Below, piece by piece: positions 1 to 64,000 of a stretch of 64,000 nt of DNA. Both the position numbers and the translations under genes were made by a program. The first letter of the stretch is position 1; the number at the start of each line of letters is the position of its first letter. Under the pieces are notes generated by a model. That model was not told where the DNA came from. It saw only the letters and a program-made list of their open reading frames with translations, and made no database searches. Source of the DNA: an uncultured Pseudomonadota bacterium (lineage in GTDB: Bacteria > Pseudomonadota > Alphaproteobacteria > RF32 > CAG-239); contig CASGEB010000001.1 in the NCBI GenBank assembly GCA_949300375.1, positions 12,468 to 76,467 of the forward strand, written 5' to 3'.

Positions 1-1
1 C

Positions 2-1024
2 AAGACTGAAGCTGTTTTGCGCCGCGACGAAATTATTCCGCGGGAAAAATTCAAAAACGGCGACCGCGTCCGCGCCTATGTTCTGGATGTTCGCCGCGAA
101 ACCAAAGGCCCGCAGATTTTCTTGTCCCGCACTTGCCCGGAATTTATGGCCAAATTGTTTGCCTCTGAAGTTCCGGAAATTTATGACGGCATTGTCAAGA
201 TTGTCGCTGTTGCCCGCGATCCGGGGTCAAAAGCCAAAATCGCCGTCAAAACCGATGATATGACCATTGACGCTGTCGGCGCCTGTGTTGGCCTGCGCGG
301 TATTCGCGTTCAGGCGGTTGTAACAGAACTCCAGGGTGAAAAAATTGATATCGTTCCTTACAGCGAGGATAAAGCCCAATACATCGTCAGCGCTTTGGCG
401 CCGGCCGAGGTTACCAAAGTCGTTTTGGATGAAGAAAACAACCGCATTGAAGTCGTTGTGCCTCAGGAGCAGTTTTCGGTTGCCATCGGCCGCCGCGGTC
501 AAAATGTCAAATTGGCATCCCAGCTGCTGGGCTGCGACATTGACGTTCTGACGGAAGAACAAGAGCAGGAACGCCGTTCCAACGAAAATAAAGTCCGCTC
601 CCAGCGCTTTATGGAGGCTTTGGATGTCGACGAAATGATTGCCCATCTGCTGATTGCCGAAGGGTTCTCTACTGTTGATGAAATTGCTCTGGTTCCGCTG
701 AACGAACTCTCCGAAATCGAAGGTTTTGACGAAGACCTGGCGGCAGAATTGCAAAACCGCGCAAAAGCTTTTGTTGAAAAACGCAACCACGAATTTGAAG
801 AAAAAAGCAAATCTCTGGGACTGGACAAAGAAATTCAGGCAATCGAAGGCCTGGATCAGGATATGCTTTTGACATTGGCTTCAAAAGGTGTTAAAACCAT
901 TGACGACTTGGCCGATTTGGCTGCCGATGAACTGATTGAGATTTTGGGAGAAAATACTTTGACCGAAGTTGAAGCGGAAAAAATCATTATGGCTGCCCGG
1001 GCTCATTGGTTTGAAGAGGAATAA
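2..1024 (+). CDS. nusA: Transcription termination/antitermination factor NusA, C-terminal part (5' end lies upstream of the window)
   Basis: The reading frame runs in from the window edge. It has S1/KH-type motifs (KNGDRVRAYV, GACVGLRGIRVQAVV, IGRRGQNVKLASQL) and two acidic C-terminal HhH-like repeats. It shows nusA-ylxR-infB synteny and a TAATG overlap with the next gene. Confidence 0.95.
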   Translation, partial: KTEAVLRRDEIIPREKFKNGDRVRAYVLDVRRETKGPQIFLSRTCPEFMAKLFASEVPEIYDGIVKIVAVARDPGSKAKIAVKTDDMTIDAVGACVGLRGIRVQAVVTELQGEKIDIVPYSEDKAQYIVSALAPAEVTKVVLDEENNRIEVVVPQEQFSVAIGRRGQNVKLASQLLGCDIDVLTEEQEQERRSNENKVRSQRFMEALDVDEMIAHLLIAEGFSTVDEIALVPLNELSEIEGFDEDLAAELQNRAKAFVEKRNHEFEEKSKSLGLDKEIQAIEGLDQDMLLTLASKGVKTIDDLADLAADELIEILGENTLTEVEAEKIIMAARAHWFEEE

Positions 1025-1596
1025 TGGCAACCGCGAAAGAAATAAGAAAATGCATTGTCAGCGGTGAGGTGCTGGAGAAGGAACAACTTCTCCGCTTTGC
1101 CCTCACGCCTGACCGGCAGATTGTTCCGGATTTCAAAAAAAAGATTTCCGGAACCGGGATATATGTCAAAAACTCCCGGAAATCCCTCACCGTTGCAATT
1201 GAAAAAAACTTATTTTCCAAAGCCTGCAAAAAGAAAGTCAAAGTTGACGCCCAGTTGATCAGCCTGGTAGAAAACCTGCTAAAAAAACGCGGTTTGGAGC
1301 TGATTTCTCTTTCCCGCAAGGCCGGAATTTTGCTAACCGGATTTGAAAAAGTCAGTGAAGCGGTCAAAAAAAACAAAGCCGCTTTCATTCTGGAAGCAGC
1401 AGACGCCGGAACCGACGGGCATAATAAGATTTTATCTTTATCTCAGGGATTAGAAATTTTTAACTTATACAGTGTTGAGGAGTTAGACAAGGCATTAGAC
1501 AAAGTAAACACGGTTCACATAGCTTTCAAAAAAAGCGAAATGGCAAAATCCGTACATACGGAACTGGCCAGAATCAAAAATTTTCTAAACTCATAG
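1024..1596 (+). CDS. YlxR/DUF448-type RNA-binding protein with a C-terminal L7Ae-like half
   Basis: 190 aa lying between nusA and infB, the conserved ylxR position. The N-terminus is [13 protein letters not shown]-like. The start overlaps the nusA stop. Confidence 0.75.
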
Positions 1597-1627
1597 AATA
1601 AAGACGCAAATACGGAGAAAAAATTAT

Positions 1628-4105
1628 ATGACAGAAACAGAAGATAATGCAAAAAGCAAACTCACATTATCCGGAAAACTCACGCTGAAATTGGGCGATA
1701 AAGCCCAAAATAAAAAAGGGGACGGCAAAAAAGTCATTCAAGTTGAAGTCCGCAAAAAAAGAATTATTTCCCCGGCCGGTACAACAGCTGCCGAACAGAA
1801 AGTAAAAATTGACGAGGCAACCGCCGCAAAATTAAAGCTGATTGCCGAGGCCAAAGAACACGAGGCGCAAAAACGGCGTGAAGAAGAAGAACGAGAAGCC
1901 CGCCGCCGCGAGGAAGAAGAAAAGAAGAAACAAGAACAGGCCGAAGCCGCAGCAAAAGCAGCCAGAGAAGCTTCCGCCCGCGCAGAAGAAACCGAAAAGA
2001 AAAAAGCCGCGCCGACCGAAAATGCCAAACCGGCACCGTCAGAGTCTTTCAAAAACAAAGAGAAAAAAGCCAAAGATTTTGACGATGATGAAGAAGATGA
2101 TGATGGAAATTATTATAAAAAAGGCAAAAAATCTTCTGCAGAAAAAAGTATGTCCCGCGAGAATATGTACGAGCAGGAACGCAAAAAAATCGTTAAACGC
2201 AGCTTTGAACCACAGCGCCGCAGCGGCAAGCTCAGCTTAAACAGCATTACCGACGAAGATGACGATGATTATGGATTCGGAGGCCCGCGCCGACGCTTTA
2301 AGAAAAAGCAGCCTAAACCGGTTGTTGTCCAGCAGCCGCAGGAAAAAATCATCAAAGAAGTAACCATTCCGGAAATCATCACGGTTCAGGAACTGGCTAA
2401 CCGTATGGCCGAAAAAAGCGCCGATGTTATCAAAAAGCTGATGTCCTTAGGCGTTATGGCCACCATCAATCAGCCGATTGACGCCGATACGGCTCAAATT
2501 GTCGTTGAAGAGTTTGGCCACAAGTTCAAACGCGTTGCCGAAAGCGACGTTGAGGTAGGGTTGACCGGACCGGAAGACAAACCGGAAGATTTAAAACCGC
2601 GTCCGCCGGTTGTTACGGTTATGGGACACGTTGACCACGGAAAAACCTCCCTGCTTGACGCCCTGCGCGAAACCAACGTTGCCGCCAAAGAGGCCGGCGG
2701 TATCACGCAGCATATCGGCGCTTATCAGATTCAGGTAGAAACCGGCGACAAAATCACCTTTATTGATACCCCGGGACACGAGGCCTTTTCCGAAATGCGT
2801 GCCCGCGGCGCCAAAGTAACCGACATTGTTGTTTTGGTCGTTGCCGCCAATGACGGCATTATGCCGCAGACGATTGAAGCCATCCGCCACGCACAGGCGG
2901 CCGAAGTTCCGATTGTCGTTGCCATCAATAAAATAGACCTGCCGGGAGCAGACCCGATGAAAGTAAAAACGGCATTGCTTAACCATGGGATTGCCGTTGA
3001 AGAACTTGGCGGCGAATGCCTTTGTGCCGAAGTTTCCGCCAAAAAACGCATTAACATTGACAAACTGGTGGAAGCCATCCTGCTGCAAGCAGAAATTCTG
3101 GATTTGAAAGCCAACCCGAACCGCAAAGCGGAAGGCACGGTCATTGAAGCCAAAATGGAAAAAGGCCGCGGCAGCGTTGCAACCGTTTTGGTTCAACGGG
3201 GAACCATGCACGTCGGCGATATCTGCATTGCTGGCAAAGAATGGGGACACGTCCGCGCAATGTTCAACGAAACCGGCCACAAGATATTTGAAGCCGGCCC
3301 TGCCACGCCGGTTGAAGTACTTGGCTTGCAGGGTACGCCGTCTGCCGGTGATGATTTTATCATTGTCAATGATGAAACTCAGGCCAAAGAAGTTACCAAT
3401 TACCGCATCCGCAAAGAACGCGAAGCTAAACTGGTAAAAAGCGCGAAATCGGCAATGGAACAAATGCTCGACAAGATTAAGTCCGGCGAAGTCAAACACC
3501 TTCCTGTCATCATCAAAGCCGATGTCCAGGGTTCTATTGAAGCGATTGAAGGCACCATCAAAAAACTGTCCAATGACGAGGTTAGCGTCCAGGTTCTGCA
3601 CTCTGCCGTCGGCCCGATTTCAGAATCCGATATTTCTCTGGCCAAAGCATCCAATGCATTTATTATCGGGTTCAATGTCCGTGCCAATCCGCAGGCTCGC
3701 GATATGGCGCGCCGCGACGGCGTAGACATTCGTTATTACTCGATTATTTACGATGTTGCCGATGACGTTAAAAAAGGTCTGGAAGGAATGCTCTCTCCAG
3801 AACTCAAAGAAAAAATCCTGGGCTACGCCGAAATCAGGGAAGTTTATAACATTACCGGCGTTGGCAAAGTCGCCGGCTGTATGGTTACCGAAGGTATGGT
3901 ACGCCGCGGCGCCAAAATCAGGCTGCTGCGTGACAACGTTGTAATCCATGACGGCAGCCTAGGTCAGCTCAAACGTTTCAAAGACGACGTAAAAGAAGTC
4001 AAAGAAGGGTATGAATGCGGTATGAGCTTTGAAAATTACAACGACATTCAAAAAGGAGACTTTATTGAATGTTATGAAATTGAAGAAATCGCTGCAACAT
4101 TATAA
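1628..4105 (+). CDS. infB: Translation initiation factor IF-2
   Basis: 825 aa with GTPase motifs [17 protein letters not shown] and NKID. The N-terminal region is K/E/A-rich low-complexity. An SD (ggaga) lies upstream of the ATG. Confidence 0.97.
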
Positions 4106-4123
4106 CCGGCTGTTTAAATAGTC

Positions 4124-4156
4124 AAAAGCCTCTCTTTTCAGAGAGGCTTTTCTTTT
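4124..4156 (+). terminator. Rho-independent terminator after infB
   Basis: An 11-bp perfect stem aaaagcctctc/gagaggctttt with a 6-nt loop, followed by cttttaatc. Confidence 0.8.
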
Positions 4157-4344
4157 AATCAATCACAAACAACATTATTTCTTTATATTTCGCAATCAGA
4201 TTTTGCAAATTTTTCCGGGCAATAAATTTTAGGAGCGTGATTATAACAGCCTTTTTTTATTTGACAAGTTTTCAATCTCTATTGAGTTTTAAGATAAAAA
4301 ACTCTATATAATATATAGTTTGACTATTATGTTAAGGAATTGAA

Positions 4345-6210
4345 ATGAAATCAGGAAGAAACCTCATTATCTGGCTGGCAATATTCGTGGCGCTGTCGTT
4401 GGTTATGAATATTTTCAACGCCTCTCAGCAGATAAAAGATTATAACAAAGTCGCATTCTCCGACTTCATGAACTATGCCGATAACAAACAATTGTCTGAT
4501 ATTATGGTAGAAGGGCCGAATATTACCGGAACAACCACAAACGGCGAAAAATTTACGACTTATGCCCCTTATGATCCGACAATGATTGAAACCATCCGCA
4601 AAAGCGGCGCAAAGGTCGAGGCAAAACCGGTCGACACGTCGGCCAACACCTTTTGGGGCGTCCTGATTTCATGGTTTCCGATGATTCTGCTTATCGGCGT
4701 CTGGATTTTCTTTATGCGTCAGGCCAACTCCGGCAATAACAAAGCCATGAGTTTCGGAAAATCGCGCGCCCGGCTGATTGAGAACACCAAAAAAGTAACT
4801 TTTGCCGATGTTGCCGGCTGTGATGAGGCCAAAGAAGAACTGGAAGAAGTCATTGAGTTTTTAAAAGAACCGCAGAAATTTCAGCGTCTGGGAGGAAAAA
4901 TCCCCAAAGGCGTATTGCTCGTCGGCCCTCCGGGAACAGGTAAAACCCTGTTGGCAAAAGCCGTTGCCGGTGAAGCAAATGTGCCGTTTTTCTCAATCTC
5001 CGGTTCTGACTTTGTCGAAATGTTTGTCGGCGTCGGCGCTTCCCGCGTGCGTGATATGTTCCAACAGGCCAAAAAGAACTCTCCCTGCCTGCTCTTTATT
5101 GATGAGATTGATGCCGTCGGCCGCCACCGCGGAGCCGGACTGGGCGGTGGAAACGATGAACGCGAGCAAACGTTAAACCAGCTGCTGGTTGAAATGGACG
5201 GTTTTGAAGCCAACGAAAACGTCATCGTCATTGCAGCCACCAACCGGCCGGATGTCTTGGATCCTGCCTTGCTGCGTCCCGGACGATTTGACCGCCAGGT
5301 AACGGTAACCAATCCTGACAAAAAAGGGCGGGAAGAAATCCTGAACGTTCATGTCAAAAAAGTTCCTCTTGCCAAAGACGTCAATATTTCGGTCATTGCC
5401 CGCGGAACGCCGGGTTTCTCCGGTGCCGATCTGGCAAATCTGGTCAACGAGGCAGCTCTGCTGGCTGCCCGCAAAAACAAGCGGAAAGTAACCTCCAAAG
5501 ATTTTGACGAGGCCAAAGACAAGGTTTTGATGGGCGCCGAAAAGAAATCAATGGCTATGGACGAACAGGAGAAAAAACTGACAGCCTACCACGAGGCCGG
5601 GCATGCCATTTGTTCGCTGTATGTTAAAGAAACCGACCCAATTCATAAAGCCACAATTATCCCGCGCGGCCGGGCTTTAGGTATGGTTCAGCAATTGCCG
5701 GAAAAAGACCAGTATTCTTATTCCCGGCTGAAGATGCTCTCCCGTTTGGTCATCATGATGGGAGGACGTGTCGCCGAGGAGCTAAAGTTCGGCCACAATG
5801 CCGTTACTTCCGGAGCATCTTCCGACATTGCCGCAGCCACCAATCTGGCACGTTCAATGGTAACGGAATGGGGAATGAGCGACCTGCTCGGCCCGGTTCT
5901 TTACGCCGAAAACTCCGGCGAGGTTTTCTTGGGAAAATCCGTTACCCAAAATAAAAACATCAGCGAAGAAACTGCCCGGCTGGTCGATTCCGAAATCAAA
6001 CGTATGGTAACGGAAGGATACGAAAAAGCCAAAAAGCTTCTTCAAAATAAAGAAAAAGAGTGGGAACTGCTGGCTCAGGCATTAATAGAGTACGAGACGC
6101 TTACTGGTGATGAAATCAAAAAAGTCATTGCCGGAGAAAAGCTGGATAAAAGCGACGAAGGGCCGGTAAGCGAAGAAAAACGAACTCATTCTTCAGTTCC
6201 GGAAGTTTAA
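4345..6210 (+). CDS. ftsH: ATP-dependent zinc metalloprotease FtsH
   Basis: 621 aa with two N-terminal TM segments, Walker A GPPGTGKT, the AAA second region of homology, and the zinc motif HEAGHA. Confidence 0.97.
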
Positions 6211-6212
6211 AC

Positions 6213-6269
6213 AAAATCCCCGGGTTAATTGTCCACAACAACAGAACAATTAAAACCCGGGGATTTTTT
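6213..6269. terminator. Long hairpin between convergent ftsH and the HAD-like gene (bidirectional terminator)
   Basis: aaaatccccgggttaattgt ... acaattaaaacccggggatttt, with A/T runs on both sides. Confidence 0.75.
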
Positions 6270-6283
6270 AATCAATAATCACA

Positions 6284-6994
6284 CTACTTCTGCGTTGTAT
6301 TTTTATACAGCCATTCTTTAAACTCGACCACATCCTTAACTTCAGGAATCCAATCAAGTTCTTTTGGCAAATCCGTTGTAAACTCGCAACGCATTCTCAC
6401 AGGATGCGCCCCGCTGTTAATCGCCGCATACTGATTATAAATACGATCATCCACCAAAACCGTTTCTTCCGCTTTCAGACCGTACCGTTTATAACAATCG
6501 CGCAACATATCTTCTTTGGCTGTATCATGCATAAATTTTCCATGCTGCACACATTCAATTGTTAAAAAATCAGTAACATCAGCCAATAAAGTATTAAGAA
6601 ATTTCTTTTTTGTTTCCACGTCAAAGGTCGCAGACATTGTAAACTGCCGATACCCTTTCTGATTTAACTCTTTAAGAACTTCAACAACATTTGGATATAA
6701 TGGCCGATTGCAGAAAAACTCAGGCGAATGGCAAAAGTCATAATCAAGCTCTTCCCCTAATTCAGGGTGGGTTTTAAGCTCTAACGCCCCATACTTCGGG
6801 CTGACCGGCAGAACTTTCGGAAGATCTTCCCATTGAATATTTCCATATTTGGGCGCATATTTCGGATGCTTGGTCAAAAAATTATAATAAGCAAAATTCA
6901 AATTCGCCAATACCCCGTCAACATCCCAGAAAATGTTTTTAATCTTCACGTTCGCTCCAATCCCTTTTTCACTAGGCAACAAAGTTTTTTCCAT
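6284..6994 (-). CDS. HAD-superfamily hydrolase, NT5C-like (putative 5'(3')-deoxyribonucleotidase)
   Basis: HAD motif I, FWDVDGVLA, lies near the N-terminus and the size is about 220-236 aa. An alternative GTG start at 6949 has a better GGAG SD than the ATG at 6994. Confidence 0.55.
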   Translation of the reverse strand: MEKTLLPSEKGIGANVKIKNIFWDVDGVLANLNFAYYNFLTKHPKYAPKYGNIQWEDLPKVLPVSPKYGALELKTHPELGEELDYDFCHSPEFFCNRPLYPNVVEVLKELNQKGYRQFTMSATFDVETKKKFLNTLLADVTDFLTIECVQHGKFMHDTAKEDMLRDCYKRYGLKAEETVLVDDRIYNQYAAINSGAHPVRMRCEFTTDLPKELDWIPEVKDVVEFKEWLYKNTTQK

Positions 6995-7065
6995 TTTATC
7001 TTAATTTAATTTGTTAATAATAAAAATTCCCTAACCAATATACTACAAAATCAACCTGTTTACAA

Positions 7066-7098
7066 GCAAAAAAAGAGCCTCCGGCAGGGAGGCTCTTT
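7066..7098 (-). terminator. Rho-independent terminator after trxA
   Basis: Stem agagcctcc/ggaggctct with loop ggcag. On the minus strand it is followed by a 7-nt T run. Confidence 0.8.
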
Positions 7099-7113
7099 AT
7101 ATAAAAAAATTAT

Positions 7114-7428
7114 TTAAACGTGAGAAGAAATCCAAGATTCCAAAACCGCTTTGGAATTCAAACCAACTTTTGTATCAATCTGTTTACCGTCTTTAAACAA
7201 GAACAGCGTCGGAATACTGCGGATTCCATATTGGGCAGCCGTATTCGGAGCTTCATCTACATTCATTTTGCAGATTTTCACTTTATCGCCCATAGATTTG
7301 GAAACCTCTTCCAAAATCGGGCCAAGCTGACGGCAGGGGCCGCACCACTCCGCCCAAAAATCAACAAGTACCAGACCTTTTGATTTTAACACTTCCGCAT
7401 CAAACTGACTGTCGACAATAGATTGCAT
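7114..7428 (-). CDS. trxA: Thioredoxin
   Basis: 104 aa with the WCGPC active site and an SD aaggaaag upstream. Confidence 0.95.
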   Translation of the reverse strand: MQSIVDSQFDAEVLKSKGLVLVDFWAEWCGPCRQLGPILEEVSKSMGDKVKICKMNVDEAPNTAAQYGIRSIPTLFLFKDGKQIDTKVGLNSKAVLESWISSHV

Positions 7429-7519
7429 TACACTTTCCTTTCTTCAATATAATTTTGTAATGTTTCTAATATAGTAAATCTTTTTTTAATATTAAAGAGG
7501 AATTGCACAAAATTCAAAC

Positions 7520-10500
7520 TTATTCTTCCACCGCCATCAAATCCGCCGTATCTGTCCACAAAATCAGCGGAACAATTTCTTTTCCGGGATAAATTTTTGA
7601 CAATAACGCCTTATAAGCAGCCATCTGTTTCCGATAAGCCGACGGAATGTCTTTCGGCGACTTGGCTGCCGGACGATTCGTTTTATAATCCACCAGCAAA
7701 ACTCTGTCTTTTTCAACGGCCAACCGGTCTATCTGTCCTGAAATAATCTTGCCGTCTGCCATTCCCATAATCGGAACCTCAGCTTTTGACGATGAAGAAA
7801 AAACAGCCGAAAATTTGGGTGTTTCCAAAAGGGAGGAAACTTCATCAACAATTCGCTCTTTCTCCGGCTGAGTTAAATCAGGCGCATTTTTTTCCAAATA
7901 CTCAAAAATAACATTCTTGCCGTCCTGCGCATAAACATCCGGCAAAAACTGCAACAGCTTATGAATAATCAAACCCCGGCGATACCGGCTCCGGCCGTGT
8001 TTTCCTATCGGCGAAGACAAAGCCGGTTCATCTTCGTCATCAAGTTTCGACGGGCTCAACGGTTTTGCCAAAATATTTTCTGTTTTTGGTTTTTCTTTCA
8101 ACCACAACGCCGTACAATCTTCATAAACCGGCCTGTCATCCGGCTTTTTAGGCTTAGGTTCAAAATCTTGTCCGCATTCATAAACCAGAATATCATTATC
8201 CGTCGGCGTTCCGATTTCTTTCAAAGAACGTTCACAAATTTTATACCACGATTCCTCATGCGGCTTTGAACGCTCGCTGTTATAATAGCCGCAAATAATC
8301 AGCAAATCTTCCGCACGGGTCAACGCCACATACAAAAGGCGGCGATATTCCTGTAAAGCCTTTTCCTTTTCTATCTCTTTAATCTTCCGGCAGGTATCGT
8401 CATAATCCTGTGAAGACAGCGGATAATAAAACAAATCGTCCCACAAAATGCCGCTTTCGTTTTTAACGCTCACGACGCGAACCGTATCAGGAAGAATGAC
8501 AATCGGCGCCTGCAGCCCCTTTGATCCATGAACCGTCATAATCCGCACGGCATCAGCCTCGCTTTGCTCCAGCTCGCGTTTGATTTCAACTTCATCACTG
8601 CTTATCCAGTCAATAAACCCTTGCAAAGTCGGAATATGTTCTTTCTCATAATCTATCGCCAGATTCACAAACTCGTCTATACCGTCTTCCGCCTCATATC
8701 CGAGCCTGGCCACAAATTTTCTCCGACCGTTTAAGCCGTTTAACACTTCGGCATAAATCTCAAACGGCCGCATAAAACCGGCTTTTGAACTAAGATTTTG
8801 CAAAACAAGGTAAGCCTCGGCATATTCCGGTTCATCTTTCAGCCGGCTCCAAAGGCTGACCCCTTTTCCCCGTTCGCAGCACAGTTTTTCCAAATCCTTA
8901 TCATCCAAACCGAACAACGGGGATTTTAAAACTTCTGCCAAAGTCAGATCATCTGTCGGCAGCAGAAGAAACTTGCCGAGAGAAACCAAATCCTGCACGG
9001 CAATCTGCTCCAACAGCTTAATCTTATCAACTCCGGCAATGCTGACATCGGCATTTTTACAGGCTCTGACCAGTTCTTCAACAAAATTGTTGCGGCGCTG
9101 CACCAGAATCATAAAATCTTTGTATCTGACCGGACGTTTCTGCGACTTTAGTTCTTGCCGGCTTTCCACCATTTTTTTAATTCGCTCGGCAATCTGCCTG
9201 GCCAAACGGGAACTGGTCGATTCAACACTGATGCGTTCCATGGAAGGCAGCCAGACATCGCGGTTTTCGCCTTCTTCCGGTTCGGTCAGCGGCCAAAGTT
9301 CAACCCTGCCGGCCTCGCCCGCCCGAAAAGGAATATGCGTAATATCTTCACCCTCGTCCGCCACGCCGTCCCGCCCGGGAGAATTGCGGAAAATATGATT
9401 GACCGTTTCTAAAACCGCCGCCGTTGACCGGAAAGAAACCTCCAGATTTACCTTATCAAAGCCTCCCGGAATTTCACGGTTTACCGCTTCGGAAAAATAT
9501 GTCTGCATCTCGGCAAAACCTTTGGGATCAGCGCCCTGAAAACTATAAATCGACTGCTTTTTATCCCCGACGGCAAACACCGTTTTCTGAACATTTCCGG
9601 CTCCGGCATCATCAAAAAACTGTTCCGTCAGCGCCCGGATAATAGCCCATTGATCCGGCGAAGTATCTTGCGCTTCGTCAATCAAAATATTGTCAATACC
9701 GCCGTCCAGCTTAAACATCACCCATTGCGGCACTCCTTTATTCTCCAGCAGCCGCCGGGCGGTAACAATAAGATCTTCATAATCCATCTTGGAACGGACG
9801 CGTTTAAAATGTGTATAAGCCGAAATCAAATCTTCCGCCAAAAACAAAATCGCTTTCGTACTGGAAGCCAGCCGTACGGCTGCCATCTTTTTTTTAAGCC
9901 CGTCAAGCCTGTCCGCCTCGGCAAAAAAGACATCCTCAAACTCCGGATCTGCCGCCAAAACCGCTTTTGTCGCCGCTTTTGCCGGAATGGTTCCGTCTTT
10001 GTTAAAAAAGCATCCGGCATACGCGTCAAAGTCGTCTTCCAACAACGGGCGCTCTAATAATCCGGCCAAAATTTCGGCTTTTTCTTTTTCCTTTATCCCG
10101 CCTGCAGCCCAACTATTCATTAATCGGACGGCTTTATCGCGGTCAAAACCTGCGATAAATTCTCTCTTAACCAATTCCTCGCTGCAATCCTCCGGCAGAT
10201 TAAACCTTGTCATCAATTCTGCAAAAACATTTTCCGCATTTCTATAGCGCTCAAACATTTGGGCAATTTTATTCCGGTTCGCCGCAATCGTATTCATAAT
10301 CTCCGGAAAAGAAAATTCGCTGACCTTCCGGGTCAAAAAGCTCAACGCCTGTCCGGCGCAGCTGTCCGGTTCCTCCTCGATTTTTTTCAGCAATTGAGAC
10401 TGAATGTCTGCCAGCGCTTCCGCCGCTGCGCGGTCGTCCATCACCTCAAAATAAGGAGAAATATGAGCCTCCAGCGGAAAACGTTTCAAAATTTCCTGGC

Positions 10501-10915
10501 AAAAAGAATGAATGGTCTGAATTTTCATCCCGCCCGGCGTATCCAGCAAAACGGCAAACAATCGGCGGGCGGAAGCTTCCAGTTTTTCAAGTTTTTCTTT
10601 ATCATCCGGCAGCCGGCCGAGTAAAGCCTCCAATTCCTCAAAAAGCTCTTTCTGCGGCATAACCGCCCACTTGCTCAATCTTTCGGAAATACGCGAACTC
10701 ATTTCGACTGCCGCCGCTTTGGTATAAGTCAGGCACAATATCCGCCCCGGATTCCCGCCGCCCAGCAAAATACGCAAAACCCGGTCGGAAAGCACTTTGG
10801 TCTTTCCTGTACCGGCCGAAGCCTGCACCCAGACAGACTTTTGCGGATTCGCCGCCCGGCGCTGCTGTTCGGTTGCCCATCTGCCGCGATTTTTTCTTTC
10901 CTGCTCAATCCTCAT
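7520..10915 (-). CDS. addA: Double-strand break repair helicase AddA (alphaproteobacterial type; UvrD-like helicase plus C-terminal PD-(D/E)xK nuclease)
   Basis: 1131 aa with Walker A ASAGTGKT, UvrD helicase motifs and a C-terminal nuclease motif (IDRLAV..LLVDYKT). It overlaps addB by 11 nt and trxA lies downstream, as is typical in alphaproteobacteria. Confidence 0.9.
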   Translation of the reverse strand: MRIEQERKNRGRWATEQQRRAANPQKSVWVQASAGTGKTKVLSDRVLRILLGGGNPGRILCLTYTKAAAVEMSSRISERLSKWAVMPQKELFEELEALLGRLPDDKEKLEKLEASARRLFAVLLDTPGGMKIQTIHSFCQEILKRFPLEAHISPYFEVMDDRAAAEALADIQSQLLKKIEEEPDSCAGQALSFLTRKVSEFSFPEIMNTIAANRNKIAQMFERYRNAENVFAELMTRFNLPEDCSEELVKREFIAGFDRDKAVRLMNSWAAGGIKEKEKAEILAGLLERPLLEDDFDAYAGCFFNKDGTIPAKAATKAVLAADPEFEDVFFAEADRLDGLKKKMAAVRLASSTKAILFLAEDLISAYTHFKRVRSKMDYEDLIVTARRLLENKGVPQWVMFKLDGGIDNILIDEAQDTSPDQWAIIRALTEQFFDDAGAGNVQKTVFAVGDKKQSIYSFQGADPKGFAEMQTYFSEAVNREIPGGFDKVNLEVSFRSTAAVLETVNHIFRNSPGRDGVADEGEDITHIPFRAGEAGRVELWPLTEPEEGENRDVWLPSMERISVESTSSRLARQIAERIKKMVESRQELKSQKRPVRYKDFMILVQRRNNFVEELVRACKNADVSIAGVDKIKLLEQIAVQDLVSLGKFLLLPTDDLTLAEVLKSPLFGLDDKDLEKLCCERGKGVSLWSRLKDEPEYAEAYLVLQNLSSKAGFMRPFEIYAEVLNGLNGRRKFVARLGYEAEDGIDEFVNLAIDYEKEHIPTLQGFIDWISSDEVEIKRELEQSEADAVRIMTVHGSKGLQAPIVILPDTVRVVSVKNESGILWDDLFYYPLSSQDYDDTCRKIKEIEKEKALQEYRRLLYVALTRAEDLLIICGYYNSERSKPHEESWYKICERSLKEIGTPTDNDILVYECGQDFEPKPKKPDDRPVYEDCTALWLKEKPKTENILAKPLSPSKLDDEDEPALSSPIGKHGRSRYRRGLIIHKLLQFLPDVYAQDGKNVIFEYLEKNAPDLTQPEKERIVDEVSSLLETPKFSAVFSSSSKAEVPIMGMADGKIISGQIDRLAVEKDRVLLVDYKTNRPAAKSPKDIPSAYRKQMAAYKALLSKIYPGKEIVPLILWTDTADLMAVEE

Positions 10916-13784
10916 TATCTTTCACCGACCATTCTTTTATTCTTGCCAAATGTTCATAATCCGAATATTCCGGGATATTTTTCGGATTCGGCTGGCAGAC
11001 ATAGGCTGTTGTTTCAAACTCAAAATCACTGATGTATTGGCGGAGGATTTCAAGATTATCGCTCAGAACCTGTGCTATATCGCCGGAAATTTCCGTTTCC
11101 TGCCGTCCAAGCTGCCAATAAAGCAGTTTATCAACTTTCCGGGCAGAAAGATTTTCAAAACCGCCGCCTTCTGCAATAATACCTTCTATTGGCAGTTGAG
11201 GCGCTTTTCCTGTTCGCACTTCTTTTGCTTTTCTCGCCCGGCCGGTTTTATAATCAATAATATTAATCTTCCCGTCTTTGGTAATATCCACCCTGTCGGC
11301 AATCGCTTTCAATGTAAAATCCCGTCCGGCCGTTTTAATCGTCAAAGCACCGGGAACCTCGGTATTGACCTGTGCAATCTGTGGTCGGTAAGATTTCTCC
11401 CGACGCAAAAACCAATCAACCGATTTTTCAAAATTAGGCCACCAGAAAGCCCTTGTTTCCTGCGCAACCTTATTTTCGGCAAAATAAGCCTCTCCCAGGC
11501 TCATCAGCTCTTCACGGGCATTTTCCGGCAGTTGGCCGGGATACTTTTCGTTAAAAGCCTGCAAAACGGCATGAACGATTGTCCCGTAATCGGAAAAATC
11601 AAGTTTCTGCTCTACTTCCTCCAAAGGTTTTAGCTTTAAAATATAGCGGGCATAAATCTCATAAGGATCGCGCATCCATTTTTCAATTGCGCTTGCCGAC
11701 AAAGCGTCCGGCCGCAGTCTGACCGGAGGCCGAGGAGCCGGCGGGTTCAATCGGATAAAGTCATCAGGTTCGTCAAATTTTCCTGCCCAATAGCCATAAG
11801 GTTTAAGCTCCCGTTCAACAATTTTCTGTCCCAAAGCTTTCAACACCGTTTCCAAACGCAGCCACCAGCGCGACTTGACCATCGGCGTTCCCTGAACACG
11901 TTCGGCACGCGTAAGATAAACCTCCTTGCCGCACAACAAACGGGCAAAATCCAGCGCCGCAATTCCAACCGCCTTTTCCGGCAGAGGAAAACCAAAATCT
12001 TTTTTCATTGGGCGGGACATCCATGGATCAGAAGAAACCGCTCTGGGCCAGCTTCCTTCATTGACCTCGCCGACAATGACAACATCAAAACTGTTCAGCC
12101 GCGCCTCTATCGGGCCCAGAATTTTCAAACGGGGATGCCCTCCGAATTTCGGACGAACGTTAACACCGGCCATAAAAGCCTCTAGCAGGCCGCCGTAATC
12201 AGAAGTTTCAATTTCGCCCAAAACTTCGGCATTTTCATACAAATCGGCAACAAACTGCGCGGCTGCTTCGCCGTCATCGCCCCGCCACAAAACCTGCTCA
12301 CCATCTTGTTCCGGCGTACGAGCCAATAATTCAGCCGTTTTTATATGGCATAACAGCAAATCTTTCAAAGAGCTTTTTGTATTTTTCAGCATCTCTGAAA
12401 ACTTTGCCAGTTGCACAGATATTTCACGAAGAAAATCTTCAAGTCTGCCGTCATCGCCTATGGCGTTCCGCCACCATTTTTCCAAATCTCGGACACAAAG
12501 GCGGATATCCGACGCTTCTCTGCCCAGTCGAAACAACGGATGCTTCAGCAAAGCTAACAACTTAAGCCGCGATTCGCTCTCAGCCGCCTGAATAACCAGC
12601 CGCAAAAAAATGCCGATAGGCGTCAAACTTAACGGACGACCTGCAGAATCATCCACTTGAATATCCCAACGCTCCAATTCCGCCGCTGTCCGCCGGGCCA
12701 AATTTCTGTCCGGCGTAACCAATGCCGCCGTTTTTCCCGGCGTTTCCAAAACCTCGCGCATAATCAAAGCAATCGCCAGCGCTTCTTCGCGCAAATCCGT
12801 GCAATTTAACAGATTAACCTGCTCCCATGCCTGCCGGTCCAACCCTTTTTGCCCGATGTCAAGCCAACGCTCCGTTACCTTTGCCGGACGCATAACTTCT
12901 GAGACAAATAATTCCCGTTGCGTATTTTCGGCCAGGCAAACGTCAACAACCAATTCCCGCGGCATATCCAGATATTCCAACAGCTGCTTAAGCTCAAACT
13001 GCGGATGCGTTTCATCAACGGCATTCCAGCTTTCATCGTCAAGTTTCCTGTCCAACGCCGATAACCAGAGTTCTCCGTTCGGCAAATCAAGAACCGTCTT
13101 AACCAGCTTTTTCATCAACGGATAAGTTGCCGTTGTTCCGGCAATAACAATCCTTTTCGCCGGACGGTTCTGCTGCCAGATGTCGCATTGCACCTCCAAC
13201 AACCGATTGCGTCGCTCGGCCGGGTCAATAACCTGCCTTTCTTGTAAAATCAACGGCCAATATTCGGTAATAATCTTTAAAAATTTCAGAGTTTCCTGCC
13301 AATGCTCGGCATAATCCGCCGGCACAAGCTTTTCCAGTTCCGAAAAGTCAAGCTGTTCATTTTCGGCCAGATCAATCAGCCCGGAAAGTTCCTGCGCCAG
13401 ATAACAGGCCTGGTTCAAAGACATTTTTTCCATTCCGAAATCGCCGGGCTTGGCCATAATAATCTTGGCAAACAAAAGATTGCGTTCTGTTGCGCTGACT
13501 GCCGGAAACATCCCGGCCAAATACTGCCGGCCGCCGCCACCGGTCAAAAACAACTCATCTTCTTCTGCCTCGCCGAGCGGCATCATCCGCGGCAAAAGCA
13601 TCGGAGAGAGCCCCTCTTCCCGCACAAAAGCCTCAGCCAGAGCTTTAACGGCCCGGCGGTTTGGCAGCAAAAACAAGACATCGGCCAAAGCCGTTCTGTC
13701 ATTTTGATATTCTTGCAAAAATTTTCGGGCAAGAACGTCAACAAAGCCGCAGCTGGCGGGAATATTATAAATCTTCCTTTTCAT
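10905..13784 (-). CDS. addB: Double-strand break repair protein AddB (alphaproteobacterial type)
   Basis: 959 aa lying directly upstream of and overlapping addA. The C-terminal PD-(D/E)xK-like motif is DRVDIT..INIIDYKTG. Confidence 0.85.
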   Translation of the reverse strand: MKRKIYNIPASCGFVDVLARKFLQEYQNDRTALADVLFLLPNRRAVKALAEAFVREEGLSPMLLPRMMPLGEAEEDELFLTGGGGRQYLAGMFPAVSATERNLLFAKIIMAKPGDFGMEKMSLNQACYLAQELSGLIDLAENEQLDFSELEKLVPADYAEHWQETLKFLKIITEYWPLILQERQVIDPAERRNRLLEVQCDIWQQNRPAKRIVIAGTTATYPLMKKLVKTVLDLPNGELWLSALDRKLDDESWNAVDETHPQFELKQLLEYLDMPRELVVDVCLAENTQRELFVSEVMRPAKVTERWLDIGQKGLDRQAWEQVNLLNCTDLREEALAIALIMREVLETPGKTAALVTPDRNLARRTAAELERWDIQVDDSAGRPLSLTPIGIFLRLVIQAAESESRLKLLALLKHPLFRLGREASDIRLCVRDLEKWWRNAIGDDGRLEDFLREISVQLAKFSEMLKNTKSSLKDLLLCHIKTAELLARTPEQDGEQVLWRGDDGEAAAQFVADLYENAEVLGEIETSDYGGLLEAFMAGVNVRPKFGGHPRLKILGPIEARLNSFDVVIVGEVNEGSWPRAVSSDPWMSRPMKKDFGFPLPEKAVGIAALDFARLLCGKEVYLTRAERVQGTPMVKSRWWLRLETVLKALGQKIVERELKPYGYWAGKFDEPDDFIRLNPPAPRPPVRLRPDALSASAIEKWMRDPYEIYARYILKLKPLEEVEQKLDFSDYGTIVHAVLQAFNEKYPGQLPENAREELMSLGEAYFAENKVAQETRAFWWPNFEKSVDWFLRREKSYRPQIAQVNTEVPGALTIKTAGRDFTLKAIADRVDITKDGKINIIDYKTGRARKAKEVRTGKAPQLPIEGIIAEGGGFENLSARKVDKLLYWQLGRQETEISGDIAQVLSDNLEILRQYISDFEFETTAYVCQPNPKNIPEYSDYEHLARIKEWSVKDNED

Positions 13785-13929
13785 ACCGGCAAGTTTAAGA
13801 CAGATTCCCGATTAGTCAACCCCAAACACGGAAAACCTGAATATACTGCACAATTTATTAAAATTTCCAAACAAAGGGTTGCCTTTGCCGCAAGAATGGA
13901 ATAAAAGAAAAGCAGATAAGGAAAGTTAA

Positions 13930-14679
13930 GTGCAGCAAGATTTCAACTCAAAAATAAACGACTATGAAAACAACCGCCTCCCGTCCAAGCTGGCGGCTCT
14001 TCGCATTGCCGGAGAATATCTGCAGACACGCATCCGCAACGGCTCAAACCCGAAAATCATTTATGAGCACGGCGTTCATGTTTTCAACGTTGCCAAAATC
14101 GCCCGCGCCATCGCCCGTGAAACCGGCGGCGAAATAAACCCCGAAACAGCCTATATTTTGGGACTCCTGCATGATGTCGGACGTGTTAAGGATGAAACGG
14201 TAACCATGGTGCCGCACGGCATTGAAGGCTACCGCTACCTGACCAAACTCGGTTATCCGGGAGCTGCTCCGATATGTTTAACCCACAATTTTATCGATAA
14301 AGACATCAAACCGGGAGATTATCCGACTTACAGCCCGGCATTATTCAACCAGACCAAAGGCTTTCTGTCACAAATCGAATATAACGATTATGACCGGCTG
14401 ATTCAGCTCGGCGATTTGTTCTCCCGCGGAAAAGAAATCCTCAGCATCCGCCAGCGGCTTGATAAAAACAAACAATTTTACAAGATAAAAAAACTCTCCT
14501 ACGAAGACAAAGCTTTTGCCTTAAGAGACTATTTCGATGACAAATTCGGCATTGACGTTGAAAAAATCGTTGCCGATGAATTTGACCTGACCAAACACAC
14601 CAACGGCACAATCACAATCTTTCTGCTTCCCAACAAATATGCTTACGCACAGGAGCGCCGTTTTAGTTTGGTAAAATAA
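13930..14679 (+). CDS. HD-domain phosphohydrolase family protein
   Basis: 249 aa with a GTG start behind an aagga SD. The metal-binding motif is H..GLLHDVGR. The 3' end overlaps the convergent nucleotidyltransferase gene by 37 nt. Confidence 0.6.
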   Translation: MQQDFNSKINDYENNRLPSKLAALRIAGEYLQTRIRNGSNPKIIYEHGVHVFNVAKIARAIARETGGEINPETAYILGLLHDVGRVKDETVTMVPHGIEGYRYLTKLGYPGAAPICLTHNFIDKDIKPGDYPTYSPALFNQTKGFLSQIEYNDYDRLIQLGDLFSRGKEILSIRQRLDKNKQFYKIKKLSYEDKAFALRDYFDDKFGIDVEKIVADEFDLTKHTNGTITIFLLPNKYAYAQERRFSLVK

Positions 14680-15380
14680 TCCTCGGCAATTGCCGTCGCT
14701 TCCGGATTGCCGACATGAAACCATTTTCCCTGATGAATATAATACCCCAGCCGTTTTTCCCGTTCCAAACGGTCAAAAATATCTATCAGCCAATAACGCC
14801 CCTCCGGCTCATTATCAAAAACCCGCGGATGAACAATCAAAACACCGCCGTATAAATATGCGGCTTTAGCTTCCCGGTCGCGCCGACGTTCCAAAGAGCC
14901 GTCGGCTTTAATGTTATAATCGCCGTTTCTGGCCGTATCATAAGCATTTTCTAGCGGTTGCAGCATTAACATCATATCATATTTTTCACCGTCCCAGGCA
15001 TTCATCATATCTTGAATCAGACAATGCCCCGGCGCCTCTGTCCACAAAGCATCACTGTTAACGACCACAAAAGCCTCCCGCCGCATTTTCGGCAAAGCGT
15101 GTTTTATACCGCCGCCGGTTTCCAAAGCCTCTTCTTCTTCCGAAAAAATAAAATTCAAGCCTCCCTTTTGCCGCAAATGATTTTTAATCATCTCGCCTTT
15201 ATAACAGAGATTAACAATACAATCTTTTATCCCTGCTTCCTGCAAACGCTCGACATTATAATCAATCAGAGCCTTTCCGGCAACTTCGACCAGCGGTTTG
15301 GGCTTGTCATCCGTCAGTTGCAACATTCTTTTACCGCGCCCGGCCGCTAAAATAAAAGCTTGAATAATTTTTTCCGGCAT
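14643..15380 (-). CDS. Sugar-phosphate nucleotidyltransferase (MurU-like)
   Basis: 245 aa with the N-terminal LAAGRGKRM signature of NTP-transferases. It is packed 3 nt downstream of rdgB. Confidence 0.7.
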   Translation of the reverse strand: MPEKIIQAFILAAGRGKRMLQLTDDKPKPLVEVAGKALIDYNVERLQEAGIKDCIVNLCYKGEMIKNHLRQKGGLNFIFSEEEEALETGGGIKHALPKMRREAFVVVNSDALWTEAPGHCLIQDMMNAWDGEKYDMMLMLQPLENAYDTARNGDYNIKADGSLERRRDREAKAAYLYGGVLIVHPRVFDNEPEGRYWLIDIFDRLEREKRLGYYIHQGKWFHVGNPEATAIAEDYFTKLKRRSCA

Positions 15381-15383
15381 TTT

Positions 15384-15992
15384 CTATTCCTTCGCAAAAC
15401 ACGCGGCTATCATCTTGTCAAACGCCCGGCCGCGATGAGAAACTTTGGCTTTTTCATCGGGCAAAAAATTGGCAAAAGTCTTGTCAAAACCATCAGGCAC
15501 GAACACCGGATCAAAACCAAACCCTTTGTCACCGCTTTTTTCGGGAACGATTCTGCCGTTAACCCTGCCTTCAAAAAATTTTGTTTCCTGCCCGGGAACG
15601 GCCAAAGCCAGAACACAGGAAAAATGTGCCGACCAGTCAGACGTTCCACAGCTTTGCAACTCGCCGACAAGCTTGTCCATCGCTTTGTCAAAATCACGTT
15701 TGCCGTTAGCATCTTTCGGAGCATAACGGGCTGAATAGACGCCCGGACGTCCGTCCAGAGCATCAACGCACAAACCGGAATCATCGCCGAGACATGGAAA
15801 ACCGGAAATTTTTGCCAGTGTTTCCGCTTTCAGACGTGCATTTTCTTCAAAAGTCGTTCCGGTCTCTTCAACATCCGGCAGATTCAGTTCATCGGCTGAA
15901 ACAACCTCAACCCGAAAAGGTGCCAGCATCTTGCGGATCTCGGCAACTTTACCCTGATTATGCGAGGCAATGACAATTTTTTGCAAATTCAT
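15384..15992 (-). CDS. rdgB: dITP/XTP pyrophosphatase (Ham1/RdgB family)
   Basis: 202 aa. Ham1-family similarity runs throughout (IASHNQGK.., FGFDP.F.P). It abuts the rph stop with no gap, the conserved rph-rdgB pair. Confidence 0.9.
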   Translation of the reverse strand: MNLQKIVIASHNQGKVAEIRKMLAPFRVEVVSADELNLPDVEETGTTFEENARLKAETLAKISGFPCLGDDSGLCVDALDGRPGVYSARYAPKDANGKRDFDKAMDKLVGELQSCGTSDWSAHFSCVLALAVPGQETKFFEGRVNGRIVPEKSGDKGFGFDPVFVPDGFDKTFANFLPDEKAKVSHRGRAFDKMIAACFAKE

Positions 15993-16706
15993 TTACTTAA
16001 TCTCCAAAGCTTCTTTTTGTTTGACAATCAGCTCGGCAATTCCTTTTTTCGCCAGACCGAAAAGTTTGGCATATTGCGCCTCGTCAAAAGGCTTTTCCTC
16101 TGCCGTTCCCTGAATTTCAACAATTTTTCCGCTTTCGGTCAAAACAAAGTTCATATCCGCCTGCGCCGAAGAATCTTCCAGATAATCCACATCCAAAATT
16201 TCTTCTCCGTTATGAATGGCACAAGAAATTGCCGCAACAAATTCCCGAATGGGATTAACCAAAAGTTTGCCCTCTTTGCGCAGTTTCTCAATTGCCAGAT
16301 ACAAAGCAACAAAACCGCCGGTAATCGAAGCCGTCCGGGTTCCGCCGTCAGCCTGGATAACATCGCAGTCAATGCAAAAGGACATATCTTTTAATTTTTC
16401 CAAATCCACCACCGAACGCAGCGCTCTGCCGACCAGGCGCTGAATCTCCTGCGTCCGCCCGGACGGTTTGGTTGTCTCCCGGGGCACGCGTACTTGGGTA
16501 GAACGCGGCAGCATACCATATTCTGCCGTAATCCAGCCGCGGTTTTGTCCCTTAAGCCAGGTCGGAACCTTATCCTGCACGCTGGCCGTACAAACCACAT
16601 GCGTCCCGCCGCATTTTATCAAACAGGAGCCTTCGGCATACGGATTAAAATTCGGAATAATTTCCACATCTCTGATTTCGTCATTTTTTCTTTGTGAATG
16701 TCTCAT
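15993..16706 (-). CDS. rph: Ribonuclease PH
   Basis: The likely start is MRHSQR (ATG at 16706, agga SD); the ORF-track start at 16724 adds 6 aa. RNase PH similarity runs throughout ([30 protein letters not shown]). Confidence 0.93.
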
Positions 16707-16730
16707 AATTTTTAGTCCTAACAATTACGG

Positions 16731-18755
16731 CTATGCTATCTTGCCGGTTTTAAACAAATGATAATATTTATATACGCTGCCGTTTTCCACATCCCAGCTA
16801 AAATCTTTTTCCATAGCTCTGACGGCCATTTGCTGCAGCTTATCCGCCTCGTGTTCAAAAACCTCCGTACTTTTTTTCAAAACGTCGGCAAAAGCGTCAA
16901 CATTGTTTTTGAGTTTTTTGGCATCTTTCTCCGTCCCGAAAACCTGCTCGTTTTCGCCGTAAAATACCAGCGTCCGGAAACCGTCAACCCCGTCTTCTAT
17001 CGTATCAACCAATCCGCCGGTTGACATTGCAGCCGGTAATGTTCCTTTTGCCATTGCTTCCATCTGGGTAAGCCCGCAAGGCTCAAAACGGCAGGGCATC
17101 ATATAAAAATCGCTGGCCAGCTGAATAACATAGGCAAATTCGTCTTTATAACCGCGAAAAACAAAAATCCGCTTTGCCGCTTCCGGATCCTTCACCGCCA
17201 CATAGTCCTTCAACCTGGTCAAATATTCAAAATAACGAGCATCTCCGGCACCGCCCAAAACCCAAATCGGCGCTTCCCGGTATTTACGCGCGGACAAAAA
17301 TTTGATAATCGCTTCCGCGGCAATATCATAACCTTTTTGCTCCACCAGGCGGCTGGTCGCGCAAAACATCGGAATATCGGCACATTTGTCAGCCAAAGAT
17401 GAAATATCGTCAAACTTATAAAAATCCACCAGCGGCAGCGTCTTCTGCTTAAATCCGTCATCTGCCGCCAACTTGGAAATCAGCTTGATAAACTCTTTTT
17501 TATTATGCTTTTTGACCCCGACATCCTTTTCGTTATAACATCTGAAATCGGTTCCGTCAAAATAACGGTTAATCCGCTCAAGTTTATCGGCCAGCGGAGC
17601 TATCAGCTTTTTGTCATACCCGTTGACAATGCCGAAGAAATTTCCGTTTTTCTGACGCTGAGCAAGCAGTTCGGCAAAATCATAACCAAACTCTTTTTTA
17701 GAAACCTCCTGCGCATAATTCTTTGAAACCGTCACCAAGCGGTCGGCCAGTTGAAGATTGCAGCCGGCCTGATTATAAGTATCGCTGACAACCAGAGTTT
17801 TCTCAATGCGGGGATTGTTTTTCAGACAAGGTTCTGCCGACAAAAGGATTGGTTTAACGGCGTCTTCGTAAAGAGAATTAAGAATTTTGACGGTATTTTC
17901 ATAATCCCAGCCCTGATATCCCATATGATGAATCAGATGAATAATCGGAATATTGCAGATTTTGTCTGCCAAAATTTTATCCATCCGCCCCTGTGCGCGG
18001 CGATAAGCCGCCAGATATTTGCACAAACCGGCCAACGCGCCGCTATGCCAGTCATTGGCTATCAGAATGTTTGGCACATTAAGCTGCGGAAATTTTCCCG
18101 ATAAAATATTTTCAAGCAAAACAAAAACACATTTTGAAAAAAATGCAAAACGCTCAACCTCATTAACGCCGAGCTTATTAAAAACATAGCAGCCGTCCAA
18201 ACATCCCGGATTCCGATAATCCGTTGTAATGGTAAAAAAGCGCCGGTTAGCCAGAAAGATATAACTGCAGCGTCCGTCGTCAGCGGAATAAACCTTCACG
18301 CTAAACCGGCGGACAACTCGGTTTTTGCCGACAAACGGCACATTAATTTCACCAATTTTTGTGATATTGACCGAACGATTTTCGGCACCTGTATAAACAT
18401 TTTTGCGGAGAGTGGCTTTTTTGTGGGAAGTATCGCCGGTATAAAGGGGGGTAACAACGCTAATTCTGTCGCCTCCGGGAGCAAACACCCGGTTAAAAGC
18501 TTCCGGAAGTTCGGTGGCGACAACGCCGAGCCCCCCGACTTTCATAAAGGTTGCCGTCTCGGAAGAAATCATCCAGGCTTCGATTTTTTCAATCTGCGGC
18601 CATTTTTTCAAAGACATACATTGCTCTTTTGCAACCCCTTTTAGATATTCTTCAATCTTATCAACGCGCTCCGGCAAAAATTTCAAATAGTCCTGATAAT
18701 TATGTTTAGACAACAAACTTGAACCCATTTTTCCTTTCACAGGTTTGTGCTTCAT
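16731..18755 (-). CDS. GT5 glycogen/starch-synthase-like glycosyltransferase, unusually long
   Basis: It carries the KVGGLG motif (FMKVGGLGVVATELPEAF), SRLVEQKG and a C-terminal FEPCGLTQMEAM motif. The maximal ORF starts with TTG at 18842. The ATG at 18755 has a gagag SD, so the start is uncertain. Confidence 0.75.
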   Translation of the reverse strand: MKHKPVKGKMGSSLLSKHNYQDYLKFLPERVDKIEEYLKGVAKEQCMSLKKWPQIEKIEAWMISSETATFMKVGGLGVVATELPEAFNRVFAPGGDRISVVTPLYTGDTSHKKATLRKNVYTGAENRSVNITKIGEINVPFVGKNRVVRRFSVKVYSADDGRCSYIFLANRRFFTITTDYRNPGCLDGCYVFNKLGVNEVERFAFFSKCVFVLLENILSGKFPQLNVPNILIANDWHSGALAGLCKYLAAYRRAQGRMDKILADKICNIPIIHLIHHMGYQGWDYENTVKILNSLYEDAVKPILLSAEPCLKNNPRIEKTLVVSDTYNQAGCNLQLADRLVTVSKNYAQEVSKKEFGYDFAELLAQRQKNGNFFGIVNGYDKKLIAPLADKLERINRYFDGTDFRCYNEKDVGVKKHNKKEFIKLISKLAADDGFKQKTLPLVDFYKFDDISSLADKCADIPMFCATSRLVEQKGYDIAAEAIIKFLSARKYREAPIWVLGGAGDARYFEYLTRLKDYVAVKDPEAAKRIFVFRGYKDEFAYVIQLASDFYMMPCRFEPCGLTQMEAMAKGTLPAAMSTGGLVDTIEDGVDGFRTLVFYGENEQVFGTEKDAKKLKNNVDAFADVLKKSTEVFEHEADKLQQMAVRAMEKDFSWDVENGSVYKYYHLFKTGKIA

Positions 18756-18898
18756 TTTTACTCTCTCAACCCGGCAGACACAATGTAGCTTATCCCCCAT
18801 ATTTTGGACATCAGAGACTTCTGCTATTGACTTGTCTGCCAATAATTACTAAATATCTTATATATACAATCAATATCCTAAATTTTAAAGAGGAAAAG

Positions 18899-19498
18899 AT
18901 GAAAAAAGAAAAAATAGTTGATAACCAAAATCCTGAGGAAATCCAAGCTCCGGAAGATATTGAAGACACCGAAGAAACCACCGGAAAAGACATTGAAGAA
19001 CAAGAGGAAGAAGCCATTGATTTCAGTCAGGAAATTGAAAAACTGAAAGCCGAAAATCTCTCTTTAAAAAATGAGTTTTTAAGAGCTTACGCCGATGCGG
19101 AAAATACCAAAAAACGCTGCGCTCAGGAAATTGAAAAAAACACCAAATATGCCATTTCATCTTTTGCCAAAGACCTGCTGAACGTTGCCGATAACCTGCA
19201 CCGCGCGATTGAAGCCTTGCCGGATGCAGAAAAGTCCAAATGCGAAGAGGCAAAAAACCTGCTGAAAGGTGTTGAACTGACCGAAACGGAGTTAATGAAA
19301 GTCTTTAAGAAATTCGGCATTCAAAAAGTAGAAAGCCTGGGAAAAGTCTTTGACCCAAATTACCAAAGAGTTATTCAGGAAGTTGAAGACAAAGAAAAAC
19401 CGGCCGGTACCATTGTTGCCGAACTGCAAACCGGGTATATGATTAATGACCGCATTTTGCGCGAGGCAATGGTCGTCGTTACCAAAGGCGGCAACTAA
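18899..19498 (+). CDS. grpE: Nucleotide exchange factor GrpE
   Basis: The start is MKKEK behind an agaggaaaag SD; the ORF-track start at 18719 overlaps the divergent gene and is unlikely. GrpE similarity includes RAYADAENTKKR and FDPNYQ. Confidence 0.92.
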   Translation: MKKEKIVDNQNPEEIQAPEDIEDTEETTGKDIEEQEEEAIDFSQEIEKLKAENLSLKNEFLRAYADAENTKKRCAQEIEKNTKYAISSFAKDLLNVADNLHRAIEALPDAEKSKCEEAKNLLKGVELTETELMKVFKKFGIQKVESLGKVFDPNYQRVIQEVEDKEKPAGTIVAELQTGYMINDRILREAMVVVTKGGN

Positions 19499-19518
19499 CT
19501 GTTAATAATTCAGAATGT

Positions 19519-19549
19519 AAAACTCCGGAAAACACTTCCGGAGTTTTTT
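19519..19549 (+). terminator. Rho-independent terminator after grpE
   Basis: A 12-bp perfect stem aaaactccggaa/ttccggagtttt with a 5-nt loop and a T run. Confidence 0.85.
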
Positions 19550-19560
19550 ATATATTTGGT

Positions 19561-19796
19561 AACCACAAAACACAGTTTTATAAAAGGCTGGTGCTACGCA
19601 GTTACTTTCCAACAACGTGTACCAAACAGATACACGAGGAAAAAAGAAACAAGCATGACCGATCTTAAAAAATTAAAACTTGATATATGAGGCAGATAAT
19701 AAGAAAAGGAAATTTTGGCGACAGGAGTGTATAAAAACATACATGACTTAGCCAAAATTTCCTTTTCTGTATTAGGTGCCCATAGAGCAAGTTTTA
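19561..19796. repeat. Nested-palindrome element locus 1: degenerate A-type unit plus intact B-type unit
   Basis: The B unit has lower stem aagaaaaggaaattttggc/gccaaaatttccttttct and upper stem tgtat/ataca. The right end gcaagttttaaa contains the fabG stop codon. Confidence 0.8.
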
Positions 19797-20531
19797 AATC
19801 ATGGCCATTCCGCCATTGATATTAATAGTCTGCCCCGTAATATACTGCGCCTCATCGGAAGCCAAAAATGCCACAACATTGGCAATATCCTGAGCTTCAC
19901 CGAGCTTGCCTTCCGGAATTTTCGCCAACAGGGCTTTTTTAACATCTTCCGGCAAAACATCAGTCATCGGCGTACGGATAAAGCCCGGCGCAATCGAGTT
20001 TACGGTAATGCCGCGGGAACCGACTTCCTGAGCCAGACATTTGTTCATGGCAATCATACCGGCCTTGGAAGCGGAATAGTTGGCTTGGCCGGCATTCCCG
20101 GTAACACCGACAACCGAGGCAATACCGATGATACGGCCGTAACGGCGTTTCATCATACCGCGAACGGCAGCTTTTGCCAATTTGAAACCGGCGGAAAGGT
20201 TAACATCCAAAACCAGCTGCCAGTCTTCATCACTCATTCTGATAAAGAGATTGTCGCGTGTCAAACCGGCATTATTTACCAAAATATCAATACGGCCGAG
20301 CTTTTCCTCAACTTTTTCAACCAAAGACTTTACATCTTCAGGATTTGTCAGGTTAGCCGTAAAGACCTCAACATTGGAACCGAGTTCTTCTTTCAGTTTA
20401 AGCATTGGTTCTTCGCGCATATCGGTCAAAGCCAATGTAGCGCCCTGAGCATGCAGCGTCCGGGCGATTTTATCACCCAAACCGCCGGCGGCACCGGTAA
20501 TCAGGGCAATTTTTCCATCTAATCTAAACAT
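19794..20531 (-). CDS. fabG: 3-oxoacyl-[acyl-carrier-protein] reductase FabG
   Basis: 245 aa SDR with TGAAGGLG, NNAG and the YSASKAG catalytic motif. It lies directly downstream of fabD. Confidence 0.93.
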   Translation of the reverse strand: MFRLDGKIALITGAAGGLGDKIARTLHAQGATLALTDMREEPMLKLKEELGSNVEVFTANLTNPEDVKSLVEKVEEKLGRIDILVNNAGLTRDNLFIRMSDEDWQLVLDVNLSAGFKLAKAAVRGMMKRRYGRIIGIASVVGVTGNAGQANYSASKAGMIAMNKCLAQEVGSRGITVNSIAPGFIRTPMTDVLPEDVKKALLAKIPEGKLGEAQDIANVVAFLASDEAQYITGQTININGGMAMI

Positions 20532-20552
20532 TTGTTTTCTCCATATAACGAG

Positions 20553-21497
20553 TTAAAAACTTTTTGCGAGTTCTTCAATTTCGGCAGGCGAACCGACCGA
20601 CACAGCGCAGATTTCTTTGTCGCTTCTCTTAATAATTCCCGAAAGAACCTTGCCGGCGCCAAGCTCAACGGCATTGGTTACGCCTTGTTCTTTCATATAA
20701 ATAACGGTTTCGCGCCAACGGACAGATCCGGTAACCTGCTCAACCAAATGCTTGACAATCTCTTTTTCATCCGTAACGGCTTCTGCCAAAACATTGGCAA
20801 TCAGCGGAATCTGCGGTTTATGAGCCTCTACTTCGGCCAATGCCTTTGCCATAACTTCGGCGGCCGGCGCCATCAACGGACTGTGAAAAGGTGCGCTGAC
20901 CGGCAGCTTTATGCATCTTTTTGCCCCAAATTCCGGCGCAATTTCAACGGCTTTTTCAATTGCCTGAATATGCCCGCTCAAAACGACCTGCCCGTCGGCA
21001 TTGTCATTTGCCGCCACACAGGTATATCCGCCTTCGGAACAAGCCTCGGCCAGAGCCACGACATCTTTGAAAGAAACGCCAATAACAGCGGCCATTCCGC
21101 CAACCCCGACCGGCACGGCTTTCTGCATGGCATCGCCGCGCGTTCTGAGCAATCTGGCCGTATCAGCCAGCGAGAATACGCCGGCGGCGCAAGCCGCAGA
21201 ATATTCGCCCAGCGAATGCCCGGCGACAAAGCTGGCCTTATCCTTAAGCTGAACGCCAAATTCTTTTTCCAAAACTCTGACCACAGCCATCGAATGAGCC
21301 ATCAACGCCGGCTGGGCGTTGGTCGTCAGCGTCAAATCGCTTTCCGGCCCTTCTGACATAATCTTAAACAAATCCTGCGAAAGGGCTTCGTTAACTTCCT
21401 GAAAAACATCTTTGGCCGATTTAAAATTCTCTGCTAATTCCTTGCCCATGCCCACAAATTGCGAGCCCTGGCCCGGGAACACAAAAGCATATTTCAT
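20553..21497 (-). CDS. fabD: Malonyl-CoA-ACP transacylase FabD
   Basis: 314 aa with FPGQGSQ and the active-site GHSLGEYSA. Confidence 0.93.
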   Translation of the reverse strand: MKYAFVFPGQGSQFVGMGKELAENFKSAKDVFQEVNEALSQDLFKIMSEGPESDLTLTTNAQPALMAHSMAVVRVLEKEFGVQLKDKASFVAGHSLGEYSAACAAGVFSLADTARLLRTRGDAMQKAVPVGVGGMAAVIGVSFKDVVALAEACSEGGYTCVAANDNADGQVVLSGHIQAIEKAVEIAPEFGAKRCIKLPVSAPFHSPLMAPAAEVMAKALAEVEAHKPQIPLIANVLAEAVTDEKEIVKHLVEQVTGSVRWRETVIYMKEQGVTNAVELGAGKVLSGIIKRSDKEICAVSVGSPAEIEELAKSF

Positions 21498-21599
21498 TAA
21501 AACCTCTTTATTCTATTAATATCGCGTTAAGGTTTATCGATTATTGTCATAAAGTCAAGACAAAAACCCATTTTATACCATCGCAAAGGAAGTCATATC

Positions 21600-22028
21600 A
21601 TGTTCAAACTCGTTCCCGGACTGGCACAGAAAGCCCGCGTTGCCGATCTGAAGCTCTGCACCGTTTTGTTTGAAGACAACCGCTTTTATCCGTGGATTTT
21701 TCTGGTTCCTAAACGGGAAAACGTCAAAAATATGACTTTTCTGAGTATGGAAGACCGCCTGCAGCTGATGCGTGAGATGGCGCTCTGCGAAAAAGTTATG
21801 GCCGGATTGTTTCCGCATGACCAGACCAACGTGGCAATGATCGGCAACAAAACGCCGCAGCTTCATATCCACATCCTCTGCCGCAAAGAAGGCGATCCCG
21901 ACTGGCCGACCACCGTTTGGAACAACCATTCGGAACCTTACGCCCCGGAAGAAAAACAAAAGATAATTTCCCGCATCAAAACCGCAATAGAAAAAGAAAA
22001 AGCCAACGAAATTTATTGCCAAAATTAA
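21600..22028 (+). CDS. HIT-family protein
   Basis: 142 aa with the histidine triad PQLHIHIL and an SD aggaag upstream. Confidence 0.75.
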   Translation: MFKLVPGLAQKARVADLKLCTVLFEDNRFYPWIFLVPKRENVKNMTFLSMEDRLQLMREMALCEKVMAGLFPHDQTNVAMIGNKTPQLHIHILCRKEGDPDWPTTVWNNHSEPYAPEEKQKIISRIKTAIEKEKANEIYCQN

Positions 22029-22089
22029 GAATTCTTTGAGGATTTCAGGCATATAATCCAGCCAAAGGCAAGGAAACGGACATAAAAAA

Positions 22090-24372
22090 ATGGCAAGAAA
22101 AAAGAAAAAAGAAAAAAACATTATCATCAGAATTCTGTGGCGCATTTTCGGAGCGGCATTAATTGTTTTTCCGCTTTACGCTTTTCTCAGCTGTATTTTC
22201 TGCCACGTCGGCGATAATTCCTTTTTGTCCGCCTCTGCCGCGCCGGTCAAAAACCTGTTGGGAAGCGGCGGGGCAAACACAGCCGCGTTTATTTTCAATT
22301 ACTTCGGCATTGCGCTTTTTCCGTTTCTCTGCGCAATAATGGCCTGGGGCTGGCAGCTGGCGCGCGCCAAAGAACTCGAATTTCCGGCTTACCGGACTTT
22401 CTCTCTCCTTTTCGGCATTTTGAGCTTTTCCATGTTTTTAAGCCTGCTGCCTGATTTTACCGGCGTTTTCCGCCTCGGCGGAACCGTCGGCGCGCTTTTT
22501 GCCGGCCATATTCTGACACTTTTCAAAAAGCTTTATGTCTACGGCTATGCCGATTGGATTTTCGGCACGATTTTGCTGCTGTTCTCCATCTTTTTCTTCA
22601 ACTTTGCCGCCGGCATCACCTGCCGCAGCTGGCTTGCTTTCGGCCGCCGTCTGTCCGGCTGGATTAAAATCGGCGCTTTATGGACAGCCGCCGCCTTCCG
22701 CTACATTTTCAGCTTTGCGCCGCGCCGCCGCGAGGAAAAGCTTAAAGAAACGGCAAAAGAAAAAACGCCGCGCCGTAAAAAAGAAAAAACTGCCAAAAAC
22801 AAAGAAGATAAAAAAGAACCGGGCTTTGAAAAATCAAAACCTTATGCTCCGGAACCGGCCGGCGATGATTATCAGTATCCAAGTGTGGAAATCCTTTCAA
22901 AGCCAAAAGAAAAGAACACCCACAACGTCAGCCAGAAAGAGCTGGACAAGATTGCGCTTGATTTGGAAAACGTTTTGCAGGAATTCGGCATTAACGGCAA
23001 AATCGTCAAAATCCGCCCCGGACCGGTCGTTACTCTCTATGAACTGGAACCCGCCCCCGGCACCAAAACCGCCCGCGTTATCAGTCTGGCGGACGATATT
23101 GCCCGCTCAATGAGCGCCGTTTCCGTCCGTATTGCCGTTGTTCCGGGCAGCAACACCATCGGTATTGAAATGCCGAACCCGACCCGTGAGATTGTTTATT
23201 TAAGAGAATTGCTTGACAGTGAGGAATTCAAAAACGCCAAAGGGGCATTAACCGTTACGCTCGGCAAAGACATCGGCGGCAAAAATGTTTATGCCGACCT
23301 GGCCAAAATGCCGCACTTGCTGGTAGCCGGAACAACCGGTTCCGGAAAATCCGTCGGCGTCAATACCATGATTTTATCGCTGCTCTACAAAATGCGTCCG
23401 GACGAATGCAAACTCATTATGATTGACCCGAAAATGCTCGAATTTTCATTATACAATGGAATTCCGCACTTGTTAACGCCGGTGATTACCGATCCGGCCA
23501 AAGCCGTTATCGGATTAAAATGGGCGGTTAAGGAAATGGAAGACCGCTACCGCGCCATGGCTCAGCTGAATGTCCGCAATATCTCCGGCTATAACCAGAA
23601 ACTACGCGAACTCAAAGCCAGCGGACAAAAAATCAAACGGACGATACAAACCGGATTCGATACCGAAACCGGAGCTCCGATTTATGAAGAACAAGACTTA
23701 GACCTCACGCCGCTGCCATATATTGTTATCATCGTTGATGAAATGGCCGACCTGATGCTCGTTGCCGGCAAAGAGGTTGAAGCCGCCATCCAGCGCCTGG
23801 CCCAGATGGCGCGTGCTGCCGGACTGCATTTGATTATGTCCACCCAGCGGCCGTCCGTCGACGTCATCACCGGCACGATTAAAGCCAACTTCCCAACCCG
23901 CATCAGTTTTCAGGTAACGTCCAAAATCGACAGCCGCACCATTTTGGGCGAACAAGGCGCGGAACAACTGCTCGGCATGGGCGATATGCTCTATATGCCG
24001 GCCGGCCAGCGTCCGTTGCGCGTTCACGCCGGATTCGTCAAAGACAGCGAAATTGAAAGCATCGTCGAATTCTTAAAAGCGCAAAAAGCGCCGGAATACG
24101 TTGAAGGCGTAACCGAAGGACAACTGAACGAAAAAGACAGCGGCGCCGTCTTTGACAAAGGCAGTTTCGGCGGAGGTTCCGGCGGCGGAGAAGACGATTT
24201 GTACGCGCAGGCCGTTGCCATCGTCAAAAACGATAAAAAAACCTCCATCAGTTACGTTCAGCGCCGTCTGAGAATTGGATATAACAAAGCGGCGACCCTG
24301 ATTGAGCGTATGGAAGAAGAAGGCATTATCAGCGCCCCCGACCACGCCGGCAAACGGGAAATTCTGGAATAA
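22090..24372 (+). CDS. ftsK: DNA translocase FtsK
   Basis: 760 aa with N-terminal TM segments, a K/E-rich linker, Walker A GTTGSGKS and a C-terminal winged-helix gamma domain (ISYVQRRLRIGYNKAA). Confidence 0.95.
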   Translation: MARKKKKEKNIIIRILWRIFGAALIVFPLYAFLSCIFCHVGDNSFLSASAAPVKNLLGSGGANTAAFIFNYFGIALFPFLCAIMAWGWQLARAKELEFPAYRTFSLLFGILSFSMFLSLLPDFTGVFRLGGTVGALFAGHILTLFKKLYVYGYADWIFGTILLLFSIFFFNFAAGITCRSWLAFGRRLSGWIKIGALWTAAAFRYIFSFAPRRREEKLKETAKEKTPRRKKEKTAKNKEDKKEPGFEKSKPYAPEPAGDDYQYPSVEILSKPKEKNTHNVSQKELDKIALDLENVLQEFGINGKIVKIRPGPVVTLYELEPAPGTKTARVISLADDIARSMSAVSVRIAVVPGSNTIGIEMPNPTREIVYLRELLDSEEFKNAKGALTVTLGKDIGGKNVYADLAKMPHLLVAGTTGSGKSVGVNTMILSLLYKMRPDECKLIMIDPKMLEFSLYNGIPHLLTPVITDPAKAVIGLKWAVKEMEDRYRAMAQLNVRNISGYNQKLRELKASGQKIKRTIQTGFDTETGAPIYEEQDLDLTPLPYIVIIVDEMADLMLVAGKEVEAAIQRLAQMARAAGLHLIMSTQRPSVDVITGTIKANFPTRISFQVTSKIDSRTILGEQGAEQLLGMGDMLYMPAGQRPLRVHAGFVKDSEIESIVEFLKAQKAPEYVEGVTEGQLNEKDSGAVFDKGSFGGGSGGGEDDLYAQAVAIVKNDKKTSISYVQRRLRIGYNKAATLIERMEEEGIISAPDHAGKREILE

Positions 24373-24383
24373 AGGAAACACAA

Positions 24384-24860
24384 ATGAACAAAAATCAATC
24401 AGATAAGGAATTATACATTATACATACTTCTAAAAAGTTTTTTTTGAATATTTTCTTAATATTGTTAAGTTCAATTATTGCAATTCTTGTTATTATGATA
24501 TTTGCAATAACCCAAAAACACCAAATATATGTCCCTTTTATCGCCATGATACTGTTGATGGATATCTTATTCGCTTTAAAATTTTTATCAATTATTACTT
24601 CCAAAACAAACGGTATGATAATAAAAACAGACGGAATTGTCTGCCAACTTCATCCCTACAACCCCCCAAAATTCTATCCATTCGAAAATCTTAAAAATAT
24701 TTTTCCTGACAGCAAATACCCGCAAAAAGTACTTATTCTTGATTATGGTACAAAAAAAGGAATCATTTTTTTCAGCCTTTACAAAGAACCTCAAGAACAA
24801 ATTTTAGCACAAATTATATCTGCCTGGGAACAATATAAACAATACAAAAAACAACAATAA
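24384..24860 (+). CDS. Hypothetical membrane protein (two TM helices plus a small soluble domain)
   Basis: 158 aa in a very AT-rich stretch, with an SD aaggaaa 7 nt upstream. Its architecture resembles that of the next gene. Confidence 0.5.
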   Translation: MNKNQSDKELYIIHTSKKFFLNIFLILLSSIIAILVIMIFAITQKHQIYVPFIAMILLMDILFALKFLSIITSKTNGMIIKTDGIVCQLHPYNPPKFYPFENLKNIFPDSKYPQKVLILDYGTKKGIIFFSLYKEPQEQILAQIISAWEQYKQYKKQQ

Positions 24861-24877
24861 AAATTTTATGCTGACTA

Positions 24878-25378
24878 ATGAATCAAGAATTCAAAGTTTC
24901 TAAATCCCGTTGTTCTGAAATAATCCGCATTACGCTTCCATGCGTCCTTTGCAGCGGTATCTTAACCATACACTATGCAGATAAAGATCCTTTAAGAGCG
25001 GCTTTTTTAGCCGTTATATTTTTATATTCCCTGTACCTGTGCATAAAATACATTCAGATAAGAAACAAACCCCTCTTAATCATAACCTCTCAGGGAATTG
25101 TCGACAATTATTACGGATTTGACTTTATTTATTATTCCGAAATACAGAATATTGAGCTGATAAATCATAAAAAACAGAACACAATCAAAATTAAGATTAA
25201 AAATATCAACAGCATTCTTCAAAGATTAAATAAACCTCAAAGATTACTCCGAAAACTAAAAAGACAGTACAATAAATATTGCATACAAGTCCCTACTTAT
25301 CTCTTTCAAGAAGATACAGAAGAAATATTCACCGTTCTTAACAACGCTTTTAATGAGCACCAACAGCAAAATAATTAA
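24878..25378 (+). CDS. Hypothetical membrane protein (two TM helices plus a small soluble domain)
   Basis: 166 aa, AT-rich, in tandem with the previous gene and with the same predicted topology. The motif LLIITSQGIV matches GMIIKTDGIV in its neighbour. Confidence 0.5.
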   Translation: MNQEFKVSKSRCSEIIRITLPCVLCSGILTIHYADKDPLRAAFLAVIFLYSLYLCIKYIQIRNKPLLIITSQGIVDNYYGFDFIYYSEIQNIELINHKKQNTIKIKIKNINSILQRLNKPQRLLRKLKRQYNKYCIQVPTYLFQEDTEEIFTVLNNAFNEHQQQNN

Positions 25379-25484
25379 CTGCTTTTCTCTTCGGCTAAAA
25401 TTACCACAAAAACATAAAAACACCTTAAATAAACCCTTTTTATTTATACATGCCTTAAACATCTCTACAAGTGAAAAACACCGG

Positions 25485-25754
25485 CAACCGCAGAACGCAG
25501 TTTTTACCAAAAATTACGAAGAATGAGGCTAGTAATAAGAAAAAACCTTTAAGGCGACAGGAGTGTACGTAGTGGTACATGATTAGCCTTAAGAACTTTC
25601 TATACTAAACACCCTTTCAAGCCGCTGTAAAACTGCGGTATGTGAGTCAGATAATAAGAAAAAAGAATTTTAGCGACAGGAGTGTATAAAGACATACATG
25701 ACTTAGCTAAAATTCTTTTTTCTGTATTAGGTGACCGCAGAGCGCGGTTTTACC
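25485..25754. repeat. Nested-palindrome element locus 2: array of a terminal fragment, an A-type unit and a B-type unit
   Basis: The A unit is at 25521-25610 (stem partly decayed, upper stem tgtac/gtaca). The B unit is at 25647-25754 (stem agaaaaaagaattttagc/gctaaaattcttttttct, upper stem tgtat/ataca). It ends 1 nt before the hppA stop. Confidence 0.85.
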
Positions 25755-28166
25755 CTATATTTTCATCTTGTAGAAAGACCGATATACAAACACCAATCCC
25801 AACAATAAGAAGAAAATACCCAGGCCGAGAGATACACATCTCGGAGCCGCTACGGCCATCTCAACCGCCAGCAAACCGAACAACGTCGTAAATTTGATAA
25901 TCGGGTTGAGAGCAACGGAAGACGTGTCTTTGAACGGATCACCGACCGTATCGCCGACAACCGTCGCATCATGCAGCGGCGTGCCTTTCTCGTTCAAATC
26001 GACCTCAACCACTTTCTTGGCGTTATCCCATGCGCCGCCGGCATTCGCCATAAACAAAGCCTGGAACAAACCAAATACGGCAATTGAAATCAGATAGCTT
26101 GCAAACAGATTTGCGTCAAAGCAGGCAAAAGCAATCGTAAAGGAAAAGATTACGATAAAGATGTTAAACATACCCTTTTGCGCATAAATCGTGCAAATCT
26201 TGACCACTTCCTGAGAATCTTTCTGCGAAGCAGCTTTCTTACCGCTCAGTTTGATATGTTTTTTAATAAAATCAACCGCACGATAAGCACCGGTCGAAAC
26301 CGCCTGCATTGAAGCGCCGGAGAACCAGTAAATCACCGCACCGCCGAGAATAAGGCCGAACAGGACTTGCGGATCCAGCAGATTCAGTTTCAGGTTAAGC
26401 AGCAGGATAATCGAGAAAATCATCGTCGTTGCGCCGATAACGGCCGTACCGATAAGCACCGGCTTGGCCGTTGCTTTAAAGGTATTTCCGGCGCCGTCAT
26501 TAGCCTCCAGCAAATGTTTGCCTTGCTCAAAATTCGGTTTAAAGCCGTATTTTTTCTCAATATCTTTATCAACGTTCTTAATACCTTCAATCTGAGAAAG
26601 TTCAAAAACAGACTGGGCATTGTCGGTTACCGGACCATAGCTGTCTACGGCAATCGTAACCGGCCCCATGCCAAGCATACCGAAAGCCACCAGACCAAAA
26701 GCAAACACTGTCGGATAAACCATAAAGCTGTCCAAACCGGATTGAGCGGTAAAGAATGCAACCACCATCAGGCCGACCATAACGGCACCTTGCCAGAAAG
26801 CCGAGAAATTACCGGCAACAATACCGGAAATAATATTCAGCGAAGCACCGGCCTCACGGCTGGATTTGACAATTTCCTGAACATGCTGGGATTTTGACGA
26901 AGTAAAGATTTTGGTAAATTCCGGAATCAAAGCCGCAGCCAAAGTACCGCAGCTGATAATCAGAGAAAGTCTCCACCACAAATCGGGGCTGAGATCGCCG
27001 ATCATCACATAAGAAACGCCGAAAGTAACGGCAATCGAGATAATGGAAGTAAACCAAATCAGGCTGGTCAATGGTTTTTCAAAATCAAAAAATTCCTTTT
27101 TGCCGTAAAGGGCGCAAGAAACTTTGTTATTGAGCCAGTAAGAAACTAATGAAGTAATAATCATCAGGAGTCTCATGGCAAAAATCCAGACAATCAGACG
27201 AGCCTGAAAATCAATGCCGTTCGGCATCAGGGTCAAATCGCCGTTCGGGGCATACATCATACCGGCGCCCAAAACGATAAAGCTGATAAGAGCCACGCCG
27301 GTAACGCCGTAAGTTTCAAAACCATCGGCAGTCGGGCCGACGGAGTCGCCGGCATTATCACCGGTACAATCGGCAATCACGCCCGGATTGCGGGCATCAT
27401 CTTCACCGATTTTGAAAATAATTTTCATCAGGTCTGCGCCAATATCGGCGATTTTGGTAAAAATACCGCCGCAAATACGCAAAGCCGCCGCCCCTAAAGA
27501 TTCACCGATGGCAAATCCGATAAAGCAGGCGCCGGCGCTTTCTTTCGGCACAAACAACAAAATGGCAATCATCATAATCAGTTCAACGCAAATCAGCAAA
27601 ACGCCGATAGACATACCGGAACGCAGCGGCAGGCTCATAACCTTGTAAGCCTTGGCTTCCAGAGAAGAAAATGCTGTGCGGGCATTGGCATAATTGTTAA
27701 TGCGCATACCAAACCAGGCCACTGAATAAGAACCGAGAATACCGAGAACCGACCAGGAAAGGATTGTCAGCACTTTCGGCATCGGCGTTGCGTTGAGATA
27801 ATAGAAATAGTAGAAAATACAAACCGCAATAAACAATTCCAGAAGCAAAAGCAGTTTAGCTTGTTGTTTCATATAGGTTTTGCAGGTCGCATAAATCAGT
27901 TCCGATACTTTCAGCATGGCTTCGTGAGCAGGCATTTTTTTGATTTTAAGAAATTCGTACAAACCAAAAAGCATACCAAGGACGCAAATGCTCATGCCGT
28001 AAAACAAAATCTGCGATCCGAGGACGGAATAACCGAAGATATTGTATTCCACATCCAAAGACGGAATTTTGAGGTCGATTTCTGAAGCATACGCCCCTTG
28101 AACCACCCCGACCAGCGCCAGCATCAGAGCGCCGGCGAAAGTCTTAAATTTTTTCAAACCAAACAT
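25755..28166 (-). CDS. hppA: Membrane-bound proton/sodium-translocating pyrophosphatase
   Basis: Multi-TM protein with GDNAGD- and DTVGDPFKDT-type motifs and GNTFKAT. The start chosen is MFGLKK (28166, SD aaggaaaa). The ORF-track start at 28307 adds 47 non-membrane residues and is unlikely. Confidence 0.9.
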   Translation of the reverse strand: MFGLKKFKTFAGALMLALVGVVQGAYASEIDLKIPSLDVEYNIFGYSVLGSQILFYGMSICVLGMLFGLYEFLKIKKMPAHEAMLKVSELIYATCKTYMKQQAKLLLLLELFIAVCIFYYFYYLNATPMPKVLTILSWSVLGILGSYSVAWFGMRINNYANARTAFSSLEAKAYKVMSLPLRSGMSIGVLLICVELIMMIAILLFVPKESAGACFIGFAIGESLGAAALRICGGIFTKIADIGADLMKIIFKIGEDDARNPGVIADCTGDNAGDSVGPTADGFETYGVTGVALISFIVLGAGMMYAPNGDLTLMPNGIDFQARLIVWIFAMRLLMIITSLVSYWLNNKVSCALYGKKEFFDFEKPLTSLIWFTSIISIAVTFGVSYVMIGDLSPDLWWRLSLIISCGTLAAALIPEFTKIFTSSKSQHVQEIVKSSREAGASLNIISGIVAGNFSAFWQGAVMVGLMVVAFFTAQSGLDSFMVYPTVFAFGLVAFGMLGMGPVTIAVDSYGPVTDNAQSVFELSQIEGIKNVDKDIEKKYGFKPNFEQGKHLLEANDGAGNTFKATAKPVLIGTAVIGATTMIFSIILLLNLKLNLLDPQVLFGLILGGAVIYWFSGASMQAVSTGAYRAVDFIKKHIKLSGKKAASQKDSQEVVKICTIYAQKGMFNIFIVIFSFTIAFACFDANLFASYLISIAVFGLFQALFMANAGGAWDNAKKVVEVDLNEKGTPLHDATVVGDTVGDPFKDTSSVALNPIIKFTTLFGLLAVEMAVAAPRCVSLGLGIFFLLLGLVFVYRSFYKMKI

Positions 28167-28394
28167 ATGATTTTCCTTATAGATTGATACCAACAAACCA
28201 ACGGAAACCAAACGGATTCCCGCCGTGGTTCTGCCCGTTATCTTATTATTTCTTTCTAAACAATCGGTTAAGAATCGACAAATATAATCTTTCCGCTCCG
28301 GCATCAAAAATATTGTTGGAAAAGAAAAAGATTTATTTTGGCATCAGCCCCGGGCGTGCTAATATAATTATGTATGATTTTGAGGAGAAAAAAG

Positions 28395-28661
28395 ATGAAA
28401 AAATTATTAATGCTGGGATTGTTGTTTGCTGTCGGAGCCTGTGCCGTTTCCGAAACCAAAGTCAAAGAAACCTACCCCTACGGTATGAATGAAAAAGAAT
28501 GGAATCAGCTTTCCATAAAAGATAAAGCCGCCATCCGCCGTGATTTTTACTTTTATGAAAAAGGCTCAACCTCTTTCGTTAATCCGAAGCTGGAAATCGA
28601 AGGCCGACAGGATAGCAGCCAAAGCGTTTTCTTAAAACAGGAGAACAGACGCCCGCAATAA
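28395..28661 (+). CDS. Small putative lipoprotein
   Basis: It has the signal peptide MKKLLMLGLLFAVGAC with a lipobox Cys, and an SD gaggag upstream. Confidence 0.55.
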   Translation: MKKLLMLGLLFAVGACAVSETKVKETYPYGMNEKEWNQLSIKDKAAIRRDFYFYEKGSTSFVNPKLEIEGRQDSSQSVFLKQENRRPQ

Positions 28662-28669
28662 ACTAAAGC

Positions 28670-28698
28670 AAAATCCCGTTTTGGCGGGATTTTGTTTT
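28670..28698. terminator. Bidirectional hairpin terminator
   Basis: Stem aaaatcccg/cgggatttt, flanked by A and T runs, between convergent genes. Confidence 0.75.
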
Positions 28699-30271
28699 AT
28701 CTGCTGTGCGTATTATCACGCATTGCCAACAGCAAAGTGTTTTTATTCTGGCGGTTTGTGGCTGTAAATTTGCCCTTAAACTTATTGGCTCTGTTCATCA
28801 ACCCGTTATAATCATTGCTTTTTCTGCCGTTCTTTTTATGGTTTTTGTTAATAAAATCAACTCTGGCTTTGACCATATGGTCATAAAAATATTGTTCATT
28901 CAAAGCCTTATCTGAAATCCCGTTAGCCAGTTCCAGAATTTTATCCGTGCTGCGGACATTTTTGCGGCCGCGTGCCTGATAAATTCCGTCGGCAATAATC
29001 TTCGATGCCGTTCTTGATGAGTGGTTAACCCTGATATCAAACAGCAGCAAAGCAATGCTTTCATTCTTAAAATCGCCGATTCGATAATGGTCGTAAAAAT
29101 CGCACTTATAAATCAGTTCGCATTGTTCCTTGTTCAGATTTTTAATATTTTTTGCTGTTGGAAAATCAAGCTTTCTGGCCAGTTCTTTATTATTTCTCCA
29201 AAAGCTGTTTAACGTAACGCTGGTAATCCCCATCTGCGTCGGATAGTCCCACGGCACATTGCGGTACCCGCCTTCATTTTTAAAAATAATTCCCATAAAC
29301 CGCTGAAATTTCTCGTCATCCAAACCATATTTTCTTCTGATTTCTTCCGGAAACTGTCCTTTTTTTGAAACACCGGCCTCTGTTTTCTTATGTTCTTTTG
29401 TTTTGGAGGATTCAACGGCTTTCTCGACCGGCTTGGCCTCTTCTTTTGTCTCCGGAACAATTTCTTCTTCCTCCCAAAATTCTTCCGATTCGACAAACTC
29501 CGCCATATTCTCGTCTTCCGGCAGATTTTCAGCCCTGATAAAGTTCTCGGTCTTGTCTTTTTCTTTCTGTTTGGATTGCAATTGCTGGCTTGCATACATT
29601 CCGCCGCCCAGCGTCAAAGTCGTCAAAGCGGCTCCAATAACCGTCTTCTTGGCCAAATCGCAAAAACGCCGGGCATCAAGACTGACTTTTCGCGTTCCGC
29701 CGGAATTTTCCAGCAAAATTTTCGCACCGTTAAAAGCTGACTTGGCGCCTTTGGCCAAAAATGCGGCAAATTCGGCGGCTTTCTCTTTTGCATTTTTCAA
29801 AAGATAGCGGTTATAAGCTTCCGACATTGTCTCAATATTGTCCAGGCCAAGCTCAGTCAGGCACTCATCCCGGATTCCGCATTCATTTGTCTTCCGGGTA
29901 TAAATCACAGCCCGGCGATAATCGCGATGAGCCGCCCGCATAATCTCGCCGACCATCTCGCTGTCCGCTTTATCGCTGTCCCGATCCTTAAAAGGCACAA
30001 CAAACGTCCCGCCGTTAAACAAAATCTTACGCGGCGCGATGCCCTCTTCTTTATAACGTTGAATGTCCCTGTACTGCCGGCTGAAATAACCCCTGATAAA
30101 ATTTTCTTTCGCATCGGCTATCGTCAAAAAATTTCTGATATAAAAACACGGAATAATCACCGTCTGGTTATCAATTTTAATAACTTGCGGCGTCATATTA
30201 TATCTGGCATATTCCTGTGTCAAAAACCGGGATACCGCATCATTGGGAATATCTTTGGCATTCTTGCTCAT
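28697..30271 (-). CDS. Hypothetical protein with a central TM segment, an acidic linker and a C-terminal GH108-like (N-acetylmuramidase-fold) domain
   Basis: The C-terminal segment FKNEGGYRNVPWDYPTQMGIT...LLFDIRVNHS matches the EGGY..GIT and D..N pattern of GH108/PF05838. The N-terminal ~240 aa have no recognisable motif. The start taken is MSKNAK (30271). Confidence 0.6.
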   Translation of the reverse strand: MSKNAKDIPNDAVSRFLTQEYARYNMTPQVIKIDNQTVIIPCFYIRNFLTIADAKENFIRGYFSRQYRDIQRYKEEGIAPRKILFNGGTFVVPFKDRDSDKADSEMVGEIMRAAHRDYRRAVIYTRKTNECGIRDECLTELGLDNIETMSEAYNRYLLKNAKEKAAEFAAFLAKGAKSAFNGAKILLENSGGTRKVSLDARRFCDLAKKTVIGAALTTLTLGGGMYASQQLQSKQKEKDKTENFIRAENLPEDENMAEFVESEEFWEEEEIVPETKEEAKPVEKAVESSKTKEHKKTEAGVSKKGQFPEEIRRKYGLDDEKFQRFMGIIFKNEGGYRNVPWDYPTQMGITSVTLNSFWRNNKELARKLDFPTAKNIKNLNKEQCELIYKCDFYDHYRIGDFKNESIALLLFDIRVNHSSRTASKIIADGIYQARGRKNVRSTDKILELANGISDKALNEQYFYDHMVKARVDFINKNHKKNGRKSNDYNGLMNRANKFKGKFTATNRQNKNTLLLAMRDNTHSR

Positions 30272-30331
30272 AAAATTGTCTCCGCTATATACTTTAGCAG
30301 TATTATAACAAAGACTGGTCATAGAATCAAT

Positions 30332-30356
30332 AAAAAAGGGCTGTCGCGGCAGCCCC
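30332..30356 (-). terminator. Rho-independent terminator after the csoR-like gene
   Basis: On the minus strand the stem is ggggctgc/gcagccc, followed by ttttttatt. Confidence 0.8.
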
Positions 30357-30360
30357 GTAA

Positions 30361-30651
30361 TTATTCTTCAAAACGGTCAAAAAGCATTTTCAGTTCCGCA
30401 ATTTTTTCGGCCTTGTCCTCCTCACTGTCAAAAGACTGGGCAACACAAGACTGCAGATGACGGTTCAGAATATTCCCTTCCACAGCCCTGATTGCAGAAC
30501 GAACGGCCTTCAGCTGAATCAAAATTTCAGGACAATACCGGTTTTCGGCAATCATCTTTTTCACACCTTCCAACTGGCCGAGAATCCGGTTCAGCCTCGG
30601 CAATTCTGCTTCATGGTTCGGATGCTTTGAAAAATTTTGACCTCCTGTCAT
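30361..30651 (-). CDS. csoR: CsoR-family metal-sensing transcriptional repressor (Cu(I)-type C-H-C ligand set)
   Basis: 96 aa from MTGGQN, with LNRILGQLEGVKKMI..RYCPEILIQLKAVRSAI..NRHLQSC. By my count the ligands are Cys40, His65 and Cys69, the same 25/4 spacing as canonical CsoR. Confidence 0.8.
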   Translation of the reverse strand: MTGGQNFSKHPNHEAELPRLNRILGQLEGVKKMIAENRYCPEILIQLKAVRSAIRAVEGNILNRHLQSCVAQSFDSEEDKAEKIAELKMLFDRFEE

Positions 30652-30655
30652 CTTT

Positions 30656-30841
30656 TTAACCCTTATGGCAAGAACATTTATCACTGCATTTATGCTCTTC
30701 ATTGCAATGGCAGTCATCGCCGCAGGTACAATGCTCGTTGCATCCGCAGCCTTCTCCGCATTGATGCGTTTCATCGCAAGTGCAGTTATCGCCGCAGGTA
30801 CAGTTCGGATTTTTACATTTCGGATTGTTGCAATTTCTCAT
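30656..30841 (-). CDS. Cys/His-rich metallothionein-like small protein (61 aa, 16 Cys, 5 His)
   Basis: MRNCNNPKCKNPNCTCGDNCTCDETHQCGEGCGCNEHCTCGDDCHCNEEHKCSDKCSCHKG. A strong SD aaggag lies 6-7 nt upstream of the ATG at 30841. The stop is 4 nt before the csoR start. Confidence 0.65.
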   Translation of the reverse strand: MRNCNNPKCKNPNCTCGDNCTCDETHQCGEGCGCNEHCTCGDDCHCNEEHKCSDKCSCHKG

Positions 30842-30864
30842 TTTTTTCTCCTTCTTTGACAATA

Positions 30865-30915
30865 TACCCCCACAGGGTACAATTGAAATATACCCCGACG
30901 CGGTATAAAAGTCAA
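30865..30915 (-). promoter_or_regulatory. Sigma70-like promoter with two CsoR-type palindromic operators
   Basis: On the minus strand: -35 ttgact (30915-30910), a 17-nt spacer and -10 tatatt (30892-30887). Palindrome ATACC-n7-GGTAT (30890-30906) spans the spacer and the -10. Palindrome TACCC-n5-GGGTA (30865-30879) lies just downstream. Confidence 0.55.
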
Positions 30916-30992
30916 TAAATTTTTCGTCCCCCGTTGAAGATAATAAAATCAATCTTATATACCAAACATCACATTAACAATAGAGGAAAAAC

Positions 30993-31253
30993 ATGTACAC
31001 GCCCAAACAAGGAGATAAAGTGGAAATCAAAGATTTTTCCAACCGCCCGTTTCAGGAAGACGACGAAAAAAACTTTTTTGTAAAAACCATTGCCGAAGAA
31101 AAACTGATTGATACGGCCGCCGGCCTGGACGATGAAGAAGAGTTTGAAAAAGATATGCTCAATTACGGCGACTTTGAAGACCTGCCCGACAGCGACCGCG
31201 AAACCATCTGCCGCAGCAAAGGCATAAACATAAACAATTGTCTGAAATTATAA
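30993..31253 (+). CDS. Hypothetical small acidic protein
   Basis: 86 aa with an SD agagga upstream and many D/E residues. It is divergent from the metallothionein-like operon. Confidence 0.4.
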   Translation: MYTPKQGDKVEIKDFSNRPFQEDDEKNFFVKTIAEEKLIDTAAGLDDEEEFEKDMLNYGDFEDLPDSDRETICRSKGININNCLKL

Positions 31254-31266
31254 CCATAAATTTCTA

Positions 31267-31298
31267 AAAATTAAAATATATCAAAATTAAAATATATC
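31267..31298. repeat. Perfect 2 x 16-bp tandem repeat (aaaattaaaatatatc)
   Basis: Read directly from the sequence. It lies about 30 nt upstream of the -35 of the DUF805 gene promoter. Confidence 0.9.
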
Positions 31299-31326
31299 AA
31301 AAAGTTCCCCTTACTTAAAAAAAAAA

Positions 31327-31354
31327 TTGACATTTCTCCCAATCCTTTTATCAT
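31327..31354 (+). promoter_or_regulatory. Sigma70-like promoter of the DUF805 gene
   Basis: -35 ttgaca (31327-31332), a 16-nt spacer and -10 tatcat (31349-31354). Confidence 0.45.
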
Positions 31355-31387
31355 ATGGTAAAACAAATAGTTATAGGGAGACAATTA

Positions 31388-31993
31388 ATGACAACCTCTG
31401 TCCCAACCGGAATATGGCAATCTTATCTAAACGCTTTTCGCCGCTATTTTAACATTTCCGGTTATGCTGCCCGTAAAGAATTTTGGTCTTTCACACTGAT
31501 AAACATTTTATTTATCTTCTTATTAATATATTTCGCTCGTACAGTTCCCCTTTTAACTATCATAGCTGTTCTCTATGGCCTTTTCATGCTGATTCCGATG
31601 GCCGCGATAACAATCCGGCGTTTCAATGATGCCGGCAAAAGTATTTGGACGCTTTTTCTGCTACAAATAATCTCTTTCGGCGTTTCTTTTGTCTTACCTG
31701 CCGTCGGCGCTAAAACTATTCAACTTTTAATAAGCCTATATATCTTGTATATTTTACTCCGCGACACCAGAGAACATCCTGAAACGGCAGAAAAAGCCAC
31801 TGTCGGCGCCCGGATTATTTTCACCCTGATGTACGTCGTTCCTTTACTTCTTATCATTGCTGTACTGGTTACCGGAATATTCTCCGGATACTTCAAGGCA
31901 ATGACAAAATACAAAGCCCTTAAAACACTAAATCAGGAAAAACACGTTGAAATGCTCTGCCCGCAGTCTTCATTTCCGTTTCATTTAACATAA
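31388..31993 (+). CDS. DUF805-family inner membrane protein
   Basis: It carries SGYAARKEFWSFTLIN and ITIRRFNDAGKS signatures and several TM helices. The start taken is the ATG at 31388, behind a gggaga SD. Confidence 0.7.
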   Translation: MTTSVPTGIWQSYLNAFRRYFNISGYAARKEFWSFTLINILFIFLLIYFARTVPLLTIIAVLYGLFMLIPMAAITIRRFNDAGKSIWTLFLLQIISFGVSFVLPAVGAKTIQLLISLYILYILLRDTREHPETAEKATVGARIIFTLMYVVPLLLIIAVLVTGIFSGYFKAMTKYKALKTLNQEKHVEMLCPQSSFPFHLT

Positions 31994-32035
31994 ACACGGT
32001 CTCTCCCGCTTAAAAGAAACGGCAGTTCATCCGGA

Positions 32036-32728
32036 TTATTTTCGGCGCATTTTGCGAATTTGTTTTTTGACCGCTGGAGAAACGCGAAAAGATTCGCAGA
32101 TTTTTTGCAAAGTTTTGTTAAAACTCCAGTCATCCATACCGGACTTTTCCAAGTAACCAACTGTTTGTACCGGAAATTTGATAAAACATTCCGCCGCCAG
32201 CCAGGCCTTTGCCATTTTTACATAATATCCCGCGGGTTCAGATTTATCCAATATCTCAAATATCTTCCCGAGATATTTTTCTTCAACAAAAAACCAAAGC
32301 AACGCCACCAGACCGAAACGAATTTCAAATTCTTTGCTTGAAGACAGATATTTTTGCAGCCATTTCCACCCGATTTCCTGATTCTTCTTTAAAACTTTAA
32401 AACTTGAGCAACAGCAGTCGCACACAGACCAGCTGTTAATCTTGGGCACAAAATCTTCAAGATACGGTCGGACGGTTCCCCATTCCGCTTTGGCATACCC
32501 AATAATCAAACCCTGCAGCATAAGGCTTTCCATATAAGTCTCATCCGGATCGGACAAATACCCCTGCCAGTCGTCTGCTGCAACTTCCTGAGCCAGTTTT
32601 CTCAGTTTGGGAATCCTGACGCCCAACACGTTTTCAACCCCCGGAAGCAGCGCCGCCGAAAATTTCTGATACCCGCCTTCTGCCAGCTGTTCCAAATTTT
32701 GTCTGATTTCTTCTTTATATGCTTTCAT
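32036..32728 (-). CDS. DNA alkylation repair enzyme family protein (AlkD-like HEAT repeats)
   Basis: 230 aa. The N-terminal pattern ..KFSAALLPGVENVLGVRIPKLRKLA.. is typical of PF08713. Confidence 0.6.
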   Translation of the reverse strand: MKAYKEEIRQNLEQLAEGGYQKFSAALLPGVENVLGVRIPKLRKLAQEVAADDWQGYLSDPDETYMESLMLQGLIIGYAKAEWGTVRPYLEDFVPKINSWSVCDCCCSSFKVLKKNQEIGWKWLQKYLSSSKEFEIRFGLVALLWFFVEEKYLGKIFEILDKSEPAGYYVKMAKAWLAAECFIKFPVQTVGYLEKSGMDDWSFNKTLQKICESFRVSPAVKKQIRKMRRK

Positions 32729-32817
32729 ACTTTTTTATCCCCGGATATCATACTGTCTTGATAAATTCCTGCCAAGAATTATCTTATATTAATAAAAAAA
32801 TTTTTTCAGAGAAAGAA

Positions 32818-33924
32818 ATGCCGTTAACGTTTAATATAACAAAACAAACCTTGGAACTGAATATCAGCGGAAATTTTTCAGGCTATGACAATGAAGCCGA
32901 AAAAACGGCTCTGTTTAATGCCGCCGCCAAAGCCCAAAACATTTTGGTTAAAGCTTCCGGCTTAGGACACTGGGACTCCACGCTGGTCGTAATTTTGTAT
33001 GAACTCGCCAAACGCGCCGGCAAACAAAAAACATCTTATGACTTTTCTTCTCTCCCCGAAAATCTGCGCAGACTGGTTTCTCTGGCTTTGAAAGTTGACC
33101 GCAACCCGCCCTCTCCGCCAAACCGTGCCACTCCCTGGTTGGAAGCCTTGGGCGGTTGGGGATTAAACACATATACGGGTTTTGTCGGCGGCATAAAATT
33201 CCTCGGCCGGCTGTTAAACTCAATCGGGCGTTTTCTGACCGGAAAGGCTGTTATGCGTCCGGTAGACTTTTTGTTTGCCCTGGAAGACTGCGGTTACCGT
33301 GCTGTTGCAATTGTTTCTCTGGTCAGCTTTATGGTTGGGCTGATTCTGGCTTTTGTCGGCGCCATCCAACTGCAGACTTTCGGTGCACAGATTTATGTGG
33401 CCAGCCTGGTAACAATCGGTATGACCAGAATTATGGGTGCCATCATGGCCGGCATCATCATGGCCGGCCGCACCGGCGCTTCTTATGCCGCGGCCATTGG
33501 CACGATGCAGGTAAACGAAGAAGTAGACGCGCTAAAAACCATGGGCGTTCCGGTTACCGATTTTCTGGTTCTGCCCCGTACCTTAAGCCTTCTCATAACC
33601 ATGCCGGTGCTGACGGTTCTGGCCGATTTTATGGGCATATTCGGCGGTTTGTTTGTCGGGACGGTTATGTTAGATATTTCTTTGCAGGAATATATCAAAT
33701 ACTCGGTTGACACTTTCGGCATGACCAATTTTCTGGTCGGTGTTTTTCATGGCTTTTTATACGGGTTGATTATCTCGCTTTGCGGCTGCTATTACGGCAT
33801 CAACTGCGGACGCAATGCCGACAGCGTCGGTATGGCCGCTACCAAAGCCGTTGTTTCGGCAATTGTCTGGATGATTGTCGTTACCGGCATACTCACATTT
33901 ATCTTTAAGGTTTTGGAAATATGA
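32818..33924 (+). CDS. MlaE-family ABC transporter permease with an N-terminal STAS-like extension
   Basis: The C-terminal ~260 aa are MlaE-like (multi-TM, GAQIYVA..TRIMGAIMAGIIMAGRTGAS). The start taken is the ATG at 32818. It overlaps the next gene by 4 nt. Confidence 0.8.
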   Translation: MPLTFNITKQTLELNISGNFSGYDNEAEKTALFNAAAKAQNILVKASGLGHWDSTLVVILYELAKRAGKQKTSYDFSSLPENLRRLVSLALKVDRNPPSPPNRATPWLEALGGWGLNTYTGFVGGIKFLGRLLNSIGRFLTGKAVMRPVDFLFALEDCGYRAVAIVSLVSFMVGLILAFVGAIQLQTFGAQIYVASLVTIGMTRIMGAIMAGIIMAGRTGASYAAAIGTMQVNEEVDALKTMGVPVTDFLVLPRTLSLLITMPVLTVLADFMGIFGGLFVGTVMLDISLQEYIKYSVDTFGMTNFLVGVFHGFLYGLIISLCGCYYGINCGRNADSVGMAATKAVVSAIVWMIVVTGILTFIFKVLEI

Positions 33925-34685
33925 GCAGACAGCAGCCGGAAATAGAAGTAAAAAACCTGACTCTGGGTTATGGAAACTTTACACTGATGAAAGACATCAG
34001 TTTCCAAGTCAACAAAGGCGACATATTCATCATTATGGGAGCCAGCGGCGGCGGCAAAAGCACGCTGTTAAAAGCCCTGACCGGACTACTGGAACCTTTT
34101 GGCGGACAAATCCGCGTCGGCGGCACGGATTTTACCAAGGCCTCGCCGCAGCAGCGCAACCAAATTATGCAGCGCTGCGGCATATTATACCAGAGCGGAG
34201 CCCTGTTCAGCTCAATGACTCTGGCCGAAAACATCGCCTTGCCGCTGCAACGCTATACGGCGTATTCCTCCAAATTAATCAGCGAACTTGTATCTTTGAA
34301 ACTGGCGCTTGTCGGGCTGTCCGGATTTGAAGACTATTACCCTTCAGAAATCAGCGGCGGGATGAAAAAGCGCGCCGGACTTGCCCGCGCCCTGGCTCTT
34401 GACCCTGAAATCGTCTATTTTGACGAGCCTTCCGCCGGACTCGACCCGATAAGCTCAAAGCTGCTTGACGACCTGATTTTGGACCTCAACCAAAGTCTGG
34501 GAACAACCATTGTTATTGTAACGCATGAACTCGATTCAATATTTGCCATCGGCAGCAATTCGATTTTTCTGGATGCCGATACCAAAGGCATCTCCGGCCG
34601 CGGCAACCCTAAAGAACTTTTAAAAACCACAAAAAACCCCAAACTTCGCGAATTTTTAACGCGTGGAGGAGAAAAAAATGCCTAA
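33921..34685 (+). CDS. MlaF-like ABC transporter ATP-binding protein
   Basis: It has Walker A GASGGGKST, the signature SGGMKKR and Walker B VYFDEP. Confidence 0.9.
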   Translation: MSRQQPEIEVKNLTLGYGNFTLMKDISFQVNKGDIFIIMGASGGGKSTLLKALTGLLEPFGGQIRVGGTDFTKASPQQRNQIMQRCGILYQSGALFSSMTLAENIALPLQRYTAYSSKLISELVSLKLALVGLSGFEDYYPSEISGGMKKRAGLARALALDPEIVYFDEPSAGLDPISSKLLDDLILDLNQSLGTTIVIVTHELDSIFAIGSNSIFLDADTKGISGRGNPKELLKTTKNPKLREFLTRGGEKNA

Positions 34686-35439
34686 ACAACCCAACAAAAC
34701 CTTAATCGGCCTTTTTATTGCCGCCGGCATTGCCATCATTGTTATCACGGCCGGCATATACGTTAAAACCCGCCTGTCAGGCAATAAACAAAACACTGTT
34801 GTAATGTATTTTGAAGAATCCATCAAAGGTCTGACCGTCGGTTCTGCCGTCATATTTAAAGGGGTAGAAATCGGAAACGTTACAAAAATCGGCATTATCG
34901 CCGACCCCGATTCAATGGATTTCGGCATTGTCGTCTACGCAGAATTAAACAATCAGAACATTAAAGCAATTGCCGAATATAGAGACAAGAAAAAACTTCT
35001 CGAAACAATGATAGAAAAAGGTCTTCGCGCCCGCTTAACCACCAAAAGCTATGTTACCGGTCAGTTAATGATTGAATTTGCTATTCTGCCAAACTCTCCG
35101 GCTTTTGCCCAAACCAACCGCCAGGGTTATCTGGTCGTGCCGACAACCCTGTCATCATTGGCCGAACTGTCCAAAGACCTGCAAAGCCTGCCTGTCAGAC
35201 AAAGCATTGATAACTTCAATAAATTCTTTACGAACCTGAACGCTCAAATGCCGCAGGTTGAAAGCATCATTGATAAAATTGATTCCCTGATGGGCAACAA
35301 CCCGCGCGCCGTAACCGGAACGTTGTATAACCTGAACCAAACCATGGCCAGCATTCGCGAGGCTTCCGATTCCTTCCGCAACCTGACAGACTATCTGGAA
35401 CGCCATCCGGAAGCCCTTTTGAAAGGAAAAGAAAAATGA
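34678..35439 (+). CDS. MCE/MlaD-family substrate-binding protein
   Basis: It has an N-terminal TM anchor followed by an MCE domain (GLTVGSAVIFKGVEIGNV). It overlaps mlaF-like by 8 nt. Confidence 0.8.
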   Translation: MPKQPNKTLIGLFIAAGIAIIVITAGIYVKTRLSGNKQNTVVMYFEESIKGLTVGSAVIFKGVEIGNVTKIGIIADPDSMDFGIVVYAELNNQNIKAIAEYRDKKKLLETMIEKGLRARLTTKSYVTGQLMIEFAILPNSPAFAQTNRQGYLVVPTTLSSLAELSKDLQSLPVRQSIDNFNKFFTNLNAQMPQVESIIDKIDSLMGNNPRAVTGTLYNLNQTMASIREASDSFRNLTDYLERHPEALLKGKEK

Positions 35440-36005
35440 AAAAACTAATAAGCTTATGCGCATTTTTTCTTCTTTGCGGCTGTATCGGTTTCACGGAAAG
35501 CCCGCCGTCTCAGTTTTATATGCTCAAAACCGTCCCGGCTGAACCGATAAGCCGGACACGCTTAAACATCGGCATTCAGGAAGTCCAGATTCCCGAATAC
35601 ATAAACCGTCCGCAAATTGTAACAATTGAAAACAAAGTAGAATACAACATATCGGAGTTCAACCGCTGGAGTTCATCCTTATCCGGCATTATCCGCCGCA
35701 CGCTGGCGTCCGATATGGCCTATCTGCTGCCCCAATCGTTCATAAAACCAAGCAGTATCATAAGCGACAATTACAACTACACCATTTCGATTGAAATCAA
35801 CCGGCTGGACGGTGAATTTGATAAAAACGCCGCACTGGAAGCCTGGTGGTACATACTGAACCGCAAAGGGCAAATTGTCTATCGCGGACAAACAAGCTTG
35901 TCTCAGCCGGCCGGAGACAACTATGAAGAACTTGTCTCCGCTCAAAGCCTGCTTTTGGCAGAAATGGCAAAAGAAATCATACAAAAACTGTTAGCCGTTC
36001 AATAA
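35436..36005 (+). CDS. ABC-type transport auxiliary lipoprotein (PqiC/DUF330-like)
   Basis: It has the lipobox FLLCGC and is about 190 aa. It is the last gene of the MCE operon, with a 4-nt overlap. Confidence 0.6.
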   Translation: MKKLISLCAFFLLCGCIGFTESPPSQFYMLKTVPAEPISRTRLNIGIQEVQIPEYINRPQIVTIENKVEYNISEFNRWSSSLSGIIRRTLASDMAYLLPQSFIKPSSIISDNYNYTISIEINRLDGEFDKNAALEAWWYILNRKGQIVYRGQTSLSQPAGDNYEELVSAQSLLLAEMAKEIIQKLLAVQ

Positions 36006-36112
36006 CCTTTACGCTGTTTCAATAAAACTCCCGGTACAGATTGACTTCTCCGGAATATTATGCTATTTTTTTCAGGCAAAAATAAAATTATGTCTAATTA
36101 ATATTTTTATGT

Positions 36113-36967
36113 ATGAAACATTTTATTATTACCAAAGCTGCCGGCCTTAACATTTTATGGCTGTGGGACAGTCGGTTGGAGTATTTTCAAAAACTTGACG
36201 AAGGTATCTTTGCCCGAAGCAGTCCGTCTAATACTGAAGCTCAAATTGGAGATTCTGAAAAAGACTTTCGTTTCTTTTGGTTGGAAGACGATAACCTTTT
36301 TCAAACGCCAGAGCATTGTTCTGCTGTTAAAAACTACAAAAAATGTCTGCTATACCAAAAAAATAATTTTTGGTATTTAAAACAGGACAAATCTTCAGAC
36401 AAAGAAGAATGCCTGGGAACAGCAGATAATTATAAATCGACTGCAATGACAAAAGAAACTTTTTATATAAAAGATATTTCAGAAAAAGATTATATAATAA
36501 GTTTTCTGACAATTGAACCTTTTAGCCTTGTTCAAAAAAAATACTGCTTTCCCTACTGTGTTTACAACAACCTGATTATCGTCGGCCGAAAAGATGAATA
36601 TTTTGACATCTACCAAAACGGAAGACTGTTGCAAGAAAATATGGTAATGATTAACGATTACCGCAGTCCGGCAAAAATATACGGATATGTGCAAGAAGCA
36701 GAAGCTTACCGCTTTTTGGCGTCAGAGCTAAGCGCAATATCTTTCAACAATGCGTATTTGGCATTGGACAAAGAAAAAAAAGCCCGGCTGTATTTCGTTG
36801 AAAACGGAAATGCAACAATGATTGACAGGGGAAAGTTAAAAGAGAGCCGCAAAGGTTTTCAAATTAATGACAAACTCTATCCTGTCGTAGATTCATCTGT
36901 GCAGTCGGATAAAGCCCGTCTGACAGTTTATGGAAAAATAAAAAACTTTTTTTTCAAAAAAACTTAA
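36113..36967 (+). CDS. Hypothetical protein
   Basis: 284-aa ORF, AT-rich, with no recognisable motif. It is followed by a strong bidirectional terminator. Confidence 0.45.
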   Translation: MKHFIITKAAGLNILWLWDSRLEYFQKLDEGIFARSSPSNTEAQIGDSEKDFRFFWLEDDNLFQTPEHCSAVKNYKKCLLYQKNNFWYLKQDKSSDKEECLGTADNYKSTAMTKETFYIKDISEKDYIISFLTIEPFSLVQKKYCFPYCVYNNLIIVGRKDEYFDIYQNGRLLQENMVMINDYRSPAKIYGYVQEAEAYRFLASELSAISFNNAYLALDKEKKARLYFVENGNATMIDRGKLKESRKGFQINDKLYPVVDSSVQSDKARLTVYGKIKNFFFKKT

Positions 36968-36983
36968 AAACTAAAAAATCATC

Positions 36984-37020
36984 AAAAAAGACCGGAAAGT
37001 TTAATTTTCCGGTCTTTTTT
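36984..37020. terminator. Bidirectional hairpin terminator
   Basis: Stem aaaaaagaccggaaa/tttccggtctttttt between convergent ORFs. Confidence 0.85.
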
Positions 37021-37021
37021 A

Positions 37022-37726
37022 TTATAATTTAAAGTAATCTTCAAAAGAAATATACTCCCGGCAATTCTGCTCTTTCGCACCAAGAAGCTCTGCCCCGACG
37101 CAAATGCCTGCGATATACAACGGAACAACTTTTCTTTCTTTATAAAGTTTATCCGGATATTGTTTTACCCGCGCCGCAGCAAAATAAGCATTATAAGGCT
37201 TGGCATATTTCACCAGATGCTTCCATGAAACCTCTGCGCAAAATTCTTTCGGAGTAATCAGATAACTATTTGTCATCTTTTTTTGAAAATCTTTATCAAA
37301 TTCTGTATGAAAATATACGCCGCCGATACAATATCCTGTTTGATTTTGAAAGGGCGGAAGCATTAATGCGCTAAAACTGATATAACTCCTGTCTTTTATT
37401 TTGGCTCCGTATCCGACCGGATCTTGATAAAAGGTTTCATACCCCAGAGTATCTTCCGAAAAATCTCGCTGAAAAACCAGCTTGTCTTCTTGAACCACGC
37501 TAAAAAAAGGATGTCCGGTAAAAGTTTCTTCTTCAATCGTTGCAAAAGAACTCAGAGAAAATCGCGTCGGCTTATCCATAAAAATAAACCATTGCCGTTT
37601 CTGCCACATAGTTTCCGAACCCAATTCCATTGCCAAAATTTTATACGACAGAGAACATTTAACGCTAAATTTCACAAAACGTCCGTCCCACCAGCAAGGC
37701 GGTAAAATTTCCTTATAAATTTCCAT
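37022..37726 (-). CDS. Hypothetical protein
   Basis: The ORF runs to 37795. The ATG at 37726 (MEIYKE) is preferred. No recognisable motif. Confidence 0.45.
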   Translation of the reverse strand: MEIYKEILPPCWWDGRFVKFSVKCSLSYKILAMELGSETMWQKRQWFIFMDKPTRFSLSSFATIEEETFTGHPFFSVVQEDKLVFQRDFSEDTLGYETFYQDPVGYGAKIKDRSYISFSALMLPPFQNQTGYCIGGVYFHTEFDKDFQKKMTNSYLITPKEFCAEVSWKHLVKYAKPYNAYFAAARVKQYPDKLYKERKVVPLYIAGICVGAELLGAKEQNCREYISFEDYFKL

Positions 37727-37886
37727 AATGATACTTTTATTAATTAATAATTCTATTAAACACGACAAAATTACTGCTCTTTGCATAAAAGTCAAGAAGA
37801 AAGGATTGCCGGATTATATCTTGACAATTACAATATGTAGCATATATTATATATATAAGAATTAATATATTACAAAAGAGGCAATT

Positions 37887-38393
37887 ATGAAAAATCTTAT
37901 ATTATCCTTATTGACTTTTATTCTGTATCCGGCACAGGTCTCTGCTAATCCGGCCTGCCCTGTTTGTACCGTTGCCATCGGCGCTTCTATCGGCATTGCC
38001 CGGAGACTCGGCATTGAAGATTCCGTTGTCGGCTTGTGGGCAGGAGCCTTGCTGACACTTCTCGGCTATTGGTGTATCAAATTTTTTGATGGCAAAAACT
38101 GGCGTTTCTGGGGACGGGACTTTCTTTTAATGCTGCTTTCCGTTGGAATGATTGGTTTTATCTATATCAGCGAGGTTGTTTACCAACCGCATGTCATCTG
38201 GTATGTATTTTATCTTGATCCGATTTTGTTCAGTACCCTGCTTGGGATGTTTATTTACATTTATTCGCAAAAATTTTATCAGTGGATGAAAGCCGGAAAC
38301 GGCGGGCATGCCCATTTTCCGTTTGAAAAAGTTGTTCTGCCGCTCGTCCTCCTGCTCCTTGCCAGTTTTTACCTGAACAATTTTCCGGTTTAA
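37887..38393 (+). CDS. Hypothetical integral membrane protein with a signal peptide
   Basis: 168 aa with a signal-like N-terminus, a CPVC motif and 4-5 hydrophobic helices. SD agagg lies upstream. Confidence 0.5.
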   Translation: MKNLILSLLTFILYPAQVSANPACPVCTVAIGASIGIARRLGIEDSVVGLWAGALLTLLGYWCIKFFDGKNWRFWGRDFLLMLLSVGMIGFIYISEVVYQPHVIWYVFYLDPILFSTLLGMFIYIYSQKFYQWMKAGNGGHAHFPFEKVVLPLVLLLLASFYLNNFPV

Positions 38394-38426
38394 TATGGAT
38401 AGACGCCGGAAAACAAAACAACCGCA

Positions 38427-38506
38427 TCAAATCCGCCGGGACTCAACACAAACAAAAACCACCCGCTAAAGGGGTGGCATTTGTTTATGGCGTACCCGGA
38501 GGGATT
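38427..38506. repeat. Direct repeat copy 1 (duplicate of the tRNA-Arg 3' end plus its terminator)
   Basis: 80 nt, 79/80 identical to 38610-38689. It contains tggcgtacccggagggatt (the last 19 nt of the tRNA, minus strand) and the hairpin ccaccc/gggtgg. Confidence 0.95.
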
Positions 38507-38609
38507 ACTCTGCGCTATAGCTTGAGTTGCACGGGCGCTCATACGCTTCCGCGTACCGGCGTTCTCCCGCCCGCCTTTCGCTGGTAGTCAAACCCACTTC
38601 CTCGTGGGT
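38507..38609 (-). other. GC-rich 103-nt spacer made of tRNA-like fragments (possible tRNA pseudogene or tRNA-derived RNA)
   Basis: On the minus strand, gcgcccgtgcaactcaagctatagcgcagagt resembles a tRNA-Arg acceptor plus D arm. gaggaagtgggtttgac resembles the variable/T region. An 8-bp hairpin gaacccac/gtgggttt and a tacgc-GGAA-gcgta hairpin are also present. Confidence 0.35.
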
Positions 38610-38689
38610 TCAAATCCACCGGGACTCAACACAAACAAAAACCACCCGCTAAAGGGGTGGCATTTGTTTATGGCGTACCCGGAGGGATT
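38610..38689. repeat. Direct repeat copy 2 (overlaps the genuine tRNA-Arg 3' end and its terminator)
   Basis: See copy 1; the period is 183 nt. Confidence 0.95.
38630..38661 (-). terminator. Rho-independent terminator of tRNA-Arg
   Basis: On the minus strand the stem is ccaccc/gggtgg, followed by tttttgtttgt, 10 nt after the CCA. Confidence 0.75.
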
Positions 38690-38747
38690 CGAACCCACGA
38701 CCCTCGGCGTCGGAGGCCGATACTCTATCCAACTGAGCTACGGGTAC
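38671..38747 (-). tRNA. tRNA-Arg (anticodon CCG), CCA encoded
   Basis: Manual cloverleaf: acceptor gtacccg/cgggtac, D arm gctc..gagt, anticodon stem tcggc/gccga with loop cuCCGac, T loop ttcgaat. There is one U-U mismatch in the T stem. Confidence 0.9.
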
Positions 38748-38896
38748 ACAAACTGTCGCGAATAGTATTACAACAAAATTTTCAATAATTCTACAAAAAA
38801 AGTCATTTACCTCAATTTTTTCTTGACTTCTAGCAAAATTATAGTTATTAACAAGCCAACAGGTTTATTTTATGGTTAAGACAAAGGATTATAACA

Positions 38897-39190
38897 ATGG
38901 CTAAAAAATGTGATATTGCAGGAACCGGCGCTATGAGCGGAAACAATGTCAGCCACGCTAACAACAAGACCCGCCGCCGCTTTTTGCCGAATTTGCAGAA
39001 TGTTTCCCTGCTGAGCGAAACATTAGGCAAAATCTTCAAACTTAAAGTTTGCTCCAAAACACTGCGTTCTATTGAACACAACGGCGGTTTGGACGCTTAC
39101 TTGGAAGCTACTTCTAATACAAAACTGACTGAAGAAGCAATCAAAATCAAAAAATCAATTGCAAAAAGCAAGGCAGCAGCTGCCGAATAA
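38897..39190 (+). CDS. rpmB: 50S ribosomal protein L28
   Basis: 97 aa; MAKKCDIAGTGAMSGNNVSHANNKTRRRFLPNLQ is the canonical L28 N-terminus. Confidence 0.95.
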   Translation: MAKKCDIAGTGAMSGNNVSHANNKTRRRFLPNLQNVSLLSETLGKIFKLKVCSKTLRSIEHNGGLDAYLEATSNTKLTEEAIKIKKSIAKSKAAAAE

Positions 39191-39215
39191 GCGCTTCTTT
39201 CAGAAGATTTCAGAC

Positions 39216-39243
39216 AAGAACCTCTCCGGAGGTTCTTTTTTTT
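39216..39243 (+). terminator. Rho-independent terminator after rpmB
   Basis: Stem aagaacctc/gaggttctt followed by a T run. Confidence 0.8.
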
Positions 39244-39352
39244 ATCCCCATAATTAACAGGTTGTGCAAAATCTCCGCCAAAATTCTTTGTATTTTGCAA
39301 AAATCTCCGCTATAAAAAGTCAGATTAAAAAACATCAGGACTGTCATAAATT

Positions 39353-40828
39353 ATGGAAAACATCGATACCGCAAAACTGCCTCAGAATATTGAAGCCGAA
39401 CAAGCCCTGCTCGGCGCTTTGCTTGCCAACAACAAAGCCTTTGAAAAAGTTTCCGAATTTTTAAGGCCGGAACATTTTGCCGATCCTGTTCATGCCAAAA
39501 TTTATGACATTATTTCCAAGCTCATCAGCAAAGGTCATATCGCCGACGTTATTACGCTGAAAAATTACTTTGAACAGGAAGGCTTGCTGGACGAGGTCGG
39601 CGGCTACAAATACCTGATACAACTGGCCGACAGTTCCTCTCCGCTGACCAATGCCGAATATTACGCCCAGTTTATTTATGACAAATACCTGCGCCGCGAA
39701 CTCATCAATACCGGCTTTGAAATAGTAAATGAAGCTGCCAAAGAAGACCTTGACACCAATGCGTTTGAACAAATAGAAAACGCTGAGAAAAAACTGTTTG
39801 AGCTGTCCAATCAGGGGGACACCCGCGGCGGCTTCATTGATTTTTCCGAAGCTCTGAACAACTCACTGCACTTGATTGCGGAAGCCTATGAAAAAGACGG
39901 AAAAATTTCCGGACTTCCAACCTCCCTGGATGCTCTTGACTATATGATCGGCGGCCTGAACAAATCAGACCTGATAATCATCGCCGGGCGTCCGGCTATG
40001 GGCAAAACGGCTTTGGCCACAAACATCGCTTATAATGTCGCCGAATATATGGCCAACAATAAAAATATGGATCCCAAAATGCGCGGCGTTGCTTTTTTCT
40101 CGCTGGAAATGTCCGCTGACCAGCTGGCCAGCCGTATTCTTTCCACCGTCACCCAGACCAACGGCAAAAAAATGCGCAACGGCGAACTCGACAAAGCCGA
40201 ATTTATGCGGATTGCCGCCGCCGTACAGGAACTGGAACAAATTCCGCTTTATATTGACGACACCCCGGGCCTAAACATCAACACCATCCGAACGCGCGCC
40301 CGCCGACTGCGCCGCAACAAAGGACTCGGAGCAATCGTCATAGACTATATCCAGCTGATTACCGGTTCCGGCAGCAAAAAGAATGAAGGCAACCGCGTCC
40401 AGGAACTTTCGGAAATCTCCCGCGGCTTAAAAATTCTCGCCAAAGAATTAAATGTGCCGGTTATTGCCCTTTCGCAGTTAAACCGCGGAGTCGAACAGCG
40501 TGACGACAAACGCCCCGTTATGTCCGACCTGCGTGAATCCGGATCCATTGAACAGGACGCCGATATTGTTATGTTTGTCTACCGCGAAAATTATTACATT
40601 CAAAACGAAGAACCCAAACAAAAGGCCGGAGAAACGCCTGAACATTTCCAAAAACGCCAGGAAGAATGGGAAGAACGCGTCCGCCGCACCAAAAATATTG
40701 GTGAAGTCATCATCGGCAAACAGCGCCACGGTTCAACCGGAACCGTTCAGCTTTTCTGGAACGGAGAATTTGCCCAGTTCGGCAACCTGGCCAAAGATGA
40801 ATACCTGCCCGAACAGGCACGGGATTAA
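39353..40828 (+). CDS. dnaB: Replicative DNA helicase DnaB
   Basis: 491 aa with the N-terminal motif NIEAEQALLGALL and Walker A GRPAMGKT. RecA-fold motifs are present. No intein is visible. Confidence 0.96.
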   Translation: MENIDTAKLPQNIEAEQALLGALLANNKAFEKVSEFLRPEHFADPVHAKIYDIISKLISKGHIADVITLKNYFEQEGLLDEVGGYKYLIQLADSSSPLTNAEYYAQFIYDKYLRRELINTGFEIVNEAAKEDLDTNAFEQIENAEKKLFELSNQGDTRGGFIDFSEALNNSLHLIAEAYEKDGKISGLPTSLDALDYMIGGLNKSDLIIIAGRPAMGKTALATNIAYNVAEYMANNKNMDPKMRGVAFFSLEMSADQLASRILSTVTQTNGKKMRNGELDKAEFMRIAAAVQELEQIPLYIDDTPGLNINTIRTRARRLRRNKGLGAIVIDYIQLITGSGSKKNEGNRVQELSEISRGLKILAKELNVPVIALSQLNRGVEQRDDKRPVMSDLRESGSIEQDADIVMFVYRENYYIQNEEPKQKAGETPEHFQKRQEEWEERVRRTKNIGEVIIGKQRHGSTGTVQLFWNGEFAQFGNLAKDEYLPEQARD

Positions 40829-40848
40829 AAACAACTGAGCATTTTATC

Positions 40849-40883
40849 AAAACGCGTATCAAAGTTTTCAATACGCGTTTTTA
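40849..40883 (+). terminator. Rho-independent terminator after dnaB
   Basis: An 11-bp stem aaaacgcgtat/atacgcgtttt followed by ttatt. Confidence 0.75.
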
Positions 40884-40905
40884 TTAACACTTATTTAAAT
40901 AAGTA

Positions 40906-40934
40906 TTGATATTTATTGAAAGGAAGGGTATAAT
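40906..40934 (+). promoter_or_regulatory. Near-consensus sigma70 promoter of the pilin-like gene
   Basis: -35 ttgata (40906-40911), a 17-nt spacer and -10 tataat (40929-40934). The SD aaggaga lies before the ATG at 40961. Confidence 0.6.
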
Positions 40935-40960
40935 TTATGTCATAAACAAGGAGAAAACTT

Positions 40961-41326
40961 ATGAACTTCTTCAAAAAAAACATCTGGACAATTTGCCTGA
41001 TTTTAACAGCCGTCCTGATTTCAGAACCGACAATGGCGGCAGAAGGTCAGGGAACATTAATCGGAATAGCCAAATCAAAAGCTCTGACGACATTTCAAAA
41101 TGTTAAAAGCATTATCTTTATCGTTGGTGGTTTCGGTCTGGTATTGCTGGCTTTCGGCGCAATCTTCGGCAAGATTAAATGGTCTGCTTTTGCTTCATTG
41201 GCTGTTGGCCTGGCCATTCTGGCTGCGGCTGGCGCCATTGTCCAATACGCAACCGGTGATACAGAGATAAGTGCAACCGGCCGGGATGGATTCGGAGATA
41301 CTTTCCAGGATTCGGCAACCAATTAA
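40961..41326 (+). CDS. TrbC/VirB2-like type IV secretion pilin candidate
   Basis: 121 aa with a signal peptide ending in AAE and two hydrophobic helices separated by GKIKW (IIFIVGGFGLVLLAFGAIFG-KIKW-SAFASLAVGLAILAAAGAIVQY). This matches the VirB2-family layout. The call rests on architecture only. Confidence 0.45.
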   Translation: MNFFKKNIWTICLILTAVLISEPTMAAEGQGTLIGIAKSKALTTFQNVKSIIFIVGGFGLVLLAFGAIFGKIKWSAFASLAVGLAILAAAGAIVQYATGDTEISATGRDGFGDTFQDSATN

Positions 41327-41353
41327 AATAAGGCACTGTTCCGACAGTGCCTT
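41322..41353. terminator. Hairpin between the convergent pilin-like and Cys-rich genes
   Basis: Stem aaggcactgt/acagtgcctt. A U-rich tail follows only on the minus strand (tattttaatt). Confidence 0.65.
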
Positions 41354-41425
41354 CCAACGGAGAGAAGCTCTGCAAGTAAACCCAATTTACGAGATTAATT
41401 TTCTCATTGAGTCTCTCTCCGCCTT

Positions 41426-41809
41426 TCAATGCTTTCCGCACTTGCAGCCGGTATGTTTTTTGCCGGTTTTCTTACAGCAGTCATCGCCGCGTCCGCAACG
41501 GCAGACATCGTCGTTGCCGCAATCTCCGCCGCAGGAACATCCGTCTCCGCCGCCGCAATGGCAGGAATTTTCAGCCTGAATTTTGGCGTAATATTCAAAC
41601 TCGCCGCTGCCGTCCGAATTAAAATGCGCCGAAAAACTGCCGGAACTAAAACTCAATTTTTCCGATTCGGTAACAGGTTCATCTAAAATCCGCCCTTCCG
41701 CTATCGCCTCCTGCATTTTTTCGAGTCTTTTCTTTTTTCCTTCGCAACAGGCGCATCCCGAGCCTTGTATCGGGGTAGAGATTAACATTTTTGCCAACCA
41801 TCCGAACAT
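41426..41809 (-). CDS. Cys-rich protein with a metallothionein-like C-terminal tail
   Basis: 127 aa with an SD aaggaga 7 nt upstream. The N-terminal motif is GCACCEG. The C-terminus is SCHCGGGDGCSCGGDCGNDDVCRCGRGDDCCKKTGKKHTGCKCGKH, with 11 Cys in 46 aa. Confidence 0.55.
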   Translation of the reverse strand: MFGWLAKMLISTPIQGSGCACCEGKKKRLEKMQEAIAEGRILDEPVTESEKLSFSSGSFSAHFNSDGSGEFEYYAKIQAENSCHCGGGDGCSCGGDCGNDDVCRCGRGDDCCKKTGKKHTGCKCGKH

Positions 41810-41874
41810 TTTGCTTTCTCCTTAAAATCATTTATTGTATTATAGCGATAATTCATTAAAAAAGAGGAAAAGAT

Positions 41875-42309
41875 TTGCAGGAACGCTTTTGGGAACATAA
41901 AAAACTCACTGATTTTACGGAAGACGAATGGGAAGCCGTTTGTATGAATTGCGGAAAATGCTGCCTGCTCAAACTTGAAGACGAAGACAGCGGAAAAATC
42001 TTTTATACAGATGTCGTCTGCCGCTATTTTGACCGGAATAGCTGCCGCTGCACCCGCTATCGGGAACGTTGCACGCTGGTTCCGGCCTGTCTGAAACTGA
42101 CCAAAGAAAATGTCGATAAAATCAGCTGGATGCCGCAAACCTGCGCTTACCGTTATCTGGCAGAAGGCAAAGGTCTGCCGGCCTGGCATCCTTTATTGAA
42201 CAACGGACGGATTTCCGATGAATATACCATCAAAGACCGCTGCATTCCGGAAACCGAAGTCAAGGAAGATGAGCTTGAAGACCACATAATCGGGGACGGG
42301 AATGACTAA
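41875..42309 (+). CDS. YcgN/UPF0260-family Cys-cluster protein, copy 1
   Basis: FWEHKKLTDFTEDEWEAVCMNCGKCCL..C.YFD...CRC..Y..R...VPAC..LT, the characteristic YcgN pattern. The start is TTG. Confidence 0.75.
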   Translation: MQERFWEHKKLTDFTEDEWEAVCMNCGKCCLLKLEDEDSGKIFYTDVVCRYFDRNSCRCTRYRERCTLVPACLKLTKENVDKISWMPQTCAYRYLAEGKGLPAWHPLLNNGRISDEYTIKDRCIPETEVKEDELEDHIIGDGND

Positions 42310-42808
42310 TAAAGATTACAATTTAGAAAACAACTATGACCCTCAATCCCGATACGAAAACCTTTCCCGATTCGAACCCGAGTTCTGGAAAAAGAAAAAA
42401 CTGTCGGAAATGAGCAAAGAAGAGTGGGAACTTTTATGCGATGGCTGCGGAAAATGCTGTCTGAATAAATTGGAAATAAAAGGAAAAATAAAATTTACCA
42501 ATACCCGCTGCCGCTTTTTGGACTGTCAAAGCTGCTTATGCCAAATTTATTATCACCGCTTTGAAAAAGTCCCCGACTGCCGCGACATCGACCTTGCCGC
42601 CATTCGCGAAAAGCCCCGCTGGCTGCCTAAAACCTGTGCTTACTGGCTGCTGGACAATGGTTTTGATTTGCCGGACTGGCATCCGCTGAAAACCGGCCGC
42701 GCCGACAGTGTCCATCAGGCAAAAATGTCGTTAAAAGACAAAGAAACCGTCTCCGAAACAGGAATAGAAGATTATGAAAATTACATTATTGACTGGCCGG
42801 ACCTTTAA
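42302..42808 (+). CDS. YcgN/UPF0260-family Cys-cluster protein, copy 2
   Basis: FWKKKKLSEMSKEEWELLCDGCGKCCLNKL..CRFLD..SCLC..Y..R...VPDC. It overlaps copy 1 by 8 nt. Confidence 0.75.
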   Translation: MTNKDYNLENNYDPQSRYENLSRFEPEFWKKKKLSEMSKEEWELLCDGCGKCCLNKLEIKGKIKFTNTRCRFLDCQSCLCQIYYHRFEKVPDCRDIDLAAIREKPRWLPKTCAYWLLDNGFDLPDWHPLKTGRADSVHQAKMSLKDKETVSETGIEDYENYIIDWPDL

Positions 42809-43484
42809 TTATGCCGAAGCTCTGGGCTACGACATCAAAGTCGTCAAATCGCCTCGCGCCAGCAAATTAATATTAAAAATAGACAACAAGGAACGGATTC
42901 CTGTTTTAACCATTCCGCGCTATTGTTCAAGCAAACGCGCATTGGAATTTGTCCGCAGCAATCAGGGATGGATAGATTCCTGCCTGGATAAACTTCCGCA
43001 GATAAGAAAATTTCAAAACGGCGAGCAAATCTCCCTTTTCGGCAAAACCTACACAATCAGACATATGCCCAAAGCCCGCGCCGGTGTTTTTTTTGACGGC
43101 GATTCCGTCTGTATTTCCGGCGGACGGGAGTTTCTGCACCGCCGCCTGCGCGATTTTATCAAAGAACAGGCTCAAAAAAAATTCTATCAGACTTCCCAGC
43201 GCCTGGCGGCAAAAATCAGCTGCCGGGTCAACGGCGTGAGCATAAAAGATACCAAAAGCCGCTGGGGCAGCTGCTCAAACCGCAATAACATTAATTACAA
43301 CTGGCGGATTTCTCTGGCTCCGGATTATGTCATCAAATATCTGATTGCGCACGAAGTCGCTCATTTGCGCCATCCAGATCATTCCGAAGAATTTTGGAAT
43401 TGTGTTGCATTTTTAAATCCCCGTTACGAAAGAGGTCGTGCTTGGTTAAAAGAACATGGCAAAGAATTGTATATATACGAATAA
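42774..43484 (+). CDS. YgjP/DUF45-family zinc metallopeptidase (M48-like)
   Basis: It carries SRWGSCS and the HEVAHLRHPDHS zinc motif. It overlaps the previous gene by 35 nt. Confidence 0.8.
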   Translation: MKITLLTGRTFNYAEALGYDIKVVKSPRASKLILKIDNKERIPVLTIPRYCSSKRALEFVRSNQGWIDSCLDKLPQIRKFQNGEQISLFGKTYTIRHMPKARAGVFFDGDSVCISGGREFLHRRLRDFIKEQAQKKFYQTSQRLAAKISCRVNGVSIKDTKSRWGSCSNRNNINYNWRISLAPDYVIKYLIAHEVAHLRHPDHSEEFWNCVAFLNPRYERGRAWLKEHGKELYIYE

Positions 43485-43563
43485 CTCTCCTGCCAAACTT
43501 GATTAATCCGCAAAGAATTTCTATATTTAAATACAGACATAACAACAATGGAGAAAAATCTCA

Positions 43564-44292
43564 ATGGAAAACAAAATTTACACTGCCCCTGTCGAAACGA
43601 CAGTTGTCAATGAAGGTCTGCGCCAATACCTGATGAAAGTATTCAATTATATGGCCGGCGGCCTTTGCATTACGGCTCTGGTTTCCTGGCTGATGGTCAG
43701 CAATCCTTCGATTTTGCGTATTTTTTATAACATCACGCCGCAAGGCGCCAGCCTCTCCGGGTTCGGATGGCTTGCTTTTCTGGCGCCGCTGGTTATCGTA
43801 TTTGCCTTTGGCTGGGTCATCAACCGCGGCACAGCTTCTCAGGTTAAAGGGGTATTTTGGCTTTATTCCGCATTGATGGGCGTGTCTCTTTGCCCGATTC
43901 TGCTGTTGTACACCGGAGAAAGCATCACCCGCGTTTTCCTGATTACGGCTGCAACTTTTGGCGCCATGAGCCTTTACGGCTACACGACCAAACGTGATTT
44001 AAGCGGTATGGGAAGCTTTTTGTTTATGGGTTTGATTGGCATAATCATTGCCTCGCTGGTAAATGCCTTCTTCTTGAAAAGCACCGGAATGTCTTATGCC
44101 ATCTCTTTCATTAGCGTTTTGGTCTTTACCGGACTGACGGCTTATGACATTCAAAACATCAAAGCCATGTATGTTGACTACGAAGACAGCGAAACGGCAT
44201 CCAAAAAAGCCGTTGCCGGCGCTTTGTCTTTATATCTTGATTTCATCAACATCTTTATTCACCTGTTGCAGCTGATTGGCGACAGAAAATAA
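43564..44292 (+). CDS. Bax inhibitor-1/YccA-family membrane protein
   Basis: 242 aa with seven hydrophobic helices and BI-1-family similarity (YLMKVFNYMAGGL..., TAYDIQ). Confidence 0.85.
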   Translation: MENKIYTAPVETTVVNEGLRQYLMKVFNYMAGGLCITALVSWLMVSNPSILRIFYNITPQGASLSGFGWLAFLAPLVIVFAFGWVINRGTASQVKGVFWLYSALMGVSLCPILLLYTGESITRVFLITAATFGAMSLYGYTTKRDLSGMGSFLFMGLIGIIIASLVNAFFLKSTGMSYAISFISVLVFTGLTAYDIQNIKAMYVDYEDSETASKKAVAGALSLYLDFINIFIHLLQLIGDRK

Positions 44293-44316
44293 TTTTCCGG
44301 CAAATTTTTAAGATTA

Positions 44317-44347
44317 GAGGAGCTTGATATTTCAGGCTCCTTTTTTT
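44317..44347 (+). terminator. Rho-independent terminator after the BI-1 family gene
   Basis: Stem aggagcttga/tcaggctcct (one G-U pair) followed by a 7-nt T run. Confidence 0.75.
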
Positions 44348-44413
44348 CAAAAAAATCAGTCTCCCACCGGATAAAAAGAAAATCTCAAGAGACTGAATCT
44401 TTTTGAAAAGTAT

Positions 44414-45343
44414 TTACAGACGATGGCTAAAATAAATTTTTAATGTCGTAAAAATATTCTGAATTTGTTTTCTAATTTCTGGCTGATTATCACAATGAGA
44501 AACATCAGGTTCAACAATCAAAGTAGATTTTTTCCATTTGCTATGCAAATAATAAGCCTGCTCTACCAAACAATCATTGTCTTTACCACCGTGAAGAATA
44601 GCGCCATGAATACCATTAACATCAAGCTCTCCAAGATGTTGTTCCCAAAAAACATCGTCAAAAAAATAATGATGCACGCTATAATGAAGAAAAATTTTAT
44701 TAGCAATTAAATTCTCTTCAGATTCAGGTTCTACCGGAATATCAACATTATTAGTCGCCAAAATATCAAAATAATGCGTCATTTTAGAGCTATAAAACAA
44801 TGCGATTTTTTTATTTTCCGAAAAAACCTTTTCATAAAATTGTTCATTCAAGGGCCTAAAAGAAGTCAAACCATCACTAAATTCAGCCCATTGTTGCGGA
44901 AACTTAACTTTTGATTGTTCAAACGTCCACAATTCATCCGTATTTCGTCCTAAAAAAATTCCGCGCAATATTAAATGCAAACAATTTTGAGGATATTTTA
45001 GCGCATACATTAATCCCAGTACCGTTCCCCAAGAACGTCCAAAAATAATACACTTGCCTAGTTTTTCCTTTTGCCGGATATTCTCCATGTCAGATATGAG
45101 ATGAAATAATGTATTGGCACGCAACTCACCTTTAGGAGTACTTAATCCGCAACCTCTCTGATCAATCGTAAAGACCCGAAAAAAATTTAAATCAATTAAA
45201 TCTAAAATACGAAAATTAATCTTGCCGCCTGGACCGCCATGCAGCATAAGAACCGGAATTCCATCAGGCCTGCCATATTCTCTGTAAGCAACCGTATGAA
45301 TTTCATCAACTTTTATAAATTTTTGCAGATAACCTTTACTCAT
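44414..45343 (-). CDS. pip: Proline iminopeptidase (alpha/beta hydrolase)
   Basis: 309 aa with HGGPGG and the nucleophile-elbow motif GRSWG. The gene is visibly more AT-rich than its neighbours. Confidence 0.8.
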   Translation of the reverse strand: MSKGYLQKFIKVDEIHTVAYREYGRPDGIPVLMLHGGPGGKINFRILDLIDLNFFRVFTIDQRGCGLSTPKGELRANTLFHLISDMENIRQKEKLGKCIIFGRSWGTVLGLMYALKYPQNCLHLILRGIFLGRNTDELWTFEQSKVKFPQQWAEFSDGLTSFRPLNEQFYEKVFSENKKIALFYSSKMTHYFDILATNNVDIPVEPESEENLIANKIFLHYSVHHYFFDDVFWEQHLGELDVNGIHGAILHGGKDNDCLVEQAYYLHSKWKKSTLIVEPDVSHCDNQPEIRKQIQNIFTTLKIYFSHRL

Positions 45344-45443
45344 AATATTTTCAGATAACAGAAAATAAAAAAATGTAAACCGTTTTCTTGACCAAACATC
45401 TTTCTAAGATACCGGCCAAGAACAATTTATTTCAAAAAAATCA

Positions 45444-45472
45444 TTGACTTGCCGGCAAAAACTGTCTATAAG
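45444..45472 (+). promoter_or_regulatory. Sigma70-like promoter of the rpmH operon
   Basis: -35 ttgact (45444-45449), a 17-nt spacer and -10 tataag (45467-45472). Confidence 0.5.
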
Positions 45473-45549
45473 AGGCTGTAACCCGAGAATTTTCACTGCG
45501 CTTTGCTTTGAAAATTTTAAATAAATAACTAAAAAACCGGAGAAACAAA

Positions 45550-45684
45550 ATGAAACGTACATATCAACCCAGCAAGCTGGTAAGAGCACGCCGTCACGGC
45601 TTTCGTACCCGTATGGCAACTGTCGGCGGCCGCAAAGTTCTGGCTGCCCGTCGTTTGAAAGGACGTAAAAGACTTTCTGCTTAG
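45550..45684 (+). CDS. rpmH: 50S ribosomal protein L34
   Basis: 44 aa, [44 protein letters not shown]. It is not in the ORF track because it is too short; I translated it by hand. Confidence 0.95.
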
Positions 45685-45703
45685 TTTTCTTTGAAAGCAA
45701 ACT

Positions 45704-46117
45704 ATGACTGAAGTTTTTATCTTAAAAAAACGCAAAGATTTTGTAAAAGTCGCCTCGCAAGGTCAAAAAATGGTATCATCTTCTTTGATTCTGCAGGCGG
45801 CTTTTCATATCCCTGCCGTAAAATCAATTTCCGGCGGCGCCGGTTTGGGATATACCGTAACAAAAAAAATCGGCAAAGCCCATGTCCGCAACCGGACAAA
45901 ACGCCGATTGCGCGCTGCTGCCCGGGAGATTTTTCCCCGCCATTCCCTGCCCGGCGTTTCTTATGTTCTGATCGGACGCCATAATACGGCATCCTGCAAT
46001 TTTGCCAAGCTCAAAGAAGAAATGGCTATCGCGCTGAAACGCGTTAATAAAATACTAAAAAAAGAGAAACCGGACAATGAAAAAACTCCTGGCTCTGCCG
46101 CTGATTCTGCTGATTAA
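45704..46117 (+). CDS. rnpA: Ribonuclease P protein component
   Basis: A basic 137-aa protein (ILKKRKDF.., [22 protein letters not shown]) in the rpmH-rnpA-yidD-yidC order. It overlaps yidD by 41 nt. Confidence 0.85.
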
Positions 46118-46322
46118 GCTTTACCAATTTCTTATTTCCCCGCTTTTTCCCGGAGTTTGCCGCTATCGCCCGACCTGCTCGCAATATATGATTGAGGCTC
46201 TTCGGACTCACGGCGTCTTCAAAGGCCTGTGGCTCGGAATAAAAAGAATATTGAGGTGTCACCCTTGGGGCGGCAGCGGCTACGACCCGGTTCCGCCAAA
46301 AGAAAAACCGCATAATCATTGA
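46077..46322 (+). CDS. yidD: Membrane protein insertion efficiency factor YidD
   Basis: It carries YQ..ISP.....CRY.PTCSQY..EAL..HG and GSGYDPVP. Confidence 0.9.
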
Positions 46323-46422
46323 TAATTGCTTGCTTTGCAGCAGAATATAGATTAAATATGTTATAAAATATTTTTTATTGCAAAAAACTGAAAGACAAAG
46401 TCAAAAGGAGCTGTTGCGCATT

Positions 46423-48105
46423 ATGAAAGAAGAAACCAGAGGTCTGTTCCTCGCCGTTATATTATCCGTTATTGCCATTTTCGTTACCAACTATCTGTTC
46501 CCGACAACGCCGGCAGCCCCGCAAAACAATGCGGAGCCGGAAATCATCGCAAATGAAAACCCGGCAAATTCACAAAACGAAGATAAAATCATAATTGATG
46601 AAAAGCCCCTGACCACGGCTGAAGCCATCGCCTCTGAAAAACGCATAAAATTTTCCAATGACGTCGTTCACGGCAGCATCCGCCTGAAAGGCGCCCGTTT
46701 TGATGAGCTTTATCTTTCCAAATACAAAGTCGGACTGGAAAAAGACAGTCCCGACGTCGAACTTTTATCCCCGGCACGGACTATTGAACCCTATTATGCA
46801 GAGTTCGGCTGGCTTTCCAATGACCGGAGTTTGAAATTGCCGGACAACACGACCGAATGGCTGGCCAAAACCAGGGAACTGACACCGGAAAAACCGCTTG
46901 TGTTGGAATATAACAACGGACAGGGTCTGCGTTTTATCCGCAAAATCAGCCTCGATAAAAACTATATGTTTAATATTGAACAGTCTGTTGAAAACAACAC
47001 CGGAAAAGAAATCACCCTTTATCCTTACGGGCTGATCAGCCGGACGATTGATGAAAACAAAAACGCTCAAAACGCTGTTGTCCACGAGGGAATGCTCGGC
47101 GTCATCGATTCATCGCTGAAAGAAATCAAATACTCATCATTAAAAAAGCAAGGAGAAAAGGAAGAATTCAAAACCAGCGGCGGCTGGGTCGGATTCGGCG
47201 ACCGTTACTGGTTCAGTTCGCTGGTCTTCGGCAACAATCAAAACGCCAAAGTCAAATTTGGCAAAACCGCGGACAATGTTTATCAGGTTGACTACCTCGG
47301 CGACGCTGCCAGCATCGCTCCGGGCTCCATCGGAACCCAGAATATTCGTTTTTATTCCGGTGCCAAAGAAATCAAACTGCTGGATAACTACACCAAAAAA
47401 TATAATATCGACAAATTCGATTTGGCAGTTGATTTTGGCTGGTACTACTTCCTGACCAAACCATTTTTCTACATTCTGGACTTTTTATATCATATTATCG
47501 GCAATATGGGATGGGCGATTTTGCTCTTTGCCGCCCTGCTTCGGCTGCTGATGTACCCGATTGCCAACAAATCTTACGAGAGTATGTCTAAAATGAAAAA
47601 AGTTCAGCCCAAAATGCTGGAAATTCAAGAAAGATATAAAGATGACAAGGTAAAAATGCAGCAGGAAGTTATGAATCTGTACCGCAAAGAAAAAATCAAC
47701 CCTGCTGCCGGATGCTTGCCGGTTCTTATCCAAATTCCGGTATTCTTCTCTCTGTACAAAGTGTTGAACATCTCTATCGAAATCCGCCACGCACCATTCA
47801 TCGGCTGGATTAAAGATCTTTCCGCGCCGGATCCTCTGACAATTTCGGTTTGGTCGCACCTTCCTGTTCCCGGAATCCTGGACATCGGCATTTGGCCGAT
47901 TTTGATGGGCGTCAGCATGTATATCCAGCAAAAACTGAATCCCGCACCGGCCAATAAAGACCAGGCGCGCGTTTTTGCTCTGCTGCCGCTAATCTTTACC
48001 TTTATGCTCGGACATTTTGCTTCAGGTTTAGTCATATACTGGACATTGAGCAATCTGCTTTCCATTATTCAGCAAAAAGCCATTATGCGCAAAGTCGGAG
48101 TCTGA
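46423..48105 (+). CDS. yidC: Membrane protein insertase YidC
   Basis: It has a large periplasmic domain and then the 60-kDa insertase core (YPIANKSYESMSKMKK.QP....IQE.YK.D). The start is the ATG at 46423, or TTG at 46378 in the ORF track. Confidence 0.93.
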   Translation: MKEETRGLFLAVILSVIAIFVTNYLFPTTPAAPQNNAEPEIIANENPANSQNEDKIIIDEKPLTTAEAIASEKRIKFSNDVVHGSIRLKGARFDELYLSKYKVGLEKDSPDVELLSPARTIEPYYAEFGWLSNDRSLKLPDNTTEWLAKTRELTPEKPLVLEYNNGQGLRFIRKISLDKNYMFNIEQSVENNTGKEITLYPYGLISRTIDENKNAQNAVVHEGMLGVIDSSLKEIKYSSLKKQGEKEEFKTSGGWVGFGDRYWFSSLVFGNNQNAKVKFGKTADNVYQVDYLGDAASIAPGSIGTQNIRFYSGAKEIKLLDNYTKKYNIDKFDLAVDFGWYYFLTKPFFYILDFLYHIIGNMGWAILLFAALLRLLMYPIANKSYESMSKMKKVQPKMLEIQERYKDDKVKMQQEVMNLYRKEKINPAAGCLPVLIQIPVFFSLYKVLNISIEIRHAPFIGWIKDLSAPDPLTISVWSHLPVPGILDIGIWPILMGVSMYIQQKLNPAPANKDQARVFALLPLIFTFMLGHFASGLVIYWTLSNLLSIIQQKAIMRKVGV

Positions 48106-48108
48106 TTT

Positions 48109-48753
48109 ATGGAAACAAAACCGGAAGAATTGAGTCCCGAACAAATAGAAGCCGGAAGAAAGCTTTTCTCCGGCCCCTGTACTTTTATGCTCAGCGCAGC
48201 CCGCTTAGACCAGCTTCCGGTTTCCGAGCTTGGCGAAATTGCCTTTGCCGGCCGTTCAAACGTTGGCAAATCGAGTTTGATTAATGCCCTGACCGGGAAA
48301 AAAAATCTGGCTAAAGCCTCTAACACGCCCGGCCGCACCCAACAACTGAACTATTTTAATCTTGGCAATCAACTGCTGATGGTAGATTTGCCGGGCTACG
48401 GCTTTGCCCAGGCGCCGGAAAATCTGGTCAGACAATGGCAGAAAATGATTTTTACCTATCTGCAGGGGCGGGTAAACCTGAAACGAGTTTTTCTGCTGAT
48501 AGATTCGCGCCACGGAATCAAAAAAGTCGATGAAGAAATTATGAAAATGCTTGATGCCGCAGCCGTTACTTACCAGATTGTCTTAACCAAAACAGATAAA
48601 ATTTCCGCCCGGGAACTGCAAAAAATCATTTCAGAGACCAACGAGAAAATAAAAAAACACGGCGCGGCTCATATCCGTCTCTTGGCAACCAGCTCCGAAA
48701 AAAAACAAGGGTTGGAAGAACTCCGGGCCGAGATTGCCGGCATCGCTCAATAA
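48109..48753 (+). CDS. engB: Ribosome biogenesis GTP-binding protein YihA/EngB
   Basis: G motifs [15 protein letters not shown] and TKTDK. It lies 3 nt after yidC. Confidence 0.9.
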
Positions 48754-48758
48754 TCCTG

Positions 48759-48787
48759 TTGACTAAAAAACCGTTTGAACATATATT
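48759..48787 (+). promoter_or_regulatory. Sigma70-like promoter upstream of a small hydrophobic ORF
   Basis: -35 ttgact (48759-48764), a 17-nt spacer and -10 tatatt (48782-48787). Confidence 0.4.
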
Positions 48788-48900
48788 GAAAATACAAAAT
48801 TTATTATTAACTTTAATTATAGTGCTTTTATGAAATAAAAACTTGCATACCGTTTTATTTATAAATTTTTCAAATTCATTAACCACTAAATAAAAATACT

Positions 48901-49035
48901 ATGCTTGAATTTTTAAGATCATTAAACGGCTGGCAGATTGCAGGATTAATCTGGGTCGGATTTACAGTGATTGTATATTTGCTGATGTGGTATGACGTAT
49001 ACAAATACCGCCACATTAACAAATATGATGATTAA
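48901..49035 (+). CDS. Possible 44-aa single-TM peptide
   Basis: MLEFLRSLNGWQIAGLIWVGFTVIVYLLMWYDVYKYRHINKYDD, translated by hand. No clear SD. It is bracketed by a promoter-like site and a strong terminator. Confidence 0.25.
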   Translation: MLEFLRSLNGWQIAGLIWVGFTVIVYLLMWYDVYKYRHINKYDD

Positions 49036-49036
49036 T

Positions 49037-49078
49037 AAAAAACAGGATTCCGGCTTAAAAACCGCAATCCTGTTTTTT
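49037..49078. terminator. Bidirectional hairpin terminator
   Basis: Stem aaaaaacaggatt/aatcctgtttttt with an inner cgg/ccg pairing, between convergent genes. Confidence 0.8.
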
Positions 49079-49775
49079 ATGCCATTTTTTTATAAAAATC
49101 TTTTCTTTCTCTTCGGCTCATTGACCACAAATTTCCCAATCCGTTTATCGGCTGAACTTCATATTTTGATTCAAAATCAAACCCCCGGCTCAAAAACAGA
49201 CTGGTTGTTTTGGTATAACAGTTCATTGGGCAAAAACCGTAAAAATCCACCTGAATCAACCCGGTTTTCCGAAGAACGGCTATTGCCTTTTGATACTCCT
49301 GGCTGGTATTAACCCTGTCGCTGTCATCAAGAATAATCATCCCGCCTTCAGCCAGCTTTTGCACCGCCGCCGCACAACATTCCGCACGTCTTTTACCGTC
49401 GACCACAATAACATCAAATAAATCTTCTTGCTCAAAAATGGCATTTTCATAAATCTCGCCCTCATCCCGCCAGCGAACCTCCAGGTTAGATTCCGTCATT
49501 TCTGCCTGCCATTTCTCAAACCATTTCGGATTATCTTCAATACTAATGACCTTTTCCGCTCTTGCTGCCCAAAAATGCGAGGAAGAACCGCAGCCGTACT
49601 CAAAAATCTTCCTGTTCCGATAATCAAACTGCGACAAATATTCAATCGCCGGAAAAGTGTACCAGGGAATCGGCTTTCCGTCCCGATCGGCACAAATTTT
49701 TTCATCAATAGATTTTTCCAAAGCAAAATCTTTCTGCAGCATTTCAATCGCTTTGGCAAACTTCTCGCTGTACAT
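49077..49775 (-). CDS. Putative class I SAM-dependent methyltransferase
   Basis: 232 aa with a Rossmann-type motif IFEYGCGSSSHFWA..KVISIEDN and a later VVDGKRR...GGMIILDD. The family assignment is tentative. Confidence 0.5.
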   Translation of the reverse strand: MYSEKFAKAIEMLQKDFALEKSIDEKICADRDGKPIPWYTFPAIEYLSQFDYRNRKIFEYGCGSSSHFWAARAEKVISIEDNPKWFEKWQAEMTESNLEVRWRDEGEIYENAIFEQEDLFDVIVVDGKRRAECCAAAVQKLAEGGMIILDDSDRVNTSQEYQKAIAVLRKTGLIQVDFYGFCPMNCYTKTTSLFLSRGFDFESKYEVQPINGLGNLWSMSRRERKDFYKKMA

Positions 49776-49857
49776 GGCTCTCTCCGTTGAAAAAACATTT
49801 ATGGCATATATATCATACTGGCATAAAAAGCCAACTTTTATTTACAGGAGAAACAAA

Positions 49858-50064
49858 ATGAACATTGTACGTCAAATCGCCTTAACTTTAACCATTATCG
49901 GCGGAATCAACTGGGGTCTGATCGGTTTCTTCGGATTTAATCTTGTTTCCTTCATCTTCGGAGAAACCGGTATTCTGACTCAGATTATTTATATGCTGGT
50001 CGGGATTTCGGCTGTTATTGCAATTCTGGACTTGCCTTATTTCCGCGCTAAAATAGAAGAATAA
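49858..50064 (+). CDS. DUF378-family small membrane protein
   Basis: 68 aa, with IGGINWGLIGFFGFNLV typical of DUF378. The SD acaggaga lies upstream. The ORF-track start at 49657 overlaps the divergent gene. Confidence 0.75.
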   Translation: MNIVRQIALTLTIIGGINWGLIGFFGFNLVSFIFGETGILTQIIYMLVGISAVIAILDLPYFRAKIEE

Positions 50065-50073
50065 AAAGGCAAA

Positions 50074-50104
50074 CCGCCGGGAAACTTTCCCGGCGGACTT
50101 TTTT
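50074..50104 (+). terminator. Rho-independent terminator after the DUF378 gene
   Basis: Stem ccgccggga/tcccggcgg followed by acttttttat. Confidence 0.85.
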
Positions 50105-50204
50105 ATACAATCAAAATCTTATCATTTTACAACCATTAACTGTTTTTAAATAAGCTCCTTTTTATACTGCAAACAACTTAACGCCTTTATAAAAGGAGAA
50201 ATTT

Positions 50205-51170
50205 ATGCCTCTGAGCAATTTCCGCCGCATTCTTATCCTCATATTTGTTCTTGTGCTTATTATCATAAATGCCAAATTGTACAACAAATATCATACATTT
50301 TTTTTCGAACCCCAACCGCTTTTCTGGTGCAGCAGCACTCTTCCCTTAGATAAATTGACCGACTGCATCAACAATCAATATAAAGATTCCCGTTACGCTA
50401 AAAAAAGCTCGGAATTACTTCAACAGAGGCCTTCAACAAAAGAAGCAATGTCCATATCGCCGATAACATTAACTAACACATATACGGAAATCTCCGACTT
50501 TAAAAATTTGAAAAAAGAAAACAACTTCGGCATCATCAACAACGGTTTTGCCGGCACTCTTACCCGCACGGATCAATATGAAAAATTAAAGCTGCATCTT
50601 CCCCAAACGGAATTTCCGTTTTTTTCACTGCAAAAAATCACCTTTCCTGATTCAAAAAATAAATGCCAGCCGGAAATTGAAAATATTTTATCACCGGTTG
50701 CCGTTTCTTACTGGAAATATCCTTTCTTCAGACCTATGTTCTCTTCTGATTTGCTCATTACTAAAAATCAAAAAGGCTACAAGCTCTACGCCGCCGGTTA
50801 CGAGGTCGTTCCGCTGAAAGACAAAAAAGGGTTCTTTACAGTCTCCATAATGAATTTCTGCCCGCAAAAAGACCGCTTTACTTACTGCGGTACCAATTAC
50901 ATCCGCTTTATCGATACCTATCCGCATTTCTCCGACACTATCAAACAGGCAGACATTCCGGAAAAATATAAAAAACAAAAAGACTTCTATGAAGGCTGCC
51001 CGCCTTATCCGCAAAAATTTGCAATATCCTCCGCCCCGGAGTACCCGGAACAAATTCTTTATCTGAGCGCTGACCGGAGAAAAAATCCGTCAAAACTCTA
51101 CGTTAAACTTTATAACAGAATTTTTGCCATCGACCTCCGAACAACAAACAAAAAAGGAAAAACAAAATGA
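50205..51170 (+). CDS. Hypothetical protein with an N-terminal membrane anchor
   Basis: 321 aa with an SD aaaggaga upstream and no recognisable motif. It overlaps the next ORF by 4 nt (ATGA). Confidence 0.45.
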   Translation: MPLSNFRRILILIFVLVLIIINAKLYNKYHTFFFEPQPLFWCSSTLPLDKLTDCINNQYKDSRYAKKSSELLQQRPSTKEAMSISPITLTNTYTEISDFKNLKKENNFGIINNGFAGTLTRTDQYEKLKLHLPQTEFPFFSLQKITFPDSKNKCQPEIENILSPVAVSYWKYPFFRPMFSSDLLITKNQKGYKLYAAGYEVVPLKDKKGFFTVSIMNFCPQKDRFTYCGTNYIRFIDTYPHFSDTIKQADIPEKYKKQKDFYEGCPPYPQKFAISSAPEYPEQILYLSADRRKNPSKLYVKLYNRIFAIDLRTTNKKGKTK

Positions 51171-52240
51171 CTGACATAACGCCCGAGGATTTTCTGCCCG
51201 AAAATTTTGAACAATTTCAAAACCGGATCCCCGGACTAAAAATCTCCGACCGATTAGCTGCCGGCAATCCGCTGAAAAAACTGTTACATCATATCGAAAA
51301 TAAACAAAACAACGGAATTCTTTTCAAATTAACATATCTTGCCTGGATTGCCTATCTGACACTTTTTGCCGGATCTGCCTTATATCAAAAACACCCTTCG
51401 GCACCGGCAATGATGATTATGTTATTTTCCGTATATACCTTTGCAGTCATTACTTGGAAAAAATCTCCGATTACCCCTTACTGCCTGCCTCAGATAACCT
51501 TATTTTTCAAAACTTATTCCGTAATAAACCGCGCCCTAAAACAAGCAAAAGAACAAAACACCGGCTCCAAAATCTCCTTCAGAAAAAAAATAAAACAAAC
51601 TTTTTTCAACAGGTTCTTCATCATTGCCAACATCGGAAGAATTGAACGGCTTTCCACGGAAGAAGAAAAGCGTCTTCTAAAAATCAGAAAATTTGTCGAC
51701 CAGGTATTCATTGACCGTTTTATCCTTTTTCTGGGATTTTTTGCTTACATAATTCTTTATTGTCAAAATGCACTTTATCTCAGCAATCCGGGAATAGACC
51801 ATAAAAACGCCATTATTAATTTCATAAACGACGTCTTCTTTGCCTCATCGTCCCTCAGCAGTCAGGCTTTTCTAAATTTTATGTTTCTCAACATTATTTG
51901 TATTATGTTTTTAATATACGGCGGAAACATTTTCGCCCCGTATCAGTGGCAAAAGATACGCAAATTCATAAAAAACAAGCCCTGCGGAAAATTCAAAAAA
52001 TTTATTTTCCGCCCGATAATAAAAATAATCTATTTCCTGTTGATGCTTTATATATTCATAACTTTATGCTATGGAATTCCGGTATTTTATTCGGATTTTG
52101 AACTTTCGGGAAAATGGATTCCCGTTCTGGCCGTTTTTGGAGCCTGTGCTATGTTCTTCCATTTTTCATCAATCGCCGCAATCACATTCATCCGGCAGCT
52201 GGCTTTATTTTTTAACCGTTTTTGCCGAAAAGAAAACTAA
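51167..52240 (+). CDS. Hypothetical polytopic membrane protein
   Basis: 357 aa with multiple hydrophobic helices. It is translationally coupled to the previous ORF. Confidence 0.45.
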   Translation: MTDITPEDFLPENFEQFQNRIPGLKISDRLAAGNPLKKLLHHIENKQNNGILFKLTYLAWIAYLTLFAGSALYQKHPSAPAMMIMLFSVYTFAVITWKKSPITPYCLPQITLFFKTYSVINRALKQAKEQNTGSKISFRKKIKQTFFNRFFIIANIGRIERLSTEEEKRLLKIRKFVDQVFIDRFILFLGFFAYIILYCQNALYLSNPGIDHKNAIINFINDVFFASSSLSSQAFLNFMFLNIICIMFLIYGGNIFAPYQWQKIRKFIKNKPCGKFKKFIFRPIIKIIYFLLMLYIFITLCYGIPVFYSDFELSGKWIPVLAVFGACAMFFHFSSIAAITFIRQLALFFNRFCRKEN

Positions 52241-52294
52241 AATCTTTTCTGCTGAAACATTAACGATATTTTACCTATACCGGGAACTAAAAGC

Positions 52295-53323
52295 CTAACG
52301 GATTAATCTTGCTGCTTTGGAAGATATCTGCATCAACGTATAACTGACAATCTCCTCAACCGGCATATTTGTCGTTTTACAATCCCGTTCACACTTATAC
52401 AAAAGCTCAATAACCCCGAGAACATTATTTTTATTCCAAATATTCAGCTGGCGCTTGAAACTTCCTTCGCGAAAGAAAATAATCCGCGGAACCAGCCGCC
52501 CCATCGCCCGTTCAATGCTGTCGCCGTTTTCCATATAAGACAACGCCGTCAGAATTTTATTAAAATGATAAGTCAGGGTTCGTACAATCGAAATCGGTTC
52601 ATTCCCTTCATTAATCATTTTCTGATAAGCCCGCAGCGCCTTTTCCTTATCTCCGCCGGCCGTAAAATAGCAGACATCATCGCTGCTGGATGCCGATGCG
52701 TCTGAAACAACCGCGCGAACATCATCGCTACCGACAGCTTTCTTATCCCCCATATAAGTTATCAGCTTTTCAATCTCGCCGAGATTTGTTTTACGGTCAT
52801 TGGAAAGGCGGGAACACAAAAGCTGCAAAGCCTCGTTATTAATACTGTAACCGTTTTCGCTCAATTTCCCGCGCACAGTGGAAAACACGTCTTCGTCCCG
52901 GTCATCGTAACAGGCAATCACGCCCATATCTTCCCGGGATTCTCCCAAGGCAACCAAAGAAGATTTTTTATTCAGACTGCCGGAAGAGATAATAATCAAA
53001 GTATCAGAAACCGAACCATCCAAAAGAATTTTTAAATGTTTGGTCAGATTATTATCGGCATCTTTGATAACAATCACACGCCGTCCGCCCATCAACGACT
53101 GGCTGGAATATTCCGCCGACAATGCACCGATGTCTGAAAGAATATCGGAACAATTAAAATACACCACCTGAAAAGGATCATAGATATCCGGACTGATGCT
53201 TTTGGTCAGATTTTTCACATACTCGGCCTGCAAACCTTCATTACTGCCATAAACCAGAAAACACTTTATCTGTTCATCGGGCTTTTTACAGAATTTCTCA
53301 ATTTGCGCCTGTTTATAAATCAC
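52295..53323 (-). CDS. holA: DNA polymerase III subunit delta
   Basis: 342 aa in the leuS-lptE-holA conserved order. The N-terminal pattern is ..FLVYGSNEGL... Confidence 0.8.
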   Translation of the reverse strand: MIYKQAQIEKFCKKPDEQIKCFLVYGSNEGLQAEYVKNLTKSISPDIYDPFQVVYFNCSDILSDIGALSAEYSSQSLMGGRRVIVIKDADNNLTKHLKILLDGSVSDTLIIISSGSLNKKSSLVALGESREDMGVIACYDDRDEDVFSTVRGKLSENGYSINNEALQLLCSRLSNDRKTNLGEIEKLITYMGDKKAVGSDDVRAVVSDASASSSDDVCYFTAGGDKEKALRAYQKMINEGNEPISIVRTLTYHFNKILTALSYMENGDSIERAMGRLVPRIIFFREGSFKRQLNIWNKNNVLGVIELLYKCERDCKTTNMPVEEIVSYTLMQISSKAARLIR

Positions 53324-53871
53324 TAATAGTTCCCCCGCATTCCCATTTCACGGTGAAAATAAGCGCCCAATCGCAAAACAATGTCATTTGCAATAATTTT
53401 TGCCGCATCGGATTGTGTTTTCTTTTGAGCCATAGTTGTTGAATAAGGATTCGCTAAAATATCATAACTCACAAAAGACACGCTGTCCCCTTTCACCAGC
53501 GTTTCATTGCTTGTTGTCGACACCAGTTCATATCTTACGGAATAACGAACACGTTCGCGTGTTGCCGTAATATCCCGGCGCAGCGCCTGCTGAATGATTT
53601 CTTTATCCTGAAGGGTCACAAACAGACGGTATTGCGGATTTTTAGGCATTCCTCTCGGCGTAATCAAATCCAAAAGTTCATTTCGAATTTCCTGACCGAA
53701 ACGGTCTGCAATCGGCTCAACTTTGACTTTAGCCATTTCAGATGTTACCGAAGTATCAAAATTTCCGCTGAAATACCAACCCGAAGAATCCTCTTTCTGC
53801 GCATACAAAGGCTCAAAGCCACAGGCTGATATACAAAATAACGCCAAAAAACCGCCGATTGCTTTTTTCAT
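53323..53871 (-). CDS. lptE: LPS-assembly lipoprotein LptE
   Basis: It has the lipobox ISACG and is about 180 aa. It sits between leuS and holA. Its stop overlaps the holA start by 1 nt. Confidence 0.7.
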   Translation of the reverse strand: MKKAIGGFLALFCISACGFEPLYAQKEDSSGWYFSGNFDTSVTSEMAKVKVEPIADRFGQEIRNELLDLITPRGMPKNPQYRLFVTLQDKEIIQQALRRDITATRERVRYSVRYELVSTTSNETLVKGDSVSFVSYDILANPYSTTMAQKKTQSDAAKIIANDIVLRLGAYFHREMGMRGNY

Positions 53872-54002
53872 ATTCGTCCTTTTATAAAAAATTCACTCAC
53901 AGCAAATTTAACCTCATTTCCGCCGCAAGTCCATAATTTTTTAACGGAAAAACCCCAAAATTACATTAATCCGAACGACAAAAAAGTTTTCCACTTCCAC
54001 CT

Positions 54003-54143
54003 CAGGCCGCTGTAAAAAACGCGGAGAATGAGGCTAGTAATAAGAAAAAAACTTTAAGGCGACAGGCGCGTACATAGACGTACGTAACTTAGCCTTAAAG
54101 TTTTTTTCTGTATTAATAGACCATTATACGCGTTTTTTACGCA
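54003..54143. repeat. Nested-palindrome element locus 3: compact A-type archetype (about 140 bp)
   Basis: The arms are gccgctgtaaaaaacgcggagaatgaggctagtaataagaaaaaaactttaaggc and gccttaaagtttttttctgtattaatagaccattatacgcgttttttacgcaac. The central stem is cgtac/gtacg. The right arm contains the last two codons and the stop of leuS. Confidence 0.85.
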
Positions 54144-56614
54144 ACAAGGTTGATGATTTTATTAGGCACCACTATAACCTTTTTAAGCTCTTTGCCTTCC
54201 AGCTGCCGCTTAACATTTTCAAGCGACAATGCGGCTTTTTCAACCTCTTCTTTCGGCGCATCTTTCGGCAAATCGATTGTACCGCGCATTTTGCCGCAAA
54301 TCTGAACGGCATAAGTAACGGTATTTTCCTCTGCCAGTTTGGCATCGCCTTTCGGCCAGGACGCCGTAATAATCAACGACGTATGTCCCATTCTTGCCCA
54401 CATTTCTTCTGCCAGATGCGGCGTAAACGGACACATCAAAAGCAGCAGATTTTCGTAAAGTTCCGGAGCAATTTCATCCAAAGAAGACAAATGGTTTACA
54501 TAAGTCATCAAAGAAGAAACCGCCGTATTAAACTTCATCTGGTCAATTCTTTCGGTAACTTCAAGAATGGTCTTGTGCATCATCTGAATGTCTTTAGCCG
54601 AAGGCTTGGCATTTTTATTAACCTTCTTAAACAAATTATACACTTTGCCGACAAAACGGTACACACCGTTCAAACTGTCATCGGACCACATTGCCACTTG
54701 GTCAAACGGCCCGATAAACATCTCATACAGGCGGAAACTGTCTGCCCCGTAATTATTGACAATGTCATCGGGATTAATTACATTGCCGCGCGATTTTGAC
54801 ATTTTCTCGCCATTCTCGGCCAAAATCATACCATGCGACGTCCGGCGCTGATAGGGTTCTTTGGTCGGCACATAACCGCAGTCATACAAAAACTTATGCC
54901 AGAAACGCGAATAAAGCAGGTGTAACGTCGTATGCTCCATACCGCCGTTATACCAATCGACATTCATCCAGTAATCCAACGCTTCCTTAGAGGCAAACTC
55001 TTTGTTATTGTGCGGATCGCAATATCTCAGAAAATACCACGACGAACCCGCCCAGTTTGGCATAACGTCGGTCTCTCTGCGCGCCGGCGCCCCGCATTTC
55101 GGACAAGTCGTATTAACCCAGTCGGTGGCCTTTGCCAAAGGAGAGTCGCCGTTATCATTCGGCAGATAATCGGGAACCTCCGGCAAAGTCAGAGGGAGCT
55201 GGTCTTCAGGAACAGGCTGCCAGCCGCAATGCTCACAATAAACCATCGGAATAGGTTCGCCCCAATAACGCTGGCGCGAGAATACCCAATCACGCAGTTT
55301 GAAATTAACCTTCGATTTGCCAAAACCGTTTTTTTCGGCAAAAGCAATTGCAGCCTTCATAGCCTCTTCTTTATTCATACCGTCCATAAAGCCGGAATTG
55401 ATATGCGCGCCGTCTTCTTCCCAGGCCTTTTCGGCAATATCGCCGCCGGACAAAACCTGAATAATCGGCAGATTAAAAGCTTTGGCAAAATCATAGTCGC
55501 GTTGATCATGCGCCGGCACCGCCATAATCGCGCCGGTACCGTAACCGGTCAGAACATAATCCGAAATAAATACCGGAATCAACGTTCCGTTAAACGGATT
55601 CTTTGCTTTAATCCCTTTCAGTTCAACACCTGTCTTGCTGTCATCCATCGTTCTCTGCAAATCAGACTTCTTGGCTGTTTCTTCAACATAAGCTCTGATA
55701 TCTTCAGGATTTTCAAATTGCGACATCAGTTCGGATACAAAAGCATGCTCCGGCGCCATAACCATGTAAGTCACGCCAAAGGCCGTATCCGGGCGCGTTG
55801 TAAAGACTTTGAGCTTTCTTCCGCCTAAAGAATTGCCGTGGACATCAACCAAATCAAAGTCCAGCTCGGCGCCTTCCGAACGCCCGATCCAATTAATCTG
55901 CTGTGATTTAACACGGTCAATAAAATCCAAATCGTCCAAATCATTAATCAAACGGTCGGCATATTTGGTAATTGCTACCATCCACTGCTCTTTGTCTTTA
56001 CGAACGACTTGCGCGCCGCAGCGTTCGCAGCAGCCGTTGACGACTTCTTCGTTAGCCAGGCCGACTTTGCACGACGGACACCAGTTGATTGCCATTTTGC
56101 CTTTATATGCCAACCCTTTTTCAAAGAGTTTGATAAACATCCACTGCGTCCACTTGTAATATTCCGGATCACAGGTGTTAAAAGCTCTGTCCCAGTCAAA
56201 ACTAAAGCCGATAGACTTCAGCTGGCGGGTAAAGTTTTCAATATTGGCTTTAGTGGAAACCGCCGGATGAACACCGGTTTTGATTGCATAATTTTCCGCC
56301 GGCAGGCCAAAAGCGTCAAACCCCATCGGATACAAAACGTTAAAACCCTGCATTCTTTTTTTGCGCGCCACAACGTCCAACGCCGTATAAGAACGCGGAT
56401 GTCCCACATGCAGCCCGGCACCGGACGGATAAGGAAACTCGACCAGAACATAATATTTTTCCTTATGCTTGTCGATTTCTACCTTATAAGCCTTGTTTTC
56501 ATCCCAAATGCTCTGCCATTTTTTTTCAATTTTTTTAAAATTATAACGGTCTTCCGTTTCCCATTCTTTTGCCCATTCCTCAAATGAGCCTTTTCCATTA
56601 TATCTGTCAGTCAT
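54137..56614 (-). CDS. leuS: Leucine--tRNA ligase
   Basis: 825 aa with HVGHPRSYT (HIGH) and KMSKS motifs and a CP1 editing domain. Confidence 0.97.
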   Translation of the reverse strand: MTDRYNGKGSFEEWAKEWETEDRYNFKKIEKKWQSIWDENKAYKVEIDKHKEKYYVLVEFPYPSGAGLHVGHPRSYTALDVVARKKRMQGFNVLYPMGFDAFGLPAENYAIKTGVHPAVSTKANIENFTRQLKSIGFSFDWDRAFNTCDPEYYKWTQWMFIKLFEKGLAYKGKMAINWCPSCKVGLANEEVVNGCCERCGAQVVRKDKEQWMVAITKYADRLINDLDDLDFIDRVKSQQINWIGRSEGAELDFDLVDVHGNSLGGRKLKVFTTRPDTAFGVTYMVMAPEHAFVSELMSQFENPEDIRAYVEETAKKSDLQRTMDDSKTGVELKGIKAKNPFNGTLIPVFISDYVLTGYGTGAIMAVPAHDQRDYDFAKAFNLPIIQVLSGGDIAEKAWEEDGAHINSGFMDGMNKEEAMKAAIAFAEKNGFGKSKVNFKLRDWVFSRQRYWGEPIPMVYCEHCGWQPVPEDQLPLTLPEVPDYLPNDNGDSPLAKATDWVNTTCPKCGAPARRETDVMPNWAGSSWYFLRYCDPHNNKEFASKEALDYWMNVDWYNGGMEHTTLHLLYSRFWHKFLYDCGYVPTKEPYQRRTSHGMILAENGEKMSKSRGNVINPDDIVNNYGADSFRLYEMFIGPFDQVAMWSDDSLNGVYRFVGKVYNLFKKVNKNAKPSAKDIQMMHKTILEVTERIDQMKFNTAVSSLMTYVNHLSSLDEIAPELYENLLLLMCPFTPHLAEEMWARMGHTSLIITASWPKGDAKLAEENTVTYAVQICGKMRGTIDLPKDAPKEEVEKAALSLENVKRQLEGKELKKVIVVPNKIINLVA

Positions 56615-56644
56615 TTTTCATTCTCAATTCAGTTTTTTCAAATT

Positions 56645-57088
56645 TTATCTATATAAACTTGCTCTGTACAATTCCCTTGCTTTCAGGAGGATTCTGTTTT
56701 CCATTCCGCTTTGCAGTCGGCTGCCGGCTTCCTCGTCATACCATTTTCCGTCGCGCAGCACTCTTTTCTCGACGCTGACCTTAATGCCGTCGCTGCGCAA
56801 TTCTTTGGTCAGCACCTGAACCTTGACCATAAACAATTCCCGCGGATAGCCTTCCATTCTGAACCAGTCTGTTACAATCAGCCCTTTTTCCGGATTTCTT
56901 GTCTTCAAAGGCGTAAAACTCATCCGATCCAAAGCGGCCTGCCACAAGAACTCATTTACCGGCAATTCTTTAACCTTTTCCGTTTTTTTATCATCCGCCC
57001 AGGGATTCATCCACGAAAAATACGAGCAGCCGCCGGTCATAACAACAACCGCCAACAAAGTCAAAAGCGTTTTTTTCATCTGTCTCAT
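56645..57088 (-). CDS. DUF3576-family lipoprotein
   Basis: It has the lipobox MTGGCS and FLWQAALDRMSFTPL, typical of DUF3576. It neighbours leuS, as in many alphaproteobacteria. Confidence 0.7.
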   Translation of the reverse strand: MRQMKKTLLTLLAVVVMTGGCSYFSWMNPWADDKKTEKVKELPVNEFLWQAALDRMSFTPLKTRNPEKGLIVTDWFRMEGYPRELFMVKVQVLTKELRSDGIKVSVEKRVLRDGKWYDEEAGSRLQSGMENRILLKARELYRASLYR

Positions 57089-57213
57089 TCCTCAAAAAAA
57101 CAAAGCTTTGCTCAGGTTATAATAAAATCATCCAAAAAACAAGAGTCCAAAATAAAAATTTCACACTTGTATTTCCGCGGCAATCCGCTAAAATACCGGC
57201 AAAACGAAACATA

Positions 57214-58509
57214 TTGGAAAAAAGGATGATTGATCCGCGTCAACAAGCTGCCGAAACCTTGCGGGACATATTGGAAAAGCATTGTTTTTTCAGCGAGATA
57301 AAAAACATTTCTTCTCCTGTCGGACAGCAAAATACGGCTTTTTTAAATATGCTGGTGCTCACTGCCTTGCGCCGGCTGGTCTTTTTGCAAAAAGTCATTT
57401 CGGCTTTTGCGGCCAAAAAACTCCCGGACAAACACGCCTTTGCCCGTTATGCGCTGATTTCGGCCGCTGCCGAAATCCTTTTTCTTGACACGCCCGATTA
57501 TGCCGTGCTTAACAGCTATGTCAGCCTGATAAAAAAACAAAACGACAAATACGTCGCCGGCTTTGCCAATGCCGTTTTGCGAAAAATTGCAGCAGCCAAA
57601 GAAGAACTCCTGAAAGCGGATAACGGCATATTTTTTCCCGACAGTTTTAGAAAACTCCTGGAAAAAGACTACGGCAAAAAACAAACGGCATTAATTGAAG
57701 CCGCCTCTCTGAATGAACCGCCTCTTGATTTGACGGTCAAAGAAAACGCGGCGGAATGGGCAAAAAAATTAAACGGAACACTGTTGCCGAACGGTTCCGT
57801 CCGCCTGGAAAACAACGGAAAAATAGAAAAACTTCCCGGATACAAAGACGGCAAATGGTGGGTTCAGGATTTCTCGGCTTCTCTCGCCGCCAAAACCATA
57901 AGCGCCCCGGCCGGAAAAAAAATTTTGGATCTTTGTGCCGCTCCAGGCGGAAAAACCGCTCAGCTTCTGGCCGCCGGGGCGGAAGTTGTTTCGCTTGACA
58001 TTTCGGAAGACCGTCTGAAAAAATTGTCAGAAAACATCCGTCGTTTAAATTTGCCGGCTCCGCGGATTATTTGTGCCGATGCCGCAAAATATTTGGAAGA
58101 AACATCTGACCGTTACGATGCCGTCCTGCTAGACGCCCCTTGTTCGGCAACCGGAACTTTGCGCCGCCATCCGGAAATCGTCCATATCAAAAACACCCGG
58201 GATATTGAAAAAATGGCTGAACTGCAAAAACAAATCCTTGTCCGGACAGCGCGGGTGCTGCGCCCCGGCGGAGAATTGACATATTGCACCTGTTCCATCG
58301 CCAAAACGGAAGGAGAACGACAAATAACCGCTTTTCTGCAAAACAATTCCGAATTTCAGCTGATACCGCTGTCGCCAGACAATTTTTCCGGAGCAATGCC
58401 GGCTGAAATATTCACCGCAGAAGGTTTCATCCGCACGCTTCCATACCATTTGCAGTCTTGCGGAGGAGCCGATTCTTTCTTTATCGCCAAAATGCAAAGG
58501 ACAAAATAA
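57214..58509 (+). CDS. rsmB: 16S rRNA (cytosine967-C5)-methyltransferase RsmB
   Basis: It has a NusB-like N-terminal domain and the motifs DLCAAPGGKT, DAPCSATGTLRRHPE and YCTCSI. The start is TTG at 57214 or ATG at 57226. Confidence 0.88.
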   Translation: MEKRMIDPRQQAAETLRDILEKHCFFSEIKNISSPVGQQNTAFLNMLVLTALRRLVFLQKVISAFAAKKLPDKHAFARYALISAAAEILFLDTPDYAVLNSYVSLIKKQNDKYVAGFANAVLRKIAAAKEELLKADNGIFFPDSFRKLLEKDYGKKQTALIEAASLNEPPLDLTVKENAAEWAKKLNGTLLPNGSVRLENNGKIEKLPGYKDGKWWVQDFSASLAAKTISAPAGKKILDLCAAPGGKTAQLLAAGAEVVSLDISEDRLKKLSENIRRLNLPAPRIICADAAKYLEETSDRYDAVLLDAPCSATGTLRRHPEIVHIKNTRDIEKMAELQKQILVRTARVLRPGGELTYCTCSIAKTEGERQITAFLQNNSEFQLIPLSPDNFSGAMPAEIFTAEGFIRTLPYHLQSCGGADSFFIAKMQRTK

Positions 58510-58512
58510 ACC

Positions 58513-59421
58513 ATGCCCGCACCCCAAGAAACAACATCCGCCTCAAAACCGCCGGTATATATCCTCGGCAACACGCCTCTCGGCAGATATCTTGCCGCCA
58601 AGTTCATCGTCAAGGGAGAAAATGCCGTCATAATCGCACCGCAGAACAGCTGCGATTCCGAAATCGAAATCAGCCTGCGGGAAGAACACAGCCTGAAAAA
58701 ACAAAAGACAAATGTTCCCTGCCGGCATTATTCCTCCGAAAAGGCAAAAATGCTGATAATCACCTCCCAAAGCCGCAACTTAAAATCCGAACTGATGTTG
58801 CTTTCATCATCTCATTTTTCAAATGCGCCTGTTGTTGTTTTTTCAATGCTCCCCGATTTCAGGATTATTGAAAGCCTGTTGCGGCACAATACAATTCGGG
58901 CATATTTTGACGGCTGGCTGCTCTCAAAAGACAACCAGATTTTCATTCTCGGCGGAGAACCGCAGATTACCCTCTCCAAACCGTTCAATACGCTGGAATA
59001 TTCCCTGAAAGCATTAAGCTGTTTTCATAGTTCCGAGATTCTCTGCCAAACCTGCGAAGATAAAAACCAGGTATTTTGGCAGGCCTTTTCAATCTATGCC
59101 GTCTCAGCCCTGGCTTCCGCCTTTTACCGCCAAAGCATATTCAACATATTGAAAAACAAAGAAAAACAAAGCCGTGTCGAAGCTGCCGTCAATGAAATAT
59201 GCTCCTTGGCCGCTGCCGAAAATATCTCTTTGGATAATGCTGAAATATTAAAAAAAATATACAATACGCCGATAAATTACGCTTACGACACTCAATCGCC
59301 GGGCGATTCGTCCCGCCGGGAAATCAACAACATCAATATGGCCGTTTCGGATTTTGCCCGCCGTCATGATATTGCAATCCCGGCATTGAAAAAAATCCTT
59401 CCCAAAGATATCTCCGCATAA
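58513..59421 (+). CDS. Ketopantoate-reductase (ApbA/PanE)-like family protein, divergent
   Basis: The N-terminal dinucleotide-fold-like segment is VYILGNTPLGRYLAAKF. The length and C-terminal helical region resemble the family. Similarity is weak. Confidence 0.4.
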   Translation: MPAPQETTSASKPPVYILGNTPLGRYLAAKFIVKGENAVIIAPQNSCDSEIEISLREEHSLKKQKTNVPCRHYSSEKAKMLIITSQSRNLKSELMLLSSSHFSNAPVVVFSMLPDFRIIESLLRHNTIRAYFDGWLLSKDNQIFILGGEPQITLSKPFNTLEYSLKALSCFHSSEILCQTCEDKNQVFWQAFSIYAVSALASAFYRQSIFNILKNKEKQSRVEAAVNEICSLAAAENISLDNAEILKKIYNTPINYAYDTQSPGDSSRREINNINMAVSDFARRHDIAIPALKKILPKDISA

Positions 59422-59490
59422 AAATACATTGATTATTGAACAAATAAATTAATCGACTACAATAGTTTGGAAAACCGGAGAAAAGAGGCA

Positions 59491-60561
59491 ATGAATTTTG
59501 ACAATACATTCTTGACAATTTGTGCCGTTGCAAGCTTTTTCTTAAGCTTTGCCGGTTTTTATGTCCTGAATCAGCAGAGAATTTCCCGGCTTGAACGGCA
59601 AATTCCGCCTTTTGCCGTCATTTTTGTTTTTTTCGCTGTTTTCGGCCTGGCCGCAGCATTTGTTTTCAGACAAGACAATGACTTTGTCAGCGGATATTCT
59701 GTGCCAGAACTTCCGATTCTGCTTGCGGCAACCGCTCTGGTCTTTTATGTTTCTTCGCGTTTTTCAGCCAAATATGCCGCCTTGACCATACTGTCCGGCA
59801 CGGCAGTCCTGACCTTTCTTATGCCGGAGAGCCAGCCGTTGCTTCCTCAAATTCCGGCGCCGCTAAGCTTGTTTCTCTCTATATTGTTATGGTTCGCTTT
59901 TAGTTTTTTATACCGTTTTTTAAATGGGGTCGAAAGTGTTATCGGTCTTCACACGATAGCTGTTGCGCTCGGTATATTTTCTTTATCCCTGGCTGCCGCG
60001 CTTCCGCATCTGCTTGGTGTTCTGGCGCTGATTTTGTCTGCTGTTATGGGAGCCTTTCTTTTGTTCAACTGGTATCCCGCCCGTTTGCAGCTTTCCGACG
60101 CCGGCTGCACGGCTTTGGGATTTTTGCTTGGCGGATTAATATTCCGCTCTGCCTCGGAAGGTGCGGCGCCCTGTCTGATAATTTTCAATATGTTTTTCAT
60201 CATTGAAGTTTCCTGGGCCTTGCTGCAAGCTCTGGCTCTAAGAGACAAATATTCAGACATCACGGCAAACACCTCTTATTTCCAGGCCAACATTTCCGGA
60301 CTTTCTCCCGACAATATCGCCAACAACGTTTTACGCCTGGAAATCGTCATGGTTGTTCTCGGATATTTCGAAGCCTATTCTCCGAATATCTACTCTATTC
60401 CGATATTAAGCGCTGTAATCACGGCCTGGTACTTAAGCAAACTAAAACACTGGCAAACCGCTAATCAAAGTTTTCGCGAAATCAACCGAAATGTCATAAA
60501 CGAAATCAAAAGCAATTTTGAAGACATTAAAGACAATATAAACAAGGATAAAAGAAATTGA
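59491..60561 (+). CDS. Hypothetical polytopic membrane protein (weak MraY/WecA GT4-like resemblance)
   Basis: About 10 hydrophobic helices. FLNGVESVIGL sits where GT4 enzymes carry N..N..DG.DGL, but the acidic residues are not conserved. The ORF-track TTG start is at 59467. Confidence 0.4.
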   Translation: MNFDNTFLTICAVASFFLSFAGFYVLNQQRISRLERQIPPFAVIFVFFAVFGLAAAFVFRQDNDFVSGYSVPELPILLAATALVFYVSSRFSAKYAALTILSGTAVLTFLMPESQPLLPQIPAPLSLFLSILLWFAFSFLYRFLNGVESVIGLHTIAVALGIFSLSLAAALPHLLGVLALILSAVMGAFLLFNWYPARLQLSDAGCTALGFLLGGLIFRSASEGAAPCLIIFNMFFIIEVSWALLQALALRDKYSDITANTSYFQANISGLSPDNIANNVLRLEIVMVVLGYFEAYSPNIYSIPILSAVITAWYLSKLKHWQTANQSFREINRNVINEIKSNFEDIKDNINKDKRN

Positions 60562-61925
60562 TGCGGCTGACCGATTTTTTTCATAAAATTTTTCATACCC
60601 GCCCTGATAATCTGAATCTGGCGGTTAATGCCATAGATTTGATTAAATTCAAGGTCGTCGTTGTTGAGTTTTCCGAAAATATAGAAAGCAACAGCGGCGA
60701 AGTCATCGCACGATTGTTAAGCGGCAAAGACGGTTTGGAAGTCTCATATTTTGATGAACCTTTCTCCAAAACTTTTCTAAATCTGGAAAGCCGGACGCTG
60801 TTTGACCTGATTGACCGGGGACAAACAATTTTGGACAAGACGCAGGCCGATGTCCTGATTTGGGGATACCGTGAAGGCAGCAGGATTCGTCTGAATTTTC
60901 AAACCGAAAAACAATATGAAAACGAAGACTGCGCTTTTGTTTCCCTTTTGGACAGTTTATACATCCCGGCAGATTTATTATCATCCGGAAACAAAATTCC
61001 TCCCGCCGTCGGCAATTTGATTTACGGTGCCGTTGTCAGCTCGCTCAATACTTTTTCAAAAGAAAAGAAAATCCAAAAAAGATACTTGCTGAAAAGGATA
61101 ATCAATTCTCTTTCAAAAGACGATTCCGCCAAAAACCTTTCCATTGAATATATGCCTTACATAATGAACTTTCTGGGCATCATTTACCTCAGCTATTGTT
61201 TTGACCGCGGCCAGGGCAAAGACTTCAAAATCGTCAAAAACCTTTTCGATACGGCGCTGAAACATCAGGATTTGATAACAGCGCCCATCCATCTTGGCTG
61301 TATCTACAACCACCTCGGACAGCTTTATGACTGCTCGACCAAATACATTCCCAAACAATCGGCGCGCCATTTCCGGGAAGCCATTAACTATTACCGCCAG
61401 GCACAAAGATATTTGAGCAAATATAACTACCCGTATGATTACGGCTACATTTCTTATAAATTGTCTCATCTGTTTTTAAATTACTGGTTGTACAAAGAAG
61501 ACATTCAGGCTTTGCGCGACGCCGTTTTTCAATTGCGGGAAGCAGAAAAAATTTATACGCTTGCTCTGTTTCCGGAATTCTGGGCGCAAATCCAAGGCGA
61601 ATTGGGCTATATGCTCGGTCTTCTCGGCAATTTTACCAAAAGTGAGGAAATTTCGGAACTTGCCATTGCCAGCTATAAAAACCAGCAAAAAGTCATAACC
61701 GAACGGCGGGCGCCGATGGAATGGGCCAAAAGTCAGGAACACATCGGCGAAATCTACTACCGCCTGGGCAAAAACGCCGGAGACAAAGCCTTGTTGGAAG
61801 AAGCCTTGGAATATTTTCATGATGCTCTCTATATCTTTGAAAATGCTGATAATATTGAAGAAACTCGTAAAATAACCACAAATATCGCCAAAACCAGCCA
61901 GAGCTTAAACATTTTGGAAAGTTAA
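60561..61925 (+). CDS. Hypothetical protein with C-terminal TPR-like repeats
   Basis: About 454 aa. The start ATG overlaps the previous stop (TGATG). The C-terminal half shows repeated A..Y..AL-type helical pairs. Confidence 0.45.
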   Translation: MRLTDFFHKIFHTRPDNLNLAVNAIDLIKFKVVVVEFSENIESNSGEVIARLLSGKDGLEVSYFDEPFSKTFLNLESRTLFDLIDRGQTILDKTQADVLIWGYREGSRIRLNFQTEKQYENEDCAFVSLLDSLYIPADLLSSGNKIPPAVGNLIYGAVVSSLNTFSKEKKIQKRYLLKRIINSLSKDDSAKNLSIEYMPYIMNFLGIIYLSYCFDRGQGKDFKIVKNLFDTALKHQDLITAPIHLGCIYNHLGQLYDCSTKYIPKQSARHFREAINYYRQAQRYLSKYNYPYDYGYISYKLSHLFLNYWLYKEDIQALRDAVFQLREAEKIYTLALFPEFWAQIQGELGYMLGLLGNFTKSEEISELAIASYKNQQKVITERRAPMEWAKSQEHIGEIYYRLGKNAGDKALLEEALEYFHDALYIFENADNIEETRKITTNIAKTSQSLNILES

Positions 61926-62000
61926 CGGTAAAACCTTTCGCGTACCCCAAACCACCAAGAACAATAGCAACAAATATAATACTTTTCCACACTAAGCGTC

Positions 62001-62250
62001 CCTCAGACCGCTGTAAAAAACGCGATATAAGCGCTAAGCAAAAACAACCGCTACTCCGGTTGTTTTTGTCTGCAAGCTCTTTGTAACATCTTGGCAAGCA
62101 AGGAAAGCGTTAGCAACCGCAGCGCGCCTAGATGCCTAAGTCAGATAATAAGAAAAAAGAATTTTAGCGACAGGAGTGTATAAAAACATACATGACTTAG
62201 CTAAAATTCTTTTTTCTGTATTAGGTGGCCACAGAGCGCAGTTTTTACCC
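62001..62250. repeat. Nested-palindrome element locus 4: left end, a 110-bp insert and a B-type unit
   Basis: The left end ctcagaccgctgtaaaaaacgcg is nearly identical to locus 3. The insert carries the hairpin aaaaacaaccg/cggttgttttt. The B unit is almost identical to 25647-25754. The right end gcgcagtttttac contains the stop of the LptG-like gene. Confidence 0.85.
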
Positions 62251-63351
62251 GTCCTCGAGATGGAGAAGAACCGACACGCTAATCATCATCACAATCAGCG
62301 CCGGCGTCCAAACCGCCAAAAAACCCGGAATAATATTATTAATTCCGAAAGCATAAATAACTTGCGACATAAAATAGACGATAAAGCCGGTAGAAAGTCC
62401 GCCGACAATCAGATACATCACGCCGCCGCGCCGGTTATTCGGACGCAGGGCAAAAACCGCCGCCACCAAAACCATGGAGCAAAGCAGAAAAGGCGAGGCC
62501 AGCAGGGATAAATAACGCAGCCTGTGTTTCTGCGCCGAAAAACCCGACATCTCATAAAAATGGATTGTATCCGGCAAATCCCAAAAAGAGATAGATTCCG
62601 GCTCAACAAAATTTTCTTTTATCCGTTCTATTGTCAACGTTGTTTTATACATAAGCCTGTCCTGTGATACGGTTGGCTTTCCAGGCTCATAAATTTTAAC
62701 ATTAATCAACTCAAACGCATCATCCTTCAAATTGGCGGCATAAGCCTCAATCCGGCGCAAATTCTGCGATTCTCTGCTCATCTCCAAAATCGTTACGCCG
62801 CGCAAAAACAATGTATTATGTTCCTGCCGGACAGACTTTGCCTGCAAATAAAGAAATTTATCGGCATTGATTGCCTCGCGCAGCCACAACCCTTTTTCAG
62901 AAAAAAGAACAGCTTTCGGATTGCGTGTTTTAAAACGATAATTCAGCGTCTCGTACAATTCATTCATTCGGGCGGAAATCGGATTAACCACCGTAACATT
63001 GACCACGCCGACCAAAAATGTTGCCAAAAGAACCGGCGCCAAAAAACCCCAGATAGACACGCCCGCGCTCCGGATAATCACAAATTCGTTGCTTTTACTG
63101 AGTTTCCAAAACGTAATCATAGCCGCAATCATCATCACAAACGGGAAAACCATTTCCACGGTTTTCGGCAGTTTGGTAAAAGCCATCTCCATAATCAGGC
63201 CAAAAGATGCGTCGTCCCGGCCGGAAGCCCGGCGCAGCAGTTCAACAACTTCAAACAGCATAACAATTCCGATTACCATCAGCAAAACGGCAAGAAAATT
63301 GTAAACAATCTGTTTAGTCAGATATCTTCCAAGAATAGACTGCGGGTTCAT
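62245..63351 (-). CDS. lptG: LPS export ABC transporter permease (LptF/LptG family, LptG-like)
   Basis: 368 aa with YjgP/YjgQ topology: three TM helices, a periplasmic beta-jellyroll region, then three TM helices. The N-terminus is ILGRYLTKQI...FEVVELLRRA. Confidence 0.75.
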   Translation of the reverse strand: MNPQSILGRYLTKQIVYNFLAVLLMVIGIVMLFEVVELLRRASGRDDASFGLIMEMAFTKLPKTVEMVFPFVMMIAAMITFWKLSKSNEFVIIRSAGVSIWGFLAPVLLATFLVGVVNVTVVNPISARMNELYETLNYRFKTRNPKAVLFSEKGLWLREAINADKFLYLQAKSVRQEHNTLFLRGVTILEMSRESQNLRRIEAYAANLKDDAFELINVKIYEPGKPTVSQDRLMYKTTLTIERIKENFVEPESISFWDLPDTIHFYEMSGFSAQKHRLRYLSLLASPFLLCSMVLVAAVFALRPNNRRGGVMYLIVGGLSTGFIVYFMSQVIYAFGINNIIPGFLAVWTPALIVMMISVSVLLHLEDG

Positions 63352-63415
63352 TATTATCCAATCGTTAGTTCATTTTTGTTCAGAATATAAAATAATCTTT
63401 TATTTATCAAGACTA

Positions 63416-64000
63416 TTATTCGCGGTTAATTTCGGCCAAAATCTTCTTCTCGATTTCCGGCTGGTCTTGCTTGGCCTCAATAACCTCTTTGCGGATTTTC
63501 TGCGTACGGGAAAAAAGCTCAAACAGCTTATCGCCTTCATCCCAGCGGATATTGCGTTCCAAAGCAATTAAATCCTCAACAAAACGCTGAATAAGCTCCA
63601 AAATTGTTTCTTTGTTATTCAGCAGGATATCCCGCCACATTGTCGGATCAGAACCGGCAATCCGGGTAAAATCCCGAAAACCGGAGGCTGAATATTTTAT
63701 AATTTCCTGCTGTTCATAGCCTTCCAAATCAGCCACCGTCCCGACAATGGAAAAGGCGATCAGGTGCGGAAGATGGGAAACCGCCGCCATCACCTTGTCA
63801 TGATGTTCGGGCGTCATGGTATCAATCTTCATTTTGGCTGCCCGCCACATTTCAGAAATTTTTTCCAACGCCGCGGACGTTGCGAATTTTCCTGGCGTCA
63901 AAATGCACCAGCGCCCTTCAAACAATTCCAGAAAACCGGCTTCCGGACCGGATTTTTCCGTACCGGCCACCGGATGCCCGGGAATATAAACAATACCGCT
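63416..64000 (-). CDS. Prephenate/arogenate (cyclohexadienyl) dehydrogenase, C-terminal part (5' end lies beyond the window)
   Basis: SHLPHLIAFSIVGT and GFRDFTRIAGSDPTMWRDI are typical of the TyrA family. The ORF runs off the window end. Confidence 0.85.
   Translation of the reverse strand, partial: SGIVYIPGHPVAGTEKSGPEAGFLELFEGRWCILTPGKFATSAALEKISEMWRAAKMKIDTMTPEHHDKVMAAVSHLPHLIAFSIVGTVADLEGYEQQEIIKYSASGFRDFTRIAGSDPTMWRDILLNNKETILELIQRFVEDLIALERNIRWDEGDKLFELFSRTQKIRKEVIEAKQDQPEIEKKILAEINRE

Follow-up and report, generated by a model that had tools for sequence, protein, structure and literature searches.

The spread and siting of abundant interspersed palindromes, such as the REP sequences, are still debated. 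The GTAG ends of REPs often provide TAG stop codons (PMC3733652), many E. coli REPs lie at most 15 nt from a stop (PMC12306157), and RAYT models have been proposed for the variation of BIME arrays (PMC3333891). The IS200/IS605 elements work on the lagging-strand template (PMC5027513, PMC6006769). The repeats described here resemble REP/BIME (REPIN) sequences in being high-copy extragenic imperfect palindromes, located mostly 3' of open reading frames (ORFs), between convergent or tandem genes, and they follow unusually clean rules: a nucleotide-exact start on native stops, one polarity behind genes of the G-rich strand only, and ongoing exchange among strains. On the best reading they form a new modular family of the REP/BIME type, handled as DNA hairpins that would probably be single-stranded at the fork.

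The window, i.e. the whole 64-kb stretch of DNA that was analysed, contains five B-unit hairpins at four loci, every one on the + strand. The abutted ORFs were assigned by Pfam as SDR/FabG-like, H+-PPase, LeuS and LptF/LptG, and each array terminates on, or 1 nt off, the stop of a minus-strand gene. The hairpin units in the window are AT-rich. The features are given below by position, strand and description.

19585..19663, +, remnant of a companion repeat family, the 'E-module', beside the fabG unit
19674..19796, +, fabG unit (taaaacttg...caagtttta), ending in the complement of the fabG TAA (19794-19796)
19690-19775, +, B-unit hairpin of the fabG locus
25484..25508, +, R-type remnant gcaaccgcagaacgcagtttttacc, leftover of a third hppA unit that is intact in locus L026
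25509..25627, +, distal B' unit of the hppA array; its right end is of type 2 (lambda)
25628..25754, +, stop-proximal unit of the hppA array; TAG 25755-25757 follows after a 1-nt spacer
25515-25610 and 25645-25730, +, B-unit hairpins of the hppA locus
54000..54139, +, whole lambda-L-B-R unit between leuS and lptE, its last three bases (54137-54139) complementary to the leuS TAA
54031-54115, +, B-unit hairpin of the leuS locus
61926..61945, +, degenerate motif of L type, cGGTAAAACCTTTCGCG, marking the far end of the lptG array
62001..62013, +, lambda extension cctcagaccgctg, a C/T-rich conserved motif invariably placed before the distal TAAAA end
62014..62027, +, terminal inverted repeat of the distal (L) end, taaaaaacgcgata; the R end is its reverse complement
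62026..62138, +, 113-bp 'insert' module with a bidirectional terminator-like hairpin at 62041-62071
62141..62228, +, B hairpin of the lptG copy, with invariant blocks and a variable central stem
62231..62247, +, terminal inverted repeat of the proximal (R) end, acagagcgcagttttta, with the lptF/G stop complementary to its final TTA (62245-62247)
19794-96 (TAA), 25755-57 (TAG), 54137-39 (TAA) and 62245-47 (TAA), -, ORF stops facing the arrays

The basic 'alpha' unit is a palindrome of ~125 nt, TAAAAAC-GCG...B hairpin...CGC-GTTTTTA, with an AT-rich stem of ~50 bp in which the asymmetric internal loops are conserved, while the central stem varies freely yet remains perfectly complementary. On one side only it carries the lambda extension of 13-20 nt, which is kept as CC(C)YTTCARGCCRCTG at unrelated loci. 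The invariant blocks of the lptG B hairpin are ATAATAAGAAAA / GCGACAGG / ACTTAGC / TTCTGTATTA. The units end in (G/T)TAAAA(A)C, with the variants TGAAAA, TAAGAC and GTTTTC; the L and R ends covary across subfamilies, the terminal AAC/GTT is missing in several of these (AAAAT/ATTTT, AAAAG/CTTTT), and the end of the fabG copy is degenerate (gcaagttttaaa). Arrays are composed of alpha units plus at least three further module types, namely B'/D units, the E-module and the terminator-bearing insert. The degenerate L-type motif at 61926..61945 lies 1 nt past the stop of a convergent TPR gene. The orthologous position carries lambda+L+B' in L030 and L108. The original prediction had treated the insert as peculiar to the lptG copy; it is recurrent, nhmmer having located 26 copies, spread over 22 loci and all sharing the strand of B, and its hairpin aaaaacaaccg/cggttgttttt was confirmed. 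The hppA spacer, given there as 3 nt, measures 1 nt, since 25753 is the last base of TTTTAC and 25755 the first of the TAG.

The fold is documented by covariation. The 33 consensus pairs are 97.8% paired, with double changes at 16 of them; the double-change cells numbered 237, whereas shuffles gave 74±8 and slid controls no more than 60. This covariation is almost wholly of Watson-Crick type: a well-covarying pair shows 6-26 double changes and only 0-2 one-sided G-U intermediates, and the sporadic mismatches show no strand preference (7 G-U versus 12 A-C), one conserved G·T aside. Under RNA parameters the antisense (C-rich) strand was the better-folding one for 46 of 51 units, and under DNA parameters for 40 of 51; the weaker fold of the sense strand argues against sense mRNA structure as the primary target of selection. 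A terminator-like form (CGCG followed by T5-6) is found on both strands of the unit. A scan for terminator and promoter consensus was uninformative, the stems being too long for the scanner to score. A sigma70-like -35/-10 pair, which is a consensus match only, occurs in the left arm at 19673-19700 and uses the invariant GATAAT. The reading of GACAGGAGTG...ATGACTTAG as a Shine-Dalgarno sequence with a mini-ORF was rejected, as AGGAG and ATG become AGGCG and GTA in the second subfamily.

At fabG, leuS and lptG the stop TAA is the complement of the TTA in the terminal ...GTTTT(T)TA of the element, and the coordinates agree with what had been predicted for these three genes. The stop triplet is part of the element's inverted repeat. 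In L074 (TGAAAATGCG...CGCATTTTCA) TGA is the stop and the change is present in both arms, and in L022 (TAAGACAG...CTGTCTTA) the triplet again falls within the inverted repeat; since the terminal triplet covaries in both arms (TGA/TCA in L074, and L022), it represents an inverted repeat and not a duplicated target. The claim that the element supplies the stop was correct in that the triplet lies in the inverted repeat, and wrong as to the position of the stop, which is native. The terminal TAA always falls at the native stop position, and the native C-termini are retained in HppA and FabG. Comparison with empty sites showed that LptG (...LEDG*) ends at the same codon in relatives of 63-78% identity lacking the element, whether by TAA, TAG or TGA, so that the position of its stop is not created by the repeat. 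TAA sites as the target, also proposed originally, did not survive: TAA alone is insufficient, accounting for ~70% of stops in the window, and upstream of the insertion point no conserved tetra- or pentanucleotide was seen besides the stop itself. Comparison of left and right flanks at ~20 distinct single-unit loci revealed no target-site duplication; the check took in TA, TAA, TTTTA and longer repeats, together with the E-module insertion of L195. TA flanking fails at L074.

The census gave 83 B-unit matches, exclusively from gut alphaproteobacterial loci, in 56 arrays, many of which are orthologous, so that independent events number ~23 rather than 56. The carriers are metagenome-assembled genomes (MAGs) labelled 'uncultured Alphaproteobacteria', 'Azospirillum sp.' or Candidatus Scatocola. 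All 56 arrays are intergenic and 3' of a gene. The abutted ORF was callable in 53 of them, corresponding to 22 abutted-gene families, and the junction (last codon, then TAA-AAAC...) is common to these 22 housekeeping-gene families of related gut alphaproteobacterial MAGs; a 23rd abutted gene, CysK in L173, was met by chance, the element not having been used as bait. Housekeeping genes are the only ones abutted. In 43 of the 53 arrays the first base of the stop is at the same time the T of the terminal TAAAA, and in five more that T lies 4-5 nt downstream; >85% of arrays are stop-flush, whereas only about half of the ordinary terminators of the window are stop-flush. Behind several window genes the ordinary terminator begins 0-4 nt past the stop as TAAAAAA plus a stem. 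States (intergenic position by orientation) placing the end 0-5 nt from a stop read into it make up 2.3% of the window, and the chance probability for four of four window loci is ~3e-7. The predicted placement at gene 3' ends, in one orientation and beyond chance, holds for the window and extends to 22-23 unrelated genes; in 53 arrays beyond the window, placement and orientation relative to stops are non-random. The observation on repeat placement is real and general. Several contigs terminate inside repeats.

The L-B-R strand is the C-rich strand in 56/56 arrays, which puts the abutted gene on the G-rich strand in every case, here called leading by a replication direction taken from GC skew alone, no origin or terminus being seen in these loci. 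The same orientation relative to the gene, pointed out in the original prediction, was borne out, although the gene alone does not explain it: GC skew fixes the orientation, and only G-rich-strand genes are abutted. Co-oriented genes had a negative GC3 skew in 41 of 43 loci, and genes of the opposite orientation a positive one in 46 of 50, which indicates that the skew tracks the chromosome strand and not the coding strand; coding-strand composition as the source of the correlation is ruled out by these values from genes of both strands. About 54% of the other genes in the array loci are on the G-rich strand, and 22 of 22 would be met by chance with a probability of ~1e-6. The genes of IF-2 and FtsH, when located on the G-rich strand elsewhere (L015, L109, L080), have flush elements, while in the window IF-2, FtsH, DnaB, YidC, FtsK and GrpE are on the C-rich strand and have ordinary terminators and no elements. 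Many essential genes of the window are on the apparent lagging strand. A strand bias of essential genes is an unlikely cause, gene numbers being about equal per strand and the C-rich-strand essential genes of the window being without elements.

Arrays are gained, lost and swapped among conspecific strains, with a single polarity and a nucleotide-exact start on the native stop. Strains with identical LptE have an alternative allele of the unit in the leuS-lptE spacer, and strains with identical FabG have three alternative alleles of the fabG unit. The variable block between such strains starts at the stop codon, and in conspecific alleles a change of TAA to TAG goes together with the module. 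Orthologous leuS spacers contain from one to four units. For a window gene with an ordinary flush terminator (49077-49775) one other contig had a called spacer of equal length (323 nt), a comparison of lengths only; protein look-ups for this comparison returned no identical protein on record.

Database searches yielded little. Rfam 15 at the gathering threshold returned only a tRNA-Arg over the whole window, and an E-value scan of 61950-62300 only generic miRNA-like hairpin matches of at most 27 bits. A regular expression for the HUH...Y motif found no ORF in the 116 loci of the first scan (~0.9 Mb, only about half alphaproteobacterial, and with neither the window nor the metagenome loci among them), a weak test that covers a small part of any one genome. 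Scanning viral contigs with the element pattern gave two chance matches only, one coding and one in a tRNA.

A stop-flush repeat of single orientation suggests DNA handled at the replication fork rather than an ordinary terminator. It can be maintained with considerable confidence that the window copies and their relatives are a DNA repeat family obeying these placement rules. That they are a previously undescribed modular hairpin-repeat family which spread by a single-stranded DNA/HUH-type route has a little less than an even chance of being right, and the single-strand or HUH-type mechanism, taken by itself, is proposed only tentatively. According to this proposal the family would be propagated and exchanged as DNA and not selected as mRNA structure. 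The likeliest route would pass through single-stranded DNA on one template strand of the replication fork, folded into hairpin intermediates, with a structure-specific enzyme of the RAYT or IS200-IS605 (HUH-Y1) kind, or a comparable one, as putative catalyst. The terminal TAAAA may merge into the TAA-plus-A-tract that opens many ordinary stop-flush bidirectional terminators of this genome, which would explain the preserved stop position. Activity of the hairpin and U-tract in termination or 3'-end protection would probably be a secondary side effect. Several observations speak against the fork/HUH model. No transposase or recombinase was found in the loci scanned; the unit is one long palindrome, unlike IS200/IS605, and 3-5 times the length of a REP; no fixed tetra- or pentanucleotide other than the stop precedes the insertion point; and the stop-flush share of the arrays exceeds that of the ordinary window terminators (>85% versus about half). 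An insertion enzyme would be blind to frame, and the in-frame coincidence with the stop therefore needs an extra assumption, either targeting of stop-flush terminators or strong selection. The reliance on GC skew for the direction of replication, the many essential genes on the apparent lagging strand of the window and the orthology of many arrays also count against it.

Of the alternatives, the one that survives best, though still unlikely, regards the units as modules selected by the host, i.e. as long intrinsic terminators working in both directions, or stabilisers of 3' ends, built of A-tract, hairpin and U-tract and set flush to stops in a compact genome and moved between gene ends by recombination or template switching instead of transposition. 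The full unit, TAAAAAAC-stem...stem-GTTTTTTA, has the design of the ordinary window terminators found 0-4 nt past stops, a canonical bidirectional terminator is present inside the insert module, the abutted genes are all housekeeping, and modules are replaced in situ with their boundaries retained. A function tied to the transcript, however, would not predict the limitation to the G-rich strand, given that C-rich-strand IF-2, FtsH, DnaB, YidC, FtsK and GrpE use ordinary terminators, and the weaker fold is that of the sense strand. Moreover, one would not expect a strong terminator inside the leuS-lptE operon, which is where the leuS copy is located; termination makes no use of the conserved asymmetric loops or of the lambda tail; and the multi-unit arrays, truncated units and strain churn look selfish, not tuned.

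It is tempting to speculate that a new replication-coupled single-strand hairpin element directs its insertion or exchange to the stop/terminator boundary of genes co-directional with the fork, but this is rather doubtful. Targeting might then occur, e.g., via single-stranded DNA or R-loop exposure at ribosome release, and a general 'gene-end cassette' system might swap 3' modules behind essential genes. Such a system, to which the same degree of doubt attaches, would differ from REP/RAYT, IS200/IS605 and integrons alike.

It is improbable that the units are classical MITEs moved in trans by a DDE transposase, whether IS630/Tc1-like (TA target) or IS5-like (TAA/TTA target), with purifying selection keeping only those insertions that regenerate a stop. 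Clear terminal inverted repeats (TAAAAAC.../...GTTTTTA) whose ends can be read as TA-flanked, MITE-like size, copy number and module nesting, and TAA as the commonest stop would suit such elements; the lack of a target-site duplication at all of the ~20 single-unit loci would not, nor would a terminal triplet that covaries in both arms and hence belongs to the inverted repeat. With the lambda extension on one side only, the unit lacks the symmetry expected of a DDE MITE, the 56/56 polarity relative to GC skew is not expected of DDE elements, TA/TAA overlapping a stop is a minority of the intergenic TA/TAA sites, and no related transposase gene was found in the loci scanned.

Still less probable are structure-specific recombination sites like integron attC or the CTX/dif hairpins, in which a tyrosine recombinase would read the folded single strand and exchange modules. 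The conserved paired base with AAC...GTT in many copies, the unpaired spacer, the bulged G and the variable self-complementary tip recall such sites, attC sites abut or overlap cassette stops, and chromosomal integrons are polarised relative to replication. Against this, the units are scattered behind essential housekeeping genes and do not form cassette arrays beside intI/attI, the units lack RYYYAAC/GTTRRRY cores and, in several subfamilies, AAC/GTT as well, and no integrase was seen in the loci scanned. Finally, a structured ncRNA gene on the + (C-rich) strand, whose transcript would be antisense to the abutted gene at its 3' end, is hardly credible, as the better fold of the + strand with its one conserved G·U, the sigma70-like match at 19673-19700 and the strong covariation are outweighed by hundreds of compensatory changes with virtually no G-U intermediates, by tandem arrays, truncated copies, strain gain and loss and dozens of copies per genome, all untypical of an RNA gene, by the absence of a matching Rfam family, and by a promoter-like match of consensus kind only.

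New here are the 56/56 polarity relative to the C-rich strand and the module differences that start at the stop among strains whose flanking proteins are identical. Should the polarity reflect replication, the family would provide a natural system for the study of how single-stranded hairpin DNA is recognised and moved at the fork, and of how a mobile repeat can target gene ends without damage. In practical terms, the repeats break metagenome assemblies of gut Alphaproteobacteria, alter stops (TAA to TAG) and 3' UTRs of essential genes among strains, and could serve as strain markers.

The comparison with described systems places the family close to several of them. With bidirectional intrinsic terminators the units share the succession of A-tract, stem-loop and T-tract, often begun at the stop in this genome, and differ by a far longer stem, a conserved non-terminator core, repetition, mobility and the restriction to one strand. 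Inverted repeats are present as in DDE-type MITEs, and target-site duplications are not. Neisseria NIME/Correia elements, pneumococcal BOX and mycobacterial MIRU are likewise modular, expand in tandem and are located in transcribed intergenic regions, and MIRUs share the orientation of transcription and overlap flanking stop and start codons; there is no sequence relationship with any of these, and we know of no report in them of a strict polarity relative to strand composition or of a family-wide, nucleotide-exact overlap with stops. The similarity to integron attC sites comprises the conserved base, extrahelical bases, a variable self-complementary tip, a start at or overlapping the stop of the preceding ORF and uniform polarity. 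The attC sites are recognised by structure and not by sequence, and the present units may be recognised likewise; they differ in that no cassette arrays are formed, housekeeping genes precede them, the cores are A/T runs and no intI was seen.

IS200/IS605 elements and PATEs have a strand-specific orientation correlated with replication, as do the present units insofar as direction is inferred from skew. Lack of target duplication and asymmetric ends are further points of similarity, and insertion directly beside a fixed short sequence may be another, with IS200/IS605, whose hairpins are recognised as single-stranded DNA, a property that may extend to the units described here. These differ in consisting of a single long palindrome with true terminal inverted repeats in place of two distinct subterminal hairpins, in having as the only constant flank an in-frame stop/TAA that is itself part of the inverted repeat, and in that TnpA and TnpB were not found in the loci scanned. 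A cognate RAYT, which would be expected by analogy to REP/RAYT, was not identified in the loci scanned (116 loci, ~0.9 Mb, with the window and the metagenome loci outside). As in REP/BIME, the arrays are mosaics whose end motifs alternate in orientation (R-B'-L-B-R at hppA; palindromic ...TTTTA/TAAAA... junctions), array make-up differs among strains, and the end tetranucleotide can double as a stop (REP GTAG giving TAG). Compared to REPs, the units are ~125 nt instead of 20-40 nt long, have the tail (G/T)TAAAA instead of GTAG or CGTC, and combine conserved internal loops with a hypervariable central stem; their coincidence with the stop is exact in >85% of arrays, whereas ~11-50% of E. coli REPs are merely within 15 nt, and their orientation relative to GC skew is absolute.

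The B unit, an AT-rich hairpin of about 90 nt, occurs five times in the window, all copies on the + strand, as found by reading the four loci of the original prediction together with a repeat search. Its core, GCGACAGGAGTGTA, gave four exact matches and one with two mismatches, + strand throughout. Each copy is flanked by a stop-distal L motif, CCGCTG-TAAAAAACGCG, and a stop-proximal R motif, CGCG-GTTTTTA-C, and since the two are mutual reverse complements, the complete (alpha) unit is a single palindrome of about 125 nt, with a predicted folding energy of -52 to -60 kcal/mol. The hppA locus contains two tandem units and the remnant of a third in the order R-B'-L-B-R, in which B' is another module type. 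The abutted genes, whose stops adjoin the R ends, were assigned by Pfam.

Genes abutted by the element in the window
ORF end 19794, minus strand: SDR/FabG-like gene; left neighbour GrpE (+)
ORF end 25755, minus strand: H+-PPase gene (hppA); left neighbour unknown ORF (+)
ORF end 54137, minus strand: LeuS gene; left neighbour LptE (-)
ORF end 62245, minus strand: LptF/LptG gene; left neighbour TPR protein (+)

The coordinates and stop codons predicted for these loci were correct with small corrections only: hppA has a spacer of 1 nt instead of 3 nt, and the terminal motif is present at fabG but the fabG end is degenerate. The additional insert of about 110 bp, regarded as a peculiarity of the lptG copy, proved to recur as a module, with 26 copies across 22 loci. 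Of the intergenic position/orientation states of the window, 2.3% bring an R-type end to no more than 5 nt from a stop reading into it, and the chance of four out of four such loci is about 3e-7. A sigma70-like -35/-10 match (TTAAAA-16 nt-GATAAT, 19673-19700), to which the L end and the unit's invariant (G/A)ATAATAAG both contribute, is directed into the hairpin (+ strand) and recurs at the corresponding place in other units.

When 185,579 species genomes were scanned for the pattern, 116 loci were obtained, about half of them chance matches in unrelated taxa. The true matches were all in MAGs of uncultured gut Alphaproteobacteria from human, mouse, chicken and ruminant hosts, labelled 'Azospirillum sp.', 'Alphaproteobacteria' or Candidatus Scatocola, two of the loci being about 92% identical to the window. 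With a B-unit HMM 83 copies were counted in 56 arrays, and in nearly every array the right-hand end, whether formed by an alpha unit, by a D-type unit or by an E-module, which is unrelated and has inverted repeats of its own (TAAAAAGTTTG...CAAACTTTTTA), adjoins the stop of a long ORF reading into the element. An abutted ORF could be called in 53 arrays, and these ORFs represent 22 gene families, grouped by C-terminal sequence; identities are Pfam-based for LptG, LeuS, FabG and H+-PPase, and the others, including SecA-, PNPase-, IF-2-, TolB-, Pgk-, ThyA-, FtsH-, YchF- and KdsB-like families, were judged from the appearance of the C-termini only. A 23rd family, CysK-like, turned up in a locus fetched for another reason, and the independent loci number about 23, compared to 56 arrays. 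The recurrence of the junction at 22 families confirms and considerably strengthens the original prediction that orientation and gene-end position exceed chance, and bears out a target preference for gene 3' ends.

The E-module family (about 105 nt, inverted repeats TAAAAAGTTTGATAAGAGCTTGT, inner hairpin cgtgtac...gtacacg) has the TAAAA end in common with alpha; it lies at 19585-19663 in the window and also in loci L018, L092, L089, L004, L087 and L195 of related MAGs or contigs (L numbers denote loci outside the window), where it is placed between stop codon and alpha unit. Divergent members or remnants, also stop-flush at lptG and a CysK-like gene, were seen in human-gut metagenome contigs (L117-L119, 2604-2729; L150, after 2604; L173, 355-492). 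The LptG of these contigs is 73-78% identical to that of the window, and therefore the family is older and wider than the window's genus.

On the sense strand, that of the abutted gene, the last codon is followed by TAA-AA(A)(A)-C/G at the junction. In 43 of the 53 arrays the stop codon and the terminal TAAAA begin with the same T, and in 5 further arrays, mostly with a TAG stop, TAAAA lies 4-5 nt downstream. Physically, the terminal triplet is part of the element's inverted repeat, as in L074 (TGAAAATGCG...CGCATTTTCA, TGA used as stop) and L022 (ends TAAGACAG...CTGTCTTA). The position of the stop is nevertheless native: in 67 loci of a metagenome scan with LptG (63-78% identity) the C-terminus ...LEDG was found in all 67, with TAA, TAG or TGA at the same codon, with or without an element; the HppA stop is TAG in the window and TAA at the identical codon in L026 and L039; and FabG ends in GGMAMI in every allele. 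The stop is thus supplied by the element physically, not functionally, and this part of the prediction holds only for the triplet. A preference for TAA sites is likewise only partly right; TAA makes up about 70% of window stops anyway.

The ordinary bidirectional terminators of this genome often start 0-4 nt past the stop as TAA-AAAA-stem, for example gcaTAAAAAACAGGATT...AATCCTGTTTTTT after 49077-49775. Stop-flush ones lie at the following gene 3' ends.

Gene 3' ends with ordinary stop-flush terminators, window
49077
28697
37022
6210
41326

Another terminator hairpin belongs to an 80-nt direct repeat (38427-38506 and 38610-38689, 99% identical, 183 bp apart), which contains it together with the adjoining 3' 19 nt of a tRNA gene.

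38671-38747, minus strand: tRNA-Arg(CCG)

The repeat looks like an att-type partial tRNA duplication from an integrated or excised element.

The GC skew of the window's + strand is -0.115 throughout. GC3 skew, read in each gene's own coding sense, is negative for + genes (-0.27) and positive for - genes (+0.22), and the asymmetry is therefore a property of the chromosome strand, like replication-associated skew. In all 56 arrays the strand reading L-B-R is the one that is C-rich in the flanks, and the GC3 skew of genes on either strand agrees with array polarity (41/43 loci and 46/50 loci). Every abutted gene consequently lies on the G-rich strand, known to be the leading strand and to serve as template for lagging-strand synthesis, replication direction being deduced from skew. 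About 54% of the non-abutted genes of these loci are on the G-rich strand, and 22 of 22 abutted families would be found there by chance with a probability of about 1e-6. If gene orientation were the sole condition, about half of the elements should lie behind C-rich-strand genes; if strand were, more than half of the right-hand neighbours should be gene starts. Neither was observed, so both conditions apply. As a natural control, the window's IF-2, FtsH, FtsK, YidC, DnaB and GrpE genes, all on the C-rich strand, are followed by ordinary terminators, whereas IF-2 (L015, L109) and FtsH (L080), on the G-rich strand in those MAGs, have flush elements; an lptG clade with the gene on the C-rich strand had no elements. 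This absolute polarity, which is new, and the evidence for current exchange at the stop codon are the main additions to the original prediction. The C-rich + strand carries 34 of the window's 58 genes, including the six named, and many essential genes are on the apparent lagging strand.

Examples of + strand genes on the C-rich strand
1628-4105
4345-6210
22090-24372
39353-40828
46378-48105

Alignment of 45 distinct units gave a consensus hairpin of 33 pairs, 16 with compensatory double changes, and 97.8% of consensus-pair cells are paired. Double-change cells number 237, whereas shuffles gave 74±8 and slid partners no more than 60. The outer inverted repeat covaries as well (aaaacgcg/cgcgtttt, aaaacttg/caagtttt, aaaattccg/cgggatttt, aaaagccg/cggctttt). 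One-sided (G-U) intermediates are near-absent, 0-2 per pair versus 6-26 double changes in well-covarying pairs, and the consensus has no wobble other than a conserved + strand G·T. That strand, antisense to the abutted gene, is the better folder in 46 of the 51 units under RNA parameters (mean 5.2 kcal/mol) and in 40 under DNA parameters; invariant blocks ATAATAAGAAAA, GCGACAGG, ACTTAGC and TTCTGTATTA border asymmetric internal loops. Such a pattern is that of a protein-recognised or DNA-level-maintained hairpin and does not match sense-strand selection for an mRNA structure, and quasi-palindrome template switching is a possible source of the Watson-Crick-only covariation. A putative terminator or stabiliser role is not favoured as the primary cause of placement.

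Orthologous leuS-lptE spacers contain one unit in the window and L068, an insert and one unit of another subtype in L084, at least three units in L091 and four in L042, the left flank and the ...TTTTTAC/gene junction being kept in all. Conspecific strains were recovered by exact-protein look-ups (LptE, FabG). In L184 and L187, with LptE identical to the window's, the central stem of the alpha unit is wholly unlike the window allele. FabG-identical strains have three alleles: alpha alone (window), an E-module between stop and alpha (L195), and a GTTTTCAGCCG-type unit behind a TAG stop (L193, L194). The polymorphic block opens with the third stop-codon base, and these alleles point to ongoing DNA-level exchange aimed at the stop-codon boundary. 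No target-site duplication was visible in about 20 single-unit loci and the L195 insertion. Gene content at 50205-52240 differs in L184 and L196 despite identical LptE or 232-aa proteins: in place of two window + strand genes there is one 68-aa DUF378 gene, located between holA and the ORF of 232 aa. Contigs of the window species (L187-L189, L191, L192) end inside repeat arrays, which thus fragment short-read metagenome assemblies.

The elements form a modular, structure-constrained DNA repeat family, nucleotide-exact on native stops, with one polarity relative to gene and skew, and subject to strain-level replacement. They are inferred to be handled in single-stranded, folded form on one template strand of the replication fork. 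Replication-coupled, strand-specific orientation is characteristic of the 'peel-and-paste' transposition of IS200/IS605 (PMC5027513, PMC6006769), and variation of BIME arrays by RAYTs via such a route has been proposed (PMC3333891). The terminal TAAAA could fuse with the TAA-plus-A-tract opening many stop-flush bidirectional terminators, which would account for reading frames never being damaged. Only about half of ordinary terminators are stop-flush, and the junction has no upstream consensus that would single out in-frame stops. A regex search, a weak test, for an ORF with an HUH...Y motif in the 116 scan loci (about 0.9 Mb, about half alphaproteobacterial) gave no candidate enzyme; a viral source was excluded, the element pattern giving two chance matches only in viral contigs.

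The closest precedent is the REP/BIME elements. Their terminal GTAG often provides a TAG stop (PMC3733652), and in E. coli many of them lie within 15 nt of stops (PMC12306157). The present family differs in size (125 nt versus 20-40 nt), in tail (TAAAA versus GTAG/CGTC), in combining a conserved core with a hypervariable stem, and in its near-total stop overlap with strict skew polarity, of which no report for REPs was found in the literature searched. Defining features of the other candidates are missing: the terminal inverted repeats and single hairpin do not fit an IS200/IS605 derivative, the absence of target duplication does not fit a classical MITE, the absence of cores and cassette array does not fit an integron attC site, and no Rfam family matches the element. 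The family is therefore filed among interspersed palindromes.
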